24,000 nucleotides of DNA, taken from positions 203,476 through 227,475 of the forward strand of contig JAHEFG010000001.1 of assembly GCA_024640305.1 (NCBI GenBank). Direction: 5' to 3'. This DNA is from Gammaproteobacteria bacterium. GTDB lineage: Bacteria > Pseudomonadota > Gammaproteobacteria > Steroidobacterales > Woeseiaceae. The translations under genes were made by a program, and so were the position numbers. This document shows positions 1 through 24,000 of the stretch, piece after piece (within the stretch, counting starts at the first letter, position 1; each line of letters starts with the position of its first letter). The notes under the pieces were generated by a model. The model was not told where the DNA came from. It saw only the letters and a program-made list of their open reading frames with translations, and made no database searches.

Positions 1-72
1 CAAGGCGCAGAAACTGCTCGTCAGGGCAACCGGGTTGGTGCTCCTTGTTCACTTGATACGGACTGATTTGCC

Positions 73-1662
73 ATGCTTCGAATTCGCCTGTCCCTGCTGC
101 TCGTCCTCTTCGTTTTTTGCCTTTCTGCTTGTGACAACCACAATGCAGTGCCCGAGGTTGCAGAATCTCCGGCGACCGAAGACGAGATCGTAACCCTGCT
201 CTTCACCAATGATGTCGAAAGTGCCTACGACCCGATCCCGGCGTTTTGGCTGGACGATATTTCAATGATCGGAGGGATTGCTGAAATAACAACCCTGATC
301 GAGTCTTTGCGCGAATCCGAACCAAACGTATTTCTGTTTGATTCAGGTGATATTTTCACGGGCGCGCTGGCGAAGCTCACGCTGGGTAAACTCGCTTTCG
401 AACTCATGATTACGATGGGCTACGACGCCATGGCTATCGGCAATCACGAATTCGAGTATGGCCACAGGATTTTTGCGTGGGAGAAGAACAGAGCGCCGTT
501 TCCGGTTCTCGGCGCCAACTTCTTCTACAAAGATACTGACCACCCCTACGCCCAGGCGCATGCGATTATCGAGCGCAATGGCCTGCGCATCGGCGTAATC
601 GGAATCATGGGCCAGGACGCCGTCTCCGCCATCATTCCGTCTTACATCGCCCCACTGGATGTCCGCGATCCGGCTGAGGCGGTTCGCAGGTCGGTTGCCG
701 AATTGCGAAACGAGGTGGATCTTATTGTCCTGCTTACACACCAGGGCAAGACTGCACCGATGCAAACCGACGCGGAATCGGACCCCAGACTACAGCGAGA
801 TATCGACGCTGATATCGCACTCGCGGGCGCTGTCGAAGGCATTGACGTCCTCTTCGCGGGACATGCCGATGCGGGAACACCAGAGCCGCTCGTTCACCCC
901 GAAACCGGAACGCTGATAATGCAGACATATGGGCAGGCAACGCATCTCGGCTATCTGCAACTCAGGCTGGACCGCGAGACCGGCGCCATTACAAGTTACG
1001 ACGGCAAACTGATCCCGGTCGAATCCTCGAAACTTGAGCCGGACCCGAGAATACTCGCCAAGTTAGAGCACTATCGGGACGAGAACGGAGAGATCATGGC
1101 GAAAGTGGGCGCAACAGAAGCCGCCATGATTCGCCGCTACATCGAGGAGTCGGATATCGGCAACCTGTTTGCCGATATTTTCGTGGAAGTCAGTGGTGCT
1201 GATATTGGGTTTGTGCATGGCGGCAGCCTGCGCAAGGACTTACCCAAAGGCGAAATTCGTCTCGTGGATATTCTCGACTCTTACCCGTTTGTCGACGATG
1301 TAAATGTGAAAGAAATGACTGGTGCGCAGATTCGACGCGCGCTGGAACAGTCGCTGACATTCGAGCGCGGGATGCTGCAACTATCGGGACTCGAGATGAT
1401 CTATGACCTGGATCAGCCCAGGTACAATCGGATTGTGTCGCTCAAGCGGAATGGTCAGCCGGTTGCTGATAGCGATCGCTTTACCGTAGCCGCGCCAGGG
1501 TTCCTGACCGAAGGTGGCGACCTTTACGACTCCTTTCCCGAATCTGAAGTGATGCAAAGTTTCGGCAAGGTTTCTGACGTCGTCATCGAACACTTTCGCA
1601 ATCGGGAAGTTGTCAGTCTGCCCAAACGCGGCCGGCAGCAAGAAACCGTAAAAAACCAGTAG
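73..1662 (+). CDS. Lipoprotein 5'-nucleotidase / metallophosphoesterase (UshA/CD73 family: calcineurin-like phosphoesterase domain plus 5'-nucleotidase C-terminal domain)
   Basis: ATG at 73. N-terminal signal peptide with a lipobox (LLLVLFVFCLSAC|DNH). Metallophosphatase motifs are present: SGDIFTG, GNHEFEYG, LLTHQG, FAGHAD. A C-terminal substrate-binding domain follows (GFVHGGSLRKDLP, FTVAAPGFLTEGGDLY). Motif I reads TNDVES, with Glu where the usual DxH His sits. Only 11 bp separate it from the next gene. Confidence 0.85.
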   Translation: MLRIRLSLLLVLFVFCLSACDNHNAVPEVAESPATEDEIVTLLFTNDVESAYDPIPAFWLDDISMIGGIAEITTLIESLRESEPNVFLFDSGDIFTGALAKLTLGKLAFELMITMGYDAMAIGNHEFEYGHRIFAWEKNRAPFPVLGANFFYKDTDHPYAQAHAIIERNGLRIGVIGIMGQDAVSAIIPSYIAPLDVRDPAEAVRRSVAELRNEVDLIVLLTHQGKTAPMQTDAESDPRLQRDIDADIALAGAVEGIDVLFAGHADAGTPEPLVHPETGTLIMQTYGQATHLGYLQLRLDRETGAITSYDGKLIPVESSKLEPDPRILAKLEHYRDENGEIMAKVGATEAAMIRRYIEESDIGNLFADIFVEVSGADIGFVHGGSLRKDLPKGEIRLVDILDSYPFVDDVNVKEMTGAQIRRALEQSLTFERGMLQLSGLEMIYDLDQPRYNRIVSLKRNGQPVADSDRFTVAAPGFLTEGGDLYDSFPESEVMQSFGKVSDVVIEHFRNREVVSLPKRGRQQETVKNQ

Positions 1663-1673
1663 CGAGAATTCTC

Positions 1674-2822
1674 ATGGCGGCGGGCGAACTCGAAATTCAG
1701 GCGGCAGTTGCGCGCAGCAGCGCTGAACCTTTTGTTACCGAGAAACTGTACTTGAAGGCCCCTGCGGCCAACGAAATACGGGTAAAGATCGTAGCTACGA
1801 GCGTGTGTCACACCGACTTAATGACCAAGGGCGAAGCGCTTTGTGAGTTTCCGATTGTTCTTGGCCACGAGGGTGCAGGAGTTGTCGATGCGCTGGGCGA
1901 TGAGGTCACGGAGTTTGATGTCGGGGATCATGTTGTCCTGAGTTACGATTATTGCGGTCGGTGTCGGCAGTGTAAAAATCACAAACCGTCATACTGTGAC
2001 AACCACGGCAGCTTGAATTTCGCCGGCACCCGAGCCAACGGGGACAAAACGCACCGTAGTCCGGATAGTGACGCAGCGGACGTGTTTGGCTCTTTCTTCC
2101 AGCAGTCATCATTCGCAACGTATGCGCTGAGCAATACCAGCAACACGATCAAGGTAGACAAGTCCCTGCCCTTGCCGTTGCTGGCACCGCTGGGCTGCGG
2201 TGTGCAGACCGGTGCTGGCACGGTCCTGAATACACTCCAGGTGCAGCCGGATACCAGTATCGTTGTGTTCGGCTGCGGCTGCGTTGGTCTTTCGGCGATT
2301 ATGGCCGCGAAAGTGGCTGGCGCGAAAAACATCGTGGCGGTGGATGTGAATCCGGCTCGCCTGCAAATGGCTCTCGATCTGGGTGCCAGCCACGCTCTCG
2401 CCCCTGGCGATTTTGCCGAGCCTGGATCAATCGTCGAGCATGTGAAGTCCATTTCGCAAGGCAACGGCTGCCAATACGCAATCGATACTACGGGTGCGCC
2501 CAGCATTCTCCGGCAGGCTTTCGATTGTTGTGGGCCGCTCGGTGTAACGGCGATGATTGCGCCAGGCGTGCCCGGTACGGAAGTCAGTATCGAGATGCTC
2601 GGCTTGCTGCCCGGCAAGTCGCTGCGCGGCGTTATACAAGGCGACTCAGTTTCCAAAACGTTCATACCCAAGCTCATTGAGCTATGGCAGGACGGACGGT
2701 TTCCTTTCGACAGGATGCTTACAAAATTTGCATCGATCGACAGCATTGAAGATGTCGCACAGGCAATGGGTCGCGGCGAGGTTATCAAGCCCGTCGTGAT
2801 TCTGGATCCCGAATTTGACTAA
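1674..2822 (+). CDS. Zn-dependent aryl-alcohol (benzyl-alcohol) dehydrogenase-like, XylB-type medium-chain dehydrogenase
   Basis: ATG at 1674. Motifs CHTDL, GHEGAGVV, the structural-zinc Cys cluster YCGRCRQCKNHKPSYC, FFQQSSFATYAL, PLGCGVQTGAGTV, and the Rossmann motif VVFGCGCVGLSAIMAA. It aligns along its whole length with my recollection of Pseudomonas XylB. Confidence 0.85.
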   Translation: MAAGELEIQAAVARSSAEPFVTEKLYLKAPAANEIRVKIVATSVCHTDLMTKGEALCEFPIVLGHEGAGVVDALGDEVTEFDVGDHVVLSYDYCGRCRQCKNHKPSYCDNHGSLNFAGTRANGDKTHRSPDSDAADVFGSFFQQSSFATYALSNTSNTIKVDKSLPLPLLAPLGCGVQTGAGTVLNTLQVQPDTSIVVFGCGCVGLSAIMAAKVAGAKNIVAVDVNPARLQMALDLGASHALAPGDFAEPGSIVEHVKSISQGNGCQYAIDTTGAPSILRQAFDCCGPLGVTAMIAPGVPGTEVSIEMLGLLPGKSLRGVIQGDSVSKTFIPKLIELWQDGRFPFDRMLTKFASIDSIEDVAQAMGRGEVIKPVVILDPEFD

Positions 2823-2826
2823 CTAC

Positions 2827-4275
2827 ATGAAACTAAATAACAAAGATCTGTTGCTGACCCATGGCTGGATCAACGCAGCGGAGGTTCGCTCGAAGCGACA
2901 ATTCGCTGTCGTGGATCCCGCCACGCGCACAGAAATCGCAATGGTCAGCGACCTTGACGCAACGCACGCTCAGCAAGCAATCGCCGCGGCAACCGCCGCC
3001 TATAGCGACTGGAAAACCGTGCCGTTGCAGGAACGGGTCGATACCGTTCTGCGCTGGGCGGAGCTGATTGAGGAAAATGCCGAAGACCTGGGCGTAATCA
3101 TTTCTGCGGAGAGTGGTAAGCCGCTGCGCGAGGCAAGTGGTGAATCGCTTCAATGCGCTGCGTTGTTACGTTGGTACGCCGACGAAATACAACGGTGGAA
3201 AGAAGACACCAGTCGCGCGCCGATCTCAGGTCAACAGAACTATACGATCAGGCAGCCCATCGGTGTTGTTGCCTGTATTACGCCGTGGAATTTTCCGGCC
3301 GCTGCGGTAATGGTGAAGGCCGGTGCCGCCATCCTTGCTGGCTGCACGACCATAATCAAACCATCCGACCTGACCCCACTTGTCGCCCTGGCATTGGCGC
3401 GCCTGTCTGCTGCCGCAAACCTGCCTGCCGGCGTTTTCAACGTGCTGCCCTGCGAAAACCCGACGCAGATCGGCGACGAGATTTGCAGGAACCCGAATGT
3501 GCGAATGCTTTCTTTTACCGGATCGACCCGCGTGGGCAAGTCCCTTTATAGCGCTTGCGGCGCTACCGTAAAGCGCCTCGCACTGGAATTGGGAGGCAAT
3601 GCGCCGTTCATAATTTTTGATGACGCTGATCTGGACCTGGCGATTGATGGTGCGCTTGGGGCCCGCTTTTATAACAGCGGCCAAATCTGCGTCGGCGCCA
3701 ATCGCTATTTTGTACACAGCAACATCTACGCGACGTTTGCAAGCCGGCTCGCAGAGCGTGTTAACGCGATGAAAGTTGGCAGCGGTTTCGACCCGTCGAG
3801 TGATATTGGCCCGATGATCAACCAGGCCGCGGTAGACCGGTTGACACATGTCATTGAAAGCGCGAGGGAAATGGGTGCCAAAGTACTTGCCGGCGGTGGT
3901 CAGGATGATGCGGCGACACTGTATTTCCAACCCACCGTATTGAGCGACATGACTCCCGACATGCCGGCTTATACGATCGAGATCTTTGGTCCTGTAGCCT
4001 GCCTTTACAAATTCGAAAGCGAAGATCAGGTCGTGACGCTTGCCAATGACACTGAGGCCGGCCTGGCCGCGTACGTCTACTCGCGCGATGCCAGCCGCCT
4101 CGCAAGAGTTAGCGAGGCGTTGGAGGCTGGTGTTGTCGGCGCGAACTCATGCGCAATCTTTTCCAACGACTTGCCGTTCGGCGGCATAAAGCAATCCGGC
4201 CTCGGCCGCGAGCATGGCTCCCAGGGGCTTGAGGAATACATCGAAACGAAAAGTATCTGCAAGGTGTCGCAATGA
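2827..4275 (+). CDS. NAD(P)+-dependent aldehyde dehydrogenase, succinate-semialdehyde dehydrogenase (GabD)-like
   Basis: The ORF track opens at TTG 2815, but ATG 2827 gives MKLNNKDLL..., matching the MKLN start of E. coli GabD. Motifs ITPWNFPAA, the catalytic Glu in LELGGNAPFIIFDDADLD, the catalytic Cys in NSGQICVGANR, and FGGIKQSGLGREHG. Its stop overlaps the next start (ATGA at 4272-4275). Confidence 0.85.
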   Translation: MKLNNKDLLLTHGWINAAEVRSKRQFAVVDPATRTEIAMVSDLDATHAQQAIAAATAAYSDWKTVPLQERVDTVLRWAELIEENAEDLGVIISAESGKPLREASGESLQCAALLRWYADEIQRWKEDTSRAPISGQQNYTIRQPIGVVACITPWNFPAAAVMVKAGAAILAGCTTIIKPSDLTPLVALALARLSAAANLPAGVFNVLPCENPTQIGDEICRNPNVRMLSFTGSTRVGKSLYSACGATVKRLALELGGNAPFIIFDDADLDLAIDGALGARFYNSGQICVGANRYFVHSNIYATFASRLAERVNAMKVGSGFDPSSDIGPMINQAAVDRLTHVIESAREMGAKVLAGGGQDDAATLYFQPTVLSDMTPDMPAYTIEIFGPVACLYKFESEDQVVTLANDTEAGLAAYVYSRDASRLARVSEALEAGVVGANSCAIFSNDLPFGGIKQSGLGREHGSQGLEEYIETKSICKVSQ

Positions 4276-4844
4276 CGATGGAACAGCAAAGCTGTCGCTC
4301 AGCCTGGATGCACATGAGTGCGGCCAGCAAGGGGCAACAAGTACGCAATTTCGTCCAGCTATTGGATATGAGCGACTACCTGGTCGAGACAGAGCTCTTT
4401 CCCAGGGAGGTGCTGGAGGCGTACAGCGCATTCAATATGGAAAAGGAAATTACCGCCGAGCATGCGCAGTATGTGAACGAGCAGCGGGGCGGCTCACAGG
4501 GCGATTATCGCGAAGGCATGGCGCGCAAGGTTGCAAACGTGGTGGATTGCCTGGTCCGCTATCCGCAATCAAAACGCGCGGTGATTACTGTTTGTAACGA
4601 GCCTATGCCTGACCACAGCGATGATACAAATGCCAAGTGCCTCCGCGAACTGCACCTCTACCTGGACGAGGAGAACAAGCTAAGCGGTACTGTGTTCTTC
4701 CGGGCTCAGGCAGCTTTTCTGTTTCCGAAAAATATTCACCTGGTCGGTTCGATAATGTCGGAGATAGCCCGACAGCTACCGCAACAACCGGCTTTGGGGA
4801 GCCTGTTCTACCTGGCAACGGTACTGGTGGCGGATCGAAGCTAG
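4272..4844 (+). CDS. Truncated thymidylate synthase / dCMP-hydroxymethylase-fold protein, function unknown
   Basis: By eye, residues 97-170 align to the ThyA catalytic core. YPQSKRAVITVCNE matches DPDSRRIIVSAWN. AKCLRELHLYLDEENKLSGTVFFRAQAAFL-FPKNIHLVGSIM matches [40 protein letters not shown]. The nucleophile Cys (C123, nt 4638-4640), the YQR Arg and the PFN Asn are retained. The GDTHLY segment, about 55 C-terminal residues and much of the N-terminal folate-binding region are missing (190 aa against about 264). It is translationally coupled to the upstream ALDH. Confidence 0.5.
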   Translation: MTMEQQSCRSAWMHMSAASKGQQVRNFVQLLDMSDYLVETELFPREVLEAYSAFNMEKEITAEHAQYVNEQRGGSQGDYREGMARKVANVVDCLVRYPQSKRAVITVCNEPMPDHSDDTNAKCLRELHLYLDEENKLSGTVFFRAQAAFLFPKNIHLVGSIMSEIARQLPQQPALGSLFYLATVLVADRS

Positions 4845-4860
4845 GCTGTACGAGCCACCG

Positions 4861-5790
4861 TCAAACTCTCTCCTCGACACCATTCAGGTCGCACATAGCG
4901 CCTAATGCGATACTGATGGCGCTCTCTATGCTGGCCGTGTAATCGAGAATTGCTGTGCTGGCTGTCGGTTTGCTGATGATGGGACATATGGTGCCAACCA
5001 GGCAGCCTAAATGGCCGGCAACATGAAACAGTAAGCTTGACTCCATTTCCATATTGACGACTCTTTGTTCCTGTACCCGCAGAGCAGAGAGCTGTGTCTT
5101 GATGGACGGGATTGTATTCGCAAGCCCCTCTATGTATCGACTGGACGGCCCGTAGAAACCCGGTGTCGCTGCAGTGATCCCGGTAACGTAATCGACATTC
5201 AGAAATTTCGCGCGTTCAACCAGTGCGGCCGCTACGCCCGGCGAGGCCTTGGAGGCATAAGGGATTATTTTGCTTCTAAACCTGGAGCCCTCCGCCGTTG
5301 AGTTCACAAGTATCTCAAATGCTTGCTGCTCAATTTCAGTGACGACCTGGTCCGCTGGCGGATGGTCGTAGTATAAACCGGCATTATCCAGGCCCAACGC
5401 ATAAGTCGATATCGCCATCGTTCCGGGTTCGATATTTTCCTGGGTTCCTGCGGAGGTTCCGATGCGGATAAATTTCAGCGGCGCTGTTCCCGACTGATAC
5501 TCGCTACTGTCAAGATCGAAGGCATGCACCGCGTATGCCTCCACCAGCGCGATTTCGACGTTATCGACTCCGATGCCGGTGCCAATAACAGAAACCGGCA
5601 CGCCCTTGTAACTACCTGTAAAAGTGACGTATTCGCGGTGTCTTACTTCGGCACTCACAGTATCGAAGCGCTTCGCCACCCGCACCGCCCGAGCCGGGTC
5701 GCCCACCAGGAAAACATTTGCAGCCAGCTGCCCCCTGGTCAGACCAAGATGCAAAACCTTGCCGTCAATGACTACGATCTCTGATTTCAT
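4861..5790 (-). CDS. Nucleoside phosphorylase, uridine phosphorylase (Udp)-like (PNP_UDP_1 family), long variant
   Basis: ATG at 5790. LHLGLTRGQLAANVFLVGDPARAVRVAKRFD, HREYVTFTGSYKGVPVSVIGTGIG, FIRIGTSAGTQ and NMEMESSLL correspond to E. coli Udp FHLGLTKNDL..VPGDPDRV, HREFTTW..GKPVIVCSTGIG, FLRIGTTGAIQ and NYEMESATL. At 309 aa against about 253, it carries two insertions. It is convergent with the TS-fold gene, 16 bp apart. Confidence 0.8.
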   Translation of the reverse strand: MKSEIVVIDGKVLHLGLTRGQLAANVFLVGDPARAVRVAKRFDTVSAEVRHREYVTFTGSYKGVPVSVIGTGIGVDNVEIALVEAYAVHAFDLDSSEYQSGTAPLKFIRIGTSAGTQENIEPGTMAISTYALGLDNAGLYYDHPPADQVVTEIEQQAFEILVNSTAEGSRFRSKIIPYASKASPGVAAALVERAKFLNVDYVTGITAATPGFYGPSSRYIEGLANTIPSIKTQLSALRVQEQRVVNMEMESSLLFHVAGHLGCLVGTICPIISKPTASTAILDYTASIESAISIALGAMCDLNGVEERV

Positions 5791-5840
5791 ACTAAAAATA
5801 CCCGGCCAGTAAGAAATATGTTAATGAAGATTATTACACT
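5791..5840. promoter_or_regulatory. Short AT-rich divergent intergenic region between the Udp-like gene and the kinase-Qng1 fusion gene
   Basis: Only 50 bp separate the two divergent start codons, and this is the most AT-rich stretch in the island (ACTAAAAATACCCGGCCAGTAAGAAATATGTTAATGAAGATTATTACACT). It must hold, or overlap, both promoters. No confident -35/-10 assignment was possible. Confidence 0.35.
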
Positions 5841-12801: not shown

Positions 12802-14244
12802 GTGAAAAATACTCCAGGAATTGTTGCGCTTCTTGTCGTTTCCGCGGCCATGTTCGCTTGCTCACCGCAAGAAGATGCGCTTCCAACCGCAACGGTCACG
12901 CAAGCGGCAAATCAGATCGATCTGATCGTCAACGGCGACTACATAGTGACGATGGATGATGCCGCCACTGTCCATGCAGGCGCGGCTGTCGCCATCGATC
13001 AGGGCGTTATTATCGCCATCGGGCCGGCCGCCGAAATTGCCGCAAACTACAGCGCAAGTGAGACTCTCGACGGCCAGGGTCGCGTCGTGATGCCCGGCCT
13101 GGTCAACGGCCACTCGCACGCAGCCATGACTTTGCTTCGCGGCGTCGCCGACGACCTCGCGCTGATGGACTGGCTGACGAATTACATTTTTCCCGCCGAA
13201 GTAGAATTCGTCGATGCAGAGTTTGTTCGCATTGGCACCGAGCTGGCTTGCTGGGAAATGATTCGCGGCGGCACAACCACATTCGTCGACATGTATTACT
13301 ACCCTGACGTGATCGCTGATGTGGTCGAAAAGTGCGGCATGCGTGCCCTGGTCTCGGCGACCGTAATCGATCAACGCAGCCCCGATGCCGAGAGCGCTGT
13401 CGATTCCATTCAGAAGGGCAAAGAATTCGTCAATCGCTGGCAAGGCAGGAACAGTCGCATTTCGCCCATATTCGGGCCGCATGCCAATTACACGCTGAAC
13501 GCAGAACAGTTGCGTGCAACGCGGGCGGCGGCAACCGAGGCCGGCGTACCGGTCAGCATTCACATGTCGGAGTCGCCGTTCGAAGTACAGTATTCAAAAG
13601 ATACCTTCGGCGTGACAAGCATCGAGCTTTTCGAGTCCATCGGCTTTTTCGACGGACCAACAATTGGGGCGCATGTCGTTTGGCCGACCGAGGCCGAAAT
13701 ATCGATCCTCGCCAAGCGCAACGTCGGCGTTATTCATAATCCAACCTCGAACATGAAAATTGCTTCGGGCATTGCACCTGTCACCGATATGCTGGCTGCC
13801 GGAGTCAGGGTGGGTCTCGGTACGGATGGAGCAGCCAGTAATAACGATCTCGATATGTGGGAAGAAATGCGACTCGCATCTTTCCTGCAGAAAGTGGAAC
13901 AAATGAACCCGGAGGTTCTTCCAGCGGCCACTGTATTGCGCATGGCTACTATCGGTGGGGCTACTGCGATCGGGCTCGGCGAATCTATTGGTTCCCTGGA
14001 GGTTGGCAAACGCGCCGATCTTATCCAGGTCGCGTTTGACGATGTTCACCATGTTCCAACCTACGATGTGATTTCTCACCTCGTCTACGTCACTGATGAG
14101 CAGGACGTCGCCTCGGTTGTTGTCGATGGCACACTGCTGATGCGCGACAAAGAATTCCTGACAATTGATACAGAGCGCGTAGCCGAAGAGGCCCGGACTC
14201 TGGCCGCGAATATTAAACGTGCGCTGGAAGAGAGAAACCGCTGA
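12802..14244 (+). CDS. Amidohydrolase-superfamily deaminase-like enzyme (MtaD / TrzA-AtzA / guanine-deaminase-like subgroup), probable lipoprotein
   Basis: Motifs VMPGLVNGHSHAAMTLLRG (HxH metal motif), SIHMSES, HVVW, HNPTSNMKIASG and GLGTDGAASNN (the catalytic Asp region). The start is ambiguous among TTG 12784, GTG 12802 and ATG 12850. GTG 12802 gives MKNTPGIVALLVVSAAMFAC|SPQ, a signal peptide with a lipobox-like Cys. ATG 12850 would give a cytoplasmic protein. Confidence 0.8.
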   Translation: MKNTPGIVALLVVSAAMFACSPQEDALPTATVTQAANQIDLIVNGDYIVTMDDAATVHAGAAVAIDQGVIIAIGPAAEIAANYSASETLDGQGRVVMPGLVNGHSHAAMTLLRGVADDLALMDWLTNYIFPAEVEFVDAEFVRIGTELACWEMIRGGTTTFVDMYYYPDVIADVVEKCGMRALVSATVIDQRSPDAESAVDSIQKGKEFVNRWQGRNSRISPIFGPHANYTLNAEQLRATRAAATEAGVPVSIHMSESPFEVQYSKDTFGVTSIELFESIGFFDGPTIGAHVVWPTEAEISILAKRNVGVIHNPTSNMKIASGIAPVTDMLAAGVRVGLGTDGAASNNDLDMWEEMRLASFLQKVEQMNPEVLPAATVLRMATIGGATAIGLGESIGSLEVGKRADLIQVAFDDVHHVPTYDVISHLVYVTDEQDVASVVVDGTLLMRDKEFLTIDTERVAEEARTLAANIKRALEERNR

Positions 14245-14675
14245 TGTTGCGTAATGGTTTGGCAATCGTTATTGGCATCATTACGGCATTCGTCACGGTA
14301 ATGCTCATCGATAAGGTCGGGCACATGGTTTACCCCATACCTGCCGGCCTCGACCTCACTGATCCGGACGCGATACGCCCCTACCTCGCAACGCTGCCAG
14401 TCGGTGCGATTTTATTCGTCCTGGCATCGTCCGTAGTCGCCGCTTTTGATGGCACTCTCATTGCCTGCTTGATCGGCAACATGAAGGCGCGCGTATCTGG
14501 CTCCGTGGTTGGCGGTTTTGTTTTTGCAGCGTCAGTCGCTAACTTCATTGCCATTCCGCATCCGCTCTGGTTGGCGCTCGCGACACTGGCGGGCGTGGTC
14601 CTGAGTACCTTGCTGGCGATGCGCCTGGCAATCGCGATTAGCGGAACCCAACCCCGTGACGGCAATCCAGGATAA
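14244..14675 (+). CDS. Small integral membrane protein (about 4 TM segments), function unknown
   Basis: Its ATG overlaps the amidohydrolase stop by 1 nt (TGATG). There are four hydrophobic segments: AIVIGIITAFVTVMLI, VGAILFVLASSVVAAF, VVGGFVFAASVANFIAI and LALATLAGVVLSTLLAM. I recognise no family motifs. Confidence 0.6.
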   Translation: MLRNGLAIVIGIITAFVTVMLIDKVGHMVYPIPAGLDLTDPDAIRPYLATLPVGAILFVLASSVVAAFDGTLIACLIGNMKARVSGSVVGGFVFAASVANFIAIPHPLWLALATLAGVVLSTLLAMRLAIAISGTQPRDGNPG

Positions 14676-15114
14676 CTTCAAAGACAATCATTGCTATGGC
14701 TGCGGTGCCGATAACCCGCTTGGCATGCAGATCAAGAGTCACTGGGATGGCAAAATATCAACCTGCACGTATGTTCCGCGCCCTGAGCAAAGTGCGGGGC
14801 CAACACACCTGCTGTACGGCGGCGCAATCGCCAGTCTCATCGACTGCCATAGTGTTGGCACAGCCATCGCCAACTACTACGACCTGGAAAAGCGCGACAT
14901 TGGAACAGATCCGCAAATCTGGTGCGTAACGGGCCGGCTTACCGTGAATTACCTGAAACCGACGCCGATAGATCAACCCGTTGAACTGCGCGCAGTCGTT
15001 AAACAGTGCGCTGAGAAAAAGACCATTCTGGAATGTACCGTAAGCTCAGGCGGTGAGGTCACCGCCCAGGGCGAAGTCATCGCTGTGCGCGTCCCCTACT
15101 CCTGGCGAGAATAG
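14656..15114 (+). CDS. PaaI-like hotdog-fold thioesterase with N-terminal Cys-x-x-Cys element
   Basis: GTG start at 14656, overlapping the upstream gene by 20 nt. NHCYGCGADNPLGMQIK is the typical N-terminus of this thioesterase subgroup. LLYGGAIASLIDCHSVG is the hotdog active-site region. Confidence 0.75.
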   Translation: MTAIQDNFKDNHCYGCGADNPLGMQIKSHWDGKISTCTYVPRPEQSAGPTHLLYGGAIASLIDCHSVGTAIANYYDLEKRDIGTDPQIWCVTGRLTVNYLKPTPIDQPVELRAVVKQCAEKKTILECTVSSGGEVTAQGEVIAVRVPYSWRE

Positions 15115-15126
15115 GCAGACACCGAA

Positions 15127-16326
15127 CTAAAGAAAATTCGTGCCGTAGTCCATTGGCGGCAGATCAAAAAACGTCGCGATACTCTGGCCAATATCGGCAA
15201 AGGTCTTGCGCTTACCCAAGGCACCGGCAGTAACACCTGCGCCATACGCCAACACCGGAATGTGTTCGCGAGTGTGGTCAGAGCCGGGCCACGTTGGGTC
15301 GCAACCGTGGTCGGCACACAGGAACAGCACATCGTCATCCTGCATGATGTCCAGCAACTCCGGAAGACGCTGGTCAAAGTACTCCAGTGCCTTTGCGTAG
15401 CCGTCTACGTCGCGTCGGTGGCCGAACAACATGTCGAAGTCGACGAAGTTGGTGAATACGATAGTGCGATCTCCGGCGGCACGCATTTCATCCAGCGTCG
15501 CATCGAAAAGCGCTGCATTGCCCGTCGCCTTGATTTTCTTCGTAATGCCCCGGTGCGCGTAGATATCGGCGATCTTGCCAACACTTACGACATCGCCGCC
15601 ACTGGCTACCAGCTTGTCCAGCACGGTATCTGCATGTGGTGGAGTCGTGAGGTCACGGCGATTGCCCGTACGAACATAAGTATCAGGACCGTCGCCAACG
15701 AACGGTCGCGCAATCACTCGACCGATGTTGTACTCGTCTACAAGCTCTCTCGCGATGTCGCAAAGGTCATAAAGGCGTTGCAGACCGAATGACTCTTCAT
15801 GGCATGCAATCTGAAACACGCTGTCGGCGGACGTATAGAAAATCGGCTTACCTGACGCTACATGCTCATCACCAAGTTCCTGAATAATTGTTGTTCCCGA
15901 CGCGTGGCAGTTGCCAAGATACCCCGGCAATTGCGCACGAGACACCAACTTATCGAGTAACTCCTGCGGAAAGGTATTCGTTTTTCCGGTGAAGTAGCCC
16001 CAATCGAATAACACCGGGACACCTGCAATTTCCCAGTGTCCACTGGGTGTGTCCTTGCCACTCGAAAGCTCTTCGGCAAAACCATAGGCACCGACAATGT
16101 CAGTGTCGGTATCTACACCAGCGGGAAACTCGCCCGAGCTATCACGGCCTGCGTGGAACAAACCGAGTTTGGCAAGGTTCGGCAAACGCAACGGGCCAGC
16201 TGGTGAAGCTGCACGTTGCTCCGCGATGTGCCCCAGAGTGTTTGCCCCCACATCACCGAACCGCTCGGCATCAGCCGTTGCGCCGATGCCGAAGGAATCA
16301 AGTACCAGAATTATTGCTCTGCCCAT
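15127..16326 (-). CDS. deoB: Phosphopentomutase
   Basis: ATG at 16326. [36 protein letters not shown] is the classic DeoB N-terminus. Alkaline-phosphatase-superfamily metal motifs are present ([39 protein letters not shown]). Confidence 0.93.
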
Positions 16327-16340
16327 GGCTCTACTCTAAC

Positions 16341-16370
16341 AAAATAAAAGGCCCGGTTTCCCGGGCCTTT
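16341..16370 (-). terminator. Rho-independent terminator of the cytochrome oxidase operon
   Basis: A perfect 10-bp GC-rich stem (AAAGGCCCGG 16347-16356 pairing with CCGGGCCTTT 16361-16370) has a 4-nt loop. On the minus strand it is followed by TTTTATTTT (16349-16341). It lies 24 bp downstream of the subunit IV stop codon. Confidence 0.8.
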
Positions 16371-16393
16371 GCTATTCAATACTTGCGGCCCTG

Positions 16394-16741
16394 CTAGTGG
16401 TGCGGCGCCACGACTTCAAGCTCGCTTTCGCCGAAGACCTCGAGGCGCGTGTCCTCGATGTAATCACCTTCCAGTGCCATCAGCCAAATAAGTACAAGGA
16501 TCGCAACAGGTGGGCCCAGGATCGCCAGCTTCAGGGCAGGTCTTTCCCATTTCATATGCATGAAAATCGCGATGATGAAGCCTGCCTTCAGGAACATGAA
16601 TAGCAGGATCAACCCCCAGCGGAGATTGCCCTGAAAATTCATGTAGTCGACCATATAGGAAAAGAAACTCAGTACAAACAACAGGCCCCAAATCCAGAAA
16701 TAGACACTGAGAGGGTGTTGCTGGCCTTCTTCACTTGCCAT
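16394..16741 (-). CDS. Cytochrome c oxidase subunit IV family protein (prokaryotic COX4 type)
   Basis: ATG at 16741. A 115-aa protein with 3 TM segments and the motif FLKAGFIIAIFMHMKWE, typical of bacterial oxidase subunit IV. It is the last gene of the oxidase cluster. Confidence 0.75.
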   Translation of the reverse strand: MASEEGQQHPLSVYFWIWGLLFVLSFFSYMVDYMNFQGNLRWGLILLFMFLKAGFIIAIFMHMKWERPALKLAILGPPVAILVLIWLMALEGDYIEDTRLEVFGESELEVVAPHH

Positions 16742-16762
16742 GTTTGCGGCTCCTGACTTCTC

Positions 16763-17434
16763 TTACCAGAGATAGAAAAATGCGAAAATGAATACCCAGA
16801 CGAGGTCAACGAAATGCCAGTACAGACCCGTGATCTCAACGATTTCGTAGTTGCCACCCCGCCGCTCATAGAAACCGTTACGCACGCGGTTAGCTACGAC
16901 GAGTAGATAGATGACACCGGCCGACACGTGCAGTCCGTGGAAACCCGTGATCATGAAGAAACTGGACCCGAATTGCGCAGCACCAAATGGATTGCCCCAT
17001 GGGCGCACGCCCTCCATTATTAGCTTTGTCCACTCGAACGCCTGCATGCCGACGAATGATGCGCCGAGCGCTGCTGTTGCAACCATAAGCCAGAACGTTT
17101 TCTTGCGATCTTTGCGATAGCCCATGTTCACGGCCATCGCCATAGTGCCCGATGACGTAATAAGAATGAACGTCATGATGGCGATCAAGATCAGCGGGAT
17201 CGGGTCACCACCAAATGACAGAGCAAAGACCTCACTCGGCAGCGGCCACGGATCGGTCGTTGATATACGCACCGACATATAGCCCACAAGGAAGCAACTG
17301 AAGATGAATGTGTCACTGAGCAGGAATATCCACATCATCGCCTTGCCCCACGGGACGCCAAACACCTGCTTGTCCCTGGAGAAGTCGTTGACGATGGTAT
17401 TCGCGTCGCCCGCTTCCACTACCGCTTCTGACAT
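16763..17434 (-). CDS. Cytochrome c oxidase subunit III
   Basis: FFMITGFHGLHVSAGVIYL and LYWHFVDLVWVFIFAFFYLW are subunit III signatures. The ORF track starts at TTG 17446. ATG 17434 (MSEAVVEAG...) is preferred. Confidence 0.85.
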   Translation of the reverse strand: MSEAVVEAGDANTIVNDFSRDKQVFGVPWGKAMMWIFLLSDTFIFSCFLVGYMSVRISTTDPWPLPSEVFALSFGGDPIPLILIAIMTFILITSSGTMAMAVNMGYRKDRKKTFWLMVATAALGASFVGMQAFEWTKLIMEGVRPWGNPFGAAQFGSSFFMITGFHGLHVSAGVIYLLVVANRVRNGFYERRGGNYEIVEITGLYWHFVDLVWVFIFAFFYLW

Positions 17435-17462
17435 AGTTAACCCCAAATCAAATCGACAGCAC

Positions 17463-18122
17463 TCAAGTCGATATCATCAAACCAAACAAGACTAGCCACA
17501 CGAGCAACAGGAAATGCCAATAAATTGTGCAAAGTTCGACGCTTTGCCTGACAGCATCATTGTCGCCACCCATCGCTTTCGTCGTCGCACGTGCCCAGAC
17601 ATACAAACCACCCAGAATATGCAGGCCGTGCAGCCCCGTTAACAGGTAGAAGAATGCGGCTGACGGGTTGCTCGTTAAGTAATGCCCTGTAGCGGTCAAT
17701 TGCTGCCAGGCAATTAGTTGCCCCACCAGAAACCCGACGGTCAGCAACCCTGTTAATAACAGGCCCGGCACCAGTGACGACGCATCGCGCCGCATCGCTT
17801 TGTTGCGGGTCCACTGCAAAGTAGCACTCGCCAGCACAAGCGCGCCCGTATTTACCCAGAGTAGTTGCGGCTCGGTCAGTGGCACCCAATCGCCAAGGTC
17901 CATGCGCAGCGAATACGCACTGAGGATGAGCGCGAAGAACGACGTAATTACTGCAAGCAGCGTCGTTAGCGCGACCAACTTCGGCCCTGCGTTAAACGGC
18001 GCCTGGTGGTCGGCGTCCGGAGTCACTTCTGCTACCCACGGCTGCGTATTGAATGACTGCCGAAGTATCCACCCCAGTAGTGCGGCGAGCATTGTCGCCA
18101 ATACGATTAGGCCGATTTCCAC
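17463..18122 (-). CDS. Second haem-copper oxidase subunit III-family protein (CoxO/CoxP-like paralogue)
   Basis: GTG start overlapping the subunit I stop (TAGTG). FFYLLTGLHGLHILGGLYVW and IYWHFLLLVWLVLFG are subunit III signatures. Five TM segments. Confidence 0.75.
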   Translation of the reverse strand: MEIGLIVLATMLAALLGWILRQSFNTQPWVAEVTPDADHQAPFNAGPKLVALTTLLAVITSFFALILSAYSLRMDLGDWVPLTEPQLLWVNTGALVLASATLQWTRNKAMRRDASSLVPGLLLTGLLTVGFLVGQLIAWQQLTATGHYLTSNPSAAFFYLLTGLHGLHILGGLYVWARATTKAMGGDNDAVRQSVELCTIYWHFLLLVWLVLFGLMIST

Positions 18123-19885
18123 TAGTGGTCTTCTTCGTGATCACGCCCGACCGGCGCAATGTCCGGTGGCACGTTTTGCGGAATGAAATCATCAGCGTAT
18201 CCGGGCACGCTGTAGTCATACGCCCAGCGATGGCAGGTTGGCAGGTCGTGGCCCCAGTTGCCATGTTTCGGCGGAGTGTCCGGTGTCTGCCATTCCAGCG
18301 AGGTGGCATCCCAGGGGTTCGGATCAGCCTTTGGCCCTTTCTTCAGGCTCCAGATCACATTCACAAAGAACAGGATTTGTGCGGCTGCCACAAACAATGC
18401 CGAGACGGTAATGGCGGCATTAAGATCCTGCGCAGAAGCAGGCAGGAAGTCGGTATTGCCCATTGCGAAGTAGCGGCGCGGCACGCCCTGGAAGCCCAGG
18501 TAGTGCATTGGCAGGTATATCGCATAGGTACCGAGGAACGTCATCCAGAAGTGCCACTTGCCGAGCGTCTCGTTGTACATCTTGCCTGTTATTTTTGGCC
18601 ACCAGTGATAGATAGCGCCAAATACGACCAGGATCGGCGAGACGCCCATGACCATGTGGAAATGAGCAACGACGAAATAAGTATCAGACAGCGGCAAATC
18701 GATCGTGACGTTGCCGAGGAACAACCCGGTCAAACCGCCATGGAGGAACGTAAAAATAAAACCTATCGAGAACAGCATCGGCACCCTGAGATGGATATTG
18801 CCCTCCCATAGCGTCAACACCCAGTTATAAACCTTAATTGCCGTCGGCACCGCAATGATCAGCGTCGTCGTTGCGAAGAAGAACCCGAAGTATGGATTCA
18901 TGCCACTGACGTACATATGGTGTGCCCAGACGATAAAGCTCAGGCCACCGATCGCGATGATGGCCCAGACCATCATGCGGTAACCGAAAATGTTCTTGCG
19001 CGCGTGCGTGCTCAGAAGGTCGGACACGATGCCGAAGGCCGGCAACGCGACGATATAGACCTCCGGGTGACCGAAGAACCAGAACAGGTGCTGGAACAGG
19101 ATCGGGCTACCGCCTGTGTAGCCGGGATCCATGCCTGCCGAACTGATGGCTGGCATAAAGAAGCTCGTGTGCAGCGTCTTGTCGAACAACATCATAATGG
19201 CGCTAACGAGCAAGGCGGGAAACGCAAGCAGACCCAGGATCGTTGCAATAAAAATGCCCCAGACCGACAGCGGCATGCGCATCAATGTCATACCGCGGCA
19301 GCGAGCCTGCAGCACTGTTGTGATGTAGTTAAGGCCGCCCATCGTAAATGCAACGATGAATACACCCAGCGAAGCAAGCATCAATATAATGCCCCACTCC
19401 GTGCCCGGCGTACCGGCCATAATTGCCTGTGGTGGATACAGCGTCCAACCCGCCCCCGTCGCACCGCCGGGGACGAAAAAACTAATCAGCAGAATAATGA
19501 CCGACAGCAGATATACCCAGTAGCTGAGCATATTCAGGTACGGGAACACCATGTCCCGGGAACCGACCATAAGTGGGATCAGGTAATTACCAAAGCCACC
19601 AAGGAACAGTGCAGTCAGCAGGTAGATCACCATGATCATGCCGTGCATCGTGACAAACTGGTAATAGTTCTCTGGGTTGATGAATGAAAACGAGTCGGGG
19701 AAGCCAAGTTGCAGGCGCATCATCGCCGATAGACACAATGCGATCAGGCCGACAAAGATCGCCGTACAACCGTACTGGATTGCGATGACTTTGTGGTCCT
19801 GGCTCCATACGTACTTGCTGATGAACGTTTGCGGATCGTGATGCTCGATTTCGTGGTCACGATCGGCGATTGCAACGTATCCCAT
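18122..19885 (-). CDS. ctaD: Cytochrome c oxidase subunit I (A1-type haem-copper oxidase)
   Basis: ATG at 19885. FWFFGHPEVYIVALPAFG is the helix VI motif with the conserved Glu and cross-linked Tyr. Also WAHHMYVSG and VVAHFHMVM. 587 aa with about 12 or more TM segments. Confidence 0.95.
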   Translation of the reverse strand: MGYVAIADRDHEIEHHDPQTFISKYVWSQDHKVIAIQYGCTAIFVGLIALCLSAMMRLQLGFPDSFSFINPENYYQFVTMHGMIMVIYLLTALFLGGFGNYLIPLMVGSRDMVFPYLNMLSYWVYLLSVIILLISFFVPGGATGAGWTLYPPQAIMAGTPGTEWGIILMLASLGVFIVAFTMGGLNYITTVLQARCRGMTLMRMPLSVWGIFIATILGLLAFPALLVSAIMMLFDKTLHTSFFMPAISSAGMDPGYTGGSPILFQHLFWFFGHPEVYIVALPAFGIVSDLLSTHARKNIFGYRMMVWAIIAIGGLSFIVWAHHMYVSGMNPYFGFFFATTTLIIAVPTAIKVYNWVLTLWEGNIHLRVPMLFSIGFIFTFLHGGLTGLFLGNVTIDLPLSDTYFVVAHFHMVMGVSPILVVFGAIYHWWPKITGKMYNETLGKWHFWMTFLGTYAIYLPMHYLGFQGVPRRYFAMGNTDFLPASAQDLNAAITVSALFVAAAQILFFVNVIWSLKKGPKADPNPWDATSLEWQTPDTPPKHGNWGHDLPTCHRWAYDYSVPGYADDFIPQNVPPDIAPVGRDHEEDH

Positions 19886-19897
19886 ACGGCTATCCTA

Positions 19898-21250
19898 TTA
19901 AAGCGTGTTTATGTAAGCGACGAGATCATTGATAGCCTTCTCGTCGCGAGCGACGCTGGCCATCAGTCCCATTTGAAATCCGTAATAGTCCGACAAATGC
20001 GAACCGCGAATTCCTTCCCTGAAGTTCTCAAGCTGCCGCGCGAGGTACCAATCTGACATTCCGGCCGCACGAGGTGCATTCATTGCCCGAATCCCCTGCC
20101 CGTCCGCACCGTGACAATAGGAACAGACGCGGTACAGCTTCTCGCCGTTGCCGACATCGCCTGCAACGGTCGACGGAGCCGGGTTGTCTGGCAATGTCTC
20201 AATGTGTGCAATGACGTTATCGATAGCAGCGTCATTCACCAACGTTGCAGCCATTGGCGCCATTTGCTTGCCAAACACGTCGTCAGCATGAGCGCCTCGA
20301 GTACCGCTCTTGTAATTCTGTAACTGGCGCTTCAAATACCAACTGCTCTGACCTGCAAGCTTGGGTGCGTTCAATGCCTGCATACCCTCGCCCTGCTGAC
20401 CGTGACACGCCGCGCATACAGCGAATTGCGCGGCGCCAACCTGGGCATTGCCAGCGGCTTTCATGCTGTCTTGCGCCCATGTGGATTGCTTCGCAATCCA
20501 GCTCGCATAGTCTTCCGGTTCGTCGACCACGACTGCGCCACGCATAGTGTGATGAGCAATACCGCAAAGCTCCTCGCACAAGATTTCGAAGCGACCCAGT
20601 TTCGTAGGCGTTAACCAGAGAAACGTCTCCATGCCCGGAACGAGATCCATCTTGACGCGAAATTGAGCCACTGCGAAATCGTGTAATACGTCCTTGGAGC
20701 GCAGCAGGAATTTGACCGGTGTATCAAGCGGAACATGCGCTTCGGCGCTATAGACGAGGATGTCGTCCTGGCCATTGGGGTCATCCGGATCCATGCCAAA
20801 CGGATTTTCGTCGGTAATACGCTCGGCATCGACTTCACCGAACTTGCCATCGTCGCCCGGATATCGAAACGTCCAATGCCATTGCTGACCAACGGCCTCA
20901 ACCTCGATGGCATCTTCGGGAACATTGACGAAACTTGCCCAGACAAACAGTCCCGGGGCTAGCATCGCCGCAACACCAACCGCTGTTATAGCGGTGAGCC
21001 ACGTTTCCAGTTTCTTATTCTCCGGCTCATAGGTCGCGCGAGCGCCTTTCTTGTACCGGAATTTGATGATGCAGTACGCCAGGAAGAGGTTTACAAGGAC
21101 AAAAACAGTGCCGGTAACCCAAAACGTAACGTCGATCGTGAAATCGATCAGGCCCCAGTTGGAGGCCAACTCGGTAAACGTCCAGGGACTAAGAAGGTGA
21201 AAAACAACGGAACCGACAACGAGCAGAATCAAGACAACAGCTAAAGGCAT
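19898..21250 (-). CDS. coxB: Cytochrome c oxidase subunit II with two fused C-terminal c-type cytochrome domains
   Basis: Two N-terminal TM helices, QQWHWTFRYP, and the CuA site HDFAV...CEELCGIAHHTM. Two haem c motifs follow (CAACHG and CSYCHG), each with a downstream Met-containing segment (GKQMAPM, GFQMGLM). Confidence 0.92.
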   Translation of the reverse strand: MPLAVVLILLVVGSVVFHLLSPWTFTELASNWGLIDFTIDVTFWVTGTVFVLVNLFLAYCIIKFRYKKGARATYEPENKKLETWLTAITAVGVAAMLAPGLFVWASFVNVPEDAIEVEAVGQQWHWTFRYPGDDGKFGEVDAERITDENPFGMDPDDPNGQDDILVYSAEAHVPLDTPVKFLLRSKDVLHDFAVAQFRVKMDLVPGMETFLWLTPTKLGRFEILCEELCGIAHHTMRGAVVVDEPEDYASWIAKQSTWAQDSMKAAGNAQVGAAQFAVCAACHGQQGEGMQALNAPKLAGQSSWYLKRQLQNYKSGTRGAHADDVFGKQMAPMAATLVNDAAIDNVIAHIETLPDNPAPSTVAGDVGNGEKLYRVCSYCHGADGQGIRAMNAPRAAGMSDWYLARQLENFREGIRGSHLSDYYGFQMGLMASVARDEKAINDLVAYINTL

Positions 21251-21344
21251 ACTTCAAGCATCCTATTGTTGGCTAACGCGAATTTTCTCGCCGGCAACAG
21301 CGAAGCCGGTGCCAGTCTTTTTTGTACGTATAAACCGAAATATA

Positions 21345-21746
21345 CTAAAAGAGACGCTCGATGTCTTGTTTGACAGCCTCCTCGGCCTTTTCAAGGTCTG
21401 ACTGCAGGTCTTCGATTTCCTGCCGCAGAGGCCTCGTCAGGACCGCTGACTGTGCATTCCACTCCATGCTGGGCACCGTGAGGCCCGCTGCGACCGGCTC
21501 GGTTCTGCCCGGCTGTGGTTCGGGCGCCTGCAGGTTGATAGCCACAATAATTGTCGCAGCAACTGCAACACCAGTCAGGCTACTGACCCACCAGAACCAC
21601 GCAGGCCGCGTTTCTGCAACCGGTTGCTGAGCCGCTTGCACCTGGATTCCCTGCAATGAAGCTTCAATTCGGTTATTGAGTTCATCAGAAACGGTACATT
21701 CAATTTGAGCTGCGTCGTCGCGCAGTCGTTTGGCGAGCTTATCCAT
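21345..21746 (-). CDS. Putative membrane-anchored anti-sigma factor (single TM), uncharacterised
   Basis: It lies immediately downstream of, and overlaps, the ECF sigma gene. An ATG at 21746 gives an ATGGATAA overlap, and an alternative ATG lies at 21761. One TM segment (WFWWVSSLTGVAVAATIIVAINL) sits between a short cytoplasmic N-terminus and an extracytoplasmic C-terminus. There is no HxxxCxxC zinc motif, so the call rests on position and topology only. Confidence 0.45.
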   Translation of the reverse strand: MDKLAKRLRDDAAQIECTVSDELNNRIEASLQGIQVQAAQQPVAETRPAWFWWVSSLTGVAVAATIIVAINLQAPEPQPGRTEPVAAGLTVPSMEWNAQSAVLTRPLRQEIEDLQSDLEKAEEAVKQDIERLF

Positions 21747-22287
21747 AGGCTTTTCTCTCATTAGCCGCTGTTTCGCGGTTTAGATCAGCATCGAGTGCTT
21801 TTCGGCCCCGTAACAAGTTGACCTTGGTCCACGATACGGAGCGTTCCAGGACAGAGGAAATATCTTTAACCGACATATCTTCGACATAGCGAAGCCACAT
21901 CGCTGCGTACACCTCATCGCTAAACAGGCGACGTGCTGTCAGCCATAAATTCGACCTTTCTGATGCGGCGATGCAATGCAGCAGCGGATCGTTTTCTGCA
22001 TCACTCAGCTCGCCGATTTCTATTGTCGGTGGTGTGTAATTTTTCGCGGCGTTGTTAATGGCAATGCGGTACAGCCAGGTGCTGAAACGCCATCTCGGAT
22101 CGTAGCTGTTGAGGTACCGATAGGCGTTGATCAACGTATCCTGCAGCGCATCCTCCGCGTCGGCGTAACTGGAAGAGCGCGTCAGAAGAAAACGCAGCAG
22201 GCCCTCACGATATGAGCGCACAAGGTCGGAAAACGCACTCGCCGAACCATTTTTTGCCGCCGCTATGAGTGCCGCCTCGTTGCTCAC
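21739..22287 (-). CDS. ECF (group 4) sigma-70 family RNA polymerase sigma factor
   Basis: GTG start at 22287 with a GGAG 9 nt upstream. Region 2: DAEDALQDTLINAYRYLNSYDPRWRFSTWLYRIAINNAAKN. Region 4 helix-turn-helix: MSVKDISSVLERSVSWTKVNLLRGRKAL. Confidence 0.88.
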   Translation of the reverse strand: MSNEAALIAAAKNGSASAFSDLVRSYREGLLRFLLTRSSSYADAEDALQDTLINAYRYLNSYDPRWRFSTWLYRIAINNAAKNYTPPTIEIGELSDAENDPLLHCIAASERSNLWLTARRLFSDEVYAAMWLRYVEDMSVKDISSVLERSVSWTKVNLLRGRKALDADLNRETAANERKAYG

Positions 22288-22313
22288 ACCTGCTCCGCTT
22301 TACCTTGTTACGA

Positions 22314-23237
22314 CTAGTCGATGATTTCCATAATTGTTTCTGGGTCCATTGCGATCTTGACCGTTAACACCGTGCCATCGGTATCGACGCTGGTACTCTG
22401 TAGCAGGGTCGCGATTTCCGGATCCAGGCTGTCATTGAATATTTGTAGACTGATAAGACCACGCACAATGCTTGCCAGCGAGTCTGCCATTTCTTTTTCT
22501 GCTGTCCTGAGCTGAACTTCAATAGCTATCTTGCCCTTCTCATCGGCGACGATCACCGCAGCCTGCTCGGTATTGCGCAGAATGTTGGAGTCCCAGTCGA
22601 GGTCTTCTCCCAGGTCTCCTGCTTTAACGCCGGCCTGCATCAAGCTGCGCTCAGCATTCAGTATTAACAGAGCACCGTTTGAACTTTTTGTGCCCGGATG
22701 TTTGCCGTTATTTGCAAGCATTGTCTTCATGTCTGCTTCTGTCACCGCGACCAGGATCTTGTTCTTCACGGCAAAACTAAAATAGGCGCCATCATCAAAC
22801 GAGTCGATATCAATATCGATGTTCGAGCTGCCTTCGTGATCATCGTTCTCGCCAACGAAGTAGTATGTTTTACTACCAGAGCCGAGCTTGTCGAGCGTTC
22901 CGGACACTCCGGCGATCGCCATCACCTTGTCCTTGGTTTCCTGGCTGATATTGCCTTCGATCACCATAACGACGTTTTCACCTGTGGTTGCAAACGCGGT
23001 GATCTGGTCGGTCTCTTTTTCGAGGTCAATACCGGTTTCTTCAAGAAACTCGTCAAAAACCTCGTCCTGCAGCCACGCATAAAGACGCTTCCCGGCTTCG
23101 CTGGAACGCATCTCTTCGAGGTCAACATGGAAATACCACTTCGATGTCTCAGGAAAATCGTCTGGATCTAACGCTGCCAGTAGTGTTGCCGGAGCGAAGA
23201 AAATCAGGGCAATTAGCAGATATCGTAAAAAACGCAT
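22314..23237 (-). CDS. Secreted acidic hypothetical protein
   Basis: ATG at 23237. Signal peptide MRFLRYLLIALIFFAPATLLAAL|DPDD. The mature protein is rich in D and E and shows no motif I recognise. It lies 26 bp upstream of the ECF sigma gene, so it is probably co-transcribed. Confidence 0.6.
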   Translation of the reverse strand: MRFLRYLLIALIFFAPATLLAALDPDDFPETSKWYFHVDLEEMRSSEAGKRLYAWLQDEVFDEFLEETGIDLEKETDQITAFATTGENVVMVIEGNISQETKDKVMAIAGVSGTLDKLGSGSKTYYFVGENDDHEGSSNIDIDIDSFDDGAYFSFAVKNKILVAVTEADMKTMLANNGKHPGTKSSNGALLILNAERSLMQAGVKAGDLGEDLDWDSNILRNTEQAAVIVADEKGKIAIEVQLRTAEKEMADSLASIVRGLISLQIFNDSLDPEIATLLQSTSVDTDGTVLTVKIAMDPETIMEIID

Positions 23238-23296
23238 TTGCGCATCCTCAAGTTTGGCTTCTGTTACTTGCTTATAGCGCCGGCCAACACGAAAGG

Positions 23297-24000
23297 TTAC
23301 AAATTATTGGCGGCAGCCCTTTGTGTCACCAAACTGACCAGCAGCGTTACGATAATACCAACCACAAACCCTGGAACGGCCTCATAGAGCCCGTAGGCCT
23401 GTTCTTTGAACTCGAGCATCCATATGACGCTGGTCAGGAAACCTGCCAGCATGCCGGACAGGACACCGGCGCGCGTCGTCTTCTTGTAGTACAACAGGCA
23501 AATCAAAACGGGGCCAAAAGCGGCACCAAGCCCGGACCATGCGAACAGCACGAAATAGAAGATGAACTGTGCTTCCGGAATCGCGAATGCGATAGCCGCA
23601 ATACCAATAATGATGGTTACGATCTTGCCGTAGACGGACAACGCACGATCGCTTTTCTTGCTACCGAGTATTTTCTGCATTGTGTCGCGGACAATCGCCG
23701 AAGACGCGAGCAGTAACAATGAATCTGCTGTCGACATAATCGCCGACAAGACGATGACCAGCAGGACACCGGATATCAGCGGCGGGAACAGCTCGGTCGC
23801 CAGTTTCGGGAAGATCGTTTCCGAATCTTCGATCCCTGGAAACAATGCGCGCCCTGCGATGCCGGCCGTCACGGCACCAATTGTAAAGACCAGTGTTATG
23901 CCCACCGAAACATAGCGCGCCTTGACCAGTTCGCCATCATCGCGCGCGGACATAAAGCGGACGAGTAATTGCGGTACGCCCAGAAACGGCAGGCCGATCG
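23297..24000 (-). CDS. Sodium:solute symporter family (SSF, PutP/PanF-like) transporter, C-terminal part; gene continues beyond the window
   Basis: The frame stays open to nt 24000. Upstream of the tracked Met it reads IGLPFLGVPQLLVRFMSARDD, matching the SSF signature around ...RFM.A. Downstream are multiple TM segments (LSAIMSTADSLLLLASSA). Stop codon at 23297-23299. Confidence 0.8.
   Translation of the reverse strand, partial: IGLPFLGVPQLLVRFMSARDDGELVKARYVSVGITLVFTIGAVTAGIAGRALFPGIEDSETIFPKLATELFPPLISGVLLVIVLSAIMSTADSLLLLASSAIVRDTMQKILGSKKSDRALSVYGKIVTIIIGIAAIAFAIPEAQFIFYFVLFAWSGLGAAFGPVLICLLYYKKTTRAGVLSGMLAGFLTSVIWMLEFKEQAYGLYEAVPGFVVGIIVTLLVSLVTQRAAANNL

Follow-up and report, generated by a model that had tools for sequence, protein, structure and literature searches.

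A probable nucleoside-scavenging gene cluster of an uncultured marine-sediment gammaproteobacterium, kept in related species

The window, which is the whole 24,000-nucleotide stretch of DNA analysed, contains at positions 73–16326 a genuine gene cluster, probably for nucleoside scavenging, of an uncultured marine-sediment bacterium; the cluster is kept in related species. Three of the enzyme types encoded there are not known to have been studied, and the enzymology is partly novel. All 14 of the tightly packed genes described in an earlier note were found as open reading frames, and the domain calls made there agree with Pfam, NCBIfam and solved-structure matches. The features are:

73..1662, + strand: g1, exported lipoprotein 5'-nucleotidase (Pfam Metallophos and 5_nucleotid_C; lipobox)
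1674..2822, + strand: g2, benzyl/aryl-alcohol-dehydrogenase-type Zn-ADH (Pfam ADH_N and ADH_zinc_N)
2827..4275, + strand: g3, NAD(P)-aldehyde dehydrogenase, SSADH-like (Pfam Aldedh, 532 bits)
4272..4844, + strand: g4, 190-aa mini thymidylate-synthase (TS)-fold protein (AF2 and Foldseek)
4861..5790, - strand: g5, divergent NP-I family (Udp-like) nucleoside phosphorylase (Pfam PNP_UDP_1)
5859..6695, + strand: g6 N-terminal half, PfkB/ribokinase-family kinase domain (Pfam PfkB, 63 bits)
6696..7640, + strand: g6 C-terminal half, Qng1-like/EndoIII-like helix-hairpin-helix (HhH) glycosylase domain (Pfam Q_salvage, 30.7 bits)
7691..9196, + strand: g7, NADP-dependent aldehyde dehydrogenase of the Vibrio harveyi/KGSADH type (3v4c, 742 bits)
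9241..10191, + strand: g8, LysR-family regulator (Pfam HTH_1 and LysR_substrate)
10197..11063, - strand: g9, YjjW glycyl-radical-enzyme activase (TIGR04041, 349 against a cut-off of 250)
11035..12570, - strand: g10, YjjI glycyl radical enzyme (TIGR04040, 722 against a cut-off of 498)
12784..14244, + strand: g11, exported lipoprotein, MtaD-type (adenosine/MTA/5'-deoxyadenosine) deaminase-like amidohydrolase (Amidohydro_1, 262 bits)
14244..14675, + strand: g12, 143-aa hydrophobic membrane protein (3–4 hydrophobic segments in a hydropathy scan)
14656..15114, + strand: g13, hotdog/4HBT-like small protein (weak 4HBT match, 22 bits)
15127..16326, - strand: g14, phosphopentomutase DeoB (NF003766, 570 against a cut-off of 256)
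16347..16370, - strand: terminator-like hairpin (10-bp stem with 7 G-C pairs, then a T-run)

The previously described gaps and overlaps agree with the ORF coordinates: 11 bp separate g1 from g2, g3 and g4 overlap in ATGA, g11 and g12 share 1 nt, and g12 and g13 share 20 nt. The translation of g3 probably starts at ATG 2827 (482 aa, the form called in the related locus L001) within an ORF that opens with TTG 2815. The probable start of g6 is TTG 5859, giving a protein of 593 aa, the length of nearly all homologues, and that of YjjI is probably GTG 12570 (511 aa), which is preceded by a GGAG-like site. The hairpin, the strongest site of the terminator scan, lies between a cytochrome oxidase operon and deoB. 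Besides this operon, the remainder of the window holds an ECF sigma factor and a symporter fragment. The genes deoA, deoC, deoD and cdd are missing from the window, as had been claimed, and a search of the locus for a riboswitch or other ligand-reporting element found none. Six to seven of the 14 genes are nucleoside-related, which is far above chance (binomial probability ~2e-6, under our assumption that ~3% of genes are such). The earlier reading of the genes as a nucleoside/nucleotide island is supported in that they make up a functionally coherent locus.

The lipobox of g1, LSAC, is kept in every homologue checked. The phosphorylase g5, which is transcribed divergently from g6, scores 113 with TIGR01718, under the cut-off of 280, and its closest solved structure is the putative nucleoside phosphorylase 3bje (119 bits). 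The deaminase-like g11 scores 488 with PRK09045, under the cut-off of 540. Its closest solved structure is the MTA/SAH deaminase 4f0r (328 bits), and other near solved relatives, 4dzh, 4gbd and 4dyk, are deposited as amidohydrolases or uncharacterised proteins; the lipobox of g11 is kept in 7/7 homologues checked. The membrane protein g12 has no family match in Pfam or NCBIfam, and its homologues are positioned after g11 in L003, L015 and L017–L019. DeoB keeps the same position in these five loci and in L088. The small protein g13 is lineage-specific, being seen only in L090 and L091, both of which have the arrangement of the window.

The genes g2–g4 form a cassette whose members move together; L004 and L013 have it in another order and on a different strand, and in L085 the ADH and g4 occur as a pair alone. 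The closest solved structure of g2 is benzyl alcohol dehydrogenase 1f8f (326 bits), with class III ADHs at ~205–221 bits, and g3 scores 537 with TIGR01780, under the equivalog cut-off of 646. No matches to g4 were found in Pfam or NCBIfam. Its AF2 model (pLDDT 85) has AfhB (9iqu) and MilA (5b6e) as top Foldseek matches, with TM of 0.77–0.80 (TMq of 0.80 for MilA); T4 dCMP hydroxymethylase, ThyA and viral TS homologues also match. Alignment to E. coli ThyA with hhalign indicates that g4 retains the TS catalytic Cys, phosphate-binding Arg/Lys and the equivalent of Asn177 (C123=C146, K101/R102=R126/R127, R144=R166, N154=N177), whereas both D169 and S167 are replaced by Ala and the C-terminal part of TS is missing. 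N177 is the uracil-selecting residue of TS (PMC13326640). The g4 family comprises ~545 proteins, of which the best 120 are all at least 62% identical; a few of these 120 are labelled with a taxon, in each case Gammaproteobacteria or Woeseiaceae.

In seven related loci (L003, L012, L015, L018, L019, L103 and L119) g4 is followed by a gene for a thymine-7-hydroxylase (T7H)-like dioxygenase, which keeps the Fe ligands, R190, Y194, R286, S288, Y217 and F292. The best match of this enzyme is thymine dioxygenase 5c3p (E=1.7e-43). The earlier proposal of a C5-substituted pyrimidine as substrate has indirect support as far as the cassette is concerned, and none for the other genes of the locus. However, the T7H-like gene is not in the window, the second-best solved relative of its product, an ethylene-forming-type enzyme, scores almost as well as 5c3p, and some g4 homologues occur without the ALDH or the fusion.

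In the fusion protein g6, the kinase motifs DPTGAGD and NxxE are invariant across homologues. The AF2 model of the kinase half is good, and its top Foldseek matches are the nucleoside kinases 3kd6, 3b1q and 2c49, in addition to ribokinases. For the glycosylase domain, which also exists in stand-alone forms of ~320 aa, the AF2 model is poor, and the active site was therefore mapped from sequence alignments, whose significance is modest. The Q_salvage match spans only the N-terminal part of the domain, and a family profile matches human QNG1 7ugk in the N-terminal half with E=3.7e-8. Invariant in the domain are C-x7-C-x2-C-x5-C, a terminal Tyr, the HhH Lys (GGYKEDPLRKK), D-Y-H and D-W. In the C-terminal half, hhalign places VDYH of g6 on VDTH of E. 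coli Nth, the catalytic Asp138 motif, and all four cysteines in register with the four of Nth, the [4Fe-4S] ligands of endonuclease III. The domain probably carries a [4Fe-4S] cluster.

Qng1 is defined as a mononucleotide glycosylase by its tail with a terminal carboxylate and its pocket for the 5'-phosphate (PMC9881137). The other substrate proposed in the earlier note, a queuosine-type 7-deazapurine with a dedicated route, is a weak candidate: queuosine-pocket and proton-relay residues are replaced in g6 (D69 by T, N72 by Q, Y93 by A/S, W94 by F/D; Sphaerobacter numbering of PMC9881137, mapped via alignment to human QNG1), the extra Fe-S-type four-Cys motif has no mention in that paper, and neither tgt nor queA was found across ~1.3 Mb of flanks.

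The aldehyde dehydrogenase g7 (447 bits to 1eyy) has the catalytic motifs ELGS and GQFCTNPG, and adjoins the fusion in three arrangements, those of the window and L001, of L014 and of L087. YjjI/YjjW, previously regarded as a component of the nucleoside island, is instead a variable insert that behaves as a separate mobile module with LysR. The g8-type LysR adjoins YjjW in 10 of 80 YjjI loci, some without the rest of the island, and most of the 80 have YjjI in other contexts; the module is present in some lineages only.

The nucleoside-utilisation locus of Woeseiaceae-like Gammaproteobacteria is plastic, with modules gained and lost around a stable core. The core consists of the lipoprotein 5'-nucleotidase, the lipoprotein MtaD-like deaminase, the Udp-like phosphorylase, DeoB and the 593-aa fusion, and the variable modules are the g2–g4 cassette, nucleobase and nucleoside permeases, and LysR-YjjW-YjjI. 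In a set of 14 gammaproteobacterial loci that have long flanks, the 5'-nucleotidase lies beside the fusion or close to it in 11, the cassette is kept in 9 and the deaminase in 7, and adjacencies survive several independent rearrangements. g1 directly adjoins g6 in L014, L016 and L088, and is close to it in L004 and L013. Xan_ur_permease and NUP genes are located between g6 and g11 in L017–L019 and L088, and A_deaminase-like and exonuclease-like genes upstream of g1 in L001, L017, L019 and L088.

Outside the Woeseiaceae-like family, at least 166 species have the fusion; most of them are Chloroflexota, and the contexts are unrelated. In Chloroflexota and other phyla, none of 64 loci has the island neighbours around the fusion, the contexts being housekeeping ones, and in some Woeseiaceae loci (L010/L086) the fusion is likewise alone in a housekeeping context; it does not need the other island genes. 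Conservation of the neighbourhood extends beyond this genome, but is confined to one family. Part of the synteny reflects simple shared descent, because the unrelated cytochrome oxidase operon is also kept beside deoB in relatives.

A single dedicated route for a modified nucleoside, as first envisaged, is not supported; the exported nucleotidase g1, the adenosine-type deaminase g11 and the nucleoside and nucleobase permeases of relatives are in keeping with general scavenging to which modules have been added. We lean somewhat towards reading the region as one version of a nucleoside/nucleotide-scavenging locus that is conserved but modular among Woeseiaceae-like Gammaproteobacteria of marine sediment. 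What the analysis shows are folds, motifs, signal peptides and the patterns of gene neighbourhoods; all substrates and reactions are inferred, and the following flow may be proposed for this scavenging locus. Outside the cytoplasm, g1 would strip phosphate from nucleic-acid-derived nucleotides and g11 would turn adenosine-type into inosine-type nucleosides. Nucleosides or bases would next be taken up; relatives have a NUP purine-nucleoside permease, a xanthine/uracil permease or a TonB receptor at the locus, and the window has only g12. In the cytoplasm, the pentose may be released by g5 and g14, or by g6, whose PfkB domain would make a nucleoside 5'-monophosphate and whose Qng1/EndoIII-like domain would then hydrolyse the N-glycosidic bond to yield base and (deoxy)ribose-5-phosphate. 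The ATP-consuming kinase-plus-glycosylase route appears redundant with the phosphorylase and DeoB, which counts against the proposed flow. Accessory cassettes would widen the range. Most plausibly, g2, g3 and the folate-independent g4 act stepwise on the C5 side chain of a uracil nucleotide, from hydroxymethyl to formyl to carboxyl and its removal via Cys attack at C6, joined in many relatives by the T7H-like dioxygenase. In this lineage, LysR-YjjW-YjjI and g7 are insertions that separate the fusion from the deaminase, and may add an anaerobic reaction.

The nucleotidase g1 has UshA-like domains but is not a UshA equivalog (177 against the NCBIfam UshA cut-off of 600). The glycyl radical enzyme g10 shares 60% identity with E. 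coli YjjI and has the RVTG motif, and the 29-nt overlap of g9 and g10 is the same as that of yjjW and yjjI in K-12, where YjjW-YjjI is divergent from deoCABD, in line with the deo neighbourhood noted earlier.

The 14 ORFs listed in the earlier note (g1-g14, at 73-16326) are all present in the window, and their coordinates reproduce the spacings described there: a gap of 11 bp, an ATGA overlap, and overlaps of 1, 20, and 29 nt. The genes and the elements next to them are arranged as follows:

73-1662, plus strand: g1, 5'-nucleotidase (Pfam Metallophos/5_nucleotid_C)
1674-2822, plus strand: g2, Zn-dependent alcohol dehydrogenase (ADH; Pfam/NCBIfam)
ORF from 2815, probable ATG at 2827, to 4275, plus strand: g3, aldehyde dehydrogenase (ALDH; Pfam/NCBIfam)
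4272-4844, plus strand: g4, 190-aa protein, no family match in Pfam/NCBIfam
4861-5790, minus strand: g5, phosphorylase (PNP_UDP_1)
5859-7640, plus strand: g6, PfkB kinase with a weak Q_salvage match
7691-9196, plus strand: g7, second ALDH
9241-10191, plus strand: g8, LysR regulator
10197-11063, minus strand: g9, YjjW, above the curated cut-off
11035-12570, minus strand: g10, YjjI, above the curated cut-off
12784-14244, plus strand: g11, amidohydrolase
g12 and g13, two small ORFs, g13 at 14656-15114
15127-16326, minus strand: g14, DeoB, above the cut-off
16347-16370, minus strand: terminator-like hairpin with a 10-bp stem, 7 G-C pairs, and a T-run
16394-21250, minus strand: cytochrome c oxidase operon

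Pfam and NCBIfam annotation of the window confirms the absence of deoA, deoC, deoD, and cdd, since the DNA outside g1-g14 encodes the oxidase operon together with an ECF sigma factor and part of a symporter. Anywhere in the window, no riboswitch or other RNA element that might name a ligand was matched in Rfam at E ≤ 1. Promoter and terminator scans gave counts not above the shuffled expectation, and the hairpin at 16347-16370 alone is convincing. This strong hairpin separates deoB from the gene for cytochrome oxidase subunit IV and makes deoB a separate transcription unit; the idea that deoB is the tail of the oxidase operon was therefore rejected. In the oxidase operon, one COX3-like gene (16763-17446) is followed by another (17463-18122), and COX2 is fused to cytochrome c domains. 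The position of the operon beside deoB is kept in relatives (loci L003 and L088).

The best-supported reading of g1-g14, and a moderately probable one, is that they form a modular nucleoside-scavenging locus. Nucleotides would be dephosphorylated and nucleosides deaminated outside the cytoplasm, followed by uptake. Two cytoplasmic routes would then lead to pentose phosphate, one through the phosphorylase and DeoB, and the other through the kinase and putative Fe-S glycosylase of g6. Add-on cassettes would supplement this scavenging core. The gene pattern observed in the earlier note is confirmed, and the interpretation given there is supported in part.

Both the nucleotidase g1 and the amidohydrolase g11 carry lipoprotein signal peptides with a lipobox conserved in every homologue inspected, and they are therefore predicted to act outside the cytoplasm. 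The signal peptides are located at 73-140 (g1) and 12784-12870 (g11); an exported deaminase of the MtaD-like family is unusual. The assignment of g1 to Metallophos and 5_nucleotid_C holds, and its score with the NCBIfam UshA model NF007109 is 177, compared with a cut-off of 600. The nearest solved relative of g11 is an MTA/SAH/adenosine-type deaminase (4f0r, 328 bits over the whole catalytic domain). The scores of g11 are below the cut-offs of the MtaD equivalogs (488 versus 540 for PRK09045 and 375 versus 522 for PRK07228), and its NCBIfam matches include 5'-deoxyadenosine deaminase. For g5 the superfamily PNP_UDP_1 alone is established, with a score of 113 versus 280 for the Udp equivalog TIGR01718, and the protein is a predicted divergent NP-I phosphorylase. 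DeoB (g14) exceeds the cut-offs of both of its equivalog models (570 versus 256 for NF003766 and 541 versus 341 for TIGR01696). The ALDH g7 belongs to the NADP-dependent enzymes of the Vibrio harveyi/KGSADH type, and g12 is a small hydrophobic membrane protein. The product of g13 (14656-15114), which overlaps g12 by 20 nt, is hotdog/4HBT-like with a CxxC near its N-terminus, and it is found only in the closest relatives of the window (L090 and L091).

Homologues of all 14 genes were tabulated in the loci fetched around the g6 fusion. In Woeseiaceae-like gammaproteobacterial loci, in which the fusion is 61-87% identical, the partners recur in differing arrangements:

L003 and L015: g1-g2-g3-g4-[dioxygenase]-g5-g6-g11-g12-g14
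L017-L019: the L003/L015 order, with a xanthine/uracil permease and a purine-nucleoside permease (NUP) between g6 and g11
L004 and L013: g6, then g2-g3-g4-g1 as an inverted block
L016: g6 adjoins g1 only
L014: g1-g6-g7
L088: g1-g6-[permease, NUP]-g11-g14, without the ADH/ALDH/g4 cassette
L087: g7-like ALDH divergent from g6

Among the 14 loci with long flanks, g1 is present in 11, the g2-g3-g4 cassette in nine, and g11 in seven. That the partners stay together through these rearrangements is evidence of functional coupling and not just of inherited gene order, with the caveat that the unrelated oxidase operon is likewise kept beside deoB. Genes resembling adenosine/AMP deaminases and exonucleases are positioned upstream of g1 in L001, L017, L019, and L088, and PhyH and HAD genes occupy this position in a larger number of loci, so that the locus continues past the left end of the window. 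In the closest relatives, with a fusion that is 87% identical, a 986-aa TonB-dependent receptor (L001, 13732-16692) is encoded between g7 and the LysR gene; in the window, which lacks the receptor, that place is a 44-bp gap (9197-9240).

None of the 64 fusion loci from other phyla contains the island partners. When ORFs within 8 kb were clustered, no neighbour family outside Gammaproteobacteria recurred in more than 11 of the 64 loci, and the families found there are housekeeping (holA, Dus, SurE, ClpB, and an ABC transporter). The neighbourhood is thus conserved in Woeseiaceae-like loci but not in those of other phyla. In one Woeseiaceae lineage the fusion occurs in an unrelated context. In the Woeseiaceae MAG locus L086 (8001-12153), the place of the nucleoside genes beside the fusion is taken by a gene of the fatty-acid-hydroxylase family and by genes for a radical SAM protein (Zn_ribbon_HMPTM) and a methyltransferase. 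In the Woeseiaceae-like locus L087 (1-7900), the fusion and its g7-like ALDH are near IF-2B, PNP_UDP_1, and Aldolase_II genes in a methionine-salvage-like setting, a second context, which ties the fusion to the metabolism of pentose phosphates.

The nearest solved relative of g2 is benzyl alcohol dehydrogenase (1f8f, 326 bits, versus about 205-221 bits for class III ADHs), which bears out its description as an aryl-alcohol dehydrogenase. The assignment of g4 to the thymidylate-synthase (TS) fold is likewise borne out by an AF2 model (pLDDT 85), although no TS family model in Pfam or NCBIfam matches it. The model resembles the phage dCMP hydroxylase AfhB, the CMP hydroxymethylase MilA (TM 0.80), T4 dCMP hydroxymethylase, and ThyA, with Foldseek TM values of 0.77-0.80. 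In the hhalign alignment to E. coli ThyA, C123 corresponds to the catalytic Cys146, K101/R102 to Arg126/127, R144 to Arg166, and N154 to Asn177, the residue that selects uracil over cytosine (PMC13326640). The TS fold, the catalytic Cys, and phosphate-binding Arg residues are thus all present. In contrast, the folate-site residue Asp169 and also Ser167 are replaced by Ala, and g4, with 190 aa compared with 264 aa in ThyA, is 74 residues shorter and lacks the C-terminal part. Judged from these correspondences, the loss of Asp169 and Ser167, and the shorter length, g4 looks like a uracil-nucleotide-binding TS-fold enzyme with a nucleophilic Cys and without the usual folate site. A phage origin of g4 was rejected: a search of viral contigs found no relatives, and the viral fold matches are ordinary TS/dCMP hydroxymethylase homologues.

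The genes g2, g3, and g4 overlap or abut and move as a group across loci. Elsewhere, g4 is found with an ADH alone or by itself. In L085 (8877-10567), a g4 homologue (67% identical) forms a pair with an ADH beside a B12-binding radical SAM gene. The absence of ALDH, nucleotidase, and fusion from L085 identifies ADH as the most constant partner of g4. In seven related loci a 2OG/Fe(II) dioxygenase gene follows g4, whereas the window, with just 16 bp between g4 and g5, contains none. The best solved relative of this dioxygenase is Neurospora thymine-7-hydroxylase (T7H; E = 1.7e-43), with an ethylene-forming-type enzyme close behind. It retains the Fe ligands, the 2OG ligands R190, Y194, R286, and S288, and the base-stacking Y217 and F292. 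N87 and E122, through which T7H contacts N1 and O2 of the free base, are not conserved in it (PMC4787775). The benzylic-type ADH, the ALDH, the uracil-type TS fold with its C6-attacking Cys, and the T7H-like enzyme of relatives together fit a pathway that would oxidise a C5 methyl or hydroxymethyl group in steps and then remove it.

The whole island might be one dedicated route for a C5-modified pyrimidine nucleoside, for example thymidine or 5-hydroxymethyl-(deoxy)uridine from dinoflagellate or phage DNA, with nucleotidase, kinase-glycosylase, phosphorylase, and DeoB all serving one substrate. The make-up of the cassette favours this, as do its integrity as a moving unit, the dioxygenase after g4 in related loci, and the occurrence of the same oxidation series in fungal thymidine salvage (PMC4787775). 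We nevertheless consider such a dedicated route rather unlikely. The cassette is absent from L088, L014, and L016, and the nucleotidase, fusion, deaminase, and DeoB persist where it is missing. The island encodes an adenosine/MTA-type deaminase, a purine nucleoside permease is present in relatives, and the glycosylase retains the Asp whose counterpart in Qng1 reads a guanine-like edge. The window lacks the T7H-like gene and also an iso-orotate-decarboxylase-type amidohydrolase, the sole amidohydrolase being deaminase-type; the gene pair of fungal-type thymidine salvage (T7H and iso-orotate decarboxylase) is therefore not found in the window. The earlier suggestion of a C5-substituted pyrimidine thus gains indirect support for g2-g4 only, and the cassette-free core and the purine-type deaminase and permeases speak against it for the island as a whole.

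The fusion protein g6 (593 aa) has more than 1000 database relatives, nearly all of about the same length, and a scan of species-representative genomes places them in at least 166 species of several phyla. The hosts include Woeseiaceae, many Chloroflexota, Neomarinimicrobiota, Zixibacteria, Gemmatimonadales, Spirochaetota, and Caldithrix. In the literature library searched, no paper on this kinase-glycosylase fusion was found. The kinase half scores 63.3 bits with Pfam PfkB (cut-off 25.8), and its motifs DPTGAGD and NxxE (N171..E174) are invariant, in agreement with membership in the PfkB/ribokinase family. Its fold resembles those of nucleoside kinases (Chlorobium 3kd6, Burkholderia 3b1q, and M. 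jannaschii 2c49) and ribokinases. AF2 modelling of the fusion with 14 sequences gave a good kinase half, whereas much of the C-terminal domain has a pLDDT below 50, and a PDB fold search with the model returned kinases only. The active-site mappings of the glycosylase half are therefore derived from sequence and profile alignments.

Pfam Q_salvage matches g6 with 30.7 bits (cut-off 25) over profile positions 7-131 of 285 only, and the g6 family profile matches human QNG1 with E = 3.7e-8 in the N-terminal lobe only. Among 20 + 20 diverse members, the helix-hairpin-helix (HhH) Lys of GGYKEDPLRKK is conserved together with D-Y-H and a terminal (T/S)FY, and an Asp-Trp pair is also conserved. In Qng1, the Asp-Trp pair reads the guanine-like base edge, and the carboxylate of the terminal Tyr completes the active site (PMC9881137). 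At the level of sequence, the HhH Lys, Asp-Tyr, Asp-Trp, and terminal Tyr of the g6 family are the Qng1 hallmarks of a mononucleotide glycosylase. The C-terminal lobe aligns with E. coli Nth, with VDYH placed on the catalytic VDTH motif, but only weakly, at an hhalign probability of 48%. The motif C-x7-C-x2-C-x5-C, which comes after the catalytic Asp, is invariant in the family, and its four Cys are in register with C187, C194, C197, and C203, the [4Fe-4S] ligands of Nth. The family thus has the four Cys of EndoIII/MutY-type Fe-S HhH glycosylases, and an Fe-S cluster is predicted. An exhaustive search yielded about 415 representatives at 50% identity, stand-alone glycosylase forms of about 320 aa included, and the four-Cys motif is present in 20 of 20 aligned representatives. 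The stand-alone Qng1-like domains with the Cys motif are about 310-340 aa long (P0259-P0391; alignment A4), and all of them have the same C-terminal tail and four Cys, which makes the kinase fusion one of the architectures within a larger, uncharacterised family.

The resemblance to Qng1 bears on the proposal of the earlier note that the island might handle a queuosine-type nucleoside. The fusion would then phosphorylate queuosine or 7-deazaguanosine and release queuine as Qng1 does, and the island would be dedicated to it. Besides the Q_salvage and QNG1 profile matches and the conserved HhH Lys, Asp-Tyr, guanine-edge-reading Asp-Trp, and Tyr tail, the kinase fusion itself fits the logic of Qng1, because the true substrate of Qng1 is a 5'-monophosphate and the kinase supplying it is unidentified in the Qng1 literature. 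The neighbours of the fusion in Chloroflexota are housekeeping and tRNA genes, Dus and SurE for example. However, the residues that would confer the specificity are replaced in the alignment to human QNG1: D69 to T and N72 to Q in the proton relay, Y93 to A/S and W94 to F/D in the queuine pocket that holds the cyclopentenediol and aminomethyl groups, and W302 to F. The Fe-S-type four-Cys motif is family-wide, whereas the Qng1 paper (PMC9881137) does not contain the words iron, Fe-S, 4Fe, or cysteine. The 84 fusion loci, which comprise about 1.3 Mb of flanking sequence, contain no homologue of tgt or queA. None of the neighbours, which are a benzyl-alcohol-type ADH, ALDHs, a uracil-type TS fold, and an adenosine-type deaminase, points to 7-deazaguanine. 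A route dedicated to queuosine is therefore improbable.

YjjI and YjjW are confirmed as family members (722 versus a cut-off of 498 for TIGR04040 and 349 versus 250 for TIGR04041), and the YjjI of the window contains the RVTG glycyl motif and is 60% identical to that of E. coli. For hosts so distantly related, this is an uncommonly high identity, and it points to strong constraint on the module or to its horizontal transfer. The yjjW-yjjI pair of E. coli K-12 is divergent from deoCABD, in line with the deo neighbourhood named in the earlier note. The 29-nt overlap of yjjW and yjjI is alike in the window (10197-12570) and in K-12 (locus L089, 6681-9066). YjjW accompanies YjjI in 76 of 80 metagenomic YjjI loci; these 80 loci contain no other universal partner, and the remaining neighbours are lineage-specific. 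A g8-type LysR gene adjoins YjjW in 10 of the 80 loci, some of them without the remaining island genes. That g8 regulates the whole island was rejected, because it travels with YjjW and YjjI. Island genes occur in only five of the 80 loci, which are the window type and L103, L119, and L125; in the latter three, LysR-YjjW-YjjI is positioned between the fusion and the permeases, and g7 is absent. In enterobacterial loci YjjI is accompanied by deoCABD. In 11 marine loci (L107, L109, L110, L114, L115, L117, L118, L122, L124, L127, and L131) a class II aldolase gene is positioned downstream of YjjW, and eight of them also encode an IF-2B/MtnA-like isomerase. This set resembles the 5-deoxyribose/methylthioribose DHAP shunt and may hint at the function of YjjI. 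The survey identifies YjjI/YjjW as a mobile module inserted at a junction of the locus; it is present in the window, but as a variable insert rather than as part of the core. YjjI/YjjW associates repeatedly with pentose-phosphate genes of nucleoside catabolism and not with one base.

The DHAP shunt is a pathway for S-adenosylmethionine (SAM) by-products with aldehyde products. A similar function of the island, in which 5'-methylthioadenosine or 5'-deoxyadenosine would pass through deaminase, phosphorylase, and pentose-phosphate steps while the ADH and ALDHs handle the aldehydes, is a shade less probable than the queuosine route. It would account for the MTA/SAH deaminases and the 5'-deoxyadenosine deaminase among the matches of g11, for the MtnA-like IF-2B gene, PNP_UDP_1, and class II aldolase near the fusion and ALDH in L087, and for the aldolase of the 11 marine YjjI loci, most of which also have the isomerase. 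However, the window contains no MtnA-like isomerase, aldolase, or MtnK, and the predicted export of g11 is at odds with the disposal of intracellular by-products. A 5'-kinase could not act on 5'-deoxy or 5'-thio nucleosides, to judge from the chemistry, and the pathway has no place for the TS-fold protein. Least probable of all is that there is no functional unit and that separate small operons, sharing descent within one family, coincide in theme: the equally conserved oxidase operon, the presence of at least six transcription units on both strands, and the separate occurrence of the fusion, g4, and YjjI elsewhere would agree with this, but g1 and g6 are adjacent in five arrangements, the inverted cassette still adjoins g6 in L004 and L013, the inserts at the same junction elsewhere are also nucleoside-related (NUP and xanthine/uracil permease), and nucleoside functions are enriched far above chance.

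Within the modular scavenging locus, a more specific and tentative proposal, to which we attach a low probability, is that the fusion combines a [4Fe-4S] mononucleotide N-glycosylase with the kinase that makes its substrate and that the cassette is a bacterial C5-stripping route. The fusion family would then found a group of glycosylases intermediate between Qng1 and endonuclease III, and the fusion would be a 'Rosetta stone' indicating that Qng1-type salvage proceeds via a PfkB-type kinase, the missing step of eukaryotic queuosine salvage. The cassette would remove a methyl or hydroxymethyl group from C5 of thymine-type nucleotides, helped in relatives by the T7H-like dioxygenase, and the folate-independent TS-fold protein would be a decarboxylase acting through Cys addition at C6.

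Nucleoside catabolic clusters are well known. New here are the family of kinase-Fe-S-glycosylase fusions with its predicted cluster, the folate-independent mini TS-fold protein within an oxidation cassette, and the MtaD-like deaminase with its predicted export. Extracellular nucleic acids form large pools in marine sediments, where Woeseiaceae rank among the most abundant bacteria; a conserved locus with an exported nucleotidase and deaminase would show how they harvest these nucleic acids. The fusion may tie the Qng1 family to Fe-S DNA glycosylases, and it suggests a kinase family that supplies Qng1-type enzymes, a gap stated in the Qng1 literature. The TS superfamily has recently been shown to contain flavin-dependent hydroxylases, and a folate-independent TS fold within an oxidation cassette would extend the chemistry of this classic superfamily by a new branch. 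The repeated placement of YjjI beside pentose-phosphate genes of nucleoside catabolism, which are deoCABD in enterics, DeoB in the window, and an MtnA-like isomerase with an aldolase in other marine bacteria, provides a lead to its function.

Compared with known systems, the window resembles the E. coli deoCABD/yjjI-yjjW region in its DeoB equivalog and in having YjjI/YjjW near pentose-phosphate genes of nucleoside catabolism. It differs in lacking deoA, deoC, and deoD, in its divergent Udp-like phosphorylase, and in that YjjI/YjjW is a variable insert. The deaminase g11 differs from MtaD-type deaminases in scoring below the NCBIfam equivalog cut-off and in its conserved lipoprotein signal peptide. 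The TS-fold protein shares its fold, Cys, phosphate-binding Arg/Lys, and equivalents of Arg166 and Asn177 with ThyA, T4 dCMP hydroxymethylase, MilA, and AfhB; however, it is encoded in an ADH-ALDH operon and not in a nucleotide biosynthesis or phage modification cluster. Fungal thymidine salvage uses thymine-7-hydroxylase and iso-orotate decarboxylase (PMC4787775, PMC6305744). The chemistry proposed for the cassette, from methyl or hydroxymethyl through formyl and carboxyl to uracil, would be the same, but dehydrogenases and a TS-fold protein would replace steps 2-3 of T7H and the decarboxylase.

Qng1 (DUF2419, PF10343) is a queuosine-5'-monophosphate N-glycosylase with a two-lobe HhH architecture that acts on a free mononucleotide (PMC9881137). 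The C-terminal domain of g6 shares with it the HhH Lys, Asp-Tyr, Asp-Trp, the Tyr-ending tail, and a homologous N-terminal half, and differs in its fusion to a PfkB kinase, the C-x7-C-x2-C-x5-C motif, and the replaced pocket and relay residues. It is similar to EndoIII/MutY in its VDxH Asp motif and in the Nth register of the four Cys, although the first Cys spacing is x7 and not the x6 of EndoIII, and its N-terminal half, Tyr tail, and kinase fusion suggest a mononucleotide rather than the DNA substrate of EndoIII. In E. coli, YeiC is a PfkB-family pseudouridine kinase and YeiN is a pseudouridine-5'-phosphate glycosidase. The two-step logic proposed for g6, a nucleoside 5'-phosphate followed by base and ribose-5-phosphate, would be the same. 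YeiN, however, has a fold unrelated to that of the g6 glycosylase, cleaves a C-C glycosidic bond, and is a polypeptide separate from YeiC.

What the first reader, a model, noticed from the sequence alone, without database searches (positions are those of the whole stretch)
73..4844. Operon linking a surface 5'-nucleotidase, a benzylic-alcohol dehydrogenase, an aldehyde dehydrogenase and the TS-fold protein: possible oxidative processing of a C5-hydroxymethyl pyrimidine
Seen in the sequence: four co-oriented genes separated by an 11-bp gap, a stop/start region of a few nt, and a 4-nt overlap, which implies one transcript.

Inference: the XylB-type enzyme oxidises benzylic or heteroaryl-methanol groups, and an ALDH would take the resulting aldehyde to the acid. 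Applied to a pyrimidine, this is the chemical sequence 5-hydroxymethyluracil to 5-formyluracil to 5-carboxyuracil. That sequence is known from the fungal thymidine-salvage pathway, where one dioxygenase performs the oxidations and an amidohydrolase-superfamily decarboxylase (IDCase) finishes the route. Here dehydrogenases would replace the dioxygenase.

5-hydroxymethyluracil is abundant in dinoflagellate DNA and some phage DNA, so it is a plausible marine substrate. The 5'-nucleotidase would liberate the nucleoside outside the cell. This is a hypothesis, not a demonstrated function. The ADH/ALDH pair could equally act on the side chain of another base or on an unrelated aromatic alcohol.
Basis: inference. 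Interest (0 to 1): 0.6.

Follow-up and report, generated by a model that had tools for sequence, protein, structure and literature searches.

The report
Pyrimidine side-chain oxidation operon, orphan TS-fold enzyme
Three of the four genes (an alcohol dehydrogenase, an unusual aldehyde dehydrogenase and a small unclassified protein with the thymidylate-synthase fold) are always inherited together and sit among nucleoside genes, so they probably form an undescribed bacterial route that oxidises and then removes the C5 side chain of thymine-type nucleosides.

Summary
Four co-oriented genes lie at 73-4844, with junctions of an 11-bp gap, 4 nt (or an 8-nt overlap) and an ATGA overlap.

The conserved unit is three genes, not four. 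In 151 genomes of the same family, orthologues of the Zn-ADH, the ALDH and the 190-aa TS-fold protein (TSL) occur in the same 7 genomes and are always contiguous. The 5'-nucleotidase occurs in 38 genomes, many without TSL.

Across 40 assessable loci from four phyla, 30 carry ALDH directly upstream of TSL. All 30 have, upstream of the ALDH, either this Zn-ADH or a new 2OG-Fe(II) oxygenase. Some also carry a thymine-7-hydroxylase-like oxygenase, a nucleoside transporter or a cytidine deaminase.

The ALDH is not a succinate-semialdehyde dehydrogenase: all three substrate-binding residues are replaced (V/Y/F). TSL has a confident TS fold and keeps the catalytic Cys, the phosphate-binding Arg and the uracil-reading Asn. 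It lacks the folate-binding elements.

Best reading (about 0.5): 5-hydroxymethyl to 5-formyl to 5-carboxy-uracil nucleos(t)ide, followed by Cys-mediated decarboxylation by TSL. This would be a bacterial analogue of fungal thymidine salvage. No substrate was tested. The same scan had already noted this TS-fold gene on this window and a look-alike in another genome.

The parts
73..1662 (+). Exported lipoprotein 5'-nucleotidase (UshA/CD73 superfamily). It is a lineage-specific addition to the module, not part of the conserved core.
   Evidence: Metallophos + 5_nucleotid_C. The best solved relative is 3ivd 'Nucleotidase', E 2e-77. Lipobox LSAC with Cys20. Orthologues occur in 38 of 151 family genomes, many lacking TSL. 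It lies next to the module only in Woeseiaceae-type loci, sometimes downstream of TSL (L003, L005).
1674..2822 (+). NAD-type Zn-dependent alcohol dehydrogenase of the benzyl-alcohol-dehydrogenase (XylB-like) branch. Proposed step: 5-hydroxymethyl to 5-formyl.
   Evidence: ADH_N + ADH_zinc_N. Best solved relatives are 1f8f benzyl alcohol dehydrogenase (E 2.3e-96) and 5tnx. Catalytic and structural Zn ligands and the GxGxxG motif are visible in the translation. Orthologues (66-75% identity) occur in exactly the 7 of 151 family genomes that have TSL, always contiguous. It is present upstream of the ALDH in 20 of 30 ALDH-TSL loci.
2827..4275 (+). Aldehyde dehydrogenase of a distinct subfamily that branches from the SSADH group. 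Proposed step: 5-formyl to 5-carboxy. An alternative TTG start lies at 2815.
   Evidence: Aldedh, E 1.5e-159. It scores 536.7 bits on TIGR01780, below the 646 cut-off, while the genome has a true SSADH on contig 9 at 717 bits. The SSA-binding positions R213/R334/S498 read V/Y/F (C in Archangium) in all 32 TSL-linked orthologues, against R/R/S in the genome's own SSADH and in five solved SSADHs. Orthologues (62-66% identity) occur only in the 7 TSL-positive genomes of 151, and all others are at most 47% identical.
4272..4844 (+). TSL: a 190-aa protein of an unclassified family with the thymidylate-synthase fold. Proposed role: Cys-dependent remover (decarboxylase) of the oxidised C5 substituent of a uracil nucleotide.
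   Evidence: No Pfam, NCBIfam or PDB sequence hit. AF2 model with pLDDT 87.1 and pTM 0.87. Foldseek probability 1.00 to MilA, phage dCMP hydroxylase 9iqu, ThyA and T4 dCMP hydroxymethylase, and to phage TS homologues. Alignment to the genome's own ThyA gives K101-R102 = R126-R127, C123 = C146, R144 = R166, A147 = D169 and N154 = N177. All of these are invariant in 30 homologues. The family is small: 151 clusters at 50% identity among 1.84 billion representatives.
4861..5790 (-). Uridine-phosphorylase-like PNP_UDP_1 gene, convergent on TSL. It is an associated context gene and probably handles the nucleoside substrate or product.
   Evidence: PNP_UDP_1, E 1.6e-26, with uridine phosphorylase as the best but sub-threshold NCBIfam hit. 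It is present after TSL (or after TSL plus the T7H-like gene) in 9 Woeseiaceae-type loci. In Anaerolineae loci L039 and L042, TSL sits among three PNP_UDP_1 paralogues.

Best explanation
ADH (1674-2822), ALDH (2827-4275) and the TS-fold protein TSL (4272-4844) form one conserved, laterally mobile catabolic or salvage module for a uracil-type pyrimidine nucleoside or nucleotide that carries a C5 hydroxymethyl (or methyl) group. Proposed steps, all inferred. (1) The benzyl-alcohol-type Zn-ADH oxidises the 5-hydroxymethyl group to 5-formyl. In other lineages a 2OG-Fe(II) oxygenase does this, starting from the methyl or hydroxymethyl group. (2) The specialised ALDH oxidises 5-formyl to 5-carboxy. 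(3) TSL adds its conserved Cys123 to C6 of the pyrimidine, as all TS-fold enzymes do. This turns the 5-carboxylate into a beta-keto-acid-like species that loses CO2 and gives the plain uracil nucleotide. The net result is the fungal thymidine-salvage chemistry (T/5hmU to 5fU to 5caU to U) carried out by non-homologous enzymes. In this genome the lipoprotein 5'-nucleotidase (73-1662) and the neighbouring phosphorylase, kinase-glycosylase and transporter genes feed and drain the module. The nucleotidase is an add-on, not part of the core. What is shown: the gene order, the strict co-inheritance, the folds and the residue patterns. What is inferred: the substrate, the order of steps and the decarboxylase activity.
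For: Co-inheritance. In 151 family genomes, TSL, ALDH orthologues and ADH orthologues are found in the same 7 genomes and are contiguous.

Synteny across phyla. Of 40 loci with at least 2.7 kb upstream, 30 have the ALDH directly upstream of TSL. All 30 have either the Zn-ADH (20) or the c9 protein (11; L011 has both) upstream of the ALDH.

c9 is a 2OG-Fe(II) oxygenase. It has an invariant HxD...H plus Arg, an AF2 model at pLDDT 93, and Foldseek probability 1.0 to prolyl-hydroxylase-type DSBH enzymes. Two different enzyme types that can both make an aldehyde therefore precede the same ALDH-TSL pair.

A second oxygenase, c6, follows TSL directly in five Woeseiaceae loci. It matches N. crassa thymine dioxygenase 5c3p at E 2e-39 and keeps F292, Y217, R190 and N294 (residue roles from PMC4787775).

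Nucleoside context. A CNT transporter lies directly after TSL in L033 and L034. Cytidine deaminase occurs in L011 and L034. PNP_UDP_1 genes lie next to TSL in this window and in Chloroflexi. A uracil/xanthine permease, DeoB and the PfkB-Qng1 gene are nearby.

The ALDH is not an SSADH. The positions R213/R334/S498 read V/Y/F in all 32 orthologues, which gives a hydrophobic and aromatic pocket. A true SSADH exists elsewhere in the genome.

TSL. It has a confident TS fold, with invariant Cys, phosphate-site Arg/Lys and the Asn that selects uracil over cytosine in ThyA (role of N177 from PMC13326640). The folate-side Asp169 is Ala and the C-terminal ~55 residues of ThyA are absent, so a one-carbon transfer is unlikely. 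The genome has a normal ThyA.

The ADH's nearest solved relative is a benzyl alcohol dehydrogenase, an enzyme for aryl-CH2OH groups.
Against: No substrate or activity was tested, and no paper in the held library links these families. This genome (78% complete) lacks c6 and c9; only a PhyH-family oxygenase lies upstream. Fifteen loci (10 of the 40 assessable ones; Chloroflexi and some Acidimicrobiales) carry TSL without the ALDH, so TSL's reaction does not always need the dehydrogenases. TS-fold enzymes act on 5'-monophosphates, while the surrounding transporters and phosphorylases act on nucleosides. At which level each step works is therefore open. The ThyA alignment is weak at sequence level (hhalign probability 4%), and the residue equivalences rest on it plus the fold match. 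Model coordinates could not be inspected. A TS-fold decarboxylase has no precedent.
Confidence: 0.5

Rival explanations
1. The oxidation is at the sugar 5' carbon, not at C5 of the base. The ADH (or the 2OG oxygenase) makes a nucleoside 5'-aldehyde and the ALDH makes the nucleoside 5'-carboxylate. TSL then binds this phosphate mimic in its Arg-rich site and modifies or opens the pyrimidine.
For: The gene order nucleotidase-ADH-ALDH fits three successive reactions at the 5' position. ADH and oxygenase could both yield the same 5'-aldehyde. From my own knowledge, 2OG:UMP dioxygenases (LipL/Cpr19) make uridine-5'-aldehyde. The conserved Arg/Lys of TSL could bind a carboxylate. The nucleoside transporter next to the module has no kinase beside it in Cellvibrionaceae.
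Against: The nucleotidase is not co-inherited with the module. The ADH is of the aryl-methanol (benzyl alcohol) branch. The ALDH pocket changes are toward hydrophobic and aromatic residues, not what a ribose-borne aldehyde suggests. c9 resembles prolyl-hydroxylase-type enzymes, not TauD/LipL-type ones, among the top 50 fold matches. The T7H-like c6 keeps the base-stacking residues. This reading gives TSL no clear reaction.
Confidence: 0.12
2. TSL acts first or independently. It might be a cofactor-dependent C5 hydroxylase, or a C5 dealkylase or dehalogenase of a modified uracil nucleotide. The ALDH (with the ADH or oxygenase) would then process the released or remaining aldehyde fragment.
For: Short TS-fold enzymes with a non-folate cofactor exist: phage dCMP 5-hydroxylase, PDB 9iqu/9iqc, is among the best fold matches (PMC13326640). 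TSL occurs without the ALDH in 15 loci, 10 of the 40 assessable ones. A luciferase-like monooxygenase lies next to TSL in L035.
Against: The D169N signature reported for 5-hydroxy-dCMP synthases is not met, because TSL has Ala there. The base-reading residue is Asn (uracil), not Asp. No flavin reductase recurs beside TSL. The ATGA coupling and the fixed order (aldehyde-maker, ALDH, TSL) in 30 loci fit a linear path that ends at TSL.
Confidence: 0.12
3. The module acts on another heteroaryl- or aryl-methanol, such as the thiamine pyrimidine HMP, a bacimethrin-like compound or a plain aromatic alcohol. The nucleoside neighbourhood would then be coincidental.
For: The ADH's closest solved relative is a benzyl alcohol dehydrogenase. 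The ALDH pocket is hydrophobic and aromatic. Among Acidimicrobiales loci, tblastn with the ten context queries found none of the nucleoside genes tested beside the trio.
Against: TSL keeps nucleotide-binding features of ThyA. Nucleoside transporters, a deaminase and phosphorylases recur beside the module in three separate lineages. No ring-cleavage or aromatic-pathway genes were seen in the loci examined.
Confidence: 0.1
4. The ALDH is an ordinary succinate-semialdehyde dehydrogenase, and the four genes are merely adjacent housekeeping genes.
For: The best NCBIfam and PDB matches are SSADHs.
Against: The score is below the family cut-off, and a true SSADH lies elsewhere in the genome. All three SSA-binding residues are replaced in every orthologue. 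Orthologues exist only where TSL exists.
Confidence: 0.02

Closest known systems
Fungal thymidine salvage pathway: thymine-7-hydroxylase (T7H, 2OG dioxygenase, PDB 5c3p) plus iso-orotate decarboxylase (IDCase, amidohydrolase superfamily)
   Same: The proposed net chemistry is the same: T/5hmU to 5fU to 5caU to U (PMC4787775). A T7H-like oxygenase (E 2e-39, stacking residues kept) sits beside the module in several relatives.
   Different: Here NAD-dependent dehydrogenases would do the second and third oxidations. A TS-fold protein, not an amidohydrolase-type metal enzyme, would remove the carboxyl group. The substrate is probably a nucleoside or nucleotide rather than the free base. No T7H-like gene was found in this genome. 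The single Amidohydro_2 gene is on another contig.
Thymidylate synthase superfamily: ThyA, T4 dCMP hydroxymethylase, MilA CMP hydroxymethylase, phage 5-hydroxy-dCMP synthase (9iqu)
   Same: Same fold (Foldseek probability 1.00, TM up to 0.78 on the query). The equivalents of the catalytic Cys, R166, R126/R127 and N177 are kept.
   Different: TSL is only 190 aa and has no PF00303 match. D169 is Ala, and the C-terminal folate-closing segment is absent. It forms a small separate family of 151 clusters. It is cellular rather than phage-borne, and it is coupled to an ALDH, which is not known for any TS-fold enzyme.
XylB/XylC-type benzyl alcohol and benzaldehyde dehydrogenase pair of aromatic catabolism
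   Same: A Zn-ADH of the same branch (1f8f, E 2.3e-96) is followed by an NAD(P) aldehyde dehydrogenase.
   Different: The ALDH derives from the SSADH branch. The pair is tied to a TS-fold protein and to nucleoside genes, not to ring-cleavage genes.
Succinate-semialdehyde dehydrogenase (GabD/ALDH5A1)
   Same: 45-47% identity. The catalytic Cys and Glu are kept.
   Different: The substrate-carboxylate ligands R213, R334 and S498 are replaced by V, Y and F/C. The score is below the TIGR01780 cut-off.

Membership tests
Thymidylate synthase superfamily (fold level) | TS alpha/beta fold | tested here: met
   AF2 model at pLDDT 87.1. Foldseek probability 1.00 to MilA, ThyA, T4 dCH and 9iqu, and to phage TS homologues.
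Thymidylate synthase superfamily (fold level) | Nucleophilic Cys (E. coli C146), with the phosphate-binding Arg and the base-reading Asn/Asp | tested here: met
   C123, R144, K101-R102 and N154 align with C146, R166, R126-R127 and N177 of the genome's own ThyA and are invariant in 30 homologues. The alignment itself is weak (probability 4%).
ThyA / folate-dependent pyrimidine C5 transferases (PF00303) | Match to PF00303, the folate-side residues (D169) and the C-terminal closing segment | tested here: not met
   No Pfam hit even at E 1. D169 is Ala147. The protein ends about 55 residues before the ThyA C-terminus.
Flavin-dependent 5-hydroxy-dCMP synthases (phage RB69/HY126 type) | D169N signature and a cytosine-reading Asp at the N177 position (PMC13326640) | tested here: not met
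   Ala at the D169 position and Asn at the N177 position. Flavin binding is not testable here.
Succinate-semialdehyde dehydrogenase (TIGR01780 / ALDH5) | Score above the curated cut-off, and the SSA-binding residues R213, R334 and S498 | tested here: not met
   536.7 bits against a cut-off of 646.35. V/Y/F at the three positions in all 32 orthologues.
Aldehyde dehydrogenase superfamily (PF00171) | Full-length Aldedh domain with the catalytic Cys and Glu | tested here: met
   E 1.5e-159 over profile positions 6-461. Cys and Glu are present in all rows.
Benzyl-alcohol-dehydrogenase-type Zn-ADH (XylB branch of MDR) | Closest similarity to characterised BADH, with catalytic and structural Zn ligands | tested here: met
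   1f8f at E 2.3e-96, against 2e-64 or weaker for the next solved ADHs, including classes I-III. The Cys/His/Cys and four-Cys motifs are visible. Substrate range is not testable here.
5'-nucleotidase / UshA-CD73 family | Metallophos N-domain plus 5_nucleotid_C domain, and an export signal | tested here: met
   Both domains are present. Best PDB match 3ivd at E 2e-77. Lipobox LSAC. All NCBIfam equivalogs are below their cut-offs.
Fungal-type thymidine salvage (T7H + IDCase) | A T7H orthologue and an IDCase (Amidohydro_2) in the cluster | tested here: not met
   No T7H-like gene in this genome, which is 78% complete. A T7H-like gene occurs only in relatives' loci. The single Amidohydro_2 gene is on contig 13, unlinked.

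The most novel reading that the evidence does not exclude
[quoted passage not shown] Together with a dedicated ALDH and either a Zn-ADH or a new 2OG oxygenase, it would give bacteria an oxidative 'de-methylation' route from thymine or 5-hydroxymethyluracil nucleosides to uracil nucleosides. This route would have been assembled independently of the fungal T7H/IDCase pathway and passed between phyla as a cassette.
Probability: 0.4. Interest if true: 0.85.

Novelty: new variant of a known kind. Interest (0 to 1): 0.7.

Why it matters
Removal of the thymine methyl group (thymidine salvage) is known only from some fungi, and the enzymes proposed here are unrelated to the fungal ones. If confirmed, this module would show how marine and soil bacteria recycle thymidine, ribothymidine or the 5-hydroxymethyluracil that is abundant in dinoflagellate DNA and some phage DNA.

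It would also add a new reaction type to the well-studied thymidylate-synthase fold. And it would provide a natural example of the thiol-addition mechanism long discussed for enzymatic decarboxylation of 5-carboxy-pyrimidines, the chemistry sought in the 5-carboxycytosine 'DNA decarboxylase' question.

It also gives a testable job to three unannotated or misannotated families: TSL, the V/Y/F ALDH subfamily now auto-labelled SSADH, and the c9 oxygenase. Cultured carriers exist (Sessilibacter corallicola, Halioxenophilus spp.), so the idea can be tested at the bench.

Tried and rejected
1. Sequence-level searches for TSL found nothing useful. These were Pfam at E up to 1, NCBIfam and PDB phmmer. 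The TS link came only from the fold.
2. hhalign of the TSL alignment against the genome's ThyA gave probability 4%. I used it only for residue register, supported by the fold match.
3. My simple longest-ORF caller failed in high-GC loci: it lost TSL in 8 loci. I replaced it with tblastn mapping.
4. The SSADH reading of the ALDH was rejected on cut-off, paralogue and residue evidence.
5. The 5-hydroxy-dCMP-synthase reading of TSL was rejected on the D169N and N177 signatures.
6. A LipL/TauD-type identity for c9 was not supported. There were only E ~0.05 Pfam hints, and the fold matches are of the prolyl-hydroxylase type.
7. c6 and c9 were sought in this genome and not found. The genome is 78% complete, so absence is not proven.
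8. Five literature searches for a bacterial 5hmU/5fU/5caU route or a TS-fold decarboxylase returned nothing relevant.
10. Model coordinates are not exposed, so I could not examine active-site geometry or ligand fit.

Full report
**Observation.** The window carries four + strand ORFs at 73-1662, 1674-2822, 2815/2827-4275 and 4272-4844. I read the junctions directly. There is an 11-bp gap between the first two genes. The ALDH starts either at ATG 2827, 4 nt after the ADH stop, or at TTG 2815, overlapping it by 8 nt. The ALDH and the fourth gene share an ATGA overlap. A convergent gene ends 16 bp after the fourth gene. Promoter-like and terminator-like matches inside the block do not exceed shuffled expectation. 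So the description is correct.

**What the four proteins are.**

Gene 1 has Metallophos + 5_nucleotid_C domains. Its best solved relative is 3ivd, E 2e-77. It starts with a lipoprotein signal, LSAC followed by Asp. It is therefore an exported lipoprotein nucleotidase, not necessarily a cell-surface one.

Gene 2 is a Zn-ADH. Its nearest solved relatives are Acinetobacter benzyl alcohol dehydrogenase 1f8f (E 2.3e-96) and 5tnx, well ahead of the next solved ADHs, including classes I-III. All Zn ligands and the dinucleotide motif are present.

Gene 3 is a full-length ALDH that looks most like SSADH. It scores below the TIGR01780 cut-off, and the genome has a genuine SSADH on contig 9 at 717 bits. 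Residue roles come from PMC11681614 and the register from printed alignments to five solved SSADHs. On that basis the three succinate-semialdehyde-binding residues R213, R334 and S498 are V, Y and F here. The same replacement (F or C at the third site) holds in all 32 orthologues found next to the fourth gene. The genome's own SSADH and another paralogue keep R/R/S. This is therefore a distinct ALDH subfamily with a hydrophobic and aromatic substrate pocket.

Gene 4 (TSL, 190 aa) has no Pfam, NCBIfam or PDB sequence match. Its AlphaFold model is confident (pLDDT 87.1, pTM 0.87). Foldseek places it in the thymidylate-synthase fold at probability 1.00. The best matches are MilA CMP hydroxymethylase, the phage dCMP 5-hydroxylase 9iqu, ThyA and T4 dCMP hydroxymethylase, plus phage TS homologues. 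Aligned with the genome's own canonical ThyA, TSL keeps these equivalents:
- C146 as C123
- R166 as R144
- R126-R127 as K101-R102
- N177 as N154, the residue that selects uracil over cytosine

All of these are invariant in 30 homologues. TSL has Ala in place of the folate-side D169 and ends about 55 residues before the ThyA C-terminus. The D169N signature of the flavin-dependent 5-hydroxy-dCMP synthases (PMC13326640) is not present either. The family is small: 151 clusters at 50% identity in a library of 1.84 billion representatives, and none links to ThyA by sequence.

**Co-conservation.** A scan of species-representative genomes returned 45 TSL loci from Gammaproteobacteria (Woeseiaceae, Cellvibrionaceae, Halieaceae), Acidimicrobiales, Archangium (Myxococcota) and Chloroflexi. 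I mapped the window's proteins and recurrent neighbours onto them by tblastn and counted the results. Of 40 loci with at least 2.7 kb upstream, 30 have the ALDH directly upstream of TSL. Every one of these 30 has, directly upstream of the ALDH, either the Zn-ADH (20 loci) or a 270-290-aa protein I call c9 (11 loci; Sessilibacter corallicola has both).

c9 has no Pfam family. It shows an invariant HxD...H plus Arg pattern, folds confidently (pLDDT 93.0) and matches prolyl-hydroxylase-type 2OG-Fe(II) oxygenases at probability 1.00. So two unrelated enzyme types that can each generate an aldehyde alternate in front of the same ALDH-TSL pair.

Within the window's own family I searched 151 genomes:
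- TSL occurs in 7 genomes.
- ALDH orthologues (62-66% identity) occur in the same 7 and lie next to TSL. Every other genome has only hits of 47% or less.
- ADH orthologues (66-75% identity) occur in the same 7 and are contiguous. No other genome has a hit at E 1e-90.
- The nucleotidase has close orthologues in 38 genomes, many without TSL.

In L003 and L005 the nucleotidase lies downstream of TSL, and outside Woeseiaceae it is absent from the locus. The conserved unit is therefore ADH (or c9)-ALDH-TSL, and the nucleotidase is a lineage-specific neighbour.

On a TSL tree, the Acidimicrobiales copies that carry ADH-ALDH group with the gammaproteobacterial ones. They are separate from the Acidimicrobiales copies that stand alone. 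This suggests that the cassette moved between phyla.

**Context points to pyrimidine nucleosides.**
- In five Woeseiaceae loci a DIOX_N/2OG-FeII_Oxy oxygenase (c6) follows TSL directly. Its third-best solved relative is N. crassa thymine dioxygenase (5c3p, E 2e-39). It keeps the T7H residues F292, Y217, R190 and N294, while N87 is replaced (residue roles from PMC4787775).
- In Cellvibrionaceae a CNT concentrative nucleoside transporter follows TSL. It is intact in L034 and cut by a Tn3 transposase in Halioxenophilus aromaticivorans L033. A cytidine deaminase and a c6-like oxygenase lie beside it.
- In this window a uridine-phosphorylase-like gene converges on TSL. A PfkB-Qng1 fusion, a second ALDH, YjjI/YjjW, an amidohydrolase and DeoB follow.
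- Immediately upstream of the window lie an adenosine-deaminase-like gene, a PhyH-family 2OG oxygenase and a HAD hydrolase. This trio recurs in related loci.
- In two Anaerolineae loci, TSL without the ALDH is embedded among three PNP_UDP_1 paralogues.

**Mechanism proposed.** All steps are inferred. A benzyl-alcohol-type ADH fits a heteroaryl-CH2OH group such as that of 5-hydroxymethyluracil. The ALDH, stripped of its carboxylate-binding residues, would take the 5-formyl compound to the 5-carboxylate. TSL retains exactly the TS machinery that activates C5 by thiol addition at C6 and has lost the one-carbon-donor side. It would make the C5 carboxylate beta to an enolisable C4 carbonyl and so promote loss of CO2.

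Where a 2OG oxygenase (c9, c6 or PhyH) is present, the entry substrate could be the methyl compound (thymidine or ribothymidine). In this genome, where c6 and c9 were not found (78% complete), it would be the hydroxymethyl compound. This is the chemistry of the fungal thymidine-salvage route (PMC4787775), built from different proteins. The only Amidohydro_2 gene of this genome is unlinked.

I put this reading at about 0.5. That ADH-ALDH-TSL is one functional unit acting on a pyrimidine nucleoside or nucleotide I consider much more likely, about 0.85.

**Rivals.**
1. Oxidation at the sugar 5' carbon, giving a nucleoside 5'-carboxylate as a phosphate mimic for TSL. This fits the nucleotidase-ADH-ALDH order and the ADH/oxygenase alternation. 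It fits less well with the ADH branch, the ALDH pocket, the T7H-like neighbour and the independent distribution of the nucleotidase. Confidence 0.12.
2. TSL acts first or alone, as a hydroxylase or dealkylase. The solo loci and the 9iqu precedent support this, but the diagnostic residues are not met. Confidence 0.12.
3. A non-nucleoside aryl-methanol substrate. Confidence 0.1.
4. An ordinary SSADH with chance adjacency. Confidence 0.02.

**Literature.** Five full-text searches found no report of a bacterial ADH/ALDH route for 5-hydroxymethyl or 5-formyl uracil, nor of a TS-fold decarboxylase. The high 5hmU content of dinoflagellate DNA is stated in bioRxiv 10.1101/2023.11.30.569493 (abstract seen). 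Several carriers of the module, or of c9, come from coral or other marine hosts (Sessilibacter corallicola; Pseudobacteriovorax antillogorgiicola). This is circumstantial only.

**Earlier notes of this scan.** The scan had already flagged the TS-fold gene and the wider nucleoside island on this window, and a look-alike orphan TS-fold protein in another genome. I re-derived the TS-fold claim independently.

**Verdict.** The C5-oxidation idea gains substantial comparative support and a sharper form: a three-gene core, interchangeable aldehyde-forming enzymes, and TSL as the probable decarboxylase. The nucleotidase is not part of the conserved unit, and no substrate has been demonstrated.

Noticed in passing
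L033:7595-8443 (+) and 10 other loci; alignment A2: c9 is a 270-290-aa protein family with no Pfam model. It is a 2OG-Fe(II) oxygenase by fold and by its HxD...H/R pattern. It is found directly upstream of ALDH-TSL in Cellvibrionaceae, Halieaceae and Archangium. Only about 80 homologous clusters exist in the large protein collection.
   Followed up: yes
L061:6784-9832 (= G000:C40 just upstream of window base 1): An adenosine-deaminase-like gene (481 aa), a PhyH-family 2OG oxygenase (292 aa) and a HAD hydrolase (opposite strand) lie immediately upstream of the nucleotidase. PhyH and HAD recur at this position in related Woeseiaceae loci, sometimes with a P450 and an MFS transporter inserted.
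   Followed up: partly
G000:C40:192257-193738 (about 10 kb upstream of the window): A second 5'-nucleotidase paralogue (61% identity to the window's) lies in a stretch with two sulfatases and a TonB-dependent receptor.
   Followed up: no
L033:10566-13917: In Halioxenophilus aromaticivorans, the CNT nucleoside transporter gene directly downstream of TSL is truncated after its N-terminal domain by a Tn3-family transposase insertion.
   Followed up: partly
L042:1318-4343 and L039:3-2920: In two Anaerolineae MAGs, TSL stands without the ALDH between three PNP_UDP_1 nucleoside-phosphorylase paralogues. An ECF-transporter T component (L042) and an MFS transporter (L039) lie nearby.
   Followed up: partly
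L035:2752-4110 (-): A 452-aa luciferase-like (flavin-dependent) monooxygenase is divergently adjacent to a stand-alone TSL in an Acidimicrobiales MAG. It could hint at a different partner chemistry for the solo clade.
   Followed up: no
window 5787-6209 (-) versus 5841-7640 (+): A 140-aa minus-strand ORF with no family match overlaps the 5' part of the PfkB-Qng1 ORF. One weak tblastn match (33%) appears at the equivalent place in L004. Which of the two frames is real at 5841-6209 was not resolved here.
   Followed up: no
window 7691-9196 (+): On my MAFFT alignment, the second ALDH of the island shows Thr instead of Cys at the catalytic Cys column. The alignment in that region is gapped, so this needs checking before it is read as an inactive enzyme.
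   Followed up: no

What the first reader, a model, noticed from the sequence alone, without database searches (positions are those of the whole stretch)
4272..4844. Truncated thymidylate-synthase-fold protein that keeps the nucleophilic Cys but lacks the folate-side and C-terminal elements
The core aligns with ThyA across the SRR..WN strand, the catalytic Cys segment (AKCLRELHLY against [10 protein letters not shown]), the KLS..YQRS segment (KLSGTVFFRA) and the PFNI segment (PKNI). The pyrimidine-activating machinery therefore appears retained: the Cys nucleophile, a phosphate-binding Arg and the Asn that reads the uracil face.

The protein is only 190 aa. It replaces GDTHLY with ATVLVA and lacks the C-terminal tail that closes over the folate. 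A TS-fold enzyme without a folate site could catalyse Cys-dependent chemistry at C5/C6 of a pyrimidine nucleotide. Possibilities include exchange, or removal or hydration of a C5 substituent, rather than methyl transfer. Its ATGA coupling to an aldehyde dehydrogenase is not a context known for thyA.
Basis: partly seen in the sequence, partly recalled or inferred. Interest (0 to 1): 0.7.

Follow-up and report, generated by a model that had tools for sequence, protein, structure and literature searches.

The report
Short thymidylate-synthase-like enzyme, new family
This 190-residue protein is an intact, widely conserved, stripped-down relative of thymidylate synthase that keeps the catalytic cysteine but has lost the folate site. 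Its gene neighbours suggest it removes an oxidised one-carbon group from uracil in an undescribed bacterial thymine/5-hydroxymethyluracil-to-uracil pathway.

Summary
ORF 4272-4844 (+) is intact, overlaps the upstream aldehyde dehydrogenase (ALDH) stop as ATGA, and belongs to the thymidylate synthase (TS) superfamily. The evidence is Foldseek E 1e-9 and TM 0.8 to MilA, and a family profile that hits phage dCMP hydroxylase at 1e-11, MilA at 1e-10 and ThyA at about 1e-3.

It is not a pseudogene. More than 545 homologues of about 190 aa exist in four bacterial phyla and in protists. C123, R144, N154 and K101/R102 are invariant. The folate residues are replaced (D169 to Ala, F176 to Lys) and the last ~55 residues of ThyA are absent.

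Context is the new information:
- An ALDH lies directly upstream in 37 of 51 loci.
- The ALDH is preceded by a Zn-ADH or an unannotated 2OG oxygenase.
- A thymine-7-hydroxylase-like dioxygenase is adjacent in seven loci and fused in one.
- Nucleoside transporters, phosphorylases, nucleotidases and URC uracil-degradation genes flank the module.

Best reading (about 0.45): a cofactor-free, Cys-dependent 5-carboxyuracil nucleot(s)ide decarboxylase, a non-homologous analogue of fungal iso-orotate decarboxylase. Function is inferred, not shown. I found no paper describing it.

The parts
4272..4844 (+). TS-like ORF, 190 aa: a compact, folate-site-less member of the thymidylate synthase/dCMP hydroxymethylase superfamily
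   Evidence: ORF. More than 545 homologues. Model pLDDT 88. Foldseek match to MilA, AfhB and ThyA. Profile against PDB at E 1e-11.
4572..4577 (+). K101-R102 ('SKRA'), equivalent to ThyA R126'/R127', which bind the nucleotide phosphate from the partner subunit
   Evidence: Invariant and aligned to R126/R127. In the tandem fusion P0153 only the otherwise degenerate second domain keeps SKRA, and the catalytic first domain lacks it. This implies action in trans across a TS-like dimer.
4635..4649 (+). K122-C123-L124-R125-E126: the catalytic-Cys motif 'KCxRE' (ThyA has P-C146-H-A-F)
   Evidence: C123 is invariant; K122, R125 and E126 are at least 90% conserved. Aligned to C146. The TGC codon at 4638-4640 was read.
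4701..4712 (+). R144-A145-Q146-A147, equivalent to ThyA R166-S167-C168-D169. The Arg is kept; the folate-contacting Asp is replaced by Ala.
4725..4733 (+). P152-K153-N154, equivalent to ThyA P175-F176-N177. The Asn is kept (uracil type, not the Asp of cytosine-specific relatives). The folate-stacking Phe is replaced by an invariant Lys.
   Evidence: K153 and N154 are invariant. The N177 (uracil) versus Asp (cytosine) rule is taken from PMC13326640.
4833..4841 (+). D188-R189-S190, the C-terminus, at the position of ThyA Y209-S210-N211. Everything after it in ThyA is absent.
   Evidence: R189 is at least 90% conserved. The register comes from extending the alignment, together with the end of the alignments.
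2815..4275 (+). NAD(P)-dependent aldehyde dehydrogenase (related to succinate-semialdehyde dehydrogenase but below that family's cut-off), translationally coupled to the TS-like gene
   Evidence: Pfam Aldedh at 1.5e-159. SSADH subfamily 537 bits against a cut-off of 646. An orthologue lies directly upstream in 37 of 51 loci, 17 of them with overlapping stop and start.
1674..2822 (+). Zn-dependent alcohol dehydrogenase (class-III-like, below all equivalog cut-offs), overlapping the ALDH start
   Evidence: An orthologue lies upstream of the ALDH in the window plus 22 loci, from Woeseiaceae and Acidimicrobiales.
73..1662 (+). UshA-type 5'-nucleotidase with a lipoprotein signal (…CLSAC)
   Evidence: Pfam 5_nucleotid_C and Metallophos; NCBIfam UshA-like. 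The lipobox was read from the translation. It is a neighbour in 13 loci.
4861..5790 (-). Divergent uridine-phosphorylase-like nucleoside phosphorylase, convergent with the TS-like gene (16-nt gap)
   Evidence: PNP_UDP_1. TIGR01718 113 bits against a cut-off of 280. Found in 12 loci. Three PNP_UDP_1 paralogues flank the TS-like gene in Anaerolineae loci L042 and L045.
5841..7640 (+). PfkB sugar/nucleoside kinase fused to a Q_salvage (DUF2419)-like domain. It may supply or process the nucleoside 5'-monophosphate.
   Evidence: Pfam PfkB and Q_salvage, 30.7 bits against a gathering score of 25. Found in 9 loci.

Best explanation
The ORF encodes a dimeric, folate-independent enzyme of the thymidylate synthase superfamily that acts on a uracil nucleotide or nucleoside carrying an oxidised one-carbon group at C5. 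My committed reading is that it is a 5-carboxy-uracil nucleot(s)ide decarboxylase.

Proposed pathway (inferred):
- A 5-hydroxymethyluracil compound is the input. It either comes from scavenged DNA or is made from thymine/thymidine by a 2OG dioxygenase.
- The Zn-ADH (or the dioxygenase) oxidises it to the 5-formyl compound.
- The coupled ALDH oxidises that to the 5-carboxy compound.
- The TS-like enzyme removes the carboxyl group, giving a plain uracil compound.
- The product goes to nucleoside phosphorylase and phosphopentomutase or, in other genomes, to URC uracil degradation.

Proposed mechanism (inferred, by analogy with TS chemistry):
- C123 adds to C6 of the ring, as C146 does in ThyA.
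- C5 is protonated. Y79 and E126 are candidate proton donors. This yields a beta-keto-acid-like 5,6-dihydro adduct.
- The adduct loses CO2.
- Beta-elimination of the Cys restores the uracil ring.
- N154 reads O4/N3-H.
- R144, together with K101/R102 from the partner subunit, holds the 5'-phosphate or another anionic group.
- The family-specific cations K122, R125 and K153 occupy the former folate side and would bind the C5 carboxylate.

Shown here: fold, homology, residue conservation, loss of folate elements, gene context and gene fusions. Inferred: the substrate, its phosphorylation state and the reaction.
For: Fold and active site:
- The fold is a TS fold, with invariant Cys, Arg, Asn and a trans Lys-Arg pair.
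- Asn at the N177 position indicates uracil rather than cytosine.
- The folate contacts D169 and F176 are replaced by Ala and an invariant Lys, and the closing C-terminus is absent.
- Three conserved cationic residues next to the Cys and Asn have no counterpart in ThyA, MilA or AfhB.

Context:
- An ALDH orthologue lies immediately upstream on the same strand in 37 of 51 loci from Gammaproteobacteria, Acidimicrobiia and Myxococcota. In 17 loci its stop overlaps the TS-like start. The ALDH product, a carboxylic acid, is therefore the natural substrate.
- The ALDH is preceded by the Zn-ADH in 23 loci.
- In 12 loci it is instead preceded by an unannotated protein (F9) whose model is a prolyl-hydroxylase-type 2OG oxygenase with an invariant HxD…H…R motif.
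- A DIOX_N/2OG-FeII_Oxy dioxygenase is fused to the TS-like domains in P0153, lies immediately downstream in five Woeseiaceae loci, and is adjacent in L037 and L050. Among PDB chains of named function, fungal thymine dioxygenase (T7H) is its best match for the P0153 and Microbulbifer proteins and second for the L012 protein.
- In Microbulbifer bruguierae and a Cellvibrionaceae MAG the operon F9-ALDH-TSL-NupC sits beside cytidine deaminase. It also sits beside homologues of URC1 (GTP_CH_N + GTP_cyclohydro2), URC4 (DUF1688) and UPRTase. In Microbulbifer a uridine kinase-like gene follows as well.
- Woeseiaceae loci add a YjjG noncanonical-pyrimidine nucleotidase, a secreted exonuclease, a 5'-nucleotidase, a UP-like phosphorylase and DeoB.

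Chemical precedent:
- Thiols and Cys-dependent DNA C5-methyltransferases decarboxylate 5-carboxycytosine in vitro.
- Fungi end the same thymine-to-uracil route with iso-orotate decarboxylase (PMC8409474; PMC8187880).
Against: - No biochemical data exist.
- The dioxygenase neighbours are only ~30% identical to T7H and score similarly against ethylene-forming enzyme and an uncharacterised oxygenase.
- Fourteen of 51 loci, mostly Chloroflexi, have no ALDH next to the gene.
- The nearest solved relatives use flavin (9iqu, 9iqc), so a cofactor cannot be excluded.
- The window itself has no dioxygenase, only ADH and ALDH.
- Whether the substrate is a base, a nucleoside or a nucleotide is unresolved. 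NupC operons carry no kinase, yet phosphate-type Lys/Arg residues are conserved.
- I could not inspect model coordinates, so the placement of K122, R125 and K153 in the pocket is inferred from sequence register only.
Confidence: 0.45

Rival explanations
1. It is a 5-hydroxymethyl-(d)U(MP) lyase. Cys addition at C6 is followed by a retro-aldol step that releases formaldehyde, the reverse of a folate-free hydroxymethylation. The neighbouring ADH and ALDH then serve to oxidise the formaldehyde.
For: The same fold, Cys and Asn evidence applies. The ADH resembles class III/formaldehyde-type Zn-ADHs at E 1e-68 to 1e-73. An oxygenase-ALDH-TSL triad could also read as hydroxylate, cleave, detoxify. 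From my own knowledge, DNA C5-methyltransferases reversibly add and remove aldehydes at C5.
Against: The ADH scores far below every formaldehyde-dehydrogenase cut-off (229 against 544 bits), and no S-formylglutathione hydrolase was seen. A detoxifying ALDH would not be expected to be the most tightly and widely coupled partner. The invariant extra cations K122, R125 and K153 fit an anionic group better than a neutral hydroxymethyl.
Confidence: 0.15
2. It is a 5-formyl-uracil nucleot(s)ide deformylase. Cys addition is followed by hydration and C-C cleavage that releases formate.
For: Thiol-mediated deformylation of 5-formylcytosine is known in vitro (PMC8409474). An ADH or an oxygenase could supply the aldehyde.
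Against: This makes the ALDH, the most conserved partner at 37 of 51 loci, redundant or even competing.
Confidence: 0.07
3. It is a flavin-dependent C5 oxygenase like the phage 5-hydroxy-dCMP synthases, acting here on a uracil nucleotide. One possibility is an oxidative decarboxylation or hydroxylation.
For: The nearest solved relatives by sequence profile are the flavin-binding 9iqu and 9iqc (E 1.2e-11), which are also among the top fold matches. They are equally short at the C-terminus.
Against: The diagnostic D169N and N177D substitutions of those enzymes (PMC13326640) are not present; this family has Ala147 and Asn154. The context is catabolic and ALDH-coupled rather than a phage DNA-modification cassette. 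No flavin reductase was seen nearby.
Confidence: 0.08
4. The ADH and ALDH (or a 2OG oxygenase) oxidise the sugar 5'-CH2OH of a pyrimidine nucleoside to a 5'-carboxylate. The TS-like protein binds that uronic-acid nucleoside through its former phosphate site and carries out some other C5/C6 chemistry.
For: The phosphate-type residues K101, R102 and R144 are conserved, although operons with a nucleoside transporter contain no kinase. From my own knowledge, 2OG oxygenases that make uridine-5'-aldehyde exist.
Against: It gives the catalytic Cys no obvious role. It does not explain the fusion and adjacency to T7H-like dioxygenases or the link to uracil degradation.
Confidence: 0.07
5. It is a decayed thyA pseudogene, a chance ORF, or an ordinary thymidylate synthase.
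For: Some JGI records label homologues 'thymidylate synthase'.
Against: There are hundreds of intact homologues of conserved length with invariant motifs, in four bacterial phyla and in protists. The folate-binding residues and the C-terminus are missing. No Pfam hit was found, and NCBIfam ThyA scored 13 bits against a cut-off of 327.
Confidence: 0.01

Closest known systems
Thymidylate synthase ThyA (EC 2.1.1.45, Pfam PF00303)
   Same: Same fold. Conserved nucleophilic Cys (C146/C123), R166/R144, N177/N154 and R126'R127'/K101R102. A dimeric active site is implied by the complementary tandem fusion.
   Different: About 75 residues shorter. D169 is replaced by Ala and F176 by Lys. The W80/W83 region, H207/Y209 and the C-terminal 55 residues are absent. 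It scores below all family thresholds. It is ALDH-coupled and sits in catabolic nucleoside clusters.
MilA CMP 5-hydroxymethylase and T4 dCMP hydroxymethylase
   Same: MilA is the best structural match (TM 0.8, E 1e-9) and a profile hit at 1e-10. The 'SKRAVI' motif is shared.
   Different: Those enzymes are folate-dependent, 246-340 aa long and cytosine-specific, with Asp at the N177 position. This family has Asn and no folate site.
Phage flavin-dependent 5-hydroxy-dCMP synthases (HY126 AfhB, PDB 9iqu/9iqc; RB69 gp48)
   Same: Nearest solved relatives by sequence (E 1.2e-11). Similarly compact (217-238 aa), ending soon after the last core strand, and folate-independent (PMC13326640).
   Different: Their signature is D169N plus N177D and a P-C motif. 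This family has A147, N154 and K-C-x-R-E. They are viral and biosynthetic; this family is cellular and catabolic. Flavin use here is untested.
[quoted passage not shown]
   Same: The proposed overall chemistry is the same: thymine to 5-hydroxymethyl-, 5-formyl- and 5-carboxyuracil, then uracil. T7H-like dioxygenases are fused or adjacent to the family. The pathway is described in PMC8187880.
   Different: IDCase is a Mn/Zn amidohydrolase-fold enzyme acting on the free base and is unrelated in fold. Here NAD(P)-dependent ADH and ALDH appear to take over oxidation steps, and the substrate may be a nucleoside or nucleotide.
DNA cytosine-C5 methyltransferases acting as 5-carboxycytosine decarboxylases in vitro
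   Same: The proposed mechanism is the same: Cys addition at C6 enables loss of the C5 carboxyl (PMC8409474).
   Different: They have an unrelated Rossmann fold and a DNA substrate, and the decarboxylation is a side activity.

Membership tests
Thymidylate synthase ThyA (PF00303 / NCBIfam PRK01827) | Scores above the curated family threshold | tested here: not met
   No Pfam hit at E<=0.01. NCBIfam ThyA 13.2 bits against a cut-off of 327. Only a distant family member, P0240, passes Pfam's gathering score.
Thymidylate synthase ThyA (PF00303 / NCBIfam PRK01827) | TS alpha/beta fold | tested here: met
   Model pLDDT 88. Foldseek probability 1.0 to ThyA chains with TMq 0.62-0.68, and 0.8 to MilA.
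Thymidylate synthase ThyA (PF00303 / NCBIfam PRK01827) | Catalytic Cys (C146), R166, N177 and R126'/R127' | tested here: met
   C123, R144, N154 and K101/R102 are invariant in 34 diverse members and align to the ThyA residues.
Thymidylate synthase ThyA (PF00303 / NCBIfam PRK01827) | Methylene-tetrahydrofolate site: D169, F176, the W80/W83 segment and the C-terminal tail that closes over the cofactor | tested here: not met
   D169 is replaced by A147 and F176 by K153. The protein ends at the equivalent of ThyA ~211. The region N-terminal of the aligned core is ~25 residues shorter than in ThyA, and no W80/W83 counterpart could be aligned.
Thymidylate synthase ThyA (PF00303 / NCBIfam PRK01827) | H207/Y209 contacts to the deoxyribose 3'-OH | tested here: not met
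   The aligned positions are V186 and D188 (register extended; conservation).
dCMP/CMP hydroxymethylases (T4 gp42, MilA) | Asp at the N177 position (cytosine specificity) and a folate site | tested here: not met
   N154 is invariant. The rule comes from PMC13326640. The folate residues are missing, as above.
Flavin-dependent 5-hydroxy-dCMP synthases (AfhB / RB69 gp48) | D169N signature together with N177D | tested here: not met
   A147 and N154 occupy those positions. The signature comes from PMC13326640.
Flavin-dependent 5-hydroxy-dCMP synthases (AfhB / RB69 gp48) | Bound flavin cofactor | not testable with these tools
   This needs purified protein (UV-visible spectrum, HPLC of the released cofactor).
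Iso-orotate decarboxylase (amidohydrolase superfamily): functional analogy only | Amidohydrolase fold with a His3/Asp metal site | tested here: not met
   The fold is TS-like. IDCase features are described in PMC8187880. Any shared function would be by non-homologous replacement.
Iso-orotate decarboxylase (amidohydrolase superfamily): functional analogy only | Decarboxylates 5-carboxyuracil to uracil | not testable with these tools
   Requires an enzyme assay.

The most novel reading that the evidence does not exclude
A cofactor-free, cysteine-dependent pyrimidine C5-decarboxylase built on the thymidylate synthase scaffold, in effect TS chemistry run as a demethylation end-step. It would complete a previously unrecognised thymine/5-hydroxymethyluracil-to-uracil pathway in bacteria and protists, made of an oxygenase or ADH, an ALDH and the TS-like enzyme. 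That pathway would feed uracil salvage or URC degradation and would replace fungal IDCase non-homologously.
Probability: 0.45. Interest if true: 0.85.

Novelty: new variant of a known kind. Interest (0 to 1): 0.75.

Why it matters
If the reading is right, several things follow:
- It would add a new reaction class, folate-free removal of a C5 carbon, to one of the best-studied enzyme folds.
- It would define the missing last step of a bacterial route that turns thymine or 5-hydroxymethyluracil nucleosides into uracil. That would explain how URC-type organisms and sediment bacteria that scavenge nucleic acids could use T- and hmU-rich DNA, for example from dinoflagellates or phages (that such DNA is hmU-rich is from my own knowledge).
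- It would be a natural, dedicated example of the Cys-at-C6 decarboxylation mechanism. That mechanism has long been discussed for the still unidentified 5-carboxycytosine decarboxylase of active DNA demethylation (PMC8409474).
- It would provide a small enzyme for enzymatic removal or detection of 5-carboxy pyrimidines.

Even if the exact reaction differs, the family is a large, unannotated clade with a clear active site. Cultured hosts are available (Halioxenophilus aromaticivorans KU68F, Microbulbifer bruguierae), so the question can be tested directly.

Tried and rejected
- Single-sequence searches were uninformative. Pfam gave nothing. phmmer against PDB gave only chance hits to DNA polymerase beta and acireductone dioxygenase.
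- Alignment A2 was too diverse for the search for related loci, so A1 was used instead.
- F9 gave no Pfam, NCBIfam or PDB sequence hit. It was resolved only by structure prediction.
- Genes downstream of ADH-ALDH-TSL in Acidimicrobiales are not conserved and were dropped as context. They include a PLP decarboxylase, malic enzyme, a TPP enzyme and hydantoinase.
- The C-terminal half of the PfkB fusion has no PDB sequence relative.
- Rfam found no RNA element in the window.
- Eight literature searches found no paper on this family, on a TS-fold decarboxylase, or on a bacterial thymine-to-uracil oxidative pathway. The library is incomplete, so prior description elsewhere cannot be excluded.
- Rejected readings: pseudogene, canonical ThyA, cytosine-specific hydroxymethylase and AfhB-type hydroxylase (see the membership tests).
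- My first automatic neighbour clustering merged the T7H-like genes with the TS-like family, because the P0153 fusion links the two. This was corrected.
Full report
**1. The observation**

The window contains an intact 190-codon ORF at 4272..4844 on the + strand. Its ATG overlaps the TGA of the upstream aldehyde dehydrogenase (ALDH) gene (2815..4275) in the sequence caATGAcg. I read the codons for K101-R102, K122-C123, R144, K153-N154 and D188-R189 directly from the DNA. Base composition is unremarkable, with GC about 0.55 throughout.

**2. Homology and fold**

Single-sequence searches are almost silent:
- Pfam gave no hit.
- NCBIfam matched ThyA at E 0.041 over residues 84-167.
- phmmer against PDB gave only chance hits.

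The protein nevertheless has more than 545 homologues at E<=1e-3 in a 5.8-billion-protein set. Nearly all are 188-195 aa and come from Woeseiaceae and other Gammaproteobacteria MAGs. Some are labelled 'thymidylate synthase' by JGI and most are labelled hypothetical.

An exhaustive profile search of 1.84 billion cluster representatives found only 182 representatives. None of the 150 best listed has the length and architecture of canonical ThyA. The family is therefore compact and discrete.

Three lines of evidence settle homology to the thymidylate synthase (TS) superfamily:
- A profile of 34 members down to 26% identity hits the phage HY126 dCMP hydroxylase (9iqu/9iqc) at E 1.2e-11, MilA at 1.2e-10 and dozens of ThyA chains at 1e-4 to 3e-3.
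- A distant member, P0240, passes Pfam's Thymidylat_synt gathering score.
- The AlphaFold2 model (pLDDT 88.2, pTM 0.88) matches MilA (E 1e-9, TM 0.8), the HY126 hydroxylase, E. coli ThyA and T4 dCMP hydroxymethylase with probability 1.0. Viral predicted structures give the same fold at 17% identity or less.

**3. What is kept and what is lost**

hhalign against E. coli ThyA and the HMM alignments give a consistent register:

| This family | E. coli ThyA |
|---|---|
| K101/R102 | R126/R127 |
| C123 | C146 |
| R144-A145-Q146-A147 | R166-S167-C168-D169 |
| P152-K153-N154 | P175-F176-N177 |
| C-terminal V186-A-D188-R189 | H207-L-Y209-S210 |

- Across 34 diverse members, Y51, N55, G77, K101, R102, C123, R144, K153, N154 and G176 are invariant. 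K122, R125, E126, Q146, A147, R189 and the RGGxQGDY motif are at least 90% conserved.
- The nucleophile, the Arg beside it, the trans Lys-Arg pair and the uracil-reading Asn are all retained.
- Asn rather than Asp at this position marks uracil specificity in this superfamily (PMC13326640).
- The folate contacts D169 and F176 are replaced. H207 and Y209 are gone, and the chain stops about 55 residues before the ThyA C-terminus.
- Family-specific cationic residues (K122, R125, K153) flank the Cys and the Asn.

A metagenomic tandem fusion, P0153, is informative. Its first TS-like domain keeps the Cys, RAQA, PKN, RGGxQGDY and the C-terminal Arg, but lacks SKR. Its second domain is otherwise degenerate and keeps SKRA. 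This is the pattern expected if K101/R102 complete the partner's active site across a TS-type dimer.

**4. Genomic context**

I gathered 51 loci in total: the window, five loci from exact-protein look-ups, 44 species-representative genomes and Microbulbifer bruguierae. The organisms are:
- Woeseiaceae, Halieaceae and Cellvibrionaceae, including the cultured Halioxenophilus aromaticivorans KU68F and Halioxenophilus sp. WMMB6
- Acidimicrobiales
- Archangium
- Anaerolineales

EukProt records also show members in Paulinella and Mantamonas.

The ALDH and the enzymes upstream of it:
- An orthologue of the window's ALDH lies immediately upstream on the same strand in 37 of 51 loci. The stop and start overlap in 17, the gap is 30 nt or less in 14, and it is 31-125 nt in 6.
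- The Zn-ADH lies upstream of the ALDH in 23 loci.
- In 12 loci the ALDH is instead preceded by a 270-aa protein with no Pfam, NCBIfam or PDB sequence match. Its model (pLDDT 91.5) is a prolyl-hydroxylase-type 2OG-Fe(II) oxygenase with an invariant H137-x-D139…H209…R218 motif. I call this protein F9.

A second dioxygenase type (DIOX_N/2OG-FeII_Oxy) appears in three arrangements:
- It is fused to the TS-like domains in P0153.
- It lies immediately downstream of the TS-like gene in five Woeseiaceae species.
- It lies next to the operon in a Cellvibrionaceae MAG and in Microbulbifer.

Against PDB, fungal thymine dioxygenase (T7H, 5c3p) ranks first for the P0153 domain (E 1.3e-23), third for the Microbulbifer protein (E 1e-31) and second for the L012 protein (E 3e-38). 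Ethylene-forming enzyme and an uncharacterised oxygenase score similarly or better for the last two.

Nucleoside-related neighbours:
- a NupC-type nucleoside transporter
- a YjjG noncanonical-pyrimidine nucleotidase
- a lipoprotein 5'-nucleotidase
- a secreted exonuclease
- an adenosine-deaminase-like protein
- a uridine-phosphorylase-like enzyme
- a PfkB kinase fused to a Q_salvage-like domain
- phosphopentomutase
- in Anaerolineae, three PNP_UDP_1 paralogues

In Microbulbifer and the Cellvibrionaceae MAG the operon F9-ALDH-TSL-NupC sits beside cytidine deaminase. It also sits beside homologues of URC1 (GTP_CH_N + GTP cyclohydrolase II), URC4 (DUF1688) and UPRTase. In Microbulbifer a uridine kinase-like gene follows as well. 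From my own knowledge (Andersen et al. 2008), these are the genes of the URC uracil-degradation route of yeasts.

**5. Interpretation**

The recurring module is one oxidising enzyme (ADH or 2OG oxygenase), then the ALDH, then the TS-like protein. It is embedded in pyrimidine nucleoside uptake and catabolism.

The fungal thymidine salvage pathway converts thymine through 5-hydroxymethyl-, 5-formyl- and 5-carboxyuracil to uracil, using T7H and the amidohydrolase-fold iso-orotate decarboxylase (PMC8187880). The bacterial module looks like the same route with different parts.

The tight coupling to the ALDH makes the carboxylic acid the most economical substrate for the TS-like enzyme. The chemistry is straightforward for this active site:
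- Cys addition at C6 and protonation at C5 generate a beta-keto-acid-like adduct.
- The adduct loses CO2.
- The Cys then leaves.

Thiols and Cys-dependent DNA C5-methyltransferases perform the analogous decarboxylation of 5-carboxycytosine in vitro (PMC8409474). The invariant Lys/Arg residues placed where ThyA binds folate would suit a carboxylate.

I give this reading about 0.45. The broader statement is that this is a folate-independent TS-fold enzyme removing an oxidised C1 unit from a uracil compound. I rate that at about 0.7.

In the window itself there is no dioxygenase. The input there would be a hydroxymethyl compound, for example 5-hydroxymethyl-deoxyuridine from scavenged DNA. The upstream region is cut off by the window edge. 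In the closest relative, L006, it holds a PhyH dioxygenase, a YjjG nucleotidase and a secreted exonuclease.

**6. Rivals**

- Release of formaldehyde from the 5-hydroxymethyl compound, with ADH and ALDH as detoxifiers (0.15). The ADH is class-III-like but far below the cut-offs.
- Deformylation of the 5-formyl compound (0.07). This would make the ALDH redundant.
- A flavin-dependent reaction as in the nearest solved relatives (0.08). Their D169N/N177D signature is absent.
- Chemistry on a nucleoside oxidised at the sugar 5' carbon (0.07).
- Pseudogene, chance ORF or ordinary ThyA (about 0.01). These are refuted.

The phosphorylation state of the substrate is open. Phosphate-type residues are conserved, and kinases (PfkB, uridine kinase) or UPRTase occur in several clusters. 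However, the NupC operons carry no kinase of their own.

**7. Novelty**

The family has no Pfam or NCBIfam model. Eight full-text searches found no description of it, of a TS-fold decarboxylase, or of a bacterial oxidative thymine-to-uracil pathway. The library is incomplete, so this is absence of evidence only.

A short, folate-independent TS fold now has a precedent in the phage 5-hydroxy-dCMP synthases. I therefore file this as a new variant of a known kind rather than categorically new. The predicted reaction and pathway would nevertheless be new.

**8. Limits**

- Model coordinates could not be inspected, so pocket geometry is inferred from sequence register.
- Two fold libraries were unavailable.
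- ORF calling in the loci was mechanical (stop to stop). High-GC loci produced spurious antisense ORFs, which I filtered by homology.

Noticed in passing
window 5841-7640 (+): A 599-aa fusion of a PfkB-family kinase (N-terminal) with a Q_salvage/DUF2419-like domain (residues 323-449, 30.7 bits against a gathering score of 25). It is conserved next to the module in 9 loci. By analogy with pseudouridine kinase plus glycosidase, it could be a modified-nucleoside kinase fused to a nucleotide N-glycosidase. The C-terminal half has no PDB sequence relative.
   Followed up: partly
window 10197-11063 (-) and 11035-12687 (-): A YjjW-type radical-SAM activase and a YjjI-like glycyl radical enzyme of unknown function (PF11230, E 4e-206) sit next to the nucleoside-catabolism genes and a LysR regulator. 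From my memory, E. coli yjjI/yjjW lie beside the deo operon, so a nucleoside-related role may be worth testing.
   Followed up: no
window 12784-14244 (+), 14244-14675 (+), 15127-16326 (-): A TRZ/ATZ-family aminohydrolase, an unannotated 143-aa ORF with no Pfam or NCBIfam hit, and phosphopentomutase DeoB. The aminohydrolase scores 488 bits, just under the cut-off of 540, and is related to 5'-deoxyadenosine/MTA deaminases. The three genes travel together in L011-L014.
   Followed up: partly
window 7691-9196 (+): A second, divergent ALDH (Aldedh E 7e-46, weak matches to semialdehyde dehydrogenases). Among the loci examined it is found only here and in the closest relative, L006.
   Followed up: no
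L004 1274-3508 (protein P0153, 744 aa): A natural fusion of two TS-like domains with a T7H-like 2OG dioxygenase. The two TS-like domains are complementary: the first has the catalytic residues but no SKR, and the second has SKRA but no catalytic residues. An ALDH lies just upstream on the same 4.4-kb contig.
   Followed up: yes
L050 8001-16822 (Microbulbifer bruguierae CP118605.1) and L037: A bacterial cluster that combines F9 oxygenase-ALDH-TS-like-NupC with a T7H-like dioxygenase and cytidine deaminase. It also holds homologues of the yeast URC uracil-degradation genes URC1, URC4/DUF1688 and UPRTase, plus a uridine kinase-like gene in L050. I found no paper describing a bacterial URC cluster of this kind.
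   Followed up: partly
L036 7595-8440 and 11 other loci (family F9; proteins P0271-P0352): A ~273-aa protein family with no Pfam, NCBIfam or PDB sequence match. Its predicted structure is a prolyl-hydroxylase-type 2OG-Fe(II) oxygenase (invariant EHFDGEY…RHxVP), and it always lies directly upstream of ALDH-TS-like. It could be a thymidine or thymine hydroxylase.
   Followed up: yes
L042 3-2917 and L045 (Anaerolineae): The TS-like gene is flanked by three paralogous PNP_UDP_1 nucleoside phosphorylase genes and an MFS transporter, with no ALDH. This is an independent link to nucleosides, and it shows the ALDH coupling is not universal.
   Followed up: partly
proteins P0123-P0125, P0135, P0138, P0139, P0147: These are eukaryotic-looking members with long low-complexity or transit-peptide-like N-terminal extensions and insertions. 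EukProt records assign P0147 to Paulinella micropora and P0124 to Mantamonas plastica.
   Followed up: partly
window 16763-17446 (-) and 17463-18122 (-): Two adjacent COX3-family genes lie downstream of COX1 and a COX2-cytochrome c fusion. This is an unusual duplicated subunit III arrangement and is unrelated to the finding.
   Followed up: no
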